From a virus: a DNA stretch of 64,000 nt. Of the stretch, positions 1 to 64,000 are shown piece after piece (position 1 is the stretch's first letter; each line of letters starts with the position of its first letter). The stretch is taken from UHGV virus genome UHGV-1372779; one strand, given 5' to 3'. Under the pieces are notes generated by a model. The model ran no database searches and was not told the origin of the DNA. It saw nothing but the letters and a program-made list of their open reading frames with translations. A program made the position numbers and the translations under genes.

Positions 1-118
1 TAACTATTTAGTTAATCATGAGAAGAGTCCTGATGAGTTTATACAAAACCTAGTAGCTAATGTACTTGGTGATGAGATAGAATGGAATAGAAGAGGTAAA
101 TTTCAAAAATAAAAAAAG

Positions 119-565
119 ATGTTACTATTAGAAAAACTAGACAAGATTTTAGATGTAGGATCTCTAGAAAAGGAAACTAAAGAATCTTTAGTTGAGTTCT
201 TAAAAGAATTAAGAGATGAAGTTGAAAAAGAGGATAGAAGAATAAAATATCCTTTTGAATTATTTGGCATTGAGTGTGGATATGGGTGGTATGGACTTAT
301 ACTTCCTATCTATATGAAAATTACCAAATATAATAAAAACAAACCAGAAAACGAACAAATTCGCATTGATCAGATTAAAGAAAAATTCGGAGGCTTAAGA
401 TTCTATATATCTAATGCTCCTAAAGAGTTTTATGATATGACAGATGAGGCTGAGGAGTTATCTTATAAAGTCTGTGAACTATGTGGTTCTCCAATTGATG
501 TAACTACAGAAGGGAGAGGTTGGATCACAACTCAATGTAAAAAGTGTAGAACAAAAAATGATTAA
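119..565 (+). CDS. hypothetical protein with C-terminal CxxC...CxxC zinc-ribbon-like motif
   Basis: ORF track. C-terminus CELCGSP...CKKC. Begins the tiled plus-strand block. Confidence 0.5.
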   Translation: MLLLEKLDKILDVGSLEKETKESLVEFLKELRDEVEKEDRRIKYPFELFGIECGYGWYGLILPIYMKITKYNKNKPENEQIRIDQIKEKFGGLRFYISNAPKEFYDMTDEAEELSYKVCELCGSPIDVTTEGRGWITTQCKKCRTKND

Positions 566-661
566 TTAGCAACTAATTTTCCATCTGCATATCATCTAAT
601 ACCCTAGAATTAACTGCAGTTGTTTAAGTTGTATTGTCTAACAATATAAATTTAAACATTC

Positions 662-1315
662 ATGGAAAAAATCTCTATTGCAATAGATAAGGAATTAAAT
701 CTATTGACACAATATGGTCTCACTGCTGAGGAATGGTGGATCATAAAGTTGTTATTCCTCGCTAACTATCCAGAAAGTAGAGTACAACCTTTAGAACAAT
801 ATTCTAAAATAGTTGGTGGATTAAAGTTAGATATAATAGAATCTCTACAAAACAAAGGAATCTTAAAGAAATTTAAGGTTAAAAAGAATGATCATTTAGA
901 TATAGATGATCTCCAATTTAATTTCGTAAAAGGAGAAGATGGGAAATCTTATCCAGACATACCTTTCACAGCCAATTTTATCAAGAGCTTCTTAAAGCAC
1001 TCTGGTGAATTGGGGAAAGAATTATTCTTAACATATCCAACATTCATTTATATAAATGGACAGCCTGTTGGTGCTAGAAATATCACTACAGGAAATCACT
1101 TTGGTTCTATGGACGACTTCTTTTTCTTTTATGGAAAAACAATTAAATGGAATCCTGAAACTCATACTCAGATAATTAAGTTATTAGAGTATGCTAAGGA
1201 GAACAATTTAATTAATTATAGTATAGCTACTTTTGTTATTAATGAGAAGTGGAGAGAGATTCAAAAGGCTATACAAGAGGGGTTAGGAACTTATCAATCT
1301 AGTATTCTTATCTAA
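662..1315 (+). CDS. hypothetical protein (immediately upstream of DnaB-like helicase; a loader/initiator role is pure speculation)
   Basis: ORF track. Stop overlaps next start (TAATG at 1313-1317). Confidence 0.45.
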   Translation: MEKISIAIDKELNLLTQYGLTAEEWWIIKLLFLANYPESRVQPLEQYSKIVGGLKLDIIESLQNKGILKKFKVKKNDHLDIDDLQFNFVKGEDGKSYPDIPFTANFIKSFLKHSGELGKELFLTYPTFIYINGQPVGARNITTGNHFGSMDDFFFFYGKTIKWNPETHTQIIKLLEYAKENNLINYSIATFVINEKWREIQKAIQEGLGTYQSSILI

Positions 1316-2484
1316 TGGGAGTAATAGATTCATTATATAAAAGAATAGAGGCAGGAAGAGAAGGTAAGAATATAGGTATTCCTACTGGTCTTCCAGATTT
1401 AGATAAATATACATACGGGATACAAAAGGGGTTTATGAGCACAATATTTGGGGACAGCGGATCAGGAAAGACAACCTACACATTATTTACTCATGTATAT
1501 AAACCTTTACAGTATGCTTTGGAGCACAATAATATTCCTGTAAAAATTTTATACTTTTCCTTGGAAATGAGTCCAGAAGTATTACTAGCTAAGTTATTAA
1601 GTTTATTTATTTCAGATCAATTCCATGTTCAAATATCTTATAAAGAAATTTTATCTTTAGGGGGTATTTTGGATGATGATAAATTTGAATTAATATGTAA
1701 GGCTAAGGCTTGGTTGGAAAGAGTTGTTCAACATTTAACTATTTATGACAAAGCTGTTAATGCAGTTAGAGTTTATAATGTAGTTAGAGAATGGGCAGGC
1801 AACTTTGGAACTTTTATGGAAGAGGAAAGTATGGAAATCTATGTTCCTAAGAATCCAGATATGTATAAAATTGTCGTTATTGACCATATGAGGCTATTAG
1901 TTGGATCAGATAAGAAAACGGAAATCAATACTTGTGCTGATTATTTAATCAACTTAAGAGATTTGTGTAATCTTACAGTAGCTTTAGTTCAACAGGCCAA
2001 TAGACAAATTAAATCTATGGATAGAAGAAATGGCGGTTATCAATATCTTCAGTTGGATGATATGGCTGATGCTTCTGGGCCTGCTCAAGGTTCTGAGGTT
2101 GTTATTGGTATATATTATCCTCATAGAGAGAAGAGAACCACTTGTGAAGGTTATGATATAAAGAAATTAAGAGACCATGCTAGGATTATTCAAATCCTAA
2201 AGCATAGGTATGGAGTCTCAGATGTAATGAAGGGTATATTATTTAGAGGAGAAATAGGGTATTATAAAGAATTGCCCAATCCTAATGATGGAGCCTTAAA
2301 TTATGATGAGATATTAGATTATAATTATCTGTACATGGACAAACCATTATCAGATAATAACATCCTAGATAAATTACCACCATTAGATGAAGAAAAAGAT
2401 TTTACTTCTACGGAAGATTTATTTAATGATATAGATAGTTCTGATGGAAGTAGTGGGTTAAACTTTAATTTTGTTTTTGATTAA
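1315..2484 (+). CDS. DnaB-family replicative helicase-like ATPase (RecA-fold C-terminal domain only)
   Basis: IPTGLPDLDKYTYGIQKGFMSTIFGDSGSGKTT matches the DnaB H1/Walker A context (TG..LD..T.G...G.L....G.GKT). VVIDHMRLL is Walker-B-like. At 389 aa it lacks a DnaB N-terminal domain. Confidence 0.6.
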   Translation: MGVIDSLYKRIEAGREGKNIGIPTGLPDLDKYTYGIQKGFMSTIFGDSGSGKTTYTLFTHVYKPLQYALEHNNIPVKILYFSLEMSPEVLLAKLLSLFISDQFHVQISYKEILSLGGILDDDKFELICKAKAWLERVVQHLTIYDKAVNAVRVYNVVREWAGNFGTFMEEESMEIYVPKNPDMYKIVVIDHMRLLVGSDKKTEINTCADYLINLRDLCNLTVALVQQANRQIKSMDRRNGGYQYLQLDDMADASGPAQGSEVVIGIYYPHREKRTTCEGYDIKKLRDHARIIQILKHRYGVSDVMKGILFRGEIGYYKELPNPNDGALNYDEILDYNYLYMDKPLSDNNILDKLPPLDEEKDFTSTEDLFNDIDSSDGSSGLNFNFVFD

Positions 2485-3173
2485 TGGCAAATTTAATAGG
2501 AATTGTAGGAGAATCTGGAAGTGGAAAGTCAACTAGTATTGGATTTCTAAATCCTACTGAGACAGTTGTAATAAGTGTGGCTAACAAGCCATTACCAATT
2601 AAAGGATTTCAAAAGAAATATACTCTGTTTGATGGCAAAACCAACCCAAAAGGAAATTTATTTAATAGCTCAAATGTAGAGCAAATTAGGAAATTTATGC
2701 AGTTTATTAGTGATCGAAGACCTGATATTAAGAATTTAATTATTGACGATGCGCAATATCTCATGTCCTTCGAGTTAATGAATAGAGCTGAGGAAAAATC
2801 TTATGACAAATTCACTCAAATAGCTGCTCACTTTTATTCTGTCTTAAAAGAAGCTATAAACTTAAGACCTGATTTAAACATTATTATAATGACTCACTCT
2901 GAAAATATTGGAGATGCAATAAATCCTCAATACAAGATGAAGACAATTGGAAAAATGCTTGACAGTGCTATTACTGTTGAAGGATTATTCACTTATGTAA
3001 TCTTTACAAGAAAGAGTCTTGATGATAATGATAAACCGGTATATGAGTTTATCACTAATTATGACGGAACTAATACAGCTAAAACTCCAGCTGGATGTTT
3101 TGAGTCACTTACTATGCCTAATAATCTACAAATGGTAGTTGAGGCAATTGATAAATATAATAACGAAGAATGA
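2484..3173 (+). CDS. RecA-fold ATPase, Sak4/AAA_24-like (recombination/replication accessory)
   Basis: Walker A IGIVGESGSGKST and Walker B LIIDDAQYL. About 230 aa, typical of phage Sak4-type ATPases. Adjacent to helicase and primase genes. Confidence 0.5.
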   Translation: MANLIGIVGESGSGKSTSIGFLNPTETVVISVANKPLPIKGFQKKYTLFDGKTNPKGNLFNSSNVEQIRKFMQFISDRRPDIKNLIIDDAQYLMSFELMNRAEEKSYDKFTQIAAHFYSVLKEAINLRPDLNIIIMTHSENIGDAINPQYKMKTIGKMLDSAITVEGLFTYVIFTRKSLDDNDKPVYEFITNYDGTNTAKTPAGCFESLTMPNNLQMVVEAIDKYNNEE

Positions 3174-3919
3174 TAAATATTTCATTTGATTTCGATCCAG
3201 TTAGTTATTCAGTATCTAATATATTAGTTACAGAAAAAGGCACATCTGGCCTTGATAAGATTGTGGAACAGATGAAGGAAGTTATTCCTTCACCTACTAA
3301 ATCTACAACTAAAACTACTGGAAGAAAGAAAAAAGAAAAGAATGAAGATATAATCAAACTTGAAGATAACAAACTTGTTCTAACTCAAAAATTAATTGAT
3401 TTATTAGAAGCAGAGCCTGGAGATAGGTTATGTATTAGATTTAAAGATTTTAACGGAGAGTATTTCCCTATTATAGCTAAGTCGGAAGTATTTGCTGATC
3501 CAGAAGCTGGAAATAAACTTACTAAGAGTTTAACAGTTTCTTATAGAGGCAAACAAAGGGAAGAATTAGTTATATATGGAGAGGAATTTACATTTGAAGA
3601 AACTTTTGAAGGATCTGGAATATGTAAATTAATAGGACAAAACACAATAACAGCAGATGATAAGGTATTTAAAGGTAATAAAGACCTTGATTCCTATGAT
3701 GATGAAGATAAAGAAAAGAAGAAATCTAATAAATCTCAGAAGAAAGAAGATGTAGTTGGATTAAATCCAGATACTAAATTCTCTTATACTCCAGTTTTAC
3801 CTAATAGTAAATCTAGAGTAGATTCTTCTGTTAATATTTTAGATTTTGATTTTAATAAAAAGTCAGATAGTAACATAGACAATCTTTTGAGAGAGATTGA
3901 AGGGGTTGAGGATTTATAA
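3170..3919 (+). CDS. hypothetical lysine-rich protein
   Basis: ORF track. ATGA overlap with upstream gene. K/E-rich tracts (KEKKKSNKSQKKED). Confidence 0.45.
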   Translation: MINISFDFDPVSYSVSNILVTEKGTSGLDKIVEQMKEVIPSPTKSTTKTTGRKKKEKNEDIIKLEDNKLVLTQKLIDLLEAEPGDRLCIRFKDFNGEYFPIIAKSEVFADPEAGNKLTKSLTVSYRGKQREELVIYGEEFTFEETFEGSGICKLIGQNTITADDKVFKGNKDLDSYDDEDKEKKKSNKSQKKEDVVGLNPDTKFSYTPVLPNSKSRVDSSVNILDFDFNKKSDSNIDNLLREIEGVEDL

Positions 3920-3944
3920 ATATTAAATTTAAATACTATATATT

Positions 3945-4778
3945 ATGAATATGAATTTTGGAAGTGATTTAGCTAATAAAGATGTAAAAGCAACAGCAGG
4001 TGAATCTAATTTTCTTAAAGGCGATGCTATTTATGATGTAAAATTAAAAGATGTAAGAGAGGAAGTTATTAAAGGTAAAGAAAAAGATGGCGCTCCTGGT
4101 CAGGAATATCATGTATTAGTTATGGAGTTTGCTGAGATAAATCCTGAAACTGGAACTATTGATGAAAATAGTAAAGTTTATGCTGATAAAACTTTCCCTA
4201 TTACAGAACAATCTGCAAAGAGAAATACCTTTAAGAGAGTAGTAGATGGTAAAGAAACTGAGATAGAATTACCATCTATTTATGAAACTACTATGGCTAA
4301 ATTTAAGCAATATATGAGCCAACTTTGCCCAGAGTATTATAATAGCTTACTTACTGGTAAAAATAGCTTATCTGGAATTAATAGCTGGGATGCATTTAAG
4401 AAAGTGATGATTACTTTGTTCTCTAAAGTAATTAAATCTGATAAAAATCCTTCTTGTAAACTTAAACTAGTTAAAAATAAACAAGGATTCGCTACTATTC
4501 CAAACTTTGTTGCATTAAATAGAGAAGGACAGTATTATGTTAATAATAACTTCCTTGGAAATATTGATCTATTGACTAAAGAGAAAAGAGAAATTGCATT
4601 CTCTGACTATGAAATGAGTCAAATTGAAAAGAGAAAGAAAGCAGCTAAAGAAGCTACTTCTACTACTCAATTAATGGGAATGTCTGCTCCTGCAGCATCT
4701 AATACAGCTCCTATTGCTGGAGGCTCTGAAAGTGTAGATCAAGTAAACTTTGATGATATTGATCTAAGCAGTCTTTAA
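3945..4778 (+). CDS. hypothetical protein; possible ssDNA-binding protein (weak)
   Basis: Acidic C-terminal tail (VNFDDIDLSSL) reminiscent of SSB tails. Position next to the Sak4-like ATPase. No OB-fold motif verified. Confidence 0.4.
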   Translation: MNMNFGSDLANKDVKATAGESNFLKGDAIYDVKLKDVREEVIKGKEKDGAPGQEYHVLVMEFAEINPETGTIDENSKVYADKTFPITEQSAKRNTFKRVVDGKETEIELPSIYETTMAKFKQYMSQLCPEYYNSLLTGKNSLSGINSWDAFKKVMITLFSKVIKSDKNPSCKLKLVKNKQGFATIPNFVALNREGQYYVNNNFLGNIDLLTKEKREIAFSDYEMSQIEKRKKAAKEATSTTQLMGMSAPAASNTAPIAGGSESVDQVNFDDIDLSSL

Positions 4779-4790
4779 TAATAACAACAA

Positions 4791-5801
4791 ATGGAGTTAC
4801 GAATATTTCCAGAGAAGTTAACTCAAGAAGAATTATTAAAGCACAATTCTGAGGAGACTTATATGGAACATTATTTAGGGATTCCAGTAAAAAAAGGACT
4901 ATTTAAGTCTCCACTTAGGAAAGATAATACTCCAACTTGTTCTTTTTATAGAGATAAAGCTGGAAGACTTATTTTTAAAGATTTTCGTGGGGATTTTTAT
5001 GGGAATTTTGTAGAAGTTGTTAAATTTAAGTACAATGTATCATACCATAAGGCATTGGCTATTATAGCCAATGACTTTGGTATTTTACTTAATCCTGAAC
5101 TAGAAAAACATAAATCTTGTATTAAAAAATATACTAATAATGTTCTCAAACCATCTGAAGAATCTATCATTAAAGTTAAAGTAAAAGACTTTACTAAAGA
5201 AGAATTAGATTGGTGGGGAAGTTTTGGTATAGGACTTACTACACTAAAGAAGTTTTTTGTCTTCTCTTGTGAAATAGTATTTCTAAATGATCAGATTTAT
5301 TCTTATTCCACTCCTACTAGTTTCAATTTTGGGTATTTTTATCCATCGAGAGATAGTAAAAAACAGTTCTGGAGGATCTATTATCCTCAAAATAAAAAGT
5401 ATCGTTTCATATCTAACTGGAATAAGACAATGATTCAAGGATTCCATATGATGCCCAAGTCTGGAGAATTTTTAGTAATAACAAAATCAATGAAGGATGT
5501 AATGTTATGCTATGAATTAGGAATTCCTGCAATCGCACCAAATTCTGAGAATTTATTTATAACTGAAGCTCAATGGGATAATATAGTTATAAAGTTCAGG
5601 AAAATTTTCTTATTATATGATACTGACTTAGCAGGAGTAGCTAATAGTAAGAGAATTAAAAAGAAATTTCCTAAGATTCAAGTTTTACTAATCCCTAGGA
5701 AATATAAAGCAAAAGATCTAACTGATTTATATAAGAAGTTAGGAACAGAGAGGATATTAAATTTAGTTGAAGAAGCTAAACAATATTATTTAAACCAGTG
5801 A
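4791..5801 (+). CDS. DNA primase, DnaG-like (degenerate zinc-binding region plus Toprim domain)
   Basis: SPLRKDNTPTCSFYRD...FKDFRGDFYGN aligns to the DnaG CHC2 zinc finger (CPFHxExTPSF...CFGCG) but most Cys/His ligands are replaced. Toprim: acidic E region, then LLYDTDLAG (DxDxxG). Confidence 0.55.
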   Translation: MELRIFPEKLTQEELLKHNSEETYMEHYLGIPVKKGLFKSPLRKDNTPTCSFYRDKAGRLIFKDFRGDFYGNFVEVVKFKYNVSYHKALAIIANDFGILLNPELEKHKSCIKKYTNNVLKPSEESIIKVKVKDFTKEELDWWGSFGIGLTTLKKFFVFSCEIVFLNDQIYSYSTPTSFNFGYFYPSRDSKKQFWRIYYPQNKKYRFISNWNKTMIQGFHMMPKSGEFLVITKSMKDVMLCYELGIPAIAPNSENLFITEAQWDNIVIKFRKIFLLYDTDLAGVANSKRIKKKFPKIQVLLIPRKYKAKDLTDLYKKLGTERILNLVEEAKQYYLNQ

Positions 5802-6319
5802 AAGATTTAAGAATTATTATAGATATTGATGATACAATAAATTCCTGGATGGAGTATTATAAAGAATGGTTTGATACAGATCATCATCCTTATAGATTGA
5901 TAGATCATGTGATTACTAGAAATGTTTTTAAATTGAGACATAATAAAGATTTTTGGTTAAATGTGCCTAAATTAAGAGATGTTGAATCTCCAATAGTTGC
6001 ATATTGCACTAAAAGAGTAAATCCAAAATCTTATACTAAGGAGTGGTTAAGCAAAAATGGATTTCCGAATAAGCCTATTTATCAAATGTTATATCAACAT
6101 GGTAATAAAGCAAGACTTATTAAGGGTAAATGTGATGTATTTATTGATGATTCAGTATCTAATTTTAAGAGTTGTAATGAGTCAGGTGTATTCACATTAC
6201 TAATAGATGCTCCTCACAATAGACATTTCAATACAGATCTTAGGATTTATTCATTAAATTATAATGAAATAAAAGAAAAATATGAGCAATTTAGAAAGAA
6301 CCTTAGAGCTGATATTTGA
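5798..6319 (+). CDS. HAD-superfamily phosphatase, 5'(3')-deoxyribonucleotidase-like
   Basis: HAD motif I IIIDIDDTI (DxDxT). C-terminal VFIDDS (motif IV-like DD). Size about 170 aa as in NT5C-type phage nucleotidases. Confidence 0.5.
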   Translation: MKDLRIIIDIDDTINSWMEYYKEWFDTDHHPYRLIDHVITRNVFKLRHNKDFWLNVPKLRDVESPIVAYCTKRVNPKSYTKEWLSKNGFPNKPIYQMLYQHGNKARLIKGKCDVFIDDSVSNFKSCNESGVFTLLIDAPHNRHFNTDLRIYSLNYNEIKEKYEQFRKNLRADI

Positions 6320-6686
6320 AGTAGATGATCAATTTATAAAGGATATAATTGATCTTCCTGTTTCTGATGATGGTATTATGGATGCAAGTGAACAACTTTG
6401 TCAAAGTAATGAGTTCTTTGATTGTAGCACTATTGCAAATGCTATATTAAAAGAATATATTATTGACAAAATACTAGAAAGTGAAGATTTTGATAATGAG
6501 TTCAATTATTACGATTTATATGTTACGGTATATTGCCCTACTTATTTAGAAAGAGAGTACAAAATTGCAATTTGTGTAAAAGACTTTCTACTAGAAAAAG
6601 TAAGATCTATATTAAATCAAGATAGTATTTTATCCGAACTCATTTCTGAATATGAAGTAAGAATCATTTATGATATTCAGCAATAA
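6282..6686 (+). CDS. hypothetical protein
   Basis: ORF track. Same-strand tiling. Confidence 0.45.
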   Translation: MSNLERTLELIFEVDDQFIKDIIDLPVSDDGIMDASEQLCQSNEFFDCSTIANAILKEYIIDKILESEDFDNEFNYYDLYVTVYCPTYLEREYKIAICVKDFLLEKVRSILNQDSILSELISEYEVRIIYDIQQ

Positions 6687-7817
6687 ATGATCTCTGAAGA
6701 AGTATTAAATAAATTTGAAATAATACCAGACTATGATTCAGTTGAATGTAAGGAAATAGATGATGAAACTTACTTTAGCTCAGAATATAGAAATTATATA
6801 TCTAATTCTAAGTTAAAGTTAATCAATCCAGATGAAGGAGGATCTTTTGAAACATACTTGAAAGGTCTACAATCTGCTTCATCTACATCACTTTCAGTTG
6901 GAACTGCAGTTCATGAAGTTATTCTTCAAGAAGAGAGTTTTGAAATCTCTGATCAGTTAAAACCAACTGCAAAAGCTGGAATGATGATTGATAGAATCTT
7001 TTATTACCGAAATAAGAAAAATGAAAAAGGAGAATATTGTTACAAAATAGGTGAATCTATTATATTTGCATCGGAGGATGTTGGATATTATACTAATCAA
7101 TTAACTAAAAAGAGATTAAGAACTCTATTAGAAAGTGGTTGGGATTATTATAAATATTTAAAAAGATTACAGTCTTTTAAGCCTTCTAAAGAACAAATTG
7201 TATTAGATAAGACCACTAGACCAATTGTATTATCTTGTATAGAACAGTTAAGAAGGAATGAAGATGCAATGAATCTATTACGTCCTGATGCCTTCAACTT
7301 TATGGGATATGATATAATCAATAGAAATGAAGATGCAATATTTATTAATGTAACAGTTAAGTTTCCTAATAGTTTAACTGATCCAAATGCAGAGATAGTT
7401 TCTCAAGATTTAGCATTAAAGATCAAAATAGACAACTGGAGCATAGATTTAGATAACAAATATTTAACACTTAATGATTTAAAGACTACTGGAAAGGCTG
7501 TTTATATGTTCCCCGGAAGTATTAGAAATGAAACTGGAGAATTCTTAGAAGGATCATTCCAACACTATCATTACTATCGCCAGATGGGTATGTATATATG
7601 GGTTTTAAGGCAGTATGTAAAAAGAGAGTTTAATATAGATTTAAAGGAATTTACTACAAACCTAAATATGATTGTAGTATCAACAATTCCCAATTATTCT
7701 ACTTCCGTCTTTAGAGTAACTAATGAATGGGCAGAGAAAGGTTTTGAGGAATTTGCAAAACTCTTGAAATATGCAGCTTATGCTGAATATAATAGAGAGA
7801 AATTATTAAAAGAATAA
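6687..7817 (+). CDS. putative PD-(D/E)xK-family nuclease (RecB/YqaJ-like)
   Basis: IDLD...LNDLKTT (D...DxK arrangement), then QHYHYYRQ (QxxxY motif typical of RecB-family nucleases). Motif-level only. Confidence 0.35.
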   Translation: MISEEVLNKFEIIPDYDSVECKEIDDETYFSSEYRNYISNSKLKLINPDEGGSFETYLKGLQSASSTSLSVGTAVHEVILQEESFEISDQLKPTAKAGMMIDRIFYYRNKKNEKGEYCYKIGESIIFASEDVGYYTNQLTKKRLRTLLESGWDYYKYLKRLQSFKPSKEQIVLDKTTRPIVLSCIEQLRRNEDAMNLLRPDAFNFMGYDIINRNEDAIFINVTVKFPNSLTDPNAEIVSQDLALKIKIDNWSIDLDNKYLTLNDLKTTGKAVYMFPGSIRNETGEFLEGSFQHYHYYRQMGMYIWVLRQYVKREFNIDLKEFTTNLNMIVVSTIPNYSTSVFRVTNEWAEKGFEEFAKLLKYAAYAEYNREKLLKE

Positions 7818-7821
7818 CATC

Positions 7822-8220
7822 ATGGAAAAAGAAGAATTGAATGAATACAGGATTAATGATGCCTGTAATAGTTTTAATTTACTTACCTATGATGAGAAGA
7901 AGGCTTTTATAAATAGAACATTTGGATTTAGATTATTAACAGTTCCCGATTTAGATAATAGATTAGTGTTAGTATCTTTATTAAATGCAATATTTAGGGC
8001 TTATAAGAAGAATCATCCAGAGGAGACAATGGATGCATTTATCCCAAAGCTTCTTAAAGATAAACTATGTGATTTAGATAAGGAATGGTTTGTGAATTTT
8101 CTACCGTTTGCAGAATCTTTAGCAGAAGGATGTGATAAGGTTAATACATTTGGACTAAAGACAGCAGGAGATTTTAAAAATGAAATCTGTAAGATATTAA
8201 ATTTACTCCTCCCATTTTAG
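7822..8220 (+). CDS. hypothetical protein
   Basis: ORF track. Confidence 0.45.
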   Translation: MEKEELNEYRINDACNSFNLLTYDEKKAFINRTFGFRLLTVPDLDNRLVLVSLLNAIFRAYKKNHPEETMDAFIPKLLKDKLCDLDKEWFVNFLPFAESLAEGCDKVNTFGLKTAGDFKNEICKILNLLLPF

Positions 8221-8254
8221 TAGATAAATATTAATAAGTTAGATAAATCCAAGA

Positions 8255-8295
8255 AATTTAAGAAATTTTTTCTATGAATTTAAGAAATTTTTTCT
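8255..8295. repeat. direct repeat: two exact 19-nt copies aatttaagaaattttttct (8255-8273 and 8277-8295), with an additional aagaaattt half-copy at 8251-8259
   Basis: Read directly in the 175-bp intergenic region 8221-8395, the largest non-coding gap of the plus-strand block. Confidence 0.8.
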
Positions 8296-8304
8296 TTAGC
8301 AAAA

Positions 8305-8336
8305 TTTGGAAAGTATGAAGATTTCCCTTATCTTTG
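8305..8336 (+). promoter_or_regulatory. candidate Bacteroidota-type promoter: TTTG (8305-8308), 20-nt spacer, TATCTTTG (8329-8336, TAnnTTTG)
   Basis: Matches the reported Bacteroides -33 TTTG / -7 TAnnTTTG consensus and spacing. Lies about 60 nt upstream of the 8396 ORF, just downstream of the direct repeats. Confidence 0.35.
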
Positions 8337-8395
8337 TATCATAAAATTAAGGGAAAATATATTTATTAATTATAATAGTTTAATTTAAAATTTTA

Positions 8396-8953
8396 ATGAT
8401 TATGGCAAAATTAGTTACTGAAATTGTTTATGGGTATGATAAAGAGGAAGCAATGAAAGACCTTAACTTAGAGATCAAACACAATGCAACTACAAAATGG
8501 AAAAATGAGGGACAACCTACATTTGGAAGTGCTAAGTTTATTGAGTTCTGTCAAAAATTTATTGATTCTAAGAAAATGACCTCTGGTGGTGGTGCTTACA
8601 TTGTTAAAAATCCAGCTCAAAAGGATACAAGACTTCGCCCTTATAGCGTAATTTCTTATAAGAAAGAAGGAAAAACTAAATGGGAGACCAAATATAATGT
8701 ATGTGAGTATAACGACGAAACTGGAGAAATCGGTAAAGTTGTAAATAACGAAGCTACTACTAAGGCAGAAGCTGAGGCAATTGCAAAAGATTTGACTACA
8801 GCTAACAAGAGAGATTATATTTGTAGAAAAACCAAAGAAGTTGTAGAGGATGAAAATTCTAAGAATGGAGAAATCTTATTCAGATGTATCTATACACCTT
8901 CTAAATCAGCAGAACAAGGAGAATTCTATGTATTTGGACTTGAAAAAGAATAA
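8396..8953 (+). CDS. hypothetical protein in a stand-alone expression unit (own promoter-like element and strong terminator)
   Basis: ORF track. Flanked by the repeat/promoter region upstream and a perfect hairpin terminator downstream. No recognisable domain. Confidence 0.55.
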   Translation: MIMAKLVTEIVYGYDKEEAMKDLNLEIKHNATTKWKNEGQPTFGSAKFIEFCQKFIDSKKMTSGGGAYIVKNPAQKDTRLRPYSVISYKKEGKTKWETKYNVCEYNDETGEIGKVVNNEATTKAEAEAIAKDLTTANKRDYICRKTKEVVEDENSKNGEILFRCIYTPSKSAEQGEFYVFGLEKE

Positions 8954-8977
8954 TCAATCATATTAGACTTTCTTTCA

Positions 8978-9020
8978 GAGGCACATGGTGATCTAGTTAT
9001 CATCATGTGCCTCTTTTTAT
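8978..9020 (+). terminator. rho-independent terminator: 10-bp perfect stem gaggcacatg / catgtgcctc, then TTTTTATTT
   Basis: Stem 8978-8987 and 9004-9013, T-run 9014-9020. Read directly from the sequence. Confidence 0.7.
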
Positions 9021-9074
9021 TTATAATTTTACAAACATAAAGTATTAACGGCGTAACTGCCTTAAAAGTGTATT

Positions 9075-10688
9075 TTGAAAATGGCGAAAAAATTAATATC
9101 TCAAGAGGCTTTAGCTAATATTTGTAATGATTCTAGCATAAAAACATTTGAAGATTTAGAATCTAATTATGGATTAACACAAAAATATATTTATAATAGA
9201 TTATATATTAGTTGTAAGGATGTTATTCCGCAATCTGAATTGGATAGACTAAGATGTTGGTATAAAGAATTAGCTAAAAATTCAGGAGTTTCTCCATATG
9301 TATATAATGAGAGTAAAAAGAAGAAAAAGAACATTGAAGAAGAGGGTGAAGTAATTATTAGTGTAGAGGATGAAGAAGATGAATTTGAAGGGAGAGTTGT
9401 TGGAGAGAGCGTTAGAGGATTAGATGGTAAGATTAAAGAATATAGATATAAGATATTAGTTCATGGTAAAGATCCCATTGAGGGAAGTTTAACCTTGAAT
9501 CAAATGCAAACTCTATATTTCCAGTATTCTAATGAGGGTGCTAAATTGAGTGCTAGAAAGGTGTTAGAATCTTTCCCACAATTTAATATTAATGAGTTGA
9601 AGAAAGTTCTTAGAGCATTCAAAATCACCAAAGACTGTAAACCATTTGCTCCTCATTTTGTAGAGTCTCATACAGAAGAAGAGCTAAAAGAACTTTTACT
9701 CCAATATTCTGTGGACAGAGTTGCCAAAAGTGCTGTAAAGGACGAAATTAAATATAAGAACAGTATTATTACTGATCAGGCAAAGGAGATTGAGAAGTTA
9801 AAACAAGAGAGATCTAATATTGAAGAGTGGACTAAGGATATAGATTTTAAAGGATTTGAAATAAAAAGAATGTCTCCTATTCCGAACTCTGGAAAGACTT
9901 TGATACTATATCCCTCAGATTGGCACATTGGGTGTTATTTGAAACCTACTTCTACATTCTATCATCCTTATGACCTTCCTGAAATTAAGAGAAGAATTGA
10001 TAAAATGATTTCTCCATTCTTAAACATGCACTTTGAAGAAATCATTGTGGCCAATTTAGGTGATACTATTGATGGATTTGGGGGCCAAACTTCTAGAGGC
10101 GGACATATTTTACCTCAAATTCAAGAAGGAGATAAGGAGATTTATAAATGGTTTATGGAAGCCATGACTTATCTGTTTGATCTTATTCATACTAATCTTA
10201 AATTTGAGAAGATTAGATATTATGCAGTAGGAGAAAGTAATCATGGAGGAACTGGAGAATGGATTTGTCAAAAGTCTTTTGAGAATTTATTAAATAATAG
10301 GTATCCAAATGTTCAAACCTGTATATCTGATGAGGTATATAGTTTATTTAAAGTATATAATGAGAACTTTATCATTACTCATGGTAAAGATGATTTAAAT
10401 ATGTTTAAGAATCTTCCATTAACTGTGAATAATGATCCTAAAGCTCAGTTAAATATTTTAAATATTATGTTAGATAAATTTGGAATATCTAAGGCTAATT
10501 TTATCAAAGGTGATCTACATCAATCTGCTACCACCTTTGGATTTAAATTTAGATATAGATCTGTAGGATGTATGTTAGGAAGTAGTGAGTGGACTGGAGC
10601 TAATTTTGGAGATAATGATGCTTATTTAGATTATGATATTGTTAATACTAAGGGAGAAATCTTAGAAGGAAGAATTAAATTGAATTAA
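9075..10688 (+). CDS. calcineurin-like metallophosphoesterase with about 270-aa N-terminal extension
   Basis: Motifs in the C-terminal half: SDWHIG (DxH), LGDTIDGFG (GDxxD.G), GESNHGG (GNH-like), ITHGKDD. N-terminal part has a charged coiled-coil-like stretch. Confidence 0.65.
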   Translation: MKMAKKLISQEALANICNDSSIKTFEDLESNYGLTQKYIYNRLYISCKDVIPQSELDRLRCWYKELAKNSGVSPYVYNESKKKKKNIEEEGEVIISVEDEEDEFEGRVVGESVRGLDGKIKEYRYKILVHGKDPIEGSLTLNQMQTLYFQYSNEGAKLSARKVLESFPQFNINELKKVLRAFKITKDCKPFAPHFVESHTEEELKELLLQYSVDRVAKSAVKDEIKYKNSIITDQAKEIEKLKQERSNIEEWTKDIDFKGFEIKRMSPIPNSGKTLILYPSDWHIGCYLKPTSTFYHPYDLPEIKRRIDKMISPFLNMHFEEIIVANLGDTIDGFGGQTSRGGHILPQIQEGDKEIYKWFMEAMTYLFDLIHTNLKFEKIRYYAVGESNHGGTGEWICQKSFENLLNNRYPNVQTCISDEVYSLFKVYNENFIITHGKDDLNMFKNLPLTVNNDPKAQLNILNIMLDKFGISKANFIKGDLHQSATTFGFKFRYRSVGCMLGSSEWTGANFGDNDAYLDYDIVNTKGEILEGRIKLN

Positions 10689-10689
10689 T

Positions 10690-11190
10690 ATGGAGCTATA
10701 TTTTGATGATAGGACTTTTGATACTAATGAGTATACAAAGTTTGAGGAATTTTGGGAGGCCATTCCCAAAACACTTGGTGATAGGGCTGAAAGTTATTAT
10801 TTAGATGATGAATTTATGGATGATGAGTGTTTGTGTATTGATCTTCCTGAAGATAAACAAGAGATGGAGGGATTTTTTGAGCTATGTTTAAAACTCGATG
10901 GATATGAGTATTGGAATCAAATGGTTATTTATCATGGTCTACATTTTCAAGTACAACCAGAGTATAGTAGTTGGTCAGATTTCCTAGATGTTGATTTTGA
11001 CTCAATTCTTGGAAAATATCTTGATTATTTTGAAGGATATTCCAATTTTGAAGATGCAGTAGAGTCATATCTTTATTATCAATTAAACATTTCACACGAA
11101 ATTATTGGCAAAATTCTCCCATATATAGATTGTGAGACTTTTGTAGATGAATATTTTGATGTAAATGGGAATTATTTTTATATTAAATAA
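10690..11190 (+). CDS. hyper-acidic aromatic-rich protein (DNA-mimic-like composition)
   Basis: About 27% D+E, with many Y/F/W. No basic stretches. Confidence 0.5.
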   Translation: MELYFDDRTFDTNEYTKFEEFWEAIPKTLGDRAESYYLDDEFMDDECLCIDLPEDKQEMEGFFELCLKLDGYEYWNQMVIYHGLHFQVQPEYSSWSDFLDVDFDSILGKYLDYFEGYSNFEDAVESYLYYQLNISHEIIGKILPYIDCETFVDEYFDVNGNYFYIK

Positions 11191-11192
11191 AT

Positions 11193-11963
11193 ATGGAGAT
11201 TACATTAAATAAATTACTAGAAGGTAAGGCTACTAAAATCAAAAACAAAGATTACTTAGCTACTAGAGATTATGTAGAACCATTTATAGATAAAATGTCT
11301 AAATTTACAGATAACTTCATCTGCCAAGTAAAGCTCCCTGATCAAATAACTCTTACAGAAGATACTAAGGATATAACTTATAATAGAGTTTATATACAAG
11401 CAATATTACCTGAATCTTATTGGTCTTTTGAGAATCATAAAGAAGTAATAGGTTTAGTTTATGGGTTGGATGTAAGAAAGCCTGTATATAAAATCTATAG
11501 AGGTGGATTAAATATGGCTTGCACTAATTTATGTGTATTTAATCCTTCTTTTTTAAATGTTCAGGAAATTAAGCCCGCTGAATATTTAGACTATTCTCCT
11601 ATTAAAAATATCATGGAATTGACTTCTGATCTTGAGGCTACTCTAAAGAAATTAAAGAATACCTATATAGATAGGAGTCAAGCATCTATTGAACAACAAT
11701 TAGGTCATTGGTGTGATTTTGTTCTCAGAAATGAATATAATTCAGGATTAAGTAAGGCTAAGTTATCTGTTGCCACTGCTGTTGATGCTTATAAGGACTT
11801 ATTTATTAAAGAAGATTCTGATTATTATATTCCAGAAGATGAAGAGGCTAGTTTATTCCTAATATACAATGCATTTACAGATATTATATCTCATGATAGT
11901 AAAGATATTATTAACACAGCAGAGAAAACTTTATTGTTAAATCAAATGTTAATTAATTGTTAA
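11193..11963 (+). CDS. hypothetical protein
   Basis: ORF track. 3-nt gap to upstream gene. Confidence 0.5.
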   Translation: MEITLNKLLEGKATKIKNKDYLATRDYVEPFIDKMSKFTDNFICQVKLPDQITLTEDTKDITYNRVYIQAILPESYWSFENHKEVIGLVYGLDVRKPVYKIYRGGLNMACTNLCVFNPSFLNVQEIKPAEYLDYSPIKNIMELTSDLEATLKKLKNTYIDRSQASIEQQLGHWCDFVLRNEYNSGLSKAKLSVATAVDAYKDLFIKEDSDYYIPEDEEASLFLIYNAFTDIISHDSKDIINTAEKTLLLNQMLINC

Positions 11964-14384
11964 ATGAAGGAAGCATTAAACGACTTTATCTTTCAAAGTA
12001 AATATGCTAAATATAATTCTATCTTAGGAAGAAAAGAAACCTTTGAGGAATCAGTAGATAGAATTATGAATATGCATATTACATATTTAACTCAAAAGTA
12101 TCCAGAGGCATTTAAAAATGCTGAGTTTTCTAATGACTTTATGGAAGCTTTTGAATCTTACAAATCTAAAAAAGTATTTGGATCTCAAAGAGCATTGCAA
12201 TTCGGAGGTAGTCCTATACTAAATAAGCACTGTAGACAGTATAATTGTGCTTTTACATATGCAGATAGATTAGAAGTATTTAAGGAGATAGAGTGGGTTT
12301 TATTGTGTGGATGTGGAGCTGGAGTAAGTGTTGAGAAACAACATGTAATTAAGCTTCCTAAGATGTTAGATAAACTATCTGAAGAAACTAAAACTTTTCA
12401 AGTAGAAGATTCTATAGAAGGATGGGCATTAGCTATTCAACAGATAATCAATTATTATTTTATAGAAGGAACTCCATATCCTAAGTTTGATTATTCTTTA
12501 ATTAGGCCTAGTGGCAGTTTAATATCAGGAGGGTTTGTAGCTCCTGGACCTGATGGATTAAGAAACGCTATTATAAATATTCAAAATCTATTAGATAGAG
12601 TTTACAAAGGGTCTAAAAAATTAACTCCACTAAACGTTACAGATATTATTGCATATTGTGCTGATTCTGTATTATCTGGGGGTGTTAGAAGATCAGCTGT
12701 GATTATATTATTTGATCCAGATGATGAGGATATGTTTAATTCTAAGACAGGAGATTGGTTCTATTCTAATCCACAAAGAGGCAGATATAATGCTTCTGCT
12801 GTATTAGAGAGAGATTCCACATCTTGGGAAACATTTATTAAAATATTTAAAGCTACTAAACAGTTTGGTGAACCAGGATTTTATTGGAGAAGTGATAAAG
12901 GGTTAGGCTGTAATCCTTGTGGGGAAATTGGATTTAAGCCAACTATTAATGGTAAGAGCGGGTGGCAATTTTGTAATTTAGTTACCATCTCTGGTAAAGA
13001 AATGGATAATGAAGAGGATTTTTACAAAGCATGTAAAGATGCTGCAACAATTGCTACTATTCAAGCTGCATATCAAAGCTTCCCATTCTTAGGATCTGTT
13101 ACTGAGGAATTAGTTAAAAATGATCCATTAATTGGAGTTTCAATTAGTGGTATTATGTGCAATCTTGAAGTTTTATTACATGAAGAAACTCTTCAAGAGG
13201 GGGCAAGAATTGTTAAAGAGCAGAATTCTAAAATAGCTAAGATATTAGGAATAAATGAGTCTAGTAGATGTACTACTGTTAAACCTGATGGTAATTTTTC
13301 TTCTATGACCGGCAATACTCCAGGTTGTCATGGAGCTCATGCAAGAAGATATATTAGAAGAGTACAAGTTAATAAAGAAGAGGAAGCTGGTAAGGTTTAT
13401 AAGAAGTTTAATCCTAAGTCAGTAGTAGAATCAGTGTGGTCTAATAATCACACAGATGATTGCATTATGTTCGCCATTGAGGAAGATGATGATGTAGTAT
13501 TAAAGTCAGAACTTTTAGGCACAAAACAATTAGATGTAGTTCATATATTATATAATAATTGGATTACAGCAGGAAATAGGATAAAAAACAATCCTATTCA
13601 AAATAATGTATCTAACACTGTTATAGTTCCAGATTATGAATGGGATACTGTTGCTAAATATATATATAATCACAGACATACACTAGCTGGAGTTTCATTC
13701 ATTCCTCAATCAGGTGACCTAGACTTTAATCAACCTCCATATACAGAAGTATTATTACCTTCTGAATTAATCAGTAAATATGGAGAAGGAATCATCTTTG
13801 CTTCTGGATTAATAGTTGATGCAGAAAAAGTATTTGGAAATCTGTGGAAAGCTTGTGATACATTTAATGGAAGGGGTGAAAAGCTATATGCTACTTCTGC
13901 TGATGCTAAAGAATATATTAAGGAAATTAATGTATCAGAGGATTCTGAACTGGATTCTCAACCACACTCTAAATGGGTAGAAGCAACTTATCAGCAATAT
14001 AGAAATTGGACTAAACTATTATCTGAATTAAATTATTCAGAAGAATTTATTGAAGAGCTTTTAGATAATAGTGTAGAGATTCCAGTTGCAGAGGTCAAGA
14101 AATATCTTGACAAAACTGCATTTAATCATGTATCTAATCTTAATGCCAAAAGAGAGATCATGAGAAGAATGAAGAAATATGCTGATAAGTATTTTATATC
14201 AGATTATAAGTTAATGATTAATGCTCTTAAATCTGTTCAGCTTTATCATGATTGGTGTGATATAACTAAGAATTATACCCCTATTGATTGGACTAAAGTT
14301 AAATGGAAAAATGTACTACTTAATGCTGATGAAATGGCAGGTGCATCTTGTAGTGGTGGACAATGTGATATAACTAAATTATAA
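11964..14384 (+). CDS. ribonucleotide reductase catalytic subunit, class II (B12-dependent, NrdJ-like) most likely
   Basis: Active-site block LGCNPCGEIGF (N-x-C-x-E as in class I/II RNRs; NPCGE as remembered for class II). C-terminal redox tail CSGGQC...KL. No glycine-radical RxCGY motif. No ATP-cone seen. No NrdB partner in window. Confidence 0.6.
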   Translation: MKEALNDFIFQSKYAKYNSILGRKETFEESVDRIMNMHITYLTQKYPEAFKNAEFSNDFMEAFESYKSKKVFGSQRALQFGGSPILNKHCRQYNCAFTYADRLEVFKEIEWVLLCGCGAGVSVEKQHVIKLPKMLDKLSEETKTFQVEDSIEGWALAIQQIINYYFIEGTPYPKFDYSLIRPSGSLISGGFVAPGPDGLRNAIINIQNLLDRVYKGSKKLTPLNVTDIIAYCADSVLSGGVRRSAVIILFDPDDEDMFNSKTGDWFYSNPQRGRYNASAVLERDSTSWETFIKIFKATKQFGEPGFYWRSDKGLGCNPCGEIGFKPTINGKSGWQFCNLVTISGKEMDNEEDFYKACKDAATIATIQAAYQSFPFLGSVTEELVKNDPLIGVSISGIMCNLEVLLHEETLQEGARIVKEQNSKIAKILGINESSRCTTVKPDGNFSSMTGNTPGCHGAHARRYIRRVQVNKEEEAGKVYKKFNPKSVVESVWSNNHTDDCIMFAIEEDDDVVLKSELLGTKQLDVVHILYNNWITAGNRIKNNPIQNNVSNTVIVPDYEWDTVAKYIYNHRHTLAGVSFIPQSGDLDFNQPPYTEVLLPSELISKYGEGIIFASGLIVDAEKVFGNLWKACDTFNGRGEKLYATSADAKEYIKEINVSEDSELDSQPHSKWVEATYQQYRNWTKLLSELNYSEEFIEELLDNSVEIPVAEVKKYLDKTAFNHVSNLNAKREIMRRMKKYADKYFISDYKLMINALKSVQLYHDWCDITKNYTPIDWTKVKWKNVLLNADEMAGASCSGGQCDITKL

Positions 14385-14385
14385 T

Positions 14386-14589
14386 ATGAAGTATAAGGTT
14401 AAATTTGGAACAATAGAAAAATGGTACTCAATTAATGAGGTTACTATTGAAGCTGATTCTGAAGAAGAGGCGGAAAAAATTCTTCTTGAAAATTACTCAG
14501 AAGTTTTAGAAAATTTCACTATGGTAGATAATGATTTTTTAGAAATGTTAGATTCAGATCCAGATATATTATCAATTGAAGAAAAGTAA
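14386..14589 (+). CDS. hypothetical small acidic protein
   Basis: ORF track. TAATG overlap with next gene. Confidence 0.45.
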   Translation: MKYKVKFGTIEKWYSINEVTIEADSEEEAEKILLENYSEVLENFTMVDNDFLEMLDSDPDILSIEEK

Positions 14590-15026
14590 TGGATTATATA
14601 GTACCTTATATCTGTGATTCTGCAGATAAATATTTAATTCAAGACATTACCTTCAATACTAAGGTTGAAGATATTTTAGATAATCTAAAATCTAATCATT
14701 CTATGATTATATTTAATGACCTAATTAATGATTCTCATAGGATAAATAGGATTGTAAAAGAACTAAGAACAAGATCTAAACAACATTTTATTGCTGTTTA
14801 TTGGTCTGATTATTTAGACTCTATTCCAGAACATTTAGATTTAGGACTATTTAAATTTATTAAAATTGGGTCTTATAAAGAAGAGTTTGGAGATCTCTCT
14901 AATCCTAACACCAATCAAGCTGTATATGAAATATCTCATATAATTGATAATACACTAGATCACGCTAATCATTATGATCTAATAATACATGATATAACTA
15001 GAAAATATTATAAGCATGTTAATTAA
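14589..15026 (+). CDS. hypothetical protein
   Basis: ORF track. Confidence 0.45.
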   Translation: MDYIVPYICDSADKYLIQDITFNTKVEDILDNLKSNHSMIIFNDLINDSHRINRIVKELRTRSKQHFIAVYWSDYLDSIPEHLDLGLFKFIKIGSYKEEFGDLSNPNTNQAVYEISHIIDNTLDHANHYDLIIHDITRKYYKHVN

Positions 15027-15213
15027 AATTGTATTAGCAATAGCTATTGGAATTTATATATACCTTCACTATAGTATCTACAAAAATGTAGATACTTTAG
15101 TTGAAAAGATTAGAGAAGAATCTGATGAAGGATTAAAGATATTTATAGAAAATCAAGTTAGATTTAATGGTTTCTCATATTTAATGTTTCTAATTTTAAT
15201 GTTATTTATATGA
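15016..15213 (+). CDS. small predicted membrane protein (2 hydrophobic helices)
   Basis: Hydrophobic segments IKIVLAIAIGIYIYL and FSYLMFLILMLFI. Confidence 0.45.
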   Translation: MLIKIVLAIAIGIYIYLHYSIYKNVDTLVEKIREESDEGLKIFIENQVRFNGFSYLMFLILMLFI

Positions 15214-15491
15214 AAATAAACTTTATTTACAATAGTCTTACAAAAGATATAGATCTAAAAGAGCTATTTAAGGATATATCAGAAGATGTTCATGTATATG
15301 ATATGTCTTACCCAAAAGAGGCTAAGAAGGGATGGGTGATATTAAATAGATATGCAGCAAAAGATATGCCTTTTATGGAAATCACTGATGGAAGTGAAGA
15401 AGATAATATGCTATATGTATCTTATGGAGAGGTAAATAAAGTTATTACTAATAAAGATATTAAGGAATTAATTAAAAATTATTCAAAATGA
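15210..15491 (+). CDS. hypothetical protein
   Basis: ORF track. ATGA overlap. Confidence 0.45.
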   Translation: MKINFIYNSLTKDIDLKELFKDISEDVHVYDMSYPKEAKKGWVILNRYAAKDMPFMEITDGSEEDNMLYVSYGEVNKVITNKDIKELIKNYSK

Positions 15492-15853
15492 ATGTATATA
15501 TAGTGGAGTCTTTCTTTTCTCAGTATGAGGATAAATATCAAAGAATAGAAGGAGTATTTAAAAACAAAGAAGATGCTGATAATTTAGTCAAAGAAATTGA
15601 GAAACAGTATCAAGCTACAGATGAAGAAGAAGCATTATATTACAAACTTATAGATATTTATGATGACTGCGAATGTGAACTTGGCCCGTTTGATTGGTTT
15701 GCTTCCCAATCTGAATTTGATAAAAGAGAGGCAGAAGTTGAAAAACTATTTAAAGAAAAATCTGGATATACTGCAGAATTTTTAAATGAATTAGCTAATA
15801 AATTTTATGCAGAATTTCAATTCTGTAGGGTAACAGAAGAAGAATTACTATGA
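15488..15853 (+). CDS. hypothetical protein
   Basis: ORF track. ATGA overlap. Confidence 0.45.
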   Translation: MNVYIVESFFSQYEDKYQRIEGVFKNKEDADNLVKEIEKQYQATDEEEALYYKLIDIYDDCECELGPFDWFASQSEFDKREAEVEKLFKEKSGYTAEFLNELANKFYAEFQFCRVTEEELL

Positions 15854-16110
15854 CATCTGAAGATTTAATAATCAATGATATTATTCTAGTCGAAGGAAGA
15901 GAGGAAGACATTCAGATAGAAATAGTGAATATTACTCCAAATTCTATAGGATATAAATACTCAGGAATGAAAAACCTTCTCTGGAAAACAAAAGATGACT
16001 TTGATGAAATATTTAAAATTAAATCTAAGATAAAAGAGGGTGATGGTAAATATAGTGGTAAGGGCAAAGGTTCTAAATCACTAAATGGTATAAAATCTAA
16101 AAGAAAGTAA
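15850..16110 (+). CDS. hypothetical protein with basic Gly/Lys-rich tail
   Basis: ORF track. C-terminal GKGKGSKSLNGIKSKRK. Confidence 0.45.
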   Translation: MTSEDLIINDIILVEGREEDIQIEIVNITPNSIGYKYSGMKNLLWKTKDDFDEIFKIKSKIKEGDGKYSGKGKGSKSLNGIKSKRK

Positions 16111-16111
16111 T

Positions 16112-16630
16112 ATGGCGAAAGTAAAAGTTCAAGTAATAAGAATGAATAAGGATAAACAATTACCTAAATATGAAACTGTAGGTGCTGCTGGATTAGATGT
16201 AAGAGCAGATTTTGCTAGACTTACTCCAGAAAATCCTATTCAAGCTTTTGGAGATTGTCAGTTTATATTCAAAGGAGATAATCATCCTATTTCTTATTTA
16301 ATATTAGACCCAGGATCTAGAGCTTTAATTCCTACAGGATTAAGAGTAGCTATTCCAGAAGGATATGAGATTAGAGTTCAACCTAGATCTGGACTAGCAC
16401 TAAAGAAGGGTATCAGTTTAGTTAATACTCCTGGCTGTATTGATTGTGATTATCGTAATGAAATTGGTATTATTGTAATTAATCATGGCACAGATCCAGT
16501 AGTTATTGAAGATAATGAAAGAATTGCCCAATTTATTTTATCTAAAGTAGATCAGATAATGTGGGAAGAGACAGACTCCTTAGATGAAACTGAAAGAAAA
16601 GGTGGATTTGGACATACTGGTATAAAGTAA
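16112..16630 (+). CDS. dut: dUTP diphosphatase (trimeric dUTPase)
   Basis: All five dUTPase motifs: AAGLDVRA (I), QPRSGLALKKGI (II), GCIDCDYRNEIGIIVINHG (III), RIAQFIL (IV), RKGGFGHTG (V). Unusually long insert between motifs I and II. Confidence 0.85.
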   Translation: MAKVKVQVIRMNKDKQLPKYETVGAAGLDVRADFARLTPENPIQAFGDCQFIFKGDNHPISYLILDPGSRALIPTGLRVAIPEGYEIRVQPRSGLALKKGISLVNTPGCIDCDYRNEIGIIVINHGTDPVVIEDNERIAQFILSKVDQIMWEETDSLDETERKGGFGHTGIK

Positions 16631-18157
16631 ATGATTGACTTTAAAGCTTTTGAATCTACACTTTCTGATGAGGATGAATCATACTTAGATGAATATGATG
16701 AAGACATTGATATTCCAGAGCCAGATGAAATAGAAGAAGAGGTTAAAGGATTTCATACTTTAGACTTTGAATTGAGTTATGAACAAATGCAAGCTGTAAC
16801 TAAGATTATTAAATTCATCACTGATAATCGTGGAGAAGAAAAGGAAATGTTACTAATAGGAGGGGCAGGAACAGGGAAATCAGCCTGTCTTTCACAAGTT
16901 ATAGCCTATCTAGAAAATCATTCTTGGGATTATCTAGCTTGTGCTCCTACTCATAAAGCAAGGCTAAGTTTAGAAAAATTAACTAAAACAGAAACTTTAA
17001 CTTTACATCAGTTATTACAACTTAGACCTAATATAGAAATACCGCTGTTAAATCTAAGAGAATTAGAATTTGAATGTGGATTAACTAATGGGAAAAGCAA
17101 AATGCATATTCCTAGATTAATTATCATTGATGAATGTAGTATGATCACAAGTGATTTGTATCAGTTTATCAAGGAAGAGTTAATAGAGGAAAGAGGTGTA
17201 AAGCTTCTTTATGTAGGAGATTCAGCTCAGCTCAAAGGAGTTAATGACATTGCTATATCTAAAGTATTTGAAATTGATAATAAAGTTGAGTTGACTAAAA
17301 TATATAGACAACAGGATGAAGCTCCTCTTCTATATGTATTAAAAGACCTAAGAAAAGTTCCTTATTATTCATTCAAAAGCTTTGAATCTGATTATGGGTC
17401 ATTGTATAATTGTGATGATGCTAAAGATTTTATAATCAAAGCTGCAAAAGAATATCAACAAGCTATAGCAGAACAAGATCCTTATAAGATTAAAATACTA
17501 ACATATACTAATAAGAGAATAGAGACATATAATCAAATTCTTCATAATGTAATCTTTAAGAAACCTACTACTGATTATTGTGTTGGGGAGTTTGTAATGG
17601 GATATGATAATTATTCTGAAAATAGAAATAAGAAAATATATAATTCACTAGATTATATAGTTATGGATGTAAAAAGATATACTAAAGAAGCTAGTGAAAT
17701 ATTTCCATTTCCATTAGATGGGTATGTTCTAACTCTTAGAGATATGATTTATAGTGACCCAAATAATCCTAGAACATTTATAGAACTATTTATAATATCA
17801 AAAGACATTAACCCCTCTATTCTACAATCCTTCATTAATCTATTTGAAGGAACTAGAATGAGAGCAGTTAAAGCTCCAAAGAAATCTCAGTTATATGGAA
17901 AATTATGGAAGAGATATTACGAATTACAAGAATATTTTGCATCTCCATTCGATTTATTCTATGAGGATAGATTAGTTAAATCTGCAACTATTAAGTTGGG
18001 ATATGCTATTAGTACCCATAAAAGTCAGGGAAGTTCTATAAATAATGTTTATATAGATTTTGGTGATTTAAGAAGATGTTATAATATGGAAGAATTTAGG
18101 CAATTAGAGTATGTAGCTCTTTCTAGAGCTAGGAATAATATTTATCTTTTAAATTAA
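16631..18157 (+). CDS. SF1 DNA helicase, Dda/RecD/Pif1-like
   Basis: Motif I GGAGTGKS, motif II IIIDECSM, motif III VGDSAQL, C-terminal ISTHKSQGSS (motif V) and YVALSRAR (motif VI). Acidic N-terminus. Confidence 0.8.
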   Translation: MIDFKAFESTLSDEDESYLDEYDEDIDIPEPDEIEEEVKGFHTLDFELSYEQMQAVTKIIKFITDNRGEEKEMLLIGGAGTGKSACLSQVIAYLENHSWDYLACAPTHKARLSLEKLTKTETLTLHQLLQLRPNIEIPLLNLRELEFECGLTNGKSKMHIPRLIIIDECSMITSDLYQFIKEELIEERGVKLLYVGDSAQLKGVNDIAISKVFEIDNKVELTKIYRQQDEAPLLYVLKDLRKVPYYSFKSFESDYGSLYNCDDAKDFIIKAAKEYQQAIAEQDPYKIKILTYTNKRIETYNQILHNVIFKKPTTDYCVGEFVMGYDNYSENRNKKIYNSLDYIVMDVKRYTKEASEIFPFPLDGYVLTLRDMIYSDPNNPRTFIELFIISKDINPSILQSFINLFEGTRMRAVKAPKKSQLYGKLWKRYYELQEYFASPFDLFYEDRLVKSATIKLGYAISTHKSQGSSINNVYIDFGDLRRCYNMEEFRQLEYVALSRARNNIYLLN

Positions 18158-19371
18158 TGTCTACACAATCTGAATTTAATACTGAATTAATTAGTAGAGA
18201 TTCTAATGGAAAGGTTAGAGTAGTTTATGCTACTGGTTTATGGGATCAGGTAAGTAAGAAATTTACTATTAATAAACGTACTGGTTTATTAGGAGGTAAA
18301 TTAACTGATCAACCAGAGAAGATAATAACTGAAGGGAAAGCAAAAAGAACTCCTTTTGAACAGGGAATTCAAGAATATAAATCTCAGTTAAAAAAGTATT
18401 TAGATAAAGGATATAAAGATGTTAAGGAATTATTTCATAAAAAATTAAAAGATTTAACTATTGATGAAATTAATGAAATTCTTCCTAATATAAAAACTGA
18501 TGCTAATGGTGTTCCTAAGCCTATGTTAGCTAAACCATTTAAGGATGTGGCTACCAAGGCTTTTGATAAGGAATATTATGGGTCTAAGAAGATAGATGGA
18601 GTAAGATGTTTACTTTATAGGGAAGAAAATGAAGAAGGTTGGAGAGTAAGATCTGCTTCTAGAGGTGGACAAGATTATGATGCTTCTGTACAGCATATAT
18701 TAACTGATCCAGTTATATTAGAGATATTTGAAAAATATCCCAATATAATATTAGATGGGGAAATATATGTTCATGGTTGGTCATTACAGAGAATTTCTGG
18801 TACTGTGAGGTTAGAGAAAACAGATGAAGAAAGTCTAAAAAGAACAAGAAATTTACAATATTGGATATATGATATTGCTGATGATAAGAAAGTCTTTATG
18901 GACAGATTAGAAATTCTCTGGGAATTAGAGCCTATTATTGAGAAATCTGATAATTTAAAATTTGTAGAACATATTCCAGTTTCTGGTTGGCTTAATGTTA
19001 AAAAGAGACATGATGAATATGTAAATGAAGGGTTTGAGGGAATTGTTATCAGAAGACTTGACGCACCTTATGGGTATGGAAAAAGAACTGCTGCGATGAT
19101 TAAGGTAAAAGAATACCAAGATGCAGAATTCGTAATAGTAGGATGGGAGCCAGGACTAAGACCTGTTGAGGATATGTGTTTTGTGATGGAGACTAGACAT
19201 GGTGTAAGGTTCAGAGCTAAACCTATGGGGGACAGAGTTACTAAGGAAGAATATGTTAAAAATATGGAAAATATGATAGGTAAAATGGGAACTGTTTCTT
19301 TCTTTTATTTAAGTGATGAAGGAGTTCCATTACAACCTGTATTTAAACATTTAAGACCTGAAGATGAGTAA
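18157..19371 (+). CDS. ATP-dependent DNA ligase
   Basis: Motif I KKIDGVRC (KxDG), motif III ILDGEIYV, motif IV FEGIVIRR, motif V MIKVKE. Start overlaps helicase stop (TAATG). Confidence 0.8.
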   Translation: MSTQSEFNTELISRDSNGKVRVVYATGLWDQVSKKFTINKRTGLLGGKLTDQPEKIITEGKAKRTPFEQGIQEYKSQLKKYLDKGYKDVKELFHKKLKDLTIDEINEILPNIKTDANGVPKPMLAKPFKDVATKAFDKEYYGSKKIDGVRCLLYREENEEGWRVRSASRGGQDYDASVQHILTDPVILEIFEKYPNIILDGEIYVHGWSLQRISGTVRLEKTDEESLKRTRNLQYWIYDIADDKKVFMDRLEILWELEPIIEKSDNLKFVEHIPVSGWLNVKKRHDEYVNEGFEGIVIRRLDAPYGYGKRTAAMIKVKEYQDAEFVIVGWEPGLRPVEDMCFVMETRHGVRFRAKPMGDRVTKEEYVKNMENMIGKMGTVSFFYLSDEGVPLQPVFKHLRPEDE

Positions 19372-19576
19372 TTTAGAAGAAATTCTTAAAGAAGAAAAAC
19401 ATAAATATCTTATAAGATTTAAAGGCAAAAATGAAGAATCTAATTTTGAGGCAATGAATATTATAGAGCTCACCTATGAAGAGCTCGATGTACATAGTAT
19501 AATCGATAAATTAGAAGAGGAAGAAGATTTTAACATTGAAGTTGTCTTTATAGATGATATAAAACTCTTAATATAG
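19364..19576 (+). CDS. hypothetical small protein
   Basis: ORF track. Confidence 0.4.
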   Translation: MSNLEEILKEEKHKYLIRFKGKNEESNFEAMNIIELTYEELDVHSIIDKLEEEEDFNIEVVFIDDIKLLI

Positions 19577-19610
19577 TAGCACTTAATTGTGCTACTATTT
19601 AAATCTTAAC
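19574..19610 (+). terminator. possible hairpin terminator (9-bp stem tagtagcac / gtgctacta, loop ttaatt, followed by tttaaatctt)
   Basis: Read in sequence. U-tract weak and interrupted. Confidence 0.3.
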
Positions 19611-19612
19611 TT

Positions 19613-19894
19613 ATGAGTATAAAAAACTTATTAGAAAAATTATTTAGGGATAAGAGATTATCCAGAGAAGATTTCAATACTTTAATCATAGAGTATATTG
19701 ATAAAGAAAAAGGAAGAGAACCAACTGCTCAAGAGTTAAATCTAATTTATCAAGGATTTATGTCTGGAGAATTTAGTATTGATTATGTTGCCAACATGAT
19801 TAGTAATAACCCCAATAGATATAAAATTCAAGTAAGTAAATTATACTCTAGAGAAGGTAATTTAATTAAAACTTATGTGCATGAACTTAGTTGA
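19613..19894 (+). CDS. hypothetical protein
   Basis: ORF track. Confidence 0.4.
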   Translation: MSIKNLLEKLFRDKRLSREDFNTLIIEYIDKEKGREPTAQELNLIYQGFMSGEFSIDYVANMISNNPNRYKIQVSKLYSREGNLIKTYVHELS

Positions 19895-20219
19895 GCAATT
19901 TCTAGAAGATGATTATTGGGAACTGAATAACTCTGAAGATCCTATAATAGAAATAGGTTATGATAGATTTAAAAGAGTATATATCAGAGGAGAGTTATTT
20001 GGGACAATGTTAGTTTGTAGAGATGGCAATCTAGAAGATCCTCATATTTGTATTCATCTTATATTGAATGATGGAAATGATTGGCATCTCAATGATGATA
20101 ATGCTGGATTTAGTAGTGGGTGGCTTCCAGACCTGCAAAAAGTATTAAGTGATACTGAACAATGGTTAAGACAAAATGCTGATCCGTATAAACACTATGG
20201 TTATCAATTTAAATTTTAG
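19875..20219 (+). CDS. hypothetical protein
   Basis: ORF track. 20-nt overlap with previous ORF in another frame. Confidence 0.4.
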   Translation: MCMNLVEQFLEDDYWELNNSEDPIIEIGYDRFKRVYIRGELFGTMLVCRDGNLEDPHICIHLILNDGNDWHLNDDNAGFSSGWLPDLQKVLSDTEQWLRQNADPYKHYGYQFKF

Positions 20220-20224
20220 ATATT

Positions 20225-20401
20225 ATGGAACTTTTTGAAGATAGTTATGATTATTTAGAAGACGATAATGATGAGTTTGATGAGGACTTATTAGATGAAA
20301 TAGAGTCTATCCCAGAAACTGAATTGAAGAAAATTATTCAAGAATTTGATGAAGAAGACCCAGAAGAGTCAGAAATTCTTGAAGATAAAATAAATATTTA
20401 A
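20225..20401 (+). CDS. possible 58-aa hyper-acidic peptide (not in ORF track, below its length cutoff)
   Basis: ATG at 20225. Translation MELFEDSYDYLEDDNDEFDEDLLDEIESIPETELKKIIQEFDEEDPEESEILEDKINI. Fills an otherwise unexplained gap. Confidence 0.3.
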   Translation: MELFEDSYDYLEDDNDEFDEDLLDEIESIPETELKKIIQEFDEEDPEESEILEDKINI

Positions 20402-20523
20402 ATGAAGGATTACAGTAATACACTATCAGAAATAGAATCTCTTAAAAATATTATTCTAGAGGATTTATTTAAGATGATACTGAAATTGAAAAGAAGCTAG
20501 AATTTATTGAAGGAAACAATCTT

Positions 20524-20754
20524 TTGAATTATGGAGATTGGATAGATGAAATGCCTCTTTCTCTTAATAAATTAATAGAATATGATGGAGGAGATCGTTG
20601 GGAGAAAAGAGAATCTTTATCATTTTTAAATATCTATGAAAGATTTGTTAAGTGGGATGCAGAGTACTCTACCCAACAAAGGAGGGAAATCCTTTTAGAT
20701 ATTTGGAATTATGTTAAAGAAACAAAAACAATAGGAACAGTTTTAGATTGGTAA
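20524..20754 (+). CDS. hypothetical protein
   Basis: ORF track. Confidence 0.4.
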   Translation: MNYGDWIDEMPLSLNKLIEYDGGDRWEKRESLSFLNIYERFVKWDAEYSTQQRREILLDIWNYVKETKTIGTVLDW

Positions 20755-20755
20755 T

Positions 20756-21040
20756 ATGGCAAAAAGAGCAAAGAAAATAAAAGAAATTCCAATTACTAAA
20801 GAACTCTGGATGAGTATCTTAGCAATGGATTCTAAGAATAAATTCAATAAAAATCTCAATTGTAAATTTGTTTCAGAAGAGAAGATTTCTAGTAATACCT
20901 ACGATAGTTTATGGAGATTAACAGTTGTAGATTGTGAATCTAATGAATTATATTGCATTAAATATGTTAGATTTATAGAGGATGGCAAATTAGACATTGA
21001 TATAAATAATCCTTATTATTGTAAAATTTATAAGATATAA
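20756..21040 (+). CDS. hypothetical protein
   Basis: ORF track. Confidence 0.4.
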   Translation: MAKRAKKIKEIPITKELWMSILAMDSKNKFNKNLNCKFVSEEKISSNTYDSLWRLTVVDCESNELYCIKYVRFIEDGKLDIDINNPYYCKIYKI

Positions 21041-22074
21041 TGTACGCAGATATTATAAACAGTCTAATCTATGAATATTGGATTGAGCTTAAGATAACCA
21101 AGTTAAGGGAGATTCAAAAAGAATTTGATGGATTAACTGATGAACAATTATTAGAATGTTGTTTAGGAATTGCTAAATTCGAAGATGATGAAGGAGGTTT
21201 AACATTAGTGCATAATACAGATTTAAAAAATCTTGATGAAGAATTATCCATAGAGTGCAGAGCTAAAAAATTTAAAGAAAAATATAAAAAGTCTATGGAT
21301 AGTATTATAGGATATTCTAAAGGAGTTTCTACATATAGTGATGAGAACAATTTAGATGATTTAGATCTTTATATTAACTATGTTGCAGCAGCTTGTAGAG
21401 ATTTTAAAAATATTCCTAAAGAACTTAAAGAATTTAACAAATTAGTTAAAAAGAATTTTATTCTTGACGAGAAGCAACTTTTACTAGATTTATTAATTAA
21501 AGAAGTAGAAGAAGTAAAAGAAGAGCTATCTCAAGCTCCTGAAAAGAAAGAATTAAATTTTGATCCTCTCTATGCTGTAAATATGTTAGGATTAAATAAA
21601 AATCATACAGCTCTAAATTTTATTCAAATAACTGGAGAAAATGGATTTCATTATCTTGACGAACATAGAATAGCTCAAAGGGATGCTTATCAAACCAACA
21701 AAATTGTTTCTGATGATATAGTGGATTCTGTATGGAATAGTGGATGGTTAGCTCCAGATGGAACTTTCTATGGTTGCCCAGATTTAAATCACAATGATCT
21801 AGATGATAGATTATGGAGACATCTTAGCAACGGTGATACAAATAATGGAGAGACTTCTAGCAGAAGTATAGAAAAGTTAGGTTATATAAAATTATCCAGT
21901 GGAAGATGGTTATTGCCAGATTTAGATTATATACCTACTAAAAGACAATTAGAAGAAATTATTAGGTGTCAAGATGATAAATATAAAACACCCAGAACCT
22001 ATTATAAAGATGGGTTCATAAGTGTAGAAGTTCTTAAATCTAAGTTAAAAAATAAAGAAATTTATCCTGATTAA
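21040..22074 (+). CDS. hypothetical protein (344 aa)
   Basis: ORF track. TAATG overlap. No motif recognised. Confidence 0.5.
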   Translation: MYADIINSLIYEYWIELKITKLREIQKEFDGLTDEQLLECCLGIAKFEDDEGGLTLVHNTDLKNLDEELSIECRAKKFKEKYKKSMDSIIGYSKGVSTYSDENNLDDLDLYINYVAAACRDFKNIPKELKEFNKLVKKNFILDEKQLLLDLLIKEVEEVKEELSQAPEKKELNFDPLYAVNMLGLNKNHTALNFIQITGENGFHYLDEHRIAQRDAYQTNKIVSDDIVDSVWNSGWLAPDGTFYGCPDLNHNDLDDRLWRHLSNGDTNNGETSSRSIEKLGYIKLSSGRWLLPDLDYIPTKRQLEEIIRCQDDKYKTPRTYYKDGFISVEVLKSKLKNKEIYPD

Positions 22075-22075
22075 T

Positions 22076-22438
22076 ATGGAATTGTTTAATATTTATGCTG
22101 GATTAGGTGGAGGATTTGGAGGAGCTAAATATGAGTTTACTTCTAAATTTGACTTAAAAGAAGAGGCAGAAAATTGTGCCTATGAACAAGCTGTTCAATA
22201 CTACGAAATGTATGCAGGTTCTCATGGATTAGATTGTTTGGATGATTGTATTAATGAAGCATTAGAAAGCGGAGAGTTTCCTGAGGATACTCCAAGGGAT
22301 GATGATGAATTACTTGATTATGCAGGAGAAATCTATATGGAAAGAGTAGAAGGGTGGTTAGATTTCTTTGCCATTGAGACTAGTAAGGATATTAATACAG
22401 AAAGACTTAAGAAAGAGAAAATATATAAGGAGTGGTAA
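22076..22438 (+). CDS. hypothetical acidic protein
   Basis: ORF track. Gly-rich N-terminus, D/E-rich body. Confidence 0.45.
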   Translation: MELFNIYAGLGGGFGGAKYEFTSKFDLKEEAENCAYEQAVQYYEMYAGSHGLDCLDDCINEALESGEFPEDTPRDDDELLDYAGEIYMERVEGWLDFFAIETSKDINTERLKKEKIYKEW

Positions 22439-22454
22439 TTAAAAAGAAATAATC

Positions 22455-22715
22455 ATGAGTAGAAGTTTTAAATTGCCTATTTATAAAGACAGAGGTAGGT
22501 ATAAGAAAAAGTATTGGAAATGGGTTAGATCATCTATAAACAATGTATTAAGATCTCAGTTGTGTAATGATTTAGATAATTTAGAACTTCCCAATCCTAA
22601 GACTATTGTAAACGATTGGGACTACTCTGATTATTCTTTTGAATATCATAGTGCTTTAATTAAGAGAAGATTTAAGGGGCTGAGAAAAAAAAATTCAGAA
22701 AAGATCTCAGAGTAG
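22455..22715 (+). CDS. hypothetical basic protein
   Basis: ORF track. K/R-rich. Confidence 0.4.
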   Translation: MSRSFKLPIYKDRGRYKKKYWKWVRSSINNVLRSQLCNDLDNLELPNPKTIVNDWDYSDYSFEYHSALIKRRFKGLRKKNSEKISE

Positions 22716-22752
22716 TTAATTATGATAAAGATATGGAATATTTACTAAGAAA

Positions 22753-23184
22753 ATGAATACTGATAAATTATATCTATATGTGCATCCGGAACATTCTTGT
22801 TATATACTGATTCTAGTAACAGACAAATTTTATGATTCCAGGAATGTATGTGCTTGGCTAACTGATACTGTAGGAGAATATTCTGTGGGCAAAGATTATA
22901 CTTCATGGAGAAATTCTGAAGGAAACTGTCAAGAAAAAGCAAAGTATTATTTAGAAACAGAAGGTTTTAGAGGAGATTATGGATTTGACTGTAGTTGTAC
23001 AGCAAGTTATGAAGGCAAAAATGCTATAGCAATCTTCTTTTCTAATGTTTCTAATGCAAAAGAAGCATTAAGAAGAGCGAAGGATAAAAGGTTCAAAGAA
23101 GATGAAGATTGTAAATTTTTATCTCTTAATGTGTTAGAATCTTATATAATAAATTATAATGTAGAAAGAACTTTAAAAAAGTAG
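22753..23184 (+). CDS. hypothetical Cys-containing protein
   Basis: ORF track. Confidence 0.4.
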   Translation: MNTDKLYLYVHPEHSCYILILVTDKFYDSRNVCAWLTDTVGEYSVGKDYTSWRNSEGNCQEKAKYYLETEGFRGDYGFDCSCTASYEGKNAIAIFFSNVSNAKEALRRAKDKRFKEDEDCKFLSLNVLESYIINYNVERTLKK

Positions 23185-23188
23185 AATT

Positions 23189-23689
23189 ATGATAGATGTA
23201 AATGAATTAATCAAAAGTGCTTTGAAAAACAAAAGCCAAATTGAACTCAATGTATATAGATCAATTAAGACTAAAATAACTGAGTTCAAAAGTGCAAAAA
23301 ATGCTAAAAACTATACAGAAGCAGCTGAGATTCAATTGCTTGATAAAATGAGAAGAGAGAGATTGGATAGTGCTAAAGAATATTCTAAAGGAGGGAGATC
23401 AGATTTGGCTGCAACTGAAATAGTAGAAGCTGAAATCATAAGCAAACTACTACCTAAATCACCAAGTGAATCTGAACTGAATCTAGAAGTTAAGAATTGG
23501 ATTAAGAAAAATAATTATATCATGGAGAAAGAAAGTTCTGAATATCAAGTTAATGGGATTCCCTTAATAGAAGAGTATGAGCAAATTCCTAAAAAAGAAA
23601 TGGGAAGATGCATTAAGGAAATTAAAGAGAAACTTCCTTTAGCTGATGGTGGTTTACTCTCTACTATAGTTAAGAAATATTTAGTTTAA
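23189..23689 (+). CDS. YqeY/GatB-like domain protein
   Basis: N-terminal half (SALKNKSQIELNVYRSIKTKI...AEIQLLDKMRRERLDSAKEYSKGGRSDLAATEIVEAEIISKLLPK) matches the remembered YqeY pattern (K.GR.DL...E..E...L..YLP). Confidence 0.5.
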   Translation: MIDVNELIKSALKNKSQIELNVYRSIKTKITEFKSAKNAKNYTEAAEIQLLDKMRRERLDSAKEYSKGGRSDLAATEIVEAEIISKLLPKSPSESELNLEVKNWIKKNNYIMEKESSEYQVNGIPLIEEYEQIPKKEMGRCIKEIKEKLPLADGGLLSTIVKKYLV

Positions 23690-23695
23690 CAAGAT

Positions 23696-24469
23696 ATGGA
23701 AGCAATTAAAATTAATTCTAAATATTTCAAGGCATTTCTTAAAGGAGAAAGTTCTTATGACTCTAATGGAGAAGAGTATCATATAAAATTAACTAATTCT
23801 GAGCAAGTAGGAAGATCTAGTAATGGTAATAAGTATTTTTATGTATATGGTTATAATATGATAGATGGGAGAAAATATATAACTGATTGGACTACTAATA
23901 AAAATAATAAATTGTTAGATAACTTTCTTTATTTTTATGAAGTAAATGATAAGAGTGAGTATGATACTATAGTTGATTCCTATAAAAAACTTGATAGTGA
24001 TCAAGTAATATATACTTCATTTTTACCTAAACAAATAGAAAAACTTCCTAAGAAAGAAGCCAAGAAAGAGCCTAAAAAGGAAGAAGTTAAGAAAGAATCT
24101 AATCCTATTAGAACCTTCGAACGTTTTGGAATAGATGTTGATAAACTGGCAAAAATCTATTATAACATTAAAGGAGAAATTAGAAGATCTTCAAATCCAG
24201 GATTTTATAATCTAGATTATGAATATTTATCCAGTGAATCTAAAGAAATTCTAAAAGAATTTATACAAGCTTCTTATTGTTGGGGTGTTACTGAATATCA
24301 TAATAAATACATAGAAATTTTAACCAAACATGGGTGGAAATATGGAAAGCTTTATGATCTATATGGTAAAATTGATCCTGAAATGAATCCAGAAGGCCCT
24401 TCTTATTTACAAAGTTGTGAATATTTTGTTTTATCAAACTTAATTAAGGGATTTAAATTAAATGGTTGA
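23696..24469 (+). CDS. hypothetical protein (257 aa)
   Basis: ORF track. Confidence 0.45.
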   Translation: MEAIKINSKYFKAFLKGESSYDSNGEEYHIKLTNSEQVGRSSNGNKYFYVYGYNMIDGRKYITDWTTNKNNKLLDNFLYFYEVNDKSEYDTIVDSYKKLDSDQVIYTSFLPKQIEKLPKKEAKKEPKKEEVKKESNPIRTFERFGIDVDKLAKIYYNIKGEIRRSSNPGFYNLDYEYLSSESKEILKEFIQASYCWGVTEYHNKYIEILTKHGWKYGKLYDLYGKIDPEMNPEGPSYLQSCEYFVLSNLIKGFKLNG

Positions 24470-25046
24470 TAATTTTGATTTAATAGAAAATCTTCTTAAA
24501 TTTGAATCAGCTGATGATTTTTACTTTCTTCAGCTGATCAAAAGAAAGAAGGAGAATAATGAGCTGGGATCTAATAATAGAGTAATTAGAAGTTACTTTA
24601 TTAAGAGTAAAGAACAGCTTAGAAAGCATGAAAAAGAGATCAAAGATCTCTGTACTGTTACTAATTCTAGAGCTTATATAAATTTAAATAGAAGATCCTT
24701 AAGAAGAATAGGATTAGCTACTTTAAAAAATATAACTGATCATATAATGAATGAGGATTATGAACATATTCATAGAGCTTATACTACTGTATGTGGGCAA
24801 TATAAATATGAAAATAATCCTACATTTATCATTGATATAGATGAAGAATTAGGAAGAAAGCATAATGATATGATTAGATTTATAGAAACAGAGTGTGAAC
24901 CTATTGGTAATAAATTTGTGACTATAGTTCCAACTAAAAATGGGAGTCATATTATTATGAAATCTTTTAATCTACAGAAATTTAAAGAAAAATATCCCGA
25001 TGTGGATGTACATAAGAATAATCCAACTATATTATTTATACCTTGA
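24462..25046 (+). CDS. hypothetical protein (194 aa)
   Basis: ORF track. Confidence 0.45.
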   Translation: MVDNFDLIENLLKFESADDFYFLQLIKRKKENNELGSNNRVIRSYFIKSKEQLRKHEKEIKDLCTVTNSRAYINLNRRSLRRIGLATLKNITDHIMNEDYEHIHRAYTTVCGQYKYENNPTFIIDIDEELGRKHNDMIRFIETECEPIGNKFVTIVPTKNGSHIIMKSFNLQKFKEKYPDVDVHKNNPTILFIP

Positions 25047-25333
25047 TTATGTTTTGGAGAAGGAAGAAAAGAAGAGAGGAGAATACACAATTAGCCAAAT
25101 TAACTATTGAAGAAGCTCAAAAAATTACTAAATTGTGTGAGGAATTGAAGGATCTTGAAGAGTTTTTAAACTATCACAAAAACAGTTATTTCCCAGAACA
25201 ACTCAAGATAGGAGTTTGGCATAATAGCACATACTTCAGTTACTACACTTCAGAAAATCTTACTAATAGTATTATATCAGCTGCAATATGTAGAGTAGAG
25301 GAACTTAAAAATATATTGAAAAATTATGACTGA
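25043..25333 (+). CDS. hypothetical protein
   Basis: ORF track. ATGA overlap. Confidence 0.4.
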   Translation: MIMFWRRKKRREENTQLAKLTIEEAQKITKLCEELKDLEEFLNYHKNSYFPEQLKIGVWHNSTYFSYYTSENLTNSIISAAICRVEELKNILKNYD

Positions 25334-25613
25334 GTTAGAATTAATAATTAATAAAATAGATTCTAAAGTTAAGCTGTCCGAAGAGGAAATAGAATGGCTG
25401 CTTTGGGAAACTGAAGAAATCTCTGTTGAAAGAGGAGAACCTCATAGATGGAACACTCCAGTTTCAACTGTTGTTAAAGCATTAGGAAGGTATTTTCAAA
25501 TAGATTGGTGGAAAGCTAATACTGAATATCAAATGCATTTTTATGATAATCAGCCGTATGAAGTAGAGCCTTATGAAGAAACTATGGTTGTGACTAAGTA
25601 TAGAAAAATATGA
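25326..25613 (+). CDS. hypothetical protein
   Basis: ORF track. Confidence 0.4.
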   Translation: MTELELIINKIDSKVKLSEEEIEWLLWETEEISVERGEPHRWNTPVSTVVKALGRYFQIDWWKANTEYQMHFYDNQPYEVEPYEETMVVTKYRKI

Positions 25614-25819
25614 GATACATTATTGTAAATGATGATTTTAAAGACTTTAAAATTATGAAAGATGATTCCGATAATATTAAAGTGTTTAAAAACCGCAGAG
25701 AGGCAAATAAAGAGGTTAAATTGTTTGAATATGGAATAGTAGTTCCTCTAATAGATTATGAAGAATTAAGAGATACTATAATTGAGGATGTTTCAATAGC
25801 AATAGATAATAATTTTTAA
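25610..25819 (+). CDS. hypothetical protein
   Basis: ORF track. Confidence 0.4.
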   Translation: MRYIIVNDDFKDFKIMKDDSDNIKVFKNRREANKEVKLFEYGIVVPLIDYEELRDTIIEDVSIAIDNNF

Positions 25820-25820
25820 A

Positions 25821-26138
25821 ATGGGCAAATATTTTATACATTGTGACACCAATTGGTGTGGTGAACAAGAAACTTACAGAGTTATAGCAGATAGTGAAGA
25901 TCAAATATATGATTTGGCTGAACAATTAGCTTATGATAATTTTAGAGAAGGCGATCATATGGAAGAAATTATGGCAGATCTTGGATATTATTATGAAGAC
26001 GATCCAGAGGCTTATGAAGAGGCTTGGAATTGTATAGATGAAGCTCAGTATTATGATTATGCTATAGAAGAAGCTGATGAAGATGAGTGGGATGAATATG
26101 ATGATATAATATATAATCTTTCAAATGAAACTAATTAA
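25821..26138 (+). CDS. hyper-acidic small protein (about 37% D+E; DNA-mimic-like composition)
   Basis: Translation is dominated by D/E/Y (…EEADEDEWDEYDDIIY…). Confidence 0.45.
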   Translation: MGKYFIHCDTNWCGEQETYRVIADSEDQIYDLAEQLAYDNFREGDHMEEIMADLGYYYEDDPEAYEEAWNCIDEAQYYDYAIEEADEDEWDEYDDIIYNLSNETN

Positions 26139-27102
26139 GCCATCTTTTGAAATAATTGAACAACTTCCAGGAGAAGAGGGGATATATAAACAAATTGAAT
26201 TAGCTGGAAGAGTGTGTTGGAAATCTGAGAATAAGATAACAGAAGATTCTTACAAGAACTTCATTGAAATGCTTAAAAGTAAACAACATTTAAGTGTGTT
26301 GGAACATGGAACTGTTTATTTGAAATATGATATAATAGAACATAGATCCATGAACATGGCTAATAAGTACTATTTCAACAAGTATTCTAAAGCAGTTATT
26401 GGTCATGAACCTCTGCATGGTTATGAAACTCCAGAATATAAAGAGAGATTTAATGGTCATACATGTGCTTGTATTACTACTAATTATAGAGTATTAGTAG
26501 AAAATAATTGGCTTGATGATCTTAAATATTTATGTGAACCTACTGAGAATCATCAAAAAAGAATCACAGTTAGATTTATATTAGACAGAGCTATTGCAAA
26601 TGAGTTTGTAAGACACAGAGTATTTAGTTTTGCTCAAGAATCTACTCGTTATTGTAATTATAGCAAAGATAAGTTTGGTGGAGAATGTATCTTTATAATG
26701 CCTAGTTGGTTGCCTTATATTCCTGGAAATTGGGGGATTTCTGAAACAGAAGATTATTGGGGAAATTATAGTGGAACAATTATTACCTTGAGTGGCAAAA
26801 ATGTAGAGCATGACGTTTTTAAAGAAGATAGAGAACATTTTAAAGCGTATATTACAAGTCTAGAAAATTCTGAATATGCATATTTTAACCTTTTAAGCAA
26901 GGGATGGACGCCTCAACAGGCTAGAGTTGTGTTACCTAATAGTCTTAAAACTGAATTAGTAATGACAGGATTTGTGGATGATTGGAAACATTTCTTTGAA
27001 CTAAGGTGTGCATCATCTGCTCATCCACAAGCTAGGGAATTAGCGGAACCTTTATATTCTGAATTTGTTAAAAGAGGATACTTCAATGAAGAGAATTGTT
27101 AA
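26125..27102 (+). CDS. thyX: flavin-dependent thymidylate synthase ThyX
   Basis: ThyX signature FVRHRVFSFAQESTRY (RHRxxxxxxxSxR). Size 325 aa. Confidence 0.85.
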   Translation: MKLIKPSFEIIEQLPGEEGIYKQIELAGRVCWKSENKITEDSYKNFIEMLKSKQHLSVLEHGTVYLKYDIIEHRSMNMANKYYFNKYSKAVIGHEPLHGYETPEYKERFNGHTCACITTNYRVLVENNWLDDLKYLCEPTENHQKRITVRFILDRAIANEFVRHRVFSFAQESTRYCNYSKDKFGGECIFIMPSWLPYIPGNWGISETEDYWGNYSGTIITLSGKNVEHDVFKEDREHFKAYITSLENSEYAYFNLLSKGWTPQQARVVLPNSLKTELVMTGFVDDWKHFFELRCASSAHPQARELAEPLYSEFVKRGYFNEENC

Positions 27103-27319
27103 AGAAACTCTAAGAAATGGAGATGCTCAATATAGAGTAGAAACTAATAGATTTCTTGGATTTATACCCTGTAAGTGGAGGACAGATCTAGTATTTGATG
27201 TAGAATTAGATAGGTATCTAGGTGCTATATTTGATTCTTATGATGAAGCACTAATTCATTGTGGAAAACTTCCAGAAAGATTAGAAGTAATTAATAGAAA
27301 CATACTTGAAGAAATATGA
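27065..27319 (+). CDS. hypothetical protein (true start may be the internal ATG at 27086)
   Basis: ORF track. Overlaps ThyX 3' end. Confidence 0.4.
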   Translation: MLKEDTSMKRIVKETLRNGDAQYRVETNRFLGFIPCKWRTDLVFDVELDRYLGAIFDSYDEALIHCGKLPERLEVINRNILEEI

Positions 27320-27567
27320 GAGAATTTGTTACCGCAAAAACTATAAAAGCTCGTCAAGATGCAAGATCTAAGGAGCTTGAAGATGCACAAATGCTAAGAT
27401 TATTTGATGAAATCTATAATTCCTCAGAAAATGGAGATGCTTACTACACCTTCATTTATGAACAAATTACTCCAAGTAATTTGAAAAAACTTGAAGATTT
27501 AGGATTTAGTGTAGACAATCTTAGTGATTTTAGAGATGGAATTTGTTTTAAAATAAGTTGGGCATAA
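27316..27567 (+). CDS. hypothetical protein
   Basis: ORF track. Confidence 0.4.
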   Translation: MREFVTAKTIKARQDARSKELEDAQMLRLFDEIYNSSENGDAYYTFIYEQITPSNLKKLEDLGFSVDNLSDFRDGICFKISWA

Positions 27568-27785
27568 TGGAAAAATATAATAAAAAATCTGTTTATGAAA
27601 AGCTAAAAACATTTGATTATTTATCAAAAGAAGATAGCTTTATAGAAGTTACAGAATGGCATAATGGAGAAGGCTGGGATATTACCATAGATGATAAGGT
27701 CATATCTCTGACTCATGGCCAACTAGCAGCAATAAATTATTTAACTAGTACATTAGATTATTATGAAGAAGTTCAATGTAATTAA
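27558..27785 (+). CDS. hypothetical protein
   Basis: ORF track. Confidence 0.4.
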   Translation: MGIMEKYNKKSVYEKLKTFDYLSKEDSFIEVTEWHNGEGWDITIDDKVISLTHGQLAAINYLTSTLDYYEEVQCN

Positions 27786-28077
27786 TTTCAACTTTAATTC
27801 TAGAAAAATGGAATCATTTGATGTGATTCCATATCTAGTAGATTGTTGTGAAGAGAAAGATCCTAAACCAAAGACTTTTGAAGAATATAAAGAGGTTATT
27901 AAAGGTGAAAGCTTTTATAGATTTTGGTCTAGGTGTGAATATGAAATAATTCTTACAGATTGGCCTAATCAAAAGATTTCTGAAAAGTGGGATGTTCACA
28001 AACAAATAATGATGAACTTAGATATAATAACAGAGATAGTAATGGAGGAAGTAAAAATAAGAAATATTATACAGTAG
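27763..28077 (+). CDS. hypothetical protein
   Basis: ORF track. Confidence 0.4.
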   Translation: MKKFNVINFNFNSRKMESFDVIPYLVDCCEEKDPKPKTFEEYKEVIKGESFYRFWSRCEYEIILTDWPNQKISEKWDVHKQIMMNLDIITEIVMEEVKIRNIIQ

Positions 28078-28087
28078 ACTGGGCATT

Positions 28088-28453
28088 ATGATAAATGAAG
28101 AAGAGCTAACATCGAAGATTGATAAAGATTTAAATGATGATTTAGATTATTTAAATGAATTTCCTTGTAATACTCATCATAATGAAATTTTAAAATTTGA
28201 AGACAGAAGCTATGTATTAACTAGTTACCTTGGAATTATGATTTACTATGATCATAACGAAAAGTGTCTATTTGTAGTTAATATTTGTAAATCTGATGAA
28301 TATTGGGAACTTGATAATATAGAAAATTCTTTATTCTGTTTAGATGAAGAATATTTAAAACTTATCTCTAAATTAAAACTTTATTTAGAAGAAAGTTTTG
28401 TTAAAGAGTATTATACATCTAGTAAAGAATTATTTAATTTAAAATGGAAATAA
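28088..28453 (+). CDS. hypothetical protein
   Basis: ORF track. Confidence 0.4.
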   Translation: MINEEELTSKIDKDLNDDLDYLNEFPCNTHHNEILKFEDRSYVLTSYLGIMIYYDHNEKCLFVVNICKSDEYWELDNIENSLFCLDEEYLKLISKLKLYLEESFVKEYYTSSKELFNLKWK

Positions 28454-28454
28454 T

Positions 28455-28640
28455 ATGGAAATAATTTATAAAGATGAGTGTTCTGATTTAAAGTGCATAT
28501 TAGATGAGTGTACTACTTTGGACGAGATAATGCCTATTTTTTATAAAATGTTAATGACGGCAGGTTATGCTCCTGAGACTATTATAAAATGTTCAAATAA
28601 ATCTTTGGAGGAAATATTTAAATTTGTTGATACTAAATGA
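28455..28640 (+). CDS. hypothetical protein
   Basis: ORF track. Confidence 0.4.
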   Translation: MEIIYKDECSDLKCILDECTTLDEIMPIFYKMLMTAGYAPETIIKCSNKSLEEIFKFVDTK

Positions 28641-28825
28641 TTGAAATTCTAAAATGGCATAATTTAATAGCAATATTAATAAATATTATATTTATAAGTT
28701 TCATTATTGCTGGTCATGTTGATTATAAAGAGACTAAAGATCATATAACAGGTATAGGTCTTTTTATATTGATAATACTGTTACTAGGATTTGACCTAAT
28801 TTGGGGTGGAATTTATTGGTGGTAA
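28637..28825 (+). CDS. small 2-TM membrane protein, holin candidate
   Basis: 62 aa. Hydrophobic helices LIAILINIIFISFIIAG and GIGLFILIILLLGFDLIWGGIYWW. About 0.8 kb upstream of the SLT-domain gene, near the end of the plus-strand module. Confidence 0.35.
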   Translation: MIEILKWHNLIAILINIIFISFIIAGHVDYKETKDHITGIGLFILIILLLGFDLIWGGIYWW

Positions 28826-28828
28826 ATT

Positions 28829-29269
28829 ATGTCACTAAAACTAGACTCTAAAACTCATCTATTAGCAGAAGATTATGTTTACTCAATAATCTTAATTAAT
28901 AAAGATAGTGAACACAATTTAATTCAAGATACTATATTTTCTATAATTAAAGGATTTTTAAATCTGTTCTCTATTAAGAAAATTAAATCCCAAACTGTGG
29001 GATTAGTAATTAATGGAGAATTTAGACCAAACGGTATAGTGGTATATTGGCTAAAAGGTAAGTGTAAGACAATAGTTTTAGATAGTATACCATTATACCA
29101 AATTGAAACCATAATTAATCATTGTGAGGAGGTCAATATTCCAGTGTATAAGAATATTGATTTTAAGACAAAAGTTCTTAAAAGTGCCTGTTTGGGGCCT
29201 TATTGGACAGATAGATTGGCAAAAGTCCACCCAGTGATCAAGGATGAAATTTTGAAAAGAATTAAATAA
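28829..29269 (+). CDS. hypothetical protein
   Basis: ORF track. Confidence 0.4.
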   Translation: MSLKLDSKTHLLAEDYVYSIILINKDSEHNLIQDTIFSIIKGFLNLFSIKKIKSQTVGLVINGEFRPNGIVVYWLKGKCKTIVLDSIPLYQIETIINHCEEVNIPVYKNIDFKTKVLKSACLGPYWTDRLAKVHPVIKDEILKRIK

Positions 29270-29458
29270 TTTCAATATTATGACAGAAGAACAAACTAAC
29301 ATCTTAGCTTCCTGTATGGAAGATATAGATGACATAAAAGAAAGAATTAAGGAAGGTTTAGATTCATCTAGAGAAATTTCTTTAGCTCTGACTAAGTTAG
29401 ATGAAGCCAATTTATGGCTAGAAAAGTTATATTGGGATACTAATAAACTTGTTGACTA

Positions 29459-29689
29459 ATGGTTAAACCTAATGAATTACTATCTCAAGGATTTGAGTTT
29501 ATAAATGATTCTCAAGAAGCTATGATTTATTATATAGATAATAGTCCTAAAAAAGTAATTACTTATCTTGATGGAACATTTGAACTTGGACTTAACGGAT
29601 GTTGCTGGACTCAACTAAATATAGATAATATAAATGATTTAATATTAACAATAGACTTGTTATCTACAGATGGAAACACCTTATGTTGA
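29459..29689 (+). CDS. hypothetical protein
   Basis: ORF track. Confidence 0.4.
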   Translation: MVKPNELLSQGFEFINDSQEAMIYYIDNSPKKVITYLDGTFELGLNGCCWTQLNIDNINDLILTIDLLSTDGNTLC

Positions 29690-30365
29690 TTATTCCGAAT
29701 TTTATAAAAAACTTGAGAATCAAGATGAGAGTTTTTTAAGTTTAGATCCGTTAGAGACTATATCTCCTTTAGAAGTTCCAGTATCTAAACCTAATAAGGA
29801 AACTAAGGAATCTAATCCAATCTTATCTCAAGTAGATAATCCTATTATATTCAGTAAACCAAAGTCTGAGAGCACTCAGACTCTTGATAAGAAGATAAAT
29901 AAAGATAAAGATAAAAAGCCTAATCTAAGAACTCAGATTACTGAATATATAAATAGTTTAGATATAGATAAGCCTTATAAGAACTATCTAATAAGATTAG
30001 CACAAAGAGAGAGTAATTTTAATCCCTCTGTTGTGAATAAACAAGGATATAAAGGATTATTCCAATTAGGAGATTCCGCATTAAAGGATGTTGGAATGAC
30101 TACTAATGACTATATGTCAAATTGGAAAAATCAAGTAGATGCAGTTATTAAATATACTGACAAAAATAGAAGTAGATTATCTACATTAATTAGTTCTAAT
30201 TTAAATAGGAATTGGAATGGAACCCCAATTTCTGAATATGGAATATTAGGAGCTGCCCACTTAGGAGGGGCAACTGGATTAACAGAATTACTTCTTAAAG
30301 GAATCGATAAAAAAGACGCTAATCAGACTTCTATTTCTGATTACTTAACATATTTTAGTTCATAA
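29670..30365 (+). CDS. lytic transglycosylase (SLT domain), likely endolysin or virion-associated murein hydrolase
   Basis: LAQRESNFNPSVVNKQGYKGLFQLG matches the SLT catalytic block (E-S...GLMQ pattern with the catalytic Glu). Last gene of the plus-strand module. Confidence 0.6.
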   Translation: METPYVDYSEFYKKLENQDESFLSLDPLETISPLEVPVSKPNKETKESNPILSQVDNPIIFSKPKSESTQTLDKKINKDKDKKPNLRTQITEYINSLDIDKPYKNYLIRLAQRESNFNPSVVNKQGYKGLFQLGDSALKDVGMTTNDYMSNWKNQVDAVIKYTDKNRSRLSTLISSNLNRNWNGTPISEYGILGAAHLGGATGLTELLLKGIDKKDANQTSISDYLTYFSS

Positions 30366-30371
30366 AATACA

Positions 30372-30417
30372 AATGCCTGTATAGTACTTTATAGTATTAT
30401 ACAGGCATTTATTTTTT
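30372..30417 (+). terminator. rho-independent terminator: 12-bp stem aatgcctgtata / tatacaggcatt, then TATTTTTT
   Basis: Stem 30372-30383 and 30398-30409, T-run to 30417. Confidence 0.6.
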
Positions 30418-30418
30418 G

Positions 30419-30457
30419 GCCTTACAGTACCTTATGGTATTGTAAGGCTATTTTTTT
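30419..30457. terminator. second tandem hairpin (8-bp stem gccttaca / tgtaaggc, then TATTTTTTT) at the convergence point of the two modules
   Basis: Stem 30419-30426 and 30441-30448, T-run 30449-30457. Together with the first hairpin this forms the junction between plus- and minus-strand transcription units. Confidence 0.45.
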
Positions 30458-33400
30458 CTATTCGTTACTAGGTAATAGATTATCTAGAGTTCTTAATGCA
30501 GCAATGTTTCTAGTCATTTCTTTTCCAAAGGATGATTCTCCTTCTACTAACTTAGATAAAGAATCATAAGTTTGTTGAATTCCTTCTACAGTTGCTGATT
30601 TCATGAATATTATAGGAGCAATAGCAGCACCAGGATTTAACTCATCAGTAGATCTAGAGAACATTTGAGTTAATACTGTTTTAGTACCTTTATCAATATC
30701 CCCTTCTTTCTCTATAATACTTCCAATTATGAGTCTTAGCAACATCAACATTAAAGCCTGCCAAGCTATATCAGTCATAAACTGTCTAGCATTTCTAAGT
30801 CTATATGTTAAATTTTCAAATCCCTCATAATCTTCATTTTTTCTAAATCCATTTTTAGCAGCATATTTAAACAACCACCACATACTGTTAACCATTCCCT
30901 CAACAAATCTTCCAGTCCACTCTTCTGCTTTAATAGGAGTAACTTCTGTAGTTTCTTCTAATGTAACATCCCCAGTCTCTGGATCTATTACTTCTTTTAA
31001 ATATAATAGTTCTCCATTTTCATTAGTTTTCTGCCTCCATTCACCTTTAGGAGTTTGATTAGTACCTCCTAGTAGCCATCTTTCCCTAGTAGAGGAGAAA
31101 TACATTTGGAATTGAGAAAATAATTTACCCATTAAAGTATGTCTTACAGCCATAGCATTTTCATGATCCATATAACCAAATAAAGAATCGGAAGATGATT
31201 TAATATTTCTCTTTTCTGCCACAGTGTAAGCCATAGGCAATGCTTCTGGATTGGATTCATTATATTTAAGATTATATCCTTCTTTATTAAACTGTTGAAG
31301 ATGAGCATAGTAAGCAGCTTTCTGATTATTATATTCTGGGTGAGATTTATTTCCCTTTGCAAATTCAGAATACCTCTTATCTTTTTTCCAATCGTATATT
31401 AACTTACCATTTACTATAGAATGAGCATCCATTGCTCCATCATGATACATTTGAGCTGTTAAGAATACCATACGATTTAAGAAGTCTGGAGCTGTAGTTG
31501 CCCAATAAGGTAATCTTCTGGCTAAACCTCTAACTCCTTTTCTATCAGAATATAACATATAAGGTAATCCATTAACGTCCATTTGAGTCATACCATAAGT
31601 ATGATTTAAATGCTCCAACATGGACCAATTATCTCCAAATGGACCTCCTCCATCTCTCATAAATCTACTATAAGCTTTTCTTAAATCATTTACAGTAAAT
31701 GAGTTGTCTCCCATAACTCTATTAGCAGCTCTAGAAGCTAACATATAGAATCCTTGAATTGGTTCTCTAAATAATGAATTAGGGTTTAATCCTAACATCA
31801 TTGATCTAGTCACTGCAGCAAAGGTATTAACCATTTTGAGAGTTTTAAGTCTTTCTGCTCCTTGTGGTCCAGGCTCATTAAATATAACAGTTCTGATATA
31901 TAAATCAATTTGTTTTCTTAAGTCATCTATCGGAATTTTACCATCATATGCATATAAGTTTACTGCATTCTTCATATCATGGATAAATGGAAGTAAATCA
32001 TCAAAGATTTTCTTTCTAATAGAAGCATGAGCAAATACATCTTCTAATAATTCTAGATTAGTTTCCCAATATCCAGTATCTTGTTCAGATAATAATTCTG
32101 CTCTTCTGGCTTCATTAATATTTAAGAAATTATACATATGAGTATAGTCCCCAACCTGATTTTTTATATCTTGCTCTTGAGATCCTAAAATTCTTCTCAT
32201 ATCAGCAGCTTCATTCCATTTATCTTTCAGCCACTTAGTGTAACTCTTATTCTTTAATTGACTAAAAGCAGTTCCTCTTAGTAATGGAACATCAAAATAA
32301 TGACCACTTTCCATTAATCTTTGAACTTCTGGAGTTTTTACTGCCTCTGATTCAGATATATTAGGATCAGTTATTCCAGTTCTAGTTTTATTTATTGTCC
32401 ATAAGAAGTCCTTTAACCACTTTCTTTCAGCATCAGTTAATGTAGAATCAGGATCATAAGGATTTTTAACCTTAAATTCTGAAGATATTTTTCCATTTGA
32501 ATCTCTTATGAACATATTATCAAATGCATTAGTAGCATTTTGAAATGTCCATCTACCAGCTTGAGTATATCCTTTGGTTTTATATAGATTTAATACTCTT
32601 TGCAAAGATTCTTCTTTATATTTATCATATTCTACCCTAATTTTCTGTAAACCCAACTCAGTAGTATCTACTATAGCTTTCATTACTGGATTTTTAACTA
32701 GTTCTGGGTTATCTAATAAATATCCATTAATTAATAATGTCTCCTTCATGTTATTTAAATTTACCCCAATATCATGAATATCGTGATCTAAATTGAAGTA
32801 AATATTATTATAATGTAATATTAATTGAGACAACTTTCTATGAACTATCCAGGCCTCATTACCATAGTTTGCCTCCTCATTGAAGTTTACATTAGGATTA
32901 TTAGATTTTATTATTTCTTGTAATTGTCTAAGCATTTTAATTTTATGCTCACCAGTCATATTATTTAAATCTACTCCTGAATATAAGTCATATATTTGAT
33001 CACTAGCTTTTTTACTAATCTCAGTTCTGTCTTTATTTAATATCCCTAATATAGAAGTTTTTATTGCTTCTAAAGGATCAGCAAATTGTAGATTTCCTTT
33101 CTCAAAATTATTTTCTATATCCAATCTGTCAGTTAAGTACTTAAAGTTATTTCTTAATTGAGTTAAATCGGCATAATCAGATTGGCCTAATTTATGATTA
33201 ACTACTTGAATATTTCCTATTTGATAATTGGCAAATTGATCAGATAATGCATTAATAGCTAAAAGAGTTTGTAGTAATTTAGCATTTCCAGCTGTGGCAG
33301 TCATTACTCCTTTTAAATTTTTGGTAGAAGCTGATGAAGCAACATTAGCTAGGATACTATTGTATTTATATTGTAGATCCAATTCATGTTTGTTATCTAC

Positions 33401-34909
33401 ATCAGACATAGTAACAAAATTGACTATGTTAGTTCCAGTATCAACAAAGGCATATATACCTAATTGAGTTAATTCTGGAAGATCTTCCATCATTTCATAA
33501 GCACTATTATCTATGAATGAAGAGAATACGGTAGATAAATAAGCATGTACATTAGAGTCCTTGAAATTAAAAGGATCTCTACTGGATAAATTCTTTCCTG
33601 ATCTTTTTAATTGGGAGAATTGTTTCCATATATTAACAAAGTATCCTTCTTGATCATAGTCCTCTTTTTCAGCTAGATAAGCCTTAATTTTATCATTTAA
33701 TTCAGATTCAGAATATGCAACTATTTCTGGGAATTCTTTATTTTCTCTACCATGTATATAATCCTTAAATGACCACTTGTTTCCTTCTTTCTTTACATAT
33801 TTTCTTTTGAATTGCTCTTCTGTAAGAGCTGAGATTTTTCCAAAAGCTATTTCAGATAAATTACCTACATTATATGTAAAATCAGAATCTATATTTACTC
33901 TAGGAACACTAGATGATATATGCTGACTTACTATATTAGAATAATGTCCTCTAGGAAATTTAAGATTATCAAAATTTACTACTAATCTATTTTCTACATT
34001 GCCAATTTGAAAGGAATCAAAAGTTTCATTTTCATAATTTGGAGAAGGTATAACTATTGGAACTATATTTAATCCCATGTTAGATACCGGAATGCCTTTA
34101 TTAGCTAATAAAGCTCTATATGCAGCTAATTGATAATCAACATTAATCTTTTTAGCAGAACTCCAACCTTCAATGGGTTTAGTAGATACTTTAAAATCAT
34201 ATAAGTCTACATGTCCTCTATCATCAACTGTTAATAAGTCAATTCTACCTATAAGAGGATCTGAATTATCATCAGTAGTTTCAATAGTAACCTCTGGTAG
34301 GAATTCTACGTGTTTGCTTCCTGATATAGTATCTTTCAAAGACTCAAAAGACCTAATAAGATTATCAATAGTCTCCCTTGGAAGATTTACAACAGAGTAT
34401 ATATCATCACTATTAACATTTTCTGAGAAAAACATTTCTGCAACCTTATGAACTTTATCTCCAATTTTAGCAATGTGTTCAAAGTTCTTTATATTATTTT
34501 GAACCTGTTCATTAGCTTCAGACTCACTTAATCCTTCTTTTTCCATGAGATTTTTAGTCTCATTCTTTATATATTCAGATTCTATAAATTCTGGAACTAC
34601 CCTACTCCCATCTGGAGTTCTCCAATTAGATATAGCTTTAGTAATAGCTAATTTTTTAGGAGTCTTAATTTCATATTCTTGAGTTAATTCATTAAATACT
34701 GTGGAAGGTGTTACCACAGTATTTAATGATAATATCTTGGATTTCATGTTAGATTGTAAGGAGTTAGTTTCATCAAAAACAATATCATTGAATTGATTAT
34801 AACTAGCTAATACATTATAATGTTCCTTTATATATTTCTCTAATTCCTTTTCAGTATTAACTTCTGTTACTTTCTTCCCATTAATACTTAATATATATTT
34901 ACAAGCCAT
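30458..34909 (-). CDS. giant virion-associated protein (1483 aa) with an N-terminal PD-(D/E)xK-like motif
   Basis: ORF track. GRIDLLTVDDRGHVDLYDFKVSTK (nt about 34180-34270) has the hhDhh...DhxDxK layout of PD-(D/E)xK nucleases. Last gene of the minus-strand operon. Confidence 0.55.
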   Translation of the reverse strand: MACKYILSINGKKVTEVNTEKELEKYIKEHYNVLASYNQFNDIVFDETNSLQSNMKSKILSLNTVVTPSTVFNELTQEYEIKTPKKLAITKAISNWRTPDGSRVVPEFIESEYIKNETKNLMEKEGLSESEANEQVQNNIKNFEHIAKIGDKVHKVAEMFFSENVNSDDIYSVVNLPRETIDNLIRSFESLKDTISGSKHVEFLPEVTIETTDDNSDPLIGRIDLLTVDDRGHVDLYDFKVSTKPIEGWSSAKKINVDYQLAAYRALLANKGIPVSNMGLNIVPIVIPSPNYENETFDSFQIGNVENRLVVNFDNLKFPRGHYSNIVSQHISSSVPRVNIDSDFTYNVGNLSEIAFGKISALTEEQFKRKYVKKEGNKWSFKDYIHGRENKEFPEIVAYSESELNDKIKAYLAEKEDYDQEGYFVNIWKQFSQLKRSGKNLSSRDPFNFKDSNVHAYLSTVFSSFIDNSAYEMMEDLPELTQLGIYAFVDTGTNIVNFVTMSDVDNKHELDLQYKYNSILANVASSASTKNLKGVMTATAGNAKLLQTLLAINALSDQFANYQIGNIQVVNHKLGQSDYADLTQLRNNFKYLTDRLDIENNFEKGNLQFADPLEAIKTSILGILNKDRTEISKKASDQIYDLYSGVDLNNMTGEHKIKMLRQLQEIIKSNNPNVNFNEEANYGNEAWIVHRKLSQLILHYNNIYFNLDHDIHDIGVNLNNMKETLLINGYLLDNPELVKNPVMKAIVDTTELGLQKIRVEYDKYKEESLQRVLNLYKTKGYTQAGRWTFQNATNAFDNMFIRDSNGKISSEFKVKNPYDPDSTLTDAERKWLKDFLWTINKTRTGITDPNISESEAVKTPEVQRLMESGHYFDVPLLRGTAFSQLKNKSYTKWLKDKWNEAADMRRILGSQEQDIKNQVGDYTHMYNFLNINEARRAELLSEQDTGYWETNLELLEDVFAHASIRKKIFDDLLPFIHDMKNAVNLYAYDGKIPIDDLRKQIDLYIRTVIFNEPGPQGAERLKTLKMVNTFAAVTRSMMLGLNPNSLFREPIQGFYMLASRAANRVMGDNSFTVNDLRKAYSRFMRDGGGPFGDNWSMLEHLNHTYGMTQMDVNGLPYMLYSDRKGVRGLARRLPYWATTAPDFLNRMVFLTAQMYHDGAMDAHSIVNGKLIYDWKKDKRYSEFAKGNKSHPEYNNQKAAYYAHLQQFNKEGYNLKYNESNPEALPMAYTVAEKRNIKSSSDSLFGYMDHENAMAVRHTLMGKLFSQFQMYFSSTRERWLLGGTNQTPKGEWRQKTNENGELLYLKEVIDPETGDVTLEETTEVTPIKAEEWTGRFVEGMVNSMWWLFKYAAKNGFRKNEDYEGFENLTYRLRNARQFMTDIAWQALMLMLLRLIIGSIIEKEGDIDKGTKTVLTQMFSRSTDELNPGAAIAPIIFMKSATVEGIQQTYDSLSKLVEGESSFGKEMTRNIAALRTLDNLLPSNE

Positions 34910-34912
34910 ATA

Positions 34913-37900
34913 TTAACATTTTTCAATTAAATTTCCAGAATTTAATAATGATGATTTTATATTATTAATAGTTCTATGTAAAAAGGCTTTATTTAAATTA
35001 TCGGCATTAAATAAAGAATATTTAGGATTAGCTGATTGTGCTAATAAACTATTAAATTCCATCACTATTTTTTCTAAAGGCATATTGGATAATTCCTTAC
35101 TTAAAACTTCTGCACTCTTGTTTCCAACTTCTGCAATATTTAAATCTAATCCATTGGATAAGATATTTAAATAATCGTTAAAGAAATTATTAGATTGTAA
35201 CAAATTATTAATATTGAAGTTATCAGAACTAAATATTCCTTGTAAGGATTTAGCTACAGCATCAACAAATGCTTCTTCTTTAGCATCAGAAAGTACTCTA
35301 TTTTGCATTACTTTTCTATACCTTTCAGTAAATCCAGATAATTCAGAAGCTTTATCTATTAATAGATTATATCTTTCTGGAGTAGTTTGTTTCATTACTC
35401 CCATTATAATATGCATAAGCTCATGCAGAGGAGAAGATAGTGAAGCTTTATCGGTATTCACATATACTTTATTTCCTAGGATAAATGCGCTAGATTGTTT
35501 AAGTTTAGTTGCTATATAAGGTGTTATATCTGGATTTTTATTTGCAATCCAATCTTTTATAGTAGCATCATCTATTACATTTATTATATTATTATAAGTA
35601 TTATTTATGTTACTTATGATCCTGTTAAGAATTTTCTTTTGGTTAAATCTATCAATAGTTTGGATAAAATAAGAACTTTCCTTAGGAGTAAATTGTTTAT
35701 CAGATAGAATATTATTTATTCTATCAGTTTTTGACTTATTAACAGGATAATAAAGTTCTACTATTTTATATTTCCCAGATTTAAGATCATTAAAGTTTAT
35801 ATTCCATTTGTTAGAATAGGTCTTCCCATCTAATCCTAGTATTTCCGATTCCAATTTAATTCCTTTATCAGTTTTAGATAGTATTCTTAAATACTTAGTT
35901 GTCTTTTTTCTATTATTAGAATCATATTGAATTTTAACAACATCTTGTACATCCAAAATTTCTGGAATCTTAATAGGATCTATTTGAGTAACCTTATTTA
36001 CATAATTAAAACCAGTAGCATTTGGAAGTTGTATATTATATTGAGTTCCATTAGAATATATAGTTTTTCTTAATCCATATAACTTACCGTCCTTAGAATT
36101 TATTTTATTTTGTTTTATATACTCTTCAGTAAGATCAATATAATCTCCAGATTTAATAAGTTTACTTATAGAGTCTGATATAATTACAGCTCTTCCTTTT
36201 TCCACTCCTTTCTCTTTAGAATCCCTAAATTTTTCTCTAAATTCTAAAGAACTATCCTTAGGAGCTATATATTTAACTTCAGTAACCTGAGTCCAATTGG
36301 TTGATTTATTAAACATATTAGATTTAGATAGAGCATCATCGTAAGATAAGGCATAAGTAGAGTGATTCATATCATATAATCTGCTTACTCTTTTACTATT
36401 ATATTCTCTAATATCAGAATGTCCACTTATTCCTAATTCATATATAGGGTTAGCTGCAAATCCCACATATATAATCTGATCTAAAGAAATATTTTTTCTA
36501 AACATATCTGTAGATCCATCTGGCCTATAGTATCCCGGAACCTCAATGATATTATTTAATATGTCTGCTCTAGAAACAATTCCTACATACTGCCTTCCAT
36601 TCTCTTCATATTTAATAATATCCCCTCTTTGTAACTTTGCTGCCTCTTCTGCAATATTAGATTCATCAGTATTTATTATATCATACAAGTCATTGAATGA
36701 TGTGGCAGTATTAGAATCTCCATTAAATACCCACTTTCCATCTATTAGCTCAAAAGCATTATTAATTTGAGATTTTTGAGTATTTAAGTGTTCTACTAAT
36801 TCAACATCTTCTGTATTGTTATAATATAAAGCAACTAAACTAGGAATAGGTCTATTAATTCCCTGATCAAATAAAACATTAGGCTCTATAGTTTTTAAAT
36901 CGACCATAGAAACTCTAGAAGTGGCAACTCCTTCTTCAGCTCTATTTTTATTTAAGAAGTATATATGATCTCCATCTATACCAATTACCATATGCTTACT
37001 AATTATAGGTCTTCCAGAATTAGTTGTTCCAAACCATTGAACTGCTACTGAATCTCCTATTTTTAATTGTTTGACTTTAGATCTTCTAAAATCAACAACT
37101 GATCTAGTATCAGCAGCCCCCACAAAATCTCCATTTAATTGTCTAGGAGATTCAGAATCCTCTTTTAGTCCAGGCAATGAGAACCATACACTTTGATATA
37201 AAGACCTATTTTTAGTAGATTCTAAATATTTGTTATAATCACTAGTAAACTCATTATGAATTCTAACTAATTCAGGGTGATTTTGTTTATTAAATATAGC
37301 TTCTTGTACATCATTAAATTTGTACAATTTACTAAAATATTTACCTTCTGCACTTTTTAATGCTACTTCTACAACAGTTCCAAAGGTTCTTAAAACCGGA
37401 GCAAAATATTCGAATCTTTCCCATTTATCACCTTTCTTAATTGGAGTAGATACTTTTACAATATCTCCTCTTCTAAGTTCTTGGTTAATTAAATTATTAC
37501 TTCCCTCTTTAGTTTTTAATCTAAATCCTCCCTTACCAGTGTTATAATATGTAAACTCTTTTCCAGTTCTAGTTGCAATTCCTAATTCTCTTAGTAAAGG
37601 TTGATTATCATAATCTCCAGAATTTAAACCTTCATCAAACTGATCTTTTACAGATTTTATTATTTCTATATCTATAGCTTCTCTGTCTAATTTACCATAG
37701 AATTTTCTAAATACTGGGTCTAAATTTTTCTCTGATAATAAATTTACTAGGTCTGTATAAGATATAGTAACTGGACTAACTCCATTACTTCCAAATTGTT
37801 TTAATACTGTTATAAGAGTTTCTCCTTTATCGTTTTTCCATATAGATCTAATAGGAAGATATTGTTTACTTGAAAAATATTTATCATCAAATTTTCCAAA

Positions 37901-39100
37901 TAAAACTTCTCCTTTAGATTTAGATATATTAGGAATTAATATTAAATCTCCTGGAGATAAACTATACAATTGTAAAGGAGACTCAAGTTTTACAGGCTCT
38001 GAATAATTAAGATCATATTTATATTTAGAGACCTTTTCATTAAGTTCAGAAGATGTTTCAATATAGTTCTTCCAAATAAAATCAGATACCTTTTTATAAT
38101 CTGATGAAATTTCTTTAGGAATAATTTGGTCTATATATTCTGAATCATATTTTCCTACAAAAGGAGGAACTTCAAATCTATTATCTACACTACTCCAATA
38201 AACTTCTTTAGGATCAAATTCAGTTGTTTTATCACCTCCATAAACGTATACAGGCTCTTTGCCATCCCATACTTTTTCTGCGCTAACATTGTCTAAATTA
38301 ATTCTATCAGCAATTATTCCAATATTAGAATCAATGTTAAATAATCTAGTAGTAAACTCTCTTCCTGCTCCTTCATTTAAATCAAAATTGAGAGCTTCTC
38401 TATACTTAGGATCTGCCAAAATATAAGAAACAAATTCTGTAAGATTCAAATATCCTTTATCCCCTGTTACTTTATTAACAAAGTCCTTGATAACAGGATT
38501 TGATTCTTTATTTTTTCTAGCAGTCTCAAAAACATTATAAGCTATTTCACTTATTCTTGAGAAATTTTCATTACTTTTAGGGATATTATTAAAATATAAA
38601 TGCAACATTTCATGATATAAATCTCTTAGAGTGTCTTCATTAAATCCTTCTTTAGTATTTAAAATTATGAAGTTATTTTTTAATAAAGTTCCTCTAATTC
38701 CTGTAGTGCCGTCAATATTTAAATTTATATTTTCTCCCTCAAGTAATAATATTTGAACTTGATTATTAGGTACTCCTAGATTTTCTAATTTGTTTCTTAG
38801 ATTATTGAAATCTTCTTTTAATTCATCATTTTGAATATAATCTACTTGTTCAGAAATAGTTTGTAAATCAAAATTTCCCAATAAAGGTTCTCCATTAGAG
38901 TATTCAATACTAATACTCATAGGATTTAATTGAGATAATCTAGATTTAATATCTAATAAATCCTCCGTAGATAATCCAGAAAAAGCTTCTAGTATCATAC
39001 TAGGATTTAAATTAGTGTCTTCTGTAAAGTTGGTTTGGACAGGAATCTCATATTCCTGTCCACCTACTTTATACTTAATAAATATTTTACAATTACTCAC
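34913..39100 (-). CDS. giant virion-associated protein (1395 aa) with two HExxH zincin-like motifs
   Basis: ORF track. DLYHEMLHLYF (H163-H167, nt 38600-38614) and SSPLHELMHIIMG (H1226-H1230, nt 35411-35425). Confidence 0.55.
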   Translation of the reverse strand: MSNCKIFIKYKVGGQEYEIPVQTNFTEDTNLNPSMILEAFSGLSTEDLLDIKSRLSQLNPMSISIEYSNGEPLLGNFDLQTISEQVDYIQNDELKEDFNNLRNKLENLGVPNNQVQILLLEGENINLNIDGTTGIRGTLLKNNFIILNTKEGFNEDTLRDLYHEMLHLYFNNIPKSNENFSRISEIAYNVFETARKNKESNPVIKDFVNKVTGDKGYLNLTEFVSYILADPKYREALNFDLNEGAGREFTTRLFNIDSNIGIIADRINLDNVSAEKVWDGKEPVYVYGGDKTTEFDPKEVYWSSVDNRFEVPPFVGKYDSEYIDQIIPKEISSDYKKVSDFIWKNYIETSSELNEKVSKYKYDLNYSEPVKLESPLQLYSLSPGDLILIPNISKSKGEVLFGKFDDKYFSSKQYLPIRSIWKNDKGETLITVLKQFGSNGVSPVTISYTDLVNLLSEKNLDPVFRKFYGKLDREAIDIEIIKSVKDQFDEGLNSGDYDNQPLLRELGIATRTGKEFTYYNTGKGGFRLKTKEGSNNLINQELRRGDIVKVSTPIKKGDKWERFEYFAPVLRTFGTVVEVALKSAEGKYFSKLYKFNDVQEAIFNKQNHPELVRIHNEFTSDYNKYLESTKNRSLYQSVWFSLPGLKEDSESPRQLNGDFVGAADTRSVVDFRRSKVKQLKIGDSVAVQWFGTTNSGRPIISKHMVIGIDGDHIYFLNKNRAEEGVATSRVSMVDLKTIEPNVLFDQGINRPIPSLVALYYNNTEDVELVEHLNTQKSQINNAFELIDGKWVFNGDSNTATSFNDLYDIINTDESNIAEEAAKLQRGDIIKYEENGRQYVGIVSRADILNNIIEVPGYYRPDGSTDMFRKNISLDQIIYVGFAANPIYELGISGHSDIREYNSKRVSRLYDMNHSTYALSYDDALSKSNMFNKSTNWTQVTEVKYIAPKDSSLEFREKFRDSKEKGVEKGRAVIISDSISKLIKSGDYIDLTEEYIKQNKINSKDGKLYGLRKTIYSNGTQYNIQLPNATGFNYVNKVTQIDPIKIPEILDVQDVVKIQYDSNNRKKTTKYLRILSKTDKGIKLESEILGLDGKTYSNKWNINFNDLKSGKYKIVELYYPVNKSKTDRINNILSDKQFTPKESSYFIQTIDRFNQKKILNRIISNINNTYNNIINVIDDATIKDWIANKNPDITPYIATKLKQSSAFILGNKVYVNTDKASLSSPLHELMHIIMGVMKQTTPERYNLLIDKASELSGFTERYRKVMQNRVLSDAKEEAFVDAVAKSLQGIFSSDNFNINNLLQSNNFFNDYLNILSNGLDLNIAEVGNKSAEVLSKELSNMPLEKIVMEFNSLLAQSANPKYSLFNADNLNKAFLHRTINNIKSSLLNSGNLIEKC

Positions 39101-42100
39101 AGCGATATATTAATTTAATCTTATTTGTTCTTAATAAATTCATTACATTATTTACTAGATCTGTAACAGTTTTATTTCTGTTTACCGATTCAGCAAAGTT
39201 AGTATTTAAATTAGAATTAAACAAATAATAATTAGGATTCTTGTCTAAGACAATATCAGTGTACTTCTTTACTGGATACCCACCTTCGTTCATTTCAACC
39301 GTGACTTCTTGGATCTTATATGTAGATGTGTTTTTATCATATTTTTTCACATATTTATTTCCCATAGCCATTTCCTCAAAAGAACCTTTCACTGGAGCTA
39401 GTCTCATTTTTACATCATCCATATTTACATCATTGAGAGTAATCTTATCTCCTTGAAGATCATATTTGATATTTGGAATTGATGTATTATAATCTACTTC
39501 TCCTATATATTGGAAGAATCTACTTGCTAAACTATTTCTATTATATACTGATCCTTGTAGGATTTTTAATAAACTACCTTGTCCTTTTCTTCCTTTATTA
39601 ACTATTAAGTCATAAATAAGGAACAAATTAGATAATTTAATCCCATCAAATGTAATATTCTCAATAGCTCCAAATGCTGTAATTTGTTTATCAAATTCTA
39701 TATTATCTACAGTATTTAACATATTTACAGCAGATCTATAATGAGTATAAGGAGATCCATCCAGTTTGGATTTTTTATCAGTTAGAATAAGTTTATTCAA
39801 AAATTCATTTCTAGATAATACTGGAGTATTCACTCTTAATCCATTAGGAGAAATAGTATATCCATTTTTTAACATAGGAATTACTTTATTTTCCATATAA
39901 TATTTAAAAGAAGCCAATCCATCATCATCAGATAAGTTATATATGGTATCAGTAACAGCTTCAGTTAAAACTCCATTTATAAAATGAGAATCACCAGCTT
40001 TAACTTTAATTCCTATATTCTCATGATTTAAGAATTTCTTAATAATTAACTCATCTATATAATCTCTAATAGTACTAAACTGATTATCAGTTAATTTACC
40101 TATAGTACCATTGGACTTTTTCATTACTTCCGTTTCCAGTTGTCCTGTTATATCCATTAGTAAATTATATTTTATAGATGCCAATTTAAGATTATCTTCA
40201 TTTACTAAATAAGCTTTTAAGAAAGCATTGTAGTGAGGAAGTTTATCTATTAGATCAAATACATTAATTGCCCTCTTATAATTATTATAAAATTCAATTA
40301 CTGCATTTTTATATTCTGGGAGATTGAAAAATTTATTTAAGTCAAAATTAAAGTTGACTAAATTAGGATCTCCATTATTTGCATATTCTATAAGATTCTT
40401 AGTAACATTATATCTCTTTATAGCATCAGGATGATGATTTTCACTCTTTGTATCAAATCCAGCATATAATGTTGTAGCATCAGATAATGGATCAGATAAT
40501 AAATCATTAAATACTTTAGAGAAAGAATATCTATCAAATAATTTAGTTTTAGCACCTCCGTTTATACCTAATATTCTTCCTAATGAAGCTATTTCCTTAG
40601 CACTCTTAAATGCAGTAACAAATGATGAATAACTAGCATTGTCTTTATTTAACTTATCTCTAAGAGTTTTTAGATCTATAAGTTTACCCACATACCTCAA
40701 CAATCCCTTAGTAAAGTTATCAGATTCTTTATATAGGTAACTTTCACTTACCATTTCTCTAAATTCTTGAGCTATTTCATATTCATCTTGATTAGAATAT
40801 TCTTCAACAAATGTTCTGTTACTTTCCTCTAAGTCTTTTTTAATATTTAATAGCTCCTCTACAGGGATAGAATTTAAAATCTTACTAGGATTTTTTTCTA
40901 CTTTACCATCATTTCTTCTGATTTCTGAAACTTTTCCATCTGTTTGCAGTTTGCTTATATAATTTCTTAATGTTACTTTCCATTTATCATCTAAGAAATT
41001 ATTATAAGATAATCCATTATCAAGTTTTTTTAATATTGAATCAATACTCTCAGATTCATCATACATTCTATTTACATTAACAGCATTTTTTATGTCAGAT
41101 ACAGCATCACTTGTCATAAGATTTGCAATATCAGAGAATTCCAAACCATTAATGATTAGATATATATATGTTCCCATTAAATCTGGGTTGGCATTAATTT
41201 TATCAAGAATTAACTCTTTAGCATTATCTGTTGCGGCAGAAATGACGGCTGATATAACTAGAGATTTATCAGTTTGTATATACTTACTAGATACTGCATC
41301 TATATCATCAGCAGTTAAATCCCTTCCCTGCATTAGCTCAGCTCTATTTTCTTCTATAGCTTCATCTAATACTCTTCTTACATTAGGAGCATTATCAAGG
41401 TTTATATTAGCTAATGTATTTGCAAATACTCTAACTAATTTATTAACATCTTTGCCTTGATTATCTTTCATGCTCCTGTATATATTAAATATATTATTGA
41501 AATATATACTACTTGCTTTTAAATCTTCAACAGTAAGATTAGGCAATTTAGATAATCTTTGAGCTTCTTGATTAAAATATTGAGTTGCAGCTAAGAATAC
41601 TTTTTGTCCTACTGCACTAATACCAATACCTTCTTTTCCTGCCATATTAGCATAGAATAGATTATATTTAGTAGTAGGAGTAAATGTTGTCACTCTTTTA
41701 ATTTTCTCTCCCTCCTTAGACTTTTCTGCTGCTCTTTGAGGATCAGTCATAGCAATAGGAGAATAAGCTGCAATATGATTTTTCAGATTATTAGTAATCT
41801 GATATATAGTATTAAAGATAAAGTTCTTAGACCCTTGTAATAGTTCAGAATCTGAATTAGGTTGAGTATTATGGGATGATATATTTGACGAAATACGATC
41901 TATCCAATCTTCCTTCCCAGTTCCTTCATCATAATATAATTTAACATTATCTATTCCAGAATCATATATTCTATTTAATATCTTAACAGTAGCTTCAAAA
42001 GGAGTTCTTGAAGTTAATAATTCATTAGTTATATCAATAGAATCTACTCCCCTTTCCTTAGTAAATCCATAATTATTGGTTTCTGGATTAAAATTAGGAT

Positions 42101-42119
42101 AAGGAAGTTGTTTACTCAA
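39093..42119 (-). CDS. giant protein (1008 aa as tracked). No ATG start. Either the 3' exon of the intron-split upstream gene or a separate TTG-initiated gene.
   Basis: Track start codon is TTG. The frame stays open a further 38 codons upstream to TAA at 42237-42239 with no ATG. The first in-frame ATG is about 124 codons inside. Confidence 0.5.
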   Translation of the reverse strand: MSKQLPYPNFNPETNNYGFTKERGVDSIDITNELLTSRTPFEATVKILNRIYDSGIDNVKLYYDEGTGKEDWIDRISSNISSHNTQPNSDSELLQGSKNFIFNTIYQITNNLKNHIAAYSPIAMTDPQRAAEKSKEGEKIKRVTTFTPTTKYNLFYANMAGKEGIGISAVGQKVFLAATQYFNQEAQRLSKLPNLTVEDLKASSIYFNNIFNIYRSMKDNQGKDVNKLVRVFANTLANINLDNAPNVRRVLDEAIEENRAELMQGRDLTADDIDAVSSKYIQTDKSLVISAVISAATDNAKELILDKINANPDLMGTYIYLIINGLEFSDIANLMTSDAVSDIKNAVNVNRMYDESESIDSILKKLDNGLSYNNFLDDKWKVTLRNYISKLQTDGKVSEIRRNDGKVEKNPSKILNSIPVEELLNIKKDLEESNRTFVEEYSNQDEYEIAQEFREMVSESYLYKESDNFTKGLLRYVGKLIDLKTLRDKLNKDNASYSSFVTAFKSAKEIASLGRILGINGGAKTKLFDRYSFSKVFNDLLSDPLSDATTLYAGFDTKSENHHPDAIKRYNVTKNLIEYANNGDPNLVNFNFDLNKFFNLPEYKNAVIEFYNNYKRAINVFDLIDKLPHYNAFLKAYLVNEDNLKLASIKYNLLMDITGQLETEVMKKSNGTIGKLTDNQFSTIRDYIDELIIKKFLNHENIGIKVKAGDSHFINGVLTEAVTDTIYNLSDDDGLASFKYYMENKVIPMLKNGYTISPNGLRVNTPVLSRNEFLNKLILTDKKSKLDGSPYTHYRSAVNMLNTVDNIEFDKQITAFGAIENITFDGIKLSNLFLIYDLIVNKGRKGQGSLLKILQGSVYNRNSLASRFFQYIGEVDYNTSIPNIKYDLQGDKITLNDVNMDDVKMRLAPVKGSFEEMAMGNKYVKKYDKNTSTYKIQEVTVEMNEGGYPVKKYTDIVLDKNPNYYLFNSNLNTNFAESVNRNKTVTDLVNNVMNLLRTNKIKLIYRCE

Positions 42120-42233
42120 CTCAAAGTTGTTTATTCCCTCTTTAGATATATCATATCTAAATATTCTACTCCAAGGGGCATATACTCCAGAATCATTAAT
42201 TATAGGAGAAGTAATATATGCTTTGTCTATATC

Positions 42234-43314
42234 CGTTTAACCTTTATACTTTCACATAAAGACTGACTATATCATCACTGTTAATCTTCATTAACAGTGT
42301 CTTGCGCTTCGAGAACAGCTTTTTGCTGTGCAATAAACTCTTCTTTAGTAAAGTTATCTCTTATTTTATATAATAAAGATGGAACTTGTTCGATATATGG
42401 TTTTACAATTTCTATAAACTTTTTACAATCTTCTTCTGTGCTAGAGGCAATTGAAAAAGTGCCCTTTCCTTCTTTAAAAGGTCTAAATTTTATATTCCAG
42501 ACTTCTAAAAAGTATTGGATAATTATATTAATTGTAGGTTCATCAACACAAGTAGCTATTTTTATAGTATGTTGAATTGAACTTCTTTGTTTAGATGTAT
42601 TTACATTTATACACCCATCATCCATATACCAAATTGCAATCCCTAAAGGATTTAACCAATTTAGCAATCTTCTAGTAATAGTTTTCTTTGGAATATAAAT
42701 AGTTCTCCTTAATGCTTTAATAGTTGGATTTAAGGACATTTGCGAATATAAAACGTTCTTTCCTATATTGTAGCCGCATTTAGAAATATATTCCTTAATT
42801 CCATTATTTTTAATATTAAATTTGTTAAGAAGATCTACTTTCCATTGTAAAAACTCTCTCTGTGCTTCTGAATGAGAAAGTTTAAAAACGTAATTACTAG
42901 AAATTGTTCCATCTCCTAATAAAAGTCCTATTAATAGACTTTTTTGTTCTTTACTAAGTTTTTTAGTTATTTTTCGTGCCATATTACCTAATATTTTAAA
43001 TTAAACATTAGATAAAAGTCCCTACTCCCATAAAGGGATAGTCGATGAACTTTCATCCTTATAAATATAAAGATATAAGAAAATTTGTCAATTGACTAGT
43101 CTTATATCAAAATATTTATCTAGGATGCTTAGCTGCGGATTGTCCAATTTTAACCTTTTTTACTATACTGATAATAGTTAATTATCACCATTAAGTGTAT
43201 TTCTACCTTAATTTAGTAGGTTAAACTCTAAGGAGTTCCCCGCCAATTCACAAGATTTATTATAGTGACTACAATATTTAATTTGTCACCTAGCTAAACT
43301 TAAAAACTAGGTCA
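42234..43314 (-). mobile_element. group I self-splicing intron (td-like core) carrying a LAGLIDADG homing endonuclease. 3' boundary uncertain (alternative 42166).
   Basis: Minus-strand elements: P1 exon AGUGACUAU pairs with IGS GUAGUCACU with U.G at the splice site. CGGGGAACUCCUUAGAG and GACAAUCCGCAGCUAAGC resemble T4 td P4-P6. CGACUAUCCCUUUAUGGGAGUAGGGAC (43026-43052 plus-coordinates) nearly matches td P7/P3 GACUAUCCCUUUGGGGAGUAGGG. P7' GAUAUAGUC follows right after the HEG stop, then P9-like hairpin CUUUAUGUGAAAGUAUAAAG. Intron begins with UGA. Confidence 0.75.
42281..42982 (-). CDS. LAGLIDADG homing endonuclease (single-chain, two motifs), intron-encoded
   Basis: Motif 1 SLLIGLLLGDGTISS. 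Motif 2 IAIWYMDDGCINV about 100 aa later. Flanked by stops. Sits in the P8 region of the intron. Confidence 0.8.
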   Translation of the reverse strand: MARKITKKLSKEQKSLLIGLLLGDGTISSNYVFKLSHSEAQREFLQWKVDLLNKFNIKNNGIKEYISKCGYNIGKNVLYSQMSLNPTIKALRRTIYIPKKTITRRLLNWLNPLGIAIWYMDDGCINVNTSKQRSSIQHTIKIATCVDEPTINIIIQYFLEVWNIKFRPFKEGKGTFSIASSTEEDCKKFIEIVKPYIEQVPSLLYKIRDNFTKEEFIAQQKAVLEAQDTVNED

Positions 43315-46300
43315 ATAGTCACTTCCCTGTAACCAAATTTGGTAATGTGATACATAAGCCTCATTGCTTTCAGCATCAGAGAATCCTACAACTTTCATAG
43401 TCATAATTGATTGGAAAGCCTGAGCTGGAATACGATTAGCTGTAACATTTAAAGCCTCCTTAAATGAAGTAAACATCTTTTCAGCTTTTCTATTTATATT
43501 ATTTCTAATAGATTGGTTATATCTACCTTTAACCTCTCTAACTAATTCTTCATTTTCTAAATTACTTAAATCTCCAAAGGAATTTAATAACTTAGTATCA
43601 TAAGTTCCAAAAAAGGTTAATAATGTATTTATATTATCAGGATTAAAATTATAGAATATTCCATTATAGTTTTGGTCTTTAGATACATCTAATAATCTAG
43701 TCATATTATTAGGATCAACTACTATAACTTCTTGCGGAATCTGTGATTTGGGATCTTTGTAAAACTTCAATCCATCTATTTTATATAATTTTCTTCCTGC
43801 TTCATCCATTCTCCAGATTTCTCCATCAATATTATCTTTAATAATATCTATCTCCTCTAATTCAGAAATATAATCATTCTTTGAAGAAGAATCATTAATT
43901 ATAACTTGAGCATTTGCTCCAGCTGGATTTAATAATAATGCATCTATATTGTTGTTATTCTTAATTTCCTCCTTAGCTGCATTATAGTTAGCTATAAGCT
44001 TTTCTCTAAAAAATCTGCCATTGCTATTTATTACATCTGGAATAGAATCCCCAGGTCTAAGGAAGAATTTAGTTTGATATATCTTAGATAGAACTACCTC
44101 TGCAGGATTTATTATTATATTCTCTATTTTAACCATTAATTCTTCTGGAGTATATTGAGACAACATCGTTCTATCAATTCTTTCTCCAGTACTAATATTA
44201 TATAAATTATCTTGATTTGCAGATATAATATCATTAATCCTAGGATCTAAAGAAGATAATTCATAAAATCCCTCATCCAATCTAGATAAAGACTTATTAA
44301 TTCTATTTTGCACCTCTAGTATTTGTTCATCAGAGCCTTTATTAGCTCTTAATTCAAAGATTGTTTTAACTAGTGGATTATCATAAATACTATATGTGTA
44401 ATCAATTCCTGGTATTCTGAATGTTACATTCATAGGAGCTAATTCCTTCCTAGAATCTTTTATTATAGTAAGAGGTTTATCAGAATTTTTATATTTCTGA
44501 TATAACTCATAGGTATTAATTTCTTCATCTTGACCTGATTCTTCATTAAACACCACATCTCCGAATTTTAGATCAGATGGATTTATTGTTGGATTCAGAT
44601 TCGGCGCAGAATCTTTAAAATTATCTACTGCACTTATTCTATCTAATCCTTCCCCAGTAGCTCTATATCCAGCCTTAGCAGCTATTAATTCTAAATCAAA
44701 TTCTGAATAAGTTCCATTTAAATTAATAGGGTTTCCATTAATATCAACAAATCCTTCTGTTCCATCAAAATGATAAAATTTCATAGAACCATAAGAAGGT
44801 TTCATTACAGCTCCCATACCAGAGAATGTTCTCTTAATACTATCAGAATTCATTTTGGATGTAAGCATTGTGATAAATTGATTATGAATACTTCCTGCAC
44901 TGAATGGAGTTTTAAAATTAAAATCAGCTGTATTAAATTCTGTATTTAAATTATTCTCAAATTCTTGAGCTATTTCATTTAAATATCCATTTAATAGTGC
45001 ATCAGAATCAGATCCAGTAGATAATGCTCTTAATAGAGATTTTGTCAGAGTTTTATATAATTTAGTCTTATTACCTAAAGATATCTCATTATATGCCTCA
45101 ACAGCTCTTGCATCATTCTGAGCTTCTAAATACTCTTTTAGTGTTAAATCAACAATACTTCCTAAAGCATTATAGGCTCTAGAAGCTAATTTTATTGTAT
45201 TACCATTAGCAGCCAATGTAGATATAATCTGAGTAGATTCAGTTACTTCTGAATTATCTGCATGGTGATCAGCATTCATTTGAATTCCAAAATATTGAGA
45301 ACCTATAGTGTAATAATTCAAATCTGAATCATCATATCTACTTGTGGCTGGATTAGTATTTCTAGCTCCAACTTTAAGTGCAGAACCATTGATTAAATAG
45401 TGAATATCACTATGCTTCATTGGTTGATAGATATAATTTTGATCTAATATTACCTTTAGATTTCCATTACTATCAAAGAAGTCTGATTTATTTTCAGATA
45501 ATTTATTTTCTTCTACATCATATATGTTAGATTGGAATGAAGCGTTTTCATTACCTATTACTTGTCTAATATTATTTAAGTCTTCCTTAGTTTTATAGAA
45601 TCCAGTAGAATTTATAAATTTGGCTACAGCTTTAACTGATGCTTCACTAGGTTCTAAAAATCTATTAACTGGATTTTCAGAGTTTAAAGAGAAACTTCTT
45701 TGTCCTCCTAATGCTTCCCATAATTTAAAATTGGTATCAATTAACACATTAGGTCTTTCTTTTATAAAACTGTTAGGAGCCTGAGTTCCATCTCTATTTA
45801 CATGAACCTCTTTTATAGTATATCTATTATTTCCCTCTGGAATTATGTCTAATATTTGACGATACTCACCTTCATCAGTATTAAAATAATAAATACTTTC
45901 CTTAAGAACCTGATCTAAAGATCTTAAATTTCCATCAAAATCTTGCATTAAATTAAGAACCGGAATAGGCCAAGCTCTGTCAGTCATTTTCTTTAATAGC
46001 TTAATTTTTTCTGGAGAATGTCTCATTACATTATTATCAATTGCAAATGAAGCACATTTAAATAATGAAGCAGAACCATGAATAGGATTTATGTCATATC
46101 CAAAGTTCTTTCTATTTTGTCCAGCTGAACTTGAGAACATTGAATTATTCTCTAATTCATTTTGCCAACCAGTACATTCCATAGAACCATCTAGGGGCTT
46201 AACTACATCTTCTTCTCCAGAAGGATTAAATACTGGTGCCTCAATATCTTTAATAACAGCACACCTAATTTCAGATCCAGTTCCTTCTAAAGATCCTTGA

Positions 46301-49300
46301 TAATAGTTATGAATAGTACCCTGCATCATAACCATACGTTTATATTGAGCAATCAATCTATTAGCATGGTCATTTATACAATAATTCTCTTCATTACCTT
46401 CAAATTTAACTTTCTTTAGTTTAGAAGGATGAGCATAAGGCTCCCCTGCAGTAATCTGCATAAATTGATTAGATAAATACCCATCTAAAAAGAAGAATTT
46501 TTCAAATATAGGATTTAATTTACCATCTCTAATAATATCCATGTACCCATCTTTTCCTATCCAAGAATATGCTGTGTAATCATCTTTTAAGAAACTAAAC
46601 ACATCAGTATCTATCTTAATGTGCTTATCTAAGATGTCTTGTTTGAAGTTATCCATAGACCTCTTTATAAATCTTTCATAAGCCTTATCAGAAGTTGTAG
46701 ATACTTTATATATCTCACTCATATATTCTATGAAAGGGTTCATTCTCATTTTTCCATCTACTTTAGAGAAATGAGTTTCTTCTACCCATTCAAAAGTGGG
46801 ATCTTCATGAGCAATTTGTGAAGCCACAGCTTGTACTTCTTTGAATCTATTAGTTAGCATATCATTAATAGTATTCATGTTTTTTCTAACAGCTCTAGCT
46901 TTTCCTTCTTCTGATGTACTATTAAATATATTAGTAGCTATATTAACCCCTAATCTTTCTCCTATTCTTGAATAAGTATTAAATAAGTTACTTAATACAT
47001 TAGTATAATAGGTCTTTTGTCTTCTCCTATTCTCTTGCTCAATTTCAGGAGCGGTTACACTTGATAAACTTTTATCATTAATCTTTAAATCTTTAGATAT
47101 AGTAACTAATGACTGGTTTGCCTTGTCTGCATATACAGTAGGAAGAAAGTTTATATCATTTCCATCTATTAAATTCTTATAAAAGTCTAATATAACAGAT
47201 GAAGTAGTATACTCAGCTACATTAAATTTATTCTTTTGTATAACTCTTCCTGATTGAGTTACAAATTCAGTTTTTAATCTAACTCCTTTAATTAAGTCAG
47301 GAGAATTAAATAAAATATTTTCAGAAAAAATATTTTTAAATTGAGGATTTCTTTTTAATTCTCTATTCTGATATTGTTTTACTACTTCTATAAAATCAGG
47401 AATAGTTTTCATAAGATTCATCAACCCCACTGAAGGAACATTATCCCCATCTGAATTTTTATATGTACTAGGATTAGTATCCCCATTTATTATACTTAGA
47501 GAAGATACTATAGATTTAAATATAGCACTTCTTCCGGTCCCTGAAGAATTTCTACTTATTAATAATCTAGGACTTATTGTAGGATTAATAAATTGTTTAT
47601 TAAATGCTTCTCCACTTAATCCAGAATATCTTCTATCACTTTTAACTTCTCTAACAAATTCTTCTGGTGTGAATTTCTTTTTATTATCTACTTCCTTCTT
47701 ATGAATATCCTCTAATACCCTTAACGTGTCTAAAGTGCTGTATAAAAATGATAATAAATCTGATTTAAGATTATTTTCATCTTTATATTCATTAGTCATT
47801 CTAGAATACAATTGTCCAGCTGTGTTCTTAAATGGGAATCCAGTAGTAAGCTGTAATAATTCTAGCAATCTATATCCATCCATTACATCTGGATCTACTT
47901 TTTCTCCATTTATAATTTTACTTACCTGATCTGGAGTAGGCATTATTAAACTTTCTCTTACAGATTTATTATAATCTGTTCTAGTAACAGGATCTAACTT
48001 TTCTGCCTTCATATTTGGAGATAAGTTAATAGATCTGTTATTTAGTTTAATAGTTATAGTTTGGTCATTATTATATGTTAATCCGAACCCATCGTTTTGG
48101 TCTTTAATTATATTTAATAGTTCATTAGTAACTAAGCTATTTAAATCATTAGCTGAATTTACTTCATAATTTTTTAATGTAGACTCATATGAAATATTTG
48201 AAAATGTATCAATTTCATATTGTTTTGTATCTGGATTAAATTTATATGAAATATATTCAGAAGGCCCTTGTTTATTTATATAAGCCATTATATCCATAAA
48301 ATAGTTAAAATCTAAATCAGTCTGATTTTTAGCTATTATGTTATATAATGATGTTGCTTTAGGACTTGGGTCTATAATACTTTTATATATAGAATATAAT
48401 GTATCTTTTACTGAATTATCAAAGCTATCATTATATTTAAATTGTTTAAATGCGGATTGAGTTCCGAAGAATCTATTAAATAATTTAAGATATGCCTTAG
48501 TAGGATTTAAATGGGCTTCATTTAATTCTGGATATTTATTCTTAACTGAAGAATTATTGAATTTAGCTATGGCTGTGTTAAAATCATTAACTGTTAAATA
48601 ACTAAATCCATCCCAATTCCCATTAAGATCTAATTTCTTAATATTTTGAATTATAGCTTTAGTAACTGCTGCAGTTTCTCTTTCTATACTTGTTTCAAAA
48701 TTAGTTGTGGAGAAACTTTGTCTAATTATATTCTTTTTAAATGGAAGATATTTAGGTTCATACAGATTAGAAGTTACAATTCCAAACTTCTTAGGATCTA
48801 TATAAACTAACCCAGTAGTAATAATGTTAATTAAATTATCAAAATTTTCTAAAGCTATAGTAGAATTATAAGCATCAATAAACAATTTATCATTAGGAGA
48901 TAATTTAGTAAATGCTCTGTCATTTATTGAATTTAATCTAGAAGTAGGATTATTAGTTTCATAGTATTCATTTATTCTTCTAATAACTTCATTAAATCCT
49001 TCTAAATTAAAATCTCCATTTACATTATATAGATTTACTTTAGGCAGTTCCAAAAAGTTAGTGATATTATCTAATAAGTCTTGTTTGTATTGACCTATAT
49101 TTAAATTCATATCCTTAACAGTTTTGGCTATCTTTCCAGAATCAAAATCTAAAAAGGATGTTTTAAATATGTCCTTTCCAAAACTATTTTGGAATCTGCT
49201 TAATAATGCAGAATTAGTTTGAAATTTATTGCTTAAATCTAGAGTAGATTTAATATTACTAGAATAATCTACATCTTTTCTACTAGATTCTATTTCATTT

Positions 49301-49728
49301 ACTAATGTCTCAGTAGCTATTTTTTGAGCTTGATCAAAATCTTCCACACTTTCATCTGGAGAAACTAGTACTTGATAAGTTTCATTAGTTAATGCCGGGT
49401 TATTAGTTGCATCTGATTTGATAGATGCTTTAGGATCAGCAGAAGGAACTGTAGAAATATTTAATATATTTTTATCTAAAGAATCTTTAATCTTAGAATA
49501 ATCTCTCCCATTTGTTAGTGTTTTTTGGTTAAGATATTCTTTTATAGCTTCTACTAAATTTTGATCAGAGGGAATTCTGAAATCTTTTTGCAAAGATTCT
49601 TTAATATCTCTGAACTGATCAGTAGAAATACTATCACCCTGGAATATTACATCCCAAGGTGATAGATTTATTAAAAAGGTTTGAGATCTGGATGACTCAT
49701 TAAAAAAATCACATGCCATATTTAACAA
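43312..49728 (-). CDS. giant protein (2138 aa) with RNAP-beta-prime-like DFDGN motif; 5' exon ends at 43315
   Basis: MQDFDGNL at residues 1263-1267 (nt 45928-45942) resembles the NADFDGD Mg-binding loop of the multisubunit RNAP double-psi beta-barrel. Size is similar to the roughly 2180-aa virion RNAP remembered from crAss-like phage phi14:2. The TGA at 43312-43314 is the first codon of the intron. Confidence 0.55.
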   Translation of the reverse strand: MLNMACDFFNESSRSQTFLINLSPWDVIFQGDSISTDQFRDIKESLQKDFRIPSDQNLVEAIKEYLNQKTLTNGRDYSKIKDSLDKNILNISTVPSADPKASIKSDATNNPALTNETYQVLVSPDESVEDFDQAQKIATETLVNEIESSRKDVDYSSNIKSTLDLSNKFQTNSALLSRFQNSFGKDIFKTSFLDFDSGKIAKTVKDMNLNIGQYKQDLLDNITNFLELPKVNLYNVNGDFNLEGFNEVIRRINEYYETNNPTSRLNSINDRAFTKLSPNDKLFIDAYNSTIALENFDNLINIITTGLVYIDPKKFGIVTSNLYEPKYLPFKKNIIRQSFSTTNFETSIERETAAVTKAIIQNIKKLDLNGNWDGFSYLTVNDFNTAIAKFNNSSVKNKYPELNEAHLNPTKAYLKLFNRFFGTQSAFKQFKYNDSFDNSVKDTLYSIYKSIIDPSPKATSLYNIIAKNQTDLDFNYFMDIMAYINKQGPSEYISYKFNPDTKQYEIDTFSNISYESTLKNYEVNSANDLNSLVTNELLNIIKDQNDGFGLTYNNDQTITIKLNNRSINLSPNMKAEKLDPVTRTDYNKSVRESLIMPTPDQVSKIINGEKVDPDVMDGYRLLELLQLTTGFPFKNTAGQLYSRMTNEYKDENNLKSDLLSFLYSTLDTLRVLEDIHKKEVDNKKKFTPEEFVREVKSDRRYSGLSGEAFNKQFINPTISPRLLISRNSSGTGRSAIFKSIVSSLSIINGDTNPSTYKNSDGDNVPSVGLMNLMKTIPDFIEVVKQYQNRELKRNPQFKNIFSENILFNSPDLIKGVRLKTEFVTQSGRVIQKNKFNVAEYTTSSVILDFYKNLIDGNDINFLPTVYADKANQSLVTISKDLKINDKSLSSVTAPEIEQENRRRQKTYYTNVLSNLFNTYSRIGERLGVNIATNIFNSTSEEGKARAVRKNMNTINDMLTNRFKEVQAVASQIAHEDPTFEWVEETHFSKVDGKMRMNPFIEYMSEIYKVSTTSDKAYERFIKRSMDNFKQDILDKHIKIDTDVFSFLKDDYTAYSWIGKDGYMDIIRDGKLNPIFEKFFFLDGYLSNQFMQITAGEPYAHPSKLKKVKFEGNEENYCINDHANRLIAQYKRMVMMQGTIHNYYQGSLEGTGSEIRCAVIKDIEAPVFNPSGEEDVVKPLDGSMECTGWQNELENNSMFSSSAGQNRKNFGYDINPIHGSASLFKCASFAIDNNVMRHSPEKIKLLKKMTDRAWPIPVLNLMQDFDGNLRSLDQVLKESIYYFNTDEGEYRQILDIIPEGNNRYTIKEVHVNRDGTQAPNSFIKERPNVLIDTNFKLWEALGGQRSFSLNSENPVNRFLEPSEASVKAVAKFINSTGFYKTKEDLNNIRQVIGNENASFQSNIYDVEENKLSENKSDFFDSNGNLKVILDQNYIYQPMKHSDIHYLINGSALKVGARNTNPATSRYDDSDLNYYTIGSQYFGIQMNADHHADNSEVTESTQIISTLAANGNTIKLASRAYNALGSIVDLTLKEYLEAQNDARAVEAYNEISLGNKTKLYKTLTKSLLRALSTGSDSDALLNGYLNEIAQEFENNLNTEFNTADFNFKTPFSAGSIHNQFITMLTSKMNSDSIKRTFSGMGAVMKPSYGSMKFYHFDGTEGFVDINGNPINLNGTYSEFDLELIAAKAGYRATGEGLDRISAVDNFKDSAPNLNPTINPSDLKFGDVVFNEESGQDEEINTYELYQKYKNSDKPLTIIKDSRKELAPMNVTFRIPGIDYTYSIYDNPLVKTIFELRANKGSDEQILEVQNRINKSLSRLDEGFYELSSLDPRINDIISANQDNLYNISTGERIDRTMLSQYTPEELMVKIENIIINPAEVVLSKIYQTKFFLRPGDSIPDVINSNGRFFREKLIANYNAAKEEIKNNNNIDALLLNPAGANAQVIINDSSSKNDYISELEEIDIIKDNIDGEIWRMDEAGRKLYKIDGLKFYKDPKSQIPQEVIVVDPNNMTRLLDVSKDQNYNGIFYNFNPDNINTLLTFFGTYDTKLLNSFGDLSNLENEELVREVKGRYNQSIRNNINRKAEKMFTSFKEALNVTANRIPAQAFQSIMTMKVVGFSDAESNEAYVSHYQIWLQGSDY

Positions 49729-52700
49729 ATATTATATTTACTTCTTATTTTATTTATATCTATAAGTGCAGATTTAACATTTTCATTACTTAGTATATTT
49801 AAAATATTAGAATCAATTCTTCCGTTGATTACTAAATCATTAATTAGTTTTAAATCACCAATATTTGATTCAATTAATTTAAAATTATCTGCTAATGTAG
49901 CTAAATCTATTGCACTTATTTCTGAAGCACTAAACATACTTCCGAAATTATTTTGTAAATATAATCTATTTTCATTACTTTTCCTAATATTATCTTCTAT
50001 ATTTTCAATTGGTTTAGGTTGAGTGAAGATAGTAAATTCTCCACCAACATATTTAATATGACTTACAATACTATCAGAACCATGACTTATATTTAATCCA
50101 GGAATAATACTATTTAATTGAGGAATGTATTTGGAAACCAAATTATCCACAAATGTCTTAATATTCACTGGTCCATCTACATTAGCTTCTATAGTAGGCA
50201 ACATACTAGGTATAATCTTGTCAAATTCAGATTTTACTACTGGATTAGATATTCTATCTGAAACCCAAGTAAGATAATCAAGAGCTTGCTTTACGTTCTT
50301 AGATTGAATTTGTGTTTTTTGTTCAGTTTCTGGCTTAATACTAGGCTCTGAATTGTTAATAGTTTGAGATTCTGGCTGAGAAACATCTTGAGGTTTTTCA
50401 ACTTTTTTATATCCAAATTCTTCAGGATTAGCTAAATCTCTAGAAGCAACAAATGCAAATTGTGGAGTTTGTAAATCTCTGTCTATATAATAAGATCCTT
50501 CAAGATTTACTGCTCTAATAAAATTCTTATCCCCAGTATGTCCCTGTTGATCCTTATCATACATCATTACTGGGAATGGGTAAATCCCTTCTTTAAATAT
50601 AGGATTATAATTAGGCATGTCTTTACCCTGAACTTTACCAGTTAATGCAGCCTCCATAAAATCAAATAAATTTTCAGAGGTTATGTCCTTATCTAAATTT
50701 AAGAAGAATGTTTCATTTTCTTTATTTTCAATAATATTTGAGGTATACTTGCCTTGCTCTTCTCTTATTTTATCATTTATTATTTCTCTAAAATATCTGA
50801 GAACATCATTACCATTAATTTTTTCTGCACTAGATTTATATTGATCTAATAGTTTAGAATCTAACTCTTGATGCATCCTTTCCATAATCCTCATGATGTG
50901 GAATTCTGTTGCATTTGGAGTTTTAATATTAGTAAGTTGCTGACTATTAGTACTAGCTAAGGCAGATAATCCAGAATATAATCTATCTGCGATTTTATAA
51001 AATTTATTTCCGGTTTGACCGTAAGCCTCTAACCAATTCTTATAATTTAATATAGATAATATTATATCAAATCCTGTATAATCCCCAAAATAAGACTTAT
51101 AGAATTTATTTCCTAATTTAGAAGCACTAGATTGTGAATAAGATTTTACATACTTATCATAGTTATTAAAGAACTCTCTAAAAGTTAAAGGATTAGGACT
51201 AAGAACAATCATTCTTATTTTATCCCTCATATCTGGATTGTTATCAAACTCTCCTGATGCTTGTCTAATGTAATAATCTCCATACTCACTTTCTGGAATT
51301 ACATTTCCATCTTCATCATAGATCTTTTCCGCATAGGTTGCAAAGACAATGGCTTTACCTTTTAGATTATATTTTTTGGTTTCATAAGTTAATTTTAATA
51401 ACTTATCTTGTAACTCTCTTCCTATTTTTGTTCTTTCAGTAAGATCCTCTGTAGAATTATATCTCTCTCTAGTTCTATTATAATCATTCTGAGCTTCTAT
51501 AATTCTATCACTGGCTTCTTGAATGTCAGAGTTTCTTTTAGTCTTATTACTATTATAATCTACAACAACATAAGGATTTGAGAAATATATTCCTTTAAAT
51601 TGTGTACCCCTATCTTCAAAATTATAATGTTTTCTTCCTTCTGGATCTTTCTTATAAATAACTAAATTGGTTATTTTTTCTAATTCAAAATCATCAGATA
51701 ATGGAATATATTCTGATGTATATAATTTAGAATAATCAGAAGGAACTCTATTCATAATTTCTGAATAGAATGGTTTATAAGAGGCAAACCATTTAGATTT
51801 TTCAAATTTAGCCTCATTTCCATTAGGAAGACTATATATAGATAATTCTATATTTTGTTGAGAAGTACTAGAATTTAAAATAGGTATAGTATAAACAACT
51901 CTTAACCTCTCTGATCTATTACTTCCATCTGAATGTATTTCCCCGTCGTAAAAATATTTAACTGCTTTAAGTTGGAATTTTCCATTTTTTAAATCTAATG
52001 ATCCAGTATTTCCGACTACATCTCTAAATGTATTATTAACATTAGATTCTATAAGATCTAATTCTTGATTTCTTCTTTCTTTAGATTTGAAACTATATAA
52101 TACACTCTTTATACTCTGAACCGTTCTATCGACCTTTTTAAAATTATCGGGGGATAATTTAGAATATGATCCATTAAAGAAGGCTGTATGATCAGAATCA
52201 TATAATCCAGAACTTGTTATATCAGATTTAATACTGTAAGATAAGATATTTCCATCTTTATCTTTTATTGGAAATTCTTTAATTCTATTATCATAAGAGT
52301 AAGCAATAAAACTATCTTCTGGATATTCTCTTACTTTGCTATCACTTCTATATAACTCTTCTGTAACTCTATTAGATTTTTCTTCGTCCTGATCAAATAC
52401 TTCATCTATTACTCTATCTAATGTTACATTTCCTGTTTTAGTATCACTTGTGGTAGTTTTAGATTTAGGTTCTTGGGGAGTAATAGTTTCAGGAGCTACA
52501 TAATTCTGTAATATAGATTCTAAAGATTTAAGTCTTAATTCAGAAAAAGATTTTGCAGATTCACTACTTAACACTGATTCTTGGGTATAATTTAATTTCT
52601 CTGAACCCTTTGTAAAGGTTTGTGAACTTAAATTATTATCTATTATAATAGTCCCATCTTTAGATCTAGTAATAGCTGTATATAAGTCTCTAATATTCTT

Positions 52701-55700
52701 TTCTATAAGAGCATCTTGCTTAAAATCTAAATGAAGATCTACTATAAAATATGGAGCTTCAAGACCCTGTACTTCGTTAAGTTTAAATATCTTAACTTTC
52801 TTATCATGAGTTCTATTGTATTCAGTGATAAGTTTATAGGTACTTGAATTGGTATCATCATATATATATCCTATATCTCCATTAGTGTTGGAATATAAAT
52901 TCTCAATCTCTTCAATAGAAGTAGAAGCAGCTAATTTTTCTCCGTTTAATATTCCATTTTCCTGATAATATTTTAGGGAAGGGATATTACCTAGAATTTG
53001 TCTGTGTAGTGGAACTAAATCATCAAAGGATAAATTATTATCTTTTGCATAAATTTGTTCATTAGCTGTTCTTAATGCATCTAAATTATCCTTCTTATGT
53101 ATATTAGAGACTCTTAATGAAGTTGATAATGTAGGGGTAGAAACTTTCAAAGCATCTACATCTATCCCCATATATAACCCATCTGATACTCTATGATACC
53201 CTGATTGAACTAAATCTCCGAATGTTAATAAAATCTTATTATTGATTCTTGCCCATTCAGAGAGTACTTCTAATTCAAATTTGGAGAAGTGAGTAACTTC
53301 ATCAATATAGATTATCCTTTGATCTTTAAAAGCATCATTATTGAAATTAGATTTACCTAAATATTTGTTCTTTAGTTTATAATTTTGATAATTATGCTCT
53401 TTAATATTTGTCCAATCTATATATTTACTATTATGTACTCCATTTTGGAAGTCATTGTTAGCTGAGGCTATTATTGAATAATCATTATATATATTGGTCA
53501 ATAATTCTTCTTTAGTAGAAGCAATATTACCTTGAGCATTAATTTCTCCATTAACAGTTGTTAGATCATCCTTATCACTAAAATTAGTTTCTAAAATTGC
53601 ATTAGTTAGATTTATAGCTTGTTGAGATTTAGGTCCAACTAATACAATTCTCTGATCACCTAGTAATTTATTAATTACCTTATTTGTAAGCCTTCCAACT
53701 CCATTGGTTTTCCCTACCCCAGGAGCACCATTATTGAATACTAAATTGTGATATGAGTCAGTATATTCTTTGTATACAGTTTTTAAGTGACCATCTCTAA
53801 TAGAGTTTAACTTATTTGAATCTACATATGTGATATTGTTCATAAAATCTGGATCTAATACCATTGCTACATTTATTCTAGTAGCATATTCTTGTGAAAA
53901 TATAGGTATTAAGAATTTTCCAGATTCTCTTTTAAATTCATCATCTATTATATCTTTAAGAGCTTTGCTATATTCAGAAGCCTTAATAGTAGATATAGTA
54001 TGATAGTATACAAATAACTCAGACGGGTCTAATTCCGATAAAGTTTCTGTTAGTGGGGAAGGATTATTATAATCACCTTTAACTAGCTTAGAATAATCAT
54101 ATCCTTGAAATAATCTTCCTATTAATTGTTGTTTAGTGAATTTATTAGAACTAGATAGAGAATTTACATTATCATATATTTTATCTTCTACCTTATTAAC
54201 TAAATCCTCTAGTTTAATAAAATCTTCATCAGATAAATCAGGTTTGAATAGTTCTTCTACATCATAATTATTTATAATATTGTCTACTTCCTCAAACATC
54301 TCTGGACATTTATTAGTAAAGTTCTTATCTAAGAAATTCTTTACTATAGCTTGTCTAGTTTTAATAGCTGTTAATTTATGTTCCCTTAATTTATTTCCTA
54401 CATTCTTTTCAGATAATTTTTTAAAGAAATTTAACTGATTCTGAACTCTAGTTAATTCATTAAGAACTTGAATAGCTATATTTTGATCAATTTCAGGAAG
54501 AATATCTGTAGAAGCTCCATCAACTTGATTTTGTTGTCTAAATCTATTTAAAGTAGTATTATATCCATATCCAGAACCATCTATATTAGTGGATCTAATA
54601 GTAGATGTTACTAATGATTTTAGTAAATCAATAGTTTGTATAGCATTAGTTAATTGCTCATTTCTGACTTTACCTTGAATAACATATTCTGAAAGTCTGG
54701 CTGCAGATTTAAGTTGAGCATTCTCATTCTCTAGAAGATCAAAAATATTAATTTGATTATCATCTCCTAATATTTCTACTTCTATTTTCTTTAATAAGTC
54801 TAGAATCGGATTATTTTTTAATTTATTCTCATTTATAAAAGAGTCAGATAATGTTACTAGTTCCTGAAGAGATGATTTAGAGTCGTAAACATTAGCATTA
54901 TTTAAAGCATTAACTAGAACCATTTTTCCCTGATCTGAGATACTGGAGGGAATAATTATATTAGATACTTCAAACCAATTTTTAGCTCCTTTTAACTCAT
55001 TTGTTACTCTAATTAGCTCATTTAAATCATTAAATCCATTATCTTCTAAAGCTTGTTCAGCAAATGATAGCATATCAGGAGTAAGACCTAGACTTTCAAA
55101 TCCCTCTGGAGTTAATTTATCAATAGTAATAACTTCCTCCACACTAGGATCTATCATTAAGGCTATAGATTTATTTAGTACAGAATCATTCAGACTAAAT
55201 GCGCTATCAGGTTTTATATAATCTAGAAGTTGTTTATATAAATCCTTAGTAAGTTCTACATTATCTGCCTTAGCATCCGCCAATAATTGTTTAGCACTAG
55301 CCATTTTCATAAGAGGAGATAGTTCATAATTATATTTGTTAACTACTTCTCTAATTCCTACTCTTATATTATTTAAATATTGAGAAAAATCCTCATTATA
55401 TCTAGCGGTTACTATATTGGTAAATAATTGTCTTAACTCTGGAGAAGATATTTTGTTAGAATAATCCAATAATCTATCTCTTATTAAATCTGAAGATTCT
55501 ATATTAGAATCTGGATTATTAGTATTTGTTTGAGCTTCTTCACGAATTTCTCTTAATACTTTCCCAAATTCTGTTTCTTGCCCATTTTGATCTATAGGAG
55601 CTAAATTGCTTAAGAAATCATCTATAAAAGTTTGATTAAGTTCAGAAAATTTAGTTTTAGACCCAACTAAGGATGCAGAATTTATTCCTATAGGAATTAA

Positions 55701-58610
55701 ATGTTCTCCAGATTTTAAAGATAGATTTTGGAAGAATGTATTTACAATGTTCTGATTATTAGGATCAGTGAATGTAACATTATCATTATTTAAAATATAT
55801 CCTAGCCCTCTATTGGCGGGAACACCTTGCTCTATGTTTAAATTTCTTAGTATATTAAATTGATTAAGAGCATCTTCCTGAAGAGCTAATAAACTTTCTT
55901 CACTGCCATTGGCTAAATATTGTCTTATACCTTGAATAACAGGTATTTGTTTAGCTAATTCTAATAAATCTTTTCCATACTTTTTAGTACTTTCTTGGAA
56001 AATTTTATATCCTTCTTCAAATTTTTTATCAAAACTTTCTTTGTATTTATTATATCTTTCTCTAATATCAGCTTGTTCTGATTCTGATAAGGAGTTATAA
56101 TCTTTACCTAAAACACTTTTACTATAAGTTTGTATATCAGTAGATAAGATTGGGTCTTTAAATGCACCTAAATAGAATAATGATCTTGCTATATAGTTCT
56201 CAGTATTTAAACCATTGAGCATATCATCTTTCTGCTTTCTTAGTTCCGCTAACTTGGCTTCATTCTGTCTGATTTTAGCCTCAGCACCTTCAACATTTAT
56301 TCCCTCCTTACCTTTACCAGGATCCATTTGATCTCTTAATTCAGCATTTTCTCTAACTAATTCAACAATTTGTGTACCAATTTTGTTATAATCTTTAGCT
56401 ATTTGATAAATACCTTCGAAATCTAATAAATCTTTAGTTCTTTTATCTTGTAAAGAAATTTTAGCTAATAACTCATTTTCATCAAATCTTAGACCTTCTT
56501 GATCTATAATAGCATCCCATTGGTCTATTAAATTATTAGCTATATCTATAACAGCATCATTTAATGAATCACCATTGCCTTTTGCTGGTTTATATTGGAT
56601 TTCATTATCTACTATAATAGGATCGAAAGCTGATAATTCTTTTGGAGCTACTCCTTTAGTTCTTAATTTCTCTAAAGCATTTTTTAATTCATACTTCTTT
56701 CCATTTCTAAGTAATTGGAATATGTGAGCTTTAGTATCTTCTGGGAGTTTATTATTTATTTCTGATCCTCTATTAGCTACTCTAAATATAGCTCCACCAA
56801 TAGCACCTCCGGCTCCTGCCATTAAGTATCTTTCTAAAGGATTAGAATTAAGAAAATCGAAACTTGCTTCTTTTTGAGTTCCAAATACTCCAGTTAGAGC
56901 ATCTGTGAATCCTTTAGATAAGTCCATAATAGCTTCTTCAGACATTTCTTCTATTCCTTCAGCTATAGCTCCTCCTATTACTCCTCCTTTAGCTATCTGA
57001 TCAGAAGCACTTCTATATATATTACCTGCCTTCTTCAGTAACAGGTTGAATGTTTTCTTGTCTTTTACTGGTTGAGATAAAAATTCTGGAACTTGTTCTT
57101 TGAGATCTTCTACTAATTTTTTACCTGCATTTCTATATATTACTCTTTCACTATCAAATCCTAATCCTTTTAATGCAGTTTGTCCTATTTCAGTGGATCC
57201 AATCATCCAAGTAGTTGCAGCCATAGCTAATGCAGCAGTAAATGCTGCTGTGGATCTGTCATATCCAGCATCTAATCCGTCATTGAATACATCCATAGTA
57301 GATATTCCAGACATATAGAAACTAGATAGCCACTTTCCTAATATACTATTTCTTATAGCCGCAGTTCTTGCCACTTTATCAATTTCAGGAACAGATCCCA
57401 TTAAAGTCCTTAAAGTCTCATTATTAGACAATTTTCCAGTGTTTAATATCTCATCAGCTATTTCATCACCAAATAATTCTCTAGTTTTCTTAATGGCTGC
57501 TCTTTCTGGATTTCCTAAACCTAACTTTGTAGGTATTTGAGCTAATAATCTTTGTTGATATAATTGAGATGCTACATCAGAAATTAAATTACCAAAATTT
57601 TCAAATGTAATCATGTTCTCCTTAGACTCCTCTGATACTCCAGGACTAAGAGAGGATAATTTGCCTTCTATAGTATTTAATAATCCATACTCATAATCTT
57701 TCTTATCTGGATTAAATACTCCATCAAGCATTTTATATAAAGTAATACCTAATTGAGCCGAATTTTTTGCAACTAATCCATATGTATAATATTCACCTAC
57801 ATAAGGAATAAACATAGGAGCAATGGTTGCCACAGTTTGAGCTATGGTTCCGGCTACACTTTTCTCTTTGCCATCATTGTCTAAGAAGTCAAATTTATTA
57901 ATTGTACTTCCTTCTTTAGTAATTACATTAAATGGAGACAAGAACTCCTTACCATGAGCAGCTCTATTACCTAAAGTTTCATAATAAGGACTTCCATTCT
58001 CATCTAATTTCATTTCTCCCTTATAATGTTTAACCATTCTTCCGGTTTCTGAATCTGGAATTTCTACATCTTCTTCATATCTTGCAAAGACAATAGGGGT
58101 TTCGTTAATAGTTCCCCAGAATCCTAGATCTTCAGGAGTTTTGTTCATCCAAGAACTTGTTCTAGTATCCCAAATTCTATTAGATTGAGCTATTTCATAA
58201 GGAGACAATTTGCTTTCAGAAGTTCCTAGGACTGTAGATAAACCCTCAGTTTCTATAAAAGGATTTCTTCTTTTATTTATTTTTAAATCAATCTTTTGAG
58301 TTTTTTCCTGAGGGAGCCTAATAGCTGACATTATATCATACTCTATTTCAGGTAACTTAGTATCCTTGAAGTCTCCCTGAGAGAAGGTATTGAATGAAGA
58401 TAGAGCTTGATTATAAAAATTATCAAAGGCTTCATTATTGAATTTACCCTCATTATCTGTAAAAGCTTGAACTATTTTATCATTTTTCTTATAATTATCT
58501 TTATCTTGTAGAATAACATCTTTAGGAGAAATTCCGTTTTGTAGATAGTCTGTATAATTTGCATTCTGGTTTTGATAATATAAACCAAACCAATCTCTTT
58601 TTTCTTCCAT
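49722..58610 (-). CDS. giant protein (2962 aa) with an embedded SF1 helicase-like motif set and Gly/Ala-rich hydrophobic segments
   Basis: GAPGVGKT (G1628, nt 53706-53729), IIYIDEVTHF, LTFGDLVQ, NEVQGLEAPYF, DLYTAITRSKDGTIII (nt about 52655-52690) correspond to SF1 motifs I, II, III, V, VI. MAGAGGAIGGAIF-type segments around residue 600. Confidence 0.55.
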   Translation of the reverse strand: MEEKRDWFGLYYQNQNANYTDYLQNGISPKDVILQDKDNYKKNDKIVQAFTDNEGKFNNEAFDNFYNQALSSFNTFSQGDFKDTKLPEIEYDIMSAIRLPQEKTQKIDLKINKRRNPFIETEGLSTVLGTSESKLSPYEIAQSNRIWDTRTSSWMNKTPEDLGFWGTINETPIVFARYEEDVEIPDSETGRMVKHYKGEMKLDENGSPYYETLGNRAAHGKEFLSPFNVITKEGSTINKFDFLDNDGKEKSVAGTIAQTVATIAPMFIPYVGEYYTYGLVAKNSAQLGITLYKMLDGVFNPDKKDYEYGLLNTIEGKLSSLSPGVSEESKENMITFENFGNLISDVASQLYQQRLLAQIPTKLGLGNPERAAIKKTRELFGDEIADEILNTGKLSNNETLRTLMGSVPEIDKVARTAAIRNSILGKWLSSFYMSGISTMDVFNDGLDAGYDRSTAAFTAALAMAATTWMIGSTEIGQTALKGLGFDSERVIYRNAGKKLVEDLKEQVPEFLSQPVKDKKTFNLLLKKAGNIYRSASDQIAKGGVIGGAIAEGIEEMSEEAIMDLSKGFTDALTGVFGTQKEASFDFLNSNPLERYLMAGAGGAIGGAIFRVANRGSEINNKLPEDTKAHIFQLLRNGKKYELKNALEKLRTKGVAPKELSAFDPIIVDNEIQYKPAKGNGDSLNDAVIDIANNLIDQWDAIIDQEGLRFDENELLAKISLQDKRTKDLLDFEGIYQIAKDYNKIGTQIVELVRENAELRDQMDPGKGKEGINVEGAEAKIRQNEAKLAELRKQKDDMLNGLNTENYIARSLFYLGAFKDPILSTDIQTYSKSVLGKDYNSLSESEQADIRERYNKYKESFDKKFEEGYKIFQESTKKYGKDLLELAKQIPVIQGIRQYLANGSEESLLALQEDALNQFNILRNLNIEQGVPANRGLGYILNNDNVTFTDPNNQNIVNTFFQNLSLKSGEHLIPIGINSASLVGSKTKFSELNQTFIDDFLSNLAPIDQNGQETEFGKVLREIREEAQTNTNNPDSNIESSDLIRDRLLDYSNKISSPELRQLFTNIVTARYNEDFSQYLNNIRVGIREVVNKYNYELSPLMKMASAKQLLADAKADNVELTKDLYKQLLDYIKPDSAFSLNDSVLNKSIALMIDPSVEEVITIDKLTPEGFESLGLTPDMLSFAEQALEDNGFNDLNELIRVTNELKGAKNWFEVSNIIIPSSISDQGKMVLVNALNNANVYDSKSSLQELVTLSDSFINENKLKNNPILDLLKKIEVEILGDDNQINIFDLLENENAQLKSAARLSEYVIQGKVRNEQLTNAIQTIDLLKSLVTSTIRSTNIDGSGYGYNTTLNRFRQQNQVDGASTDILPEIDQNIAIQVLNELTRVQNQLNFFKKLSEKNVGNKLREHKLTAIKTRQAIVKNFLDKNFTNKCPEMFEEVDNIINNYDVEELFKPDLSDEDFIKLEDLVNKVEDKIYDNVNSLSSSNKFTKQQLIGRLFQGYDYSKLVKGDYNNPSPLTETLSELDPSELFVYYHTISTIKASEYSKALKDIIDDEFKRESGKFLIPIFSQEYATRINVAMVLDPDFMNNITYVDSNKLNSIRDGHLKTVYKEYTDSYHNLVFNNGAPGVGKTNGVGRLTNKVINKLLGDQRIVLVGPKSQQAINLTNAILETNFSDKDDLTTVNGEINAQGNIASTKEELLTNIYNDYSIIASANNDFQNGVHNSKYIDWTNIKEHNYQNYKLKNKYLGKSNFNNDAFKDQRIIYIDEVTHFSKFELEVLSEWARINNKILLTFGDLVQSGYHRVSDGLYMGIDVDALKVSTPTLSTSLRVSNIHKKDNLDALRTANEQIYAKDNNLSFDDLVPLHRQILGNIPSLKYYQENGILNGEKLAASTSIEEIENLYSNTNGDIGYIYDDTNSSTYKLITEYNRTHDKKVKIFKLNEVQGLEAPYFIVDLHLDFKQDALIEKNIRDLYTAITRSKDGTIIIDNNLSSQTFTKGSEKLNYTQESVLSSESAKSFSELRLKSLESILQNYVAPETITPQEPKSKTTTSDTKTGNVTLDRVIDEVFDQDEEKSNRVTEELYRSDSKVREYPEDSFIAYSYDNRIKEFPIKDKDGNILSYSIKSDITSSGLYDSDHTAFFNGSYSKLSPDNFKKVDRTVQSIKSVLYSFKSKERRNQELDLIESNVNNTFRDVVGNTGSLDLKNGKFQLKAVKYFYDGEIHSDGSNRSERLRVVYTIPILNSSTSQQNIELSIYSLPNGNEAKFEKSKWFASYKPFYSEIMNRVPSDYSKLYTSEYIPLSDDFELEKITNLVIYKKDPEGRKHYNFEDRGTQFKGIYFSNPYVVVDYNSNKTKRNSDIQEASDRIIEAQNDYNRTRERYNSTEDLTERTKIGRELQDKLLKLTYETKKYNLKGKAIVFATYAEKIYDEDGNVIPESEYGDYYIRQASGEFDNNPDMRDKIRMIVLSPNPLTFREFFNNYDKYVKSYSQSSASKLGNKFYKSYFGDYTGFDIILSILNYKNWLEAYGQTGNKFYKIADRLYSGLSALASTNSQQLTNIKTPNATEFHIMRIMERMHQELDSKLLDQYKSSAEKINGNDVLRYFREIINDKIREEQGKYTSNIIENKENETFFLNLDKDITSENLFDFMEAALTGKVQGKDMPNYNPIFKEGIYPFPVMMYDKDQQGHTGDKNFIRAVNLEGSYYIDRDLQTPQFAFVASRDLANPEEFGYKKVEKPQDVSQPESQTINNSEPSIKPETEQKTQIQSKNVKQALDYLTWVSDRISNPVVKSEFDKIIPSMLPTIEANVDGPVNIKTFVDNLVSKYIPQLNSIIPGLNISHGSDSIVSHIKYVGGEFTIFTQPKPIENIEDNIRKSNENRLYLQNNFGSMFSASEISAIDLATLADNFKLIESNIGDLKLINDLVINGRIDSNILNILSNENVKSALIDINKIRSKYNIC

Positions 58611-58615
58611 ATATT

Positions 58616-60508
58616 TTATTTGTTTAAACCAAATCTGTCTGATAAATCCAGTTGAGTAGGATTATCTAATGAACTTTGATTTCTTGCCATATTCATAAAT
58701 TCTAATCTATCTTTTGTAACTAATGGAGAATTTCCTCCAACAATAGACCTCATTATTATATCATCACTCATAGGTAAGAATAAAGAAGTTTTATATATAG
58801 CCTCATCTGGGAAGAATGGAATCCAAGTTGTGTCTGGAGCAAATGAAGATGTTCTTGTATCTTTATTAGATCCAGATGCTCTTACCTTAGCATATAGTTC
58901 TTGTACATCCTCTCTTTCTCTCTTTGGCAAAGCTTGTAAAAAGCTTTCTGCAGAAGTTTTCTCTACAACTGAATCTGGAACATAAGAAGGAATGACCATG
59001 AATTGAGTCATGAATTCTAATTGTTGAGAAGTAGGTAAATCCCCAGTTAAGATTAGATGAGATACATTATGTTTATCATATATCTTCTTTTTAGCTTCTT
59101 CAGATGGGTTATTTAATTGTTTAATTTCTTCATCAGCTAAACTTAATCTATTTAATGCATCTAAATCTACCACTTTAGATCCATTGGCATTTCTAATGAA
59201 CGGCATCCAAGCTGTTGCAACTTGATCATTAGAATATAATATCTTAGATAAATCTACATCTGATAAGGTTTCTCCAGTTCCTAGAGAAGCTCCATTAGGA
59301 TCTACTAATGCTCCTAGTCCTCCAGTAGAGATTATATCAGACATATAGTTATTATTTAATAACTTCTTATCAGCTCCAACTAAAGGAGATATATTTGCTT
59401 TAGTAGATAATGAATATTTACCTCCCAGTCTAACTGTATAATCCTTAGTTTTAGCTGCTCCTGCGTAGATTTCAAAAGGTCCTAATTCAGTTAATCCAGC
59501 ACTTCCAGAAGAAGATTTTCTGCCTGATCCATCAAGTACTCCTTCATCTTTAATAGATTGTTTTTCACTATGATAAGTTCCATATGTTAATAGATCAGCT
59601 AAAGCATTTAAAGCATTTTCTCTAGGATTTCCAGATTCATTTATAGCTGCTTGAGCTGTTAGAGTATTCTTTGCATGTTGAGGAAGTTTATTCCATATTC
59701 TTATCAGTGCTGTATTTAAATGATTTCTTTGAGTAGAAACTTCTGTTGTCATTTTATATAAATTATCATCTGGAGCTGTTCCTAATTTAGTGTTTATTAA
59801 TTTTTGAAGTTCATTATTAAACTCATTAGCTCTAGCTTTATTTATATATAAATCAGAAGAAGTATCTTCTTTTTGGATCATTTTAATAGCTGTATCTATT
59901 TCTTTATTTATATCGTTAATACTAAGACTTCCGGCCACAGTTTGAGATAAAGTTTTATCAAATAAAAATGCTTTGCTATTATTCCTTAATGTAAGAAGAT
60001 CATTATTAGTTAGTAAATGATATTGATCCTTATTCTCAGCATAGTCCATAGGATTAACTACAACCATTTTCCCTGACTTATCTTGTGCATATAAATTTCC
60101 ATCAAATGTGATAGCTGCTTCTGATAATGTTCCCTTATCCAAAGCTATTTTTCTAGCCTCATCATACATTTGTTTATTATTCTGTATTTCATTTAATCTA
60201 GCTACTAAATTAGTATATTGTCTAAGGGTCATTGGTTGACCTGTTAATTGTGAATCTGAAAATAGATCACCTACTTGTTGGGCAAAATAATTTACCTCAT
60301 TATTTAATCCCTTACCCGCCATACTCCCAATAACATCTTGAATCTGTTTTTGAGTAGCATCTATTTTAGTATCTCCACCTTTAGCACTTGCACTAGCCTG
60401 TGCTGATGTAGTTGGATCTGCTCCTATTTGTTGAAAAAAGGGGGTGTATCCCACCCACGGTGCTGATAGTTCACCCCCTTGTTGTAATTTTTGTATATTA
60501 AAGTTCAT
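58616..60508 (-). CDS. large structural/ejection-type protein (630 aa), no motif recognised
   Basis: ORF track. 5-nt spacing to neighbours. Ser/Gly-rich central region. Confidence 0.5.
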   Translation of the reverse strand: MNFNIQKLQQGGELSAPWVGYTPFFQQIGADPTTSAQASASAKGGDTKIDATQKQIQDVIGSMAGKGLNNEVNYFAQQVGDLFSDSQLTGQPMTLRQYTNLVARLNEIQNNKQMYDEARKIALDKGTLSEAAITFDGNLYAQDKSGKMVVVNPMDYAENKDQYHLLTNNDLLTLRNNSKAFLFDKTLSQTVAGSLSINDINKEIDTAIKMIQKEDTSSDLYINKARANEFNNELQKLINTKLGTAPDDNLYKMTTEVSTQRNHLNTALIRIWNKLPQHAKNTLTAQAAINESGNPRENALNALADLLTYGTYHSEKQSIKDEGVLDGSGRKSSSGSAGLTELGPFEIYAGAAKTKDYTVRLGGKYSLSTKANISPLVGADKKLLNNNYMSDIISTGGLGALVDPNGASLGTGETLSDVDLSKILYSNDQVATAWMPFIRNANGSKVVDLDALNRLSLADEEIKQLNNPSEEAKKKIYDKHNVSHLILTGDLPTSQQLEFMTQFMVIPSYVPDSVVEKTSAESFLQALPKREREDVQELYAKVRASGSNKDTRTSSFAPDTTWIPFFPDEAIYKTSLFLPMSDDIIMRSIVGGNSPLVTKDRLEFMNMARNQSSLDNPTQLDLSDRFGLNK

Positions 60509-60509
60509 A

Positions 60510-63500
60510 TTACCATATTTGTCTTAACATTCCTTTGGACTGTAGTAATTGATAACCAATATTTCTATTTAATCTACTTTGCTGAATAGCCATTAGATCA
60601 GACATTAATCTTTTCCTATCTTGTTCATAGGTAGGAGAGTTAAGATCTAAACTGTCTAATTCTTTTTGTAATCTAGCCTCATTCACATTTTCCTTTGCAA
60701 CTGTAGAGAAATCTTTTTTCTGAGTATTTAATAACTCTTGTTGAGTATTAAGTTGTTGTCTTTCTCCTGCTCTTTGCTTAATTTGTTCAGTTATATCATG
60801 TAAGAATACATCTGAATTCTGAGCATTTTGTGCTATTTTTTGAGCCTCTAGTTGTGCTTTTTGATTCTTCATATTAATTATAGAAGATCTATTTTGAGCT
60901 GCAACTTGTTCTCTTCTTGCTAAGTTATTAGCATTAACTTGGAAGGCTTTTTCTCTAGATTGCATTAAAGCTTGTTCATTAGCTAAATCTCCTTGGAGTC
61001 TAGCTTCAGAAGCAGCTTTATTCACAGCTAAATTATAAGCTAATTGTCTATCAGCATCAGAAGTCTGAGGAGTTCTAGTTAAATTTAATAAATTACCTGC
61101 TTGTCTATAATAAGAGTGTCTAACTCCTTCATTTCCCTGAATATTATAATTTATATCTTGAGGAGTATCTAATACAACAGGTTTTAATTTATTGTTTAAT
61201 AGATCAAATATCTTGTTATTAGCTCTATTTTTAGAATATAAAGAAATGATAGAAGATAAAGTACTTAATGGATAGCTAATATTAAAGTTTGGCTTATTTA
61301 ACTCTCCAACACTTGTTAATCCTGAACCATTAGTAGTCTTAGTAGAATAAGTAGTATTTGGAGTAATTCCTAAATTATTTCCTCCTAAAGCTTGTCTTTT
61401 TTGCTCTCTGCCTTGTTTAGCCAATTCACTTGTAATATAATCATCTCCGCTAACAGCTAATGTAACTCCAGGTTGAGAGGACATATTAAATGAAACAGGT
61501 CTCGCATTACCTTTCATGAACTCATATTTAGTATTGAGTCCAGGAAGAGAAGATAATCCTACCATATTTTTCTTAATATCATAAGCTCTATTATATTCTT
61601 TTGCAGACATTTGATTTAAGAAACTATTATCCACATCTTTATTTATGAAATCATCACCTGCAAGTAGTAGTGGTCCTCCATAAGCTAATTTAAGAACTCC
61701 ACCTAAACTTCTTCTTGCTATTCTTTCTCCCCTATCTTTAGATGTTTTTTTAGTTCCCTTAGCTTCTTTCTTAGAGACTTGTCTAGTTTTATTAGACTGT
61801 TTATCATATTCAACTTTTTGAGTAGCTTTCTGTGCTGCCTCTTTTTGTTGTTTATTGTAGTTTACTATATCCTGATACTCTTTTTGTCTAAACCTCTCTC
61901 TTTGTAGTCTTTCTCCAAGTTTTGCAGTTTCTTCTACATTCCTTCTTTCTTGATCAGCTTTTTCTTTTCTTTTAGCCTCCGCTTCCCTTTTACCCTTTTC
62001 TATATTATGAGCTTTTGCCTGTCTTTTTCTATCTTGTTCAGATATTCCACTAGCAAATTTGGCAGATTTTTGAGTTTTCTGTCTATTAGCTTCTGCCATA
62101 GTAGAGTATCTTCCTAAGTTTTCAGCCTCAGATTTATAAGGAGATTCTGAGGTTATTCTAACAGGTTTTATATCTTTTATAGATTTATATTGTATTTCTC
62201 CTACTCCTGCTGGGGCAGTGAAAGAATTTAATTGTCTAGATTCTGGAAGAGCTTCTATAATTTTTCCTTCTCCTAATTTGGGTCTATTTAGCACATTTTT
62301 ATCTACTTCTATAGTACCATAAGTATTAGGTTTAAGTTTTATGTACTTTTCCTCAGGAAGTGACACTTCTCCAGGCTTAGTAAACATTCTCTCTTCTAGT
62401 AATCCTTTCTTAAACCATCCATATTTATTATTAGCTAAATTTTCTACTACTTCTGGTTTAAGCTCTCTTCCTACTGTAGATTTATCTAGTTTAGCTTTAT
62501 TAGTTCCTATCCAAGATTTAGGAGATAATAATTCTTTCTTATTTAAATTAATAGTCCCTAACTCTTCATCGGATAGATTATATTGTTTTTTAAGTTTGTC
62601 TTTATAAAAAGCTAATTTTCCATTATTATCTAAACCATTAAATTTACCTATTTCTGATTCAGATAATGTTATAGTATAATTGTCTTTATTTGAAGAAACT
62701 GTGATTGGTTTAGATGAACCTTGTGTCTTTTGTGTAAAAGCTTGTTTAGCATAAGTTTGTCTTGCATTAGAGGCTAGTGGAGTTAATCCAGAAGCAAGCA
62801 TCCTCCAGTCTCCTATAGTCATTTCTTGTCCAGAAACTAATTTGGTCAACGCTGATCCAGCCTGAACGGCTCCTGCTGCTGTGAAATATTTTCTTAGTAA
62901 TGGAGCAACTCTTTTGGCAACTTTAGCCACTTTACTAGCTTTGGCAACACTTCCCAATCCTGGAATCAAGGTAGCAGCATCCATGCCTAAGTTCAATAAT
63001 GTGTTTCCTGCAATTCCCCAGCCAGACATATCACCTCTCTTAATATCAGCAGCTGTACTTAATGCAGTAGAACCAACTCCGGCAGTTGTTCCAACAACAT
63101 TTCCAACGCCAACAGCTGCAGTGGATACTAGACCAGTTACATCTAATGCAAGGGCAGCTAAATCTAATTTATCTGCATCAGATAAATCTCCAAAGCTGTC
63201 ATTGAATACATCTCCCATTGTAGCTGCGGTTTTCTCTCTAACATTATCTCCTAACATTATATTACCACCAGCCTGCAATTTAATAACTCCCCCATTTTTA
63301 TCCATTGCTACTGATCCTAGCCCACCTGTTGGTCTATTACCTCTAGTGACTTGTGCTAATGTAGTAGCTTGAGGTTTTATTGCTCCTTCAGTGCCTTTTA
63401 ATCCTCTTTGTATTAATTCTTGAAGAGTGACACTAACTGGATATTTAGATTGAGATGTTCCACTTCTTAATATAGTTTGATTACCTTGTTCATCAGTAAA

Positions 63501-64000
63501 TACTTGCATACCTGCATCATTATATGATAAAGTTCCTTTTCTAGGATTACCATTAGAATCTACCATAAATACATATTTAGTAGGTTGAAAAATACTCCCA
63601 CTAGAAGTATCATAGTTTTTATCATATATAGCAAATAAAGCATTATTATTTCTAACATCATCAGAATCTATAGAAGAAGTTAGATCTTCTATTTTTCCCT
63701 CAAAGTTATCAACAAATAATCCTGGGAATTTTTTATTTAAATAGTTTAGTACATGATAGTTACCAGCTCCAGTTCTAACTCCAATAGATTGAAGACCTTC
63801 AAAGTTAGTTTTATGTTTATTTAAAGTATCAAAAAATACATTTCTAAACTCTGAATCTGTGTTAGATAACTGTCTTGCAGCATTAGTGTCTCCTACATAC
63901 ACACCCCTATTATAAAACCCAGTTTTGTAATATCCAGTTGGATTAGCTTTTTTACCATAAGGTTCTAACCATAAATATCCACTAAATAAGTTACCTGAAG
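60510..64000 (-). CDS. large protein, 5'-partial (over 1160 aa in window), with Gly/Ala-rich hydrophobic repeats and a long K/E/Q-rich coiled-coil C-terminal half. Tape-measure/ejection-protein-like composition.
   Basis: The track M at 63902 is a GTG codon inside an open frame that continues to the window edge (…SGNLFSGYLWLEPYGKKANPTGYYKTGFYNRGVYVGDTN…), so the gene starts beyond 64000. Confidence 0.5.
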   Translation of the reverse strand, partial: SGNLFSGYLWLEPYGKKANPTGYYKTGFYNRGVYVGDTNAARQLSNTDSEFRNVFFDTLNKHKTNFEGLQSIGVRTGAGNYHVLNYLNKKFPGLFVDNFEGKIEDLTSSIDSDDVRNNNALFAIYDKNYDTSSGSIFQPTKYVFMVDSNGNPRKGTLSYNDAGMQVFTDEQGNQTILRSGTSQSKYPVSVTLQELIQRGLKGTEGAIKPQATTLAQVTRGNRPTGGLGSVAMDKNGGVIKLQAGGNIMLGDNVREKTAATMGDVFNDSFGDLSDADKLDLAALALDVTGLVSTAAVGVGNVVGTTAGVGSTALSTAADIKRGDMSGWGIAGNTLLNLGMDAATLIPGLGSVAKASKVAKVAKRVAPLLRKYFTAAGAVQAGSALTKLVSGQEMTIGDWRMLASGLTPLASNARQTYAKQAFTQKTQGSSKPITVSSNKDNYTITLSESEIGKFNGLDNNGKLAFYKDKLKKQYNLSDEELGTINLNKKELLSPKSWIGTNKAKLDKSTVGRELKPEVVENLANNKYGWFKKGLLEERMFTKPGEVSLPEEKYIKLKPNTYGTIEVDKNVLNRPKLGEGKIIEALPESRQLNSFTAPAGVGEIQYKSIKDIKPVRITSESPYKSEAENLGRYSTMAEANRQKTQKSAKFASGISEQDRKRQAKAHNIEKGKREAEAKRKEKADQERRNVEETAKLGERLQRERFRQKEYQDIVNYNKQQKEAAQKATQKVEYDKQSNKTRQVSKKEAKGTKKTSKDRGERIARRSLGGVLKLAYGGPLLLAGDDFINKDVDNSFLNQMSAKEYNRAYDIKKNMVGLSSLPGLNTKYEFMKGNARPVSFNMSSQPGVTLAVSGDDYITSELAKQGREQKRQALGGNNLGITPNTTYSTKTTNGSGLTSVGELNKPNFNISYPLSTLSSIISLYSKNRANNKIFDLLNNKLKPVVLDTPQDINYNIQGNEGVRHSYYRQAGNLLNLTRTPQTSDADRQLAYNLAVNKAASEARLQGDLANEQALMQSREKAFQVNANNLARREQVAAQNRSSIINMKNQKAQLEAQKIAQNAQNSDVFLHDITEQIKQRAGERQQLNTQQELLNTQKKDFSTVAKENVNEARLQKELDSLDLNSPTYEQDRKRLMSDLMAIQQSRLNRNIGYQLLQSKGMLRQIW

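Follow-up and report, generated by a model that had tools for sequence, protein, structure and literature searches.

Two giant reading frames and the DNA between them

The window, by which we mean the whole 64,000-nucleotide stretch analysed, carries a crAss-like replication block (DnaB, PDDEXK, Thy1, dUTPase, ligase) that faces a block of giant genes. On its minus strand the ORF list gives two very long frames, of 2138 aa (43312-49728) and 1008 aa (39093-42119), each with a TTG start. Exon 1, as we now define it (43315-49719, minus strand, from the first ATG at 49719), ends in ...LQGSDY, which holds the first Asp of a D-x-D-x-D motif, and a TGA (43314-43312) stands directly after this last sense codon. 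Exon 2 (39093-42233, minus strand) begins GAU AUA GAC AAA (DIDK...) and supplies the second and third catalytic Asp; its listed TTG start is spurious, and 38 open codons (42233-42120) run in frame from a UAAACG that ends at 42234 into the listed 1008-aa ORF. The 1,081 nt between the exons (42234-43314, minus strand; 5' UGACC..., 3' ...UUAAACG, omega-G at 42234) are very probably a mobile group I intron of the IA type inside the virion RNA polymerase gene of a crAss-like phage. A first-pass annotation of this DNA had drawn the intron at 42120-43320; there is an intron there, but 42120-42233 already belongs to exon 2.

Both intron boundaries were set by intron-less homologues, eight or more of which have QGSDYDIDKAYI unbroken, and in which LQGSDYDIDKAYI runs uninterrupted. 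These proteins are continuous across ...LQGSDY/DIDKAYI... (the slash marks the splice site), placing the 5' site after 43315 and the 3' site after G42234, as the first-pass annotation had offered in the first of its two candidate junctions; ligation at these sites is in frame and restores the conserved QGSDYDIDKAYI. From the sequence, the ligated-exon junction is predicted to read AGUGACUAU/GAUAUAGAC. The spliced product of 3,181 aa (3,184 if the listed TTG is used) aligns collinearly from end to end with single-ORF homologues (P0045, P0034, and P0037 for exon 1; P0034 and P0037 for exon 2, as far as the C-terminus), as expected if the two frames are spliced together, and uninterrupted full-length homologues have a median length of 3,299 aa (range 2,791-4,135). 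Uninterrupted loci made up 65 of the 80 from IMG/VR, including the closest relative, L009, which has 74% aa identity and 20/20 identical residues around the insertion site; the site is empty in L009 and occupied in L010, the two being close relatives. We also observed that synonymous differences cluster beside the insertion site. Among 172 related proteins, 133 were continuous across the motif, 18 ended at it, and 17 started at or shortly after it.

The spliced GSDYDIDKAY aligned with 1359-GSDFDIDKMY-1368 of phi14:2 gp66 (165 residues, pairwise E-value 2e-7), an enzyme that needs all three Asp of 1361-DFDID-1365 for its activity (bioRxiv 10.1101/2020.03.07.982082). The two proteins have a common RIPxQ...GSD(F/Y)DIDK(M/A)Y region and both are encoded by giant genes among giant virion-protein genes, although gp66 is uninterrupted and has 2,180 aa, whereas the window protein is intron-interrupted, has ~3,181 aa, and is very divergent elsewhere. 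We thus identify the host gene as that of a gp66-type virion RNA polymerase, a putative single-chain, two-barrel enzyme. Since the intron splits the active-site motif of this polymerase, splicing should be obligatory for activity.

Anatomy and covariation of the intron RNA

Every string that the first-pass annotation had quoted from the intron was found in place on the minus strand, namely CGGGGAACUCCUUAGAG at about 43242-43226, GACAAUCCGCAGCUAAGC at about 43144-43127, CGACUAUCCCUUUAUGGGAGUAGGGAC at 43044-43018, and GAUAUAGUC (the S element) at 42273-42265, after which comes a hairpin (42242-42261). Besides the S element, the intron has the Q (AAUCCGCAGC) and R (GUUCAUCGACUA) elements. Our structure was built by hand and comprises P1, P3-P9, P7.2, P10, and the P3/P7 pseudoknot (all coordinates on the minus strand). 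The 5' strand of P1 is formed by the last nine exon bases, AGUGACUAU (43323-43315), which pair with the internal guide GUAGUCACU (43272-43264) with a U.G at the junction, the splice-site U being 43315; this pairing and the continuity of homologues across the junction both uphold the 5' splice site first proposed. Just 5' of the guide, AUAUU (43277-43273) is the partner of GAUAU, the first five bases of exon 2 (42233-42229), in a 5-bp P10 that omega-G42234 directly precedes, and AAAYG/GAUAU is kept in all same-site relatives, 7-8 nt after P9. A hairpin extension in the P1 loop (ACCUAG...CUAGGU, 43288-43312) is a reading of the sequence with no formal count behind it, and L001 has a different, likewise self-complementary sequence in its place.

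The core begins with the 5' strand of P3 (43249-43255), P4 (43239-43244 with 43135-43139, one bulged base), P5 (43232-43234 with 43143-43145), P5a (43219-43225 with 43149-43155), P5b (43190-43212), and P5c (43169-43187), and continues with P6 (43054-43127, closing stem CAUCCU/AGGAUG), whose extension of ~50 nt is missing from compact ORF-less relatives. The 5' strand of P7, GACUAU (43038-43043), lies within the conserved R element GUUCAUCGACUA and is followed by a P7.1 hairpin, CCCUUUAUGGG (CCC-UUUAU-GGG, 43027-43037), and by the 5' strand of P7.2, GGGA (43019-43022). Beyond the endonuclease gene come the 3' strands of P7.2 (UCUC, 42311-42314) and P3 (CGCAAGA, 42300-42306), then P8 (42276-42299), the 3' strand of P7 (AUAGUC, 42265-42270, within the S element), and P9, capped by a GAAA loop (42242-42261). 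The intron lacks P2 but has both P7.1 and P7.2; its assignment to subgroup IA (putatively IA2-like) draws on P7.2 between P7 and P3', supported by covariation, and on P7.1, which was read by eye.

We examined this structure in an alignment (A4) of nine related introns from about five or six lineages, with the ORF and the P6 extension removed. Across the 79 proposed pairs, 94.7% of alignment cells were paired, compared with 38-46% when partners were slid by 1-3 columns, a percentage that is somewhat inflated because the structure was drawn from the window sequence and an edited alignment. The counts of compensatory change are free of this inflation; such changes occurred in 37 pairs versus 7-11 in the slid controls, and none of 500 shuffles matched the observed pairing or covariation values. 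P1 (9 bp with the U.G) paired in 88% of cells despite one aligned sequence with a different insertion site, and relatives had compensatory changes at two positions (GAC/GUC to GAU/AUC and UAU/GUA to UUU/GAA); P10 helices were 89-97% paired. The P3-P5b helices of the 5' core were 100% paired and P5c 73%, with compensatory change in 5/7 pairs of P3, 6/7 of P5a, 6/6 of P5b, and 4/7 of P5c. Further along, such change was seen in 3/6 pairs of P6 (97.8% of cells paired), 2/6 of P8, and 4/8 of P9, and three of the four pairs of P7.2 covaried (GGAA/UUCC, GGGC/GCCC, GGACU/AGUCC). P4 and P7 were invariant, P7 being 98% paired, and invariance of these two helices is the expectation for a group I catalytic core. 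In the window copy every core helix is intact.

The Rfam model for group I introns (RF00028, Intron_gpI; gathering threshold 50 bits) found no gathering-level match in the 64-kb window, and a focused search returned two partial matches in collinear order, scoring 27 bits at 42243-42360 and 17.4 bits at 43025-43254; apparently the 702-nt endonuclease gene and the enlarged P6 split the match. Some orthologous genes have, at this very site, ORF-less introns that share 73-76% identity with the window intron; these scored 56.6 bits (L015) and 63.6 bits (the second intron of L017), and an ORF-less intron at a neighbouring site (L008) scored 77.3 bits. The covariance-model match on which the first-pass annotation would have had the call depend was therefore found at gathering level in same-site relatives, while the window copy itself fell below that score. 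Profile HMMs trained only on these three Rfam-passing introns matched the window at 43260-43117 (E-value 3.5e-24), 43059-43037 (0.04), and 42312-42240 (2.7e-11) and nowhere else in it. The 5' core was ~73% identical both to the intron that splits the DNA polymerase gene of cr271_1 and to an endolysin-gene intron region of Twort-like Staphylococcus phages, beside the split endolysin gene. We found no blastn-level similarity of the intron to T4 and no confirmation of the original label "td-like"; the relatives that could be detected at the DNA level were introns of crAss-like, Twort-like Staphylococcus, and Vibrio phages.

With this anatomy, and from what is known of group I introns, the intron would be expected to self-splice. 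The primary transcript would fold so that AGUGACUAU pairs with the guide GUAGUCACU to form P1 with its U.G at the junction, external guanosine would attack after U43315, GAUAU at the start of exon 2 would then be aligned on AUAUU through P10, and the freed 3'-OH would attack after omega-G42234. Joining ...LQGSDY to DIDKAYI... would complete the Mg-binding D-Y-D-I-D motif in a single ~3,181-aa protein. In an unspliced transcript translation would halt at the UGA that opens the intron, yielding a product with only one of the three essential aspartates.

The endonuclease gene and related introns

The intron contains a 702-nt gene (42281-42982, minus strand) for a 233-aa single-chain, double-motif LAGLIDADG homing endonuclease of the I-SceI type. 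The protein scored 92.2 bits against Pfam PF03161 (LAGLIDADG_2; cut-off 25, E-value 4.5e-26), matched PHROG 11023, and was 80% identical to the copy in L001. Its LAGLIDADG motifs, LLIGLLLGDGTI and LGIAIWYMDDGCI, each end in an acidic residue (...LLLGDG, residues ~20-25, and ...WYMDDG, residues ~117-122). The first-pass annotation had ordered the elements as P7, ORF, P7'; the ORF does lie there, more exactly in the terminal loop of P7.2, between P7 and P3', where P7.2 (GGGA/UCUC) closes the ORF loop and the last ~11 codons and the stop overlap P7.2', P3', and P8. A group I intron with a LAGLIDADG endonuclease gene, as originally read, is thus borne out by covariation, by Rfam-positive relatives, and by the Pfam match. 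The closest solved structure in the PDB is I-SceI (E-value 5e-4, residues 12-217), the enzyme of the omega intron of the yeast mitochondrial LSU rRNA gene and the archetype of LAGLIDADG_2. Both are single-chain, two-motif enzymes of ~235 aa encoded in group I introns and they align nearly end to end, although their similarity is low and I-SceI belongs to organellar rDNA rather than to a bacteriophage protein-coding gene. By analogy with homing endonucleases that have been characterised, the apparently intact window enzyme would, in co-infected cells, cut alleles whose highly conserved site has no intron, and recombinational repair would then copy the intron into them.

LAGLIDADG enzymes are unusual in phage introns (PMC3943268), and a homologue of this ORF occurred in only 6 of 50,697 phage records, so that the rarity first asserted for them stands in general; they had, however, already been reported within crAss-like transcription blocks, where Yutin et al. 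2021 (Nat Commun 12:1044, PMC7886860) describe introns and a LAGLIDADG endonuclease. The same phage assemblage, gene block, and kind of endonuclease are drawn in Fig. 3 of that paper, and on its account this kind of intron is known in outline for crAss-like phages, the window copy being a further member. The introns were found there through protein domains, and for the polymerase gene the paper appears to give neither an RNA structure nor splice sites, in contrast to the junction resolved here to the nucleotide. Phage introns of subgroup IA2 (the endolysin introns of Twort-like/K-like Staphylococcus phages and td, nrdB, and sunY of T4) are self-splicing ribozymes that likewise lie in essential protein genes, and, as in the window intron, have P7.1/P7.2 extensions and carry their endonuclease ORF in a loop outside the core. 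They differ from it in host gene and phage order, and their enzymes are of the HNH or GIY-YIG kind rather than LAGLIDADG (PMC3943268).

Alternative readings and insertions at the active-site codons

Two other readings would leave the giant frames as separate genes. The same intron might use the other 3' site first proposed, after GGAGUAG at 42166, which is preceded by a G and is followed by a 9-bp pairing between AAUAUUUAG (42165-42157) and UUAAAUAUU just 5' of the guide; the first frame would then end ...SDY-N-I-stop and the 1008-aa ORF would be a separate TTG-started gene. That 9-mer occurs 30 times in the AT-rich window, so that a copy nearby is unremarkable, and the site at 42234 has a P10 too, of 5 bp, within the AAAYG/GAUAU that all same-site relatives keep 7-8 nt after P9. 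Splicing at 42166 is contradicted by the homologue alignments, as it would put into the intron DIDKAYITSPIINDSGVYAPWS, a conserved stretch with two essential catalytic Asp that is contiguous with QGSDY in intron-less homologues, and we consider its probability close to nil. It is also very improbable that a free-standing endonuclease gene sits in a true intergenic spacer between two polymerase subunits, beside a decayed, non-splicing remnant of an intron. The sub-gathering Rfam score would fit such a remnant, public gene callers routinely annotate both halves as separate proteins, and cellular RNA polymerases have barrels split between subunits; but the split here falls within a five-residue Mg-binding motif and not between domains, and no start codon opens exon 2 at the junction. 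The core helices, moreover, are all intact, and compensatory changes have preserved them in different lineages, implying that folding is still under selection; where the exon bases of P1 and P10 differ, whether synonymously or not, the pairing partners change with them.

A third reading accepts the intron and questions only this copy, which might be splicing-impaired, in a defective genome, or dependent on its LAGLIDADG protein as a maturase. LAGLIDADG proteins can be maturases, "endonuclease maturase" is the label used by Yutin et al. (PMC7886860), the larger P6 and the inserted ORF could make folding slower, and, as the 3' end of the ORF overlaps P7.2', P3', and P8, translation and folding would compete. 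Against this, the window copy is without any disrupted core helix, and its close relatives L001, L004, and L006 have retained the same architecture through compensatory changes, which is evidence in favour of function; we think such impairment or dependence unlikely.

Related genomes are interrupted at the same motif in other ways. In cr116_1 and cr131_1 a 47-49% identical LAGLIDADG ORF lies between two giant "hypothetical" genes at the DxDxD motif, with insertion points (DFD/VD and D/FDID, respectively) that differ from DY/DID in the window. Across relatives at least five distinct insertion points fall within eight active-site codons, and some loci have two complete introns only 16 nt apart. 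It is about as likely as not that the eight codons L-Q-G-S-D-(Y/F)-D-(I/V)-D are a hot spot with many entry points, where related group I introns have settled independently at five or more different phosphodiester positions in at least three Crassvirales lineages. Many introns at DxDxD sites are ORF-less and thus invisible to protein-domain screens. Yutin et al. report disruptions inside the DxDxD motif, those of the Zeta group being put down partly to "unknown expression mechanisms" (PMC7886860); the window intron provides an explanation, exact to the nucleotide, for at least part of the disruptions that this account leaves unexplained. If the hot spot is real, group I splicing would explain much of what is described there as "stop codons and frameshifts within the DxDxD motif", and splicing could gate production of the virion polymerase.

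For annotation, two giant "hypothetical" ORFs become one ~3,181-aa polymerase gene. Published crAss-like genomes, cr116_1 and cr131_1 among them, need the same correction, as do the related database proteins that break at the motif (35 of the 172 examined here, about one in five). The phage-borne group of I-SceI-like LAGLIDADG enzymes has a natural target that can be read from intron-less alleles, which makes its members candidate specific nucleases. For the phages themselves, an enzyme that has to enter every virion would rely on RNA splicing within the very codons of its active site; this shows clearly how homing elements target the DNA that is most conserved and can least afford to mutate.

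The interrupted gene and its predicted splice junctions

The last codons of the 2138-aa ORF (minus strand) are CAG GGA AGU GAC UAU, with UGA (43314-43312) next. The frame of the 1008-aa ORF continues without a stop upstream of its nominal TTG for 38 codons, to 42233. Every sequence string quoted in the first-pass annotation was found within the 1.2 kb ahead of the listed 1008-aa ORF, and its main interpretation, that a group I intron joins the two ORFs, was correct with the first of its two candidate 3' splice sites (site a, after G42234; site b was placed after GGAGUAG at 42166). The predicted ligated junction is AGUGACUAU/GAUAUAGAC. In a protein search with a 500-aa query spanning junction a, eight related proteins (P0004, P0006-P0012) read unbroken through ...LQGSDYDIDKAYI..., and other matches end exactly at ...QGSDY or begin at DIDK or DYD. 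An exhaustive profile search found 1,249 relatives, and among 172 proteins retrieved 133 were continuous across the DxDxD motif, 18 ended there, and 17 began at or shortly after it. The spliced product aligned in a single segment across the junction and on to the C-terminus with three relatives (P0045, P0034, and P0037). Counted from the first ATG (49719), its 3,181 aa compare with a median of 3,299 aa for uninterrupted full-length proteins. Of 262 IMG/VR relatives we fetched 80 loci; the polymerase gene is uninterrupted at 65 of these, including the closest relative, L009 (74% amino acid identity), which has the same residue at 20 of 20 positions around the site and differs at 11 of 60 bases, all silent for the protein. 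Its intron-less site reads TGGTTGCAAGGTAGCGATTATGACATAGATAAGGCATA. A tblastn search of 50,697 phage records with the junction protein gave only two matches, both to unannotated records.

Site a has a terminal intron G (omega-G) at 42234 and a 5-bp P10 (GAUAU with AUAUU), and AAAYG/GAUAU directly after P9 is conserved in all same-site relatives; with intron-less homologs running continuously across the junction, we accepted it as the 3' splice site. Site b had been proposed from a 9-mer that turned out to be present 30 times in the window, and its use would delete conserved residues and two catalytic aspartates, so we rejected it. These comparisons show both predicted junctions to be precise.

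The interrupted gene matched gp66 of phage phi14:2, annotated as "catalytic RNA polymerase subunit," over 165 residues from RIPAQ (RIPNQ in the other protein) through GSDYDIDKAY in a pairwise search (E-value 2e-7). The single DxDxD motif of gp66 lies in GSDFDIDKMY (residues 1359-1368), and every Asp of 1361-DFDID-1365 is needed for RNA synthesis (bioRxiv 10.1101/2020.03.07.982082). Since this DFDID aligns with the split motif of the window, the intron falls between the first catalytic Asp and the remaining two. PDB sequence searches gave no match, whether the query was the junction region by itself or a profile of nine sequences. Read in the standard code, the window polymerase gene is free of in-frame stops; orthologous exons of two fetched loci (L004, ~2020-2046; L007, ~1300-1338) have in-frame TAG where relatives have Gln (HF-stop-TYL-stop-GSDY), and therefore a TAG-reassigned code.

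With its listed TTG start (49728), the 2138-aa ORF would begin within the end of the 2962-aa ORF upstream of it; the first ATG (49719), 2 nt past the stop codon of the latter, is the more likely start. The other five giant minus-strand ORFs (1483, 1395, 2962, 630, and 1130 aa; 30458-63902) are tightly abutted and are presumably the remaining virion or ejected proteins of the crAss-like transcription block. Pfam and PHROGs gave no families for the giant ORFs, the three scanned among these five (1483, 1395, and 2962 aa) having no PHROG match. Facing this block is a plus-strand replication block (DnaB, PDDEXK nuclease, RecD-like helicase, ATP-dependent ligase, dUTPase, and Thy1), a layout described for crAss-like phages by Yutin et al. 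2021 (PMC7886860); the G+C content of the window is ~29%. The Thy1 (ThyX) match in a 325-aa ORF (26125-27102) covers profile positions 59-187 only, in two stretches from residue 147, leaving the N-terminal ~145 residues uncovered; this ORF could represent an insertion or fusion.

Group I homology and a covarying fold

An Rfam search of the whole window at gathering thresholds gave no match. A focused search with RF00028 found two collinear sub-threshold fragments in the 1,081-nt element (minus strand, 42234-43314), one of 27 bits at 42243-42360 (P8, P7', P9) and one of 17.4 bits at 43025-43254. Rfam at E-values of 0.01 or less on 28 kb of relatives also missed the introns of cr271_1 (a crAss-like genome) and Staphylococcus phages, and RF00028 is insensitive to introns of this sort in large search spaces. 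At about 43121-43258, the 5' core shares ~73% identity with the spacer splitting the cr271_1 DNA polymerase gene, with a region adjoining the split endolysin gene in Twort-like Staphylococcus phages, and with Vibrio phages. Similarity to T4 was undetectable, and we dropped the earlier label "td-like."

Comparison introns were collected from orthologous polymerase genes. ORF-less introns scored above the RF00028 threshold of 50 bits across the whole model, both at the same site (L015, 56.6 bits; second intron of L017, 63.6 bits) and at neighboring sites (first intron of L017, 64.8 bits; L008, 77.3 bits). Over aligned positions, identity of the window intron is 73-76% to ORF-less copies at the same site and 61% to that of L008. 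HMMs built from the ORF-less introns alone matched the window at 43260-43117 (E-value 3.5e-24), 43059-43037 (0.04), and 42312-42240 (2.7e-11) and at no other site, and a motif scan and nhmmer turned up no further member of this intron family in the window. Judged from these sequence comparisons, the finding is real and the element is a group I intron.

We derived a structure by hand with P1, P3, P4 (with a bulged base), P5, P5a-c, P6, P7, P7.1, P7.2, P8, P9, and P10, including the P3/P7 pseudoknot and lacking P2. As P7.1 and P7.2 are present, we assign the predicted fold to subgroup IA. Covariation was counted on an alignment of nine introns (A4) from which the ORF and P6 extension (~43068-43114, minus strand) had been cut, the latter because MAFFT on full forms misaligned P6/P7 between long and short introns. 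The structure scored came from the window sequence, and only about five or six independent lineages stand in this edited alignment. Pairing was seen in 94.7% of its 694 cells, against 38-46% once the 3' partners had been shifted by 1-3 columns; both sides had changed in 37 of the 79 pairs (7-11 in the shifted controls), and none of 500 shuffles reached any observed measure. Pairs with compensatory changes were found in P3 (5/7), P5a (6/7), P5b (6/6), P6 (3/6), P7.2 (3/4), and P9 (4/8), with P4 and P7 invariant. P1 covaries with the exon: GAC-UAU with GUAGUC in the window is GAU-UAU with GUAAUC in L001 and L007, and GAC-UUU with GAAGUC in L015 and L024. The predicted ribozyme fold is thus shown by comparison to have been kept by selection.

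The intron-encoded putative endonuclease

The 233-aa ORF within the intron (42281-42982, minus strand) matched Pfam LAGLIDADG_2 (92.2 bits, cut-off 25) and PHROG 11023 (LAGLIDADG homing endonuclease), has both LAGLIDADG motifs, and aligned nearly end-to-end with I-SceI (E-value 5e-4); the gene is apparently intact. An intein reading was rejected, as the ORF is out of frame with stop codons on its flanks. The ORF loop (42315-43018) lies within P7.2, where GGGA (43019-43022) pairs with UCUC (42311-42314), a pairing that covaries in L001, L004, and L006 and is a simple hairpin in ORF-less introns; at the 3' end of the ORF, ~11 codons plus the stop share sequence with P7.2', P3', and P8. Homologs were found in 6 of 50,697 phage records, representing five distinct genomes (four faecal, two of these classified Crassvirales), which agrees with the earlier remark that LAGLIDADG enzymes are uncommon in phage group I introns and with phage homing endonucleases being mostly HNH, GIY-YIG, or EDxHD (PMC3943268). 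A Pfam scan found no other endonucleases among nine small window ORFs.

Related introns at the active-site codons and proposed intron mobility

At least five positions inside eight active-site codons hold related introns: CT/C of the Leu codon (L017 type), GS/DYD (L008, L011-L014), GSD/FDID (crAss-like genome cr131_1), GSDY/DID (the window and ten others), and GSDFD/VDK (cr116_1), with the cr131_1 and cr116_1 junctions read by eye only. Two complete tandem group I introns lie in the L017 polymerase gene (2400-3000; IMG/VR UViG_3300045988_066423), the first interrupting the Leu codon, the second inserted at the DY/DID site of the window, separated by a 16-nt micro-exon, CCAAGGATCGGACTAT, encoding (L)QGSDY; L018, L019, L022, and L023 have the same arrangement. 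The L008 intron (1558-1918) precedes the window's site by 6 nt (QGS/DYDVDK) and has a guide sequence of its own to match, GCUACCC; a second group I intron (2939-3267, 54.7 bits) follows ~335 codons further along in the same gene. At the L008-type site, L011-L014 carry an intron with an ORF near its 5' end. In the published, classified Crassvirales genomes cr116_1 (MT774389, ~6860-7720) and cr131_1 (NC_055902, ~6900-7750), a 47-49% identical LAGLIDADG ORF is flanked by two giant "hypothetical protein" genes, with exon 1 ending in GSDFD and exon 2 opening with VDKEY in cr116_1, GSD and FDIDHLY in cr131_1, and the R and S core elements visible in both. We identify these as predicted, unannotated introns at two further positions of the DxDxD motif.

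Splicing would proceed by the two guanosine-initiated steps of group I introns, and without it translation would halt at the intron-opening UGA. As expected of homing endonucleases, the LAGLIDADG enzyme would cut intron-less alleles during co-infection, and repair would then copy the intron into the cut allele. Occupied and empty sites are patchily distributed among close relatives. Intron-bearing alleles (the window, L010, and L001) have GGGAAGUGAYUAU/GAUAU in common at the site, where empty L009 has AGGUAGCGAUUAU/GACAU, a difference that would fit co-conversion or selection for P1/P10. The closest intron-bearing relative, L010 (1258-3000; also L020 and L021), is 90% identical in exon 1 and has a same-site 1.74-kb intron with a truncated LAGLIDADG ORF (152 aa) and, inserted directly after P4, a second ORF (207 aa) that has a zf-FCS zinc finger and matches DUF5889 weakly; this looks like endonuclease decay and replacement inside one intron.

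This kind of element is already known: Yutin et al. 2021 (PMC7886860) report that group I introns are dense in Delta and Zeta crAss-like phages, depict within the transcription block a LAGLIDADG "intron-encoded endonuclease maturase," and note DxDxD disruptions, partly put down to unknown mechanisms, and a 2023 review makes the same statements. What we add is the predicted junction at the nucleotide level, the structure, and the observation on insertion points in relatives.
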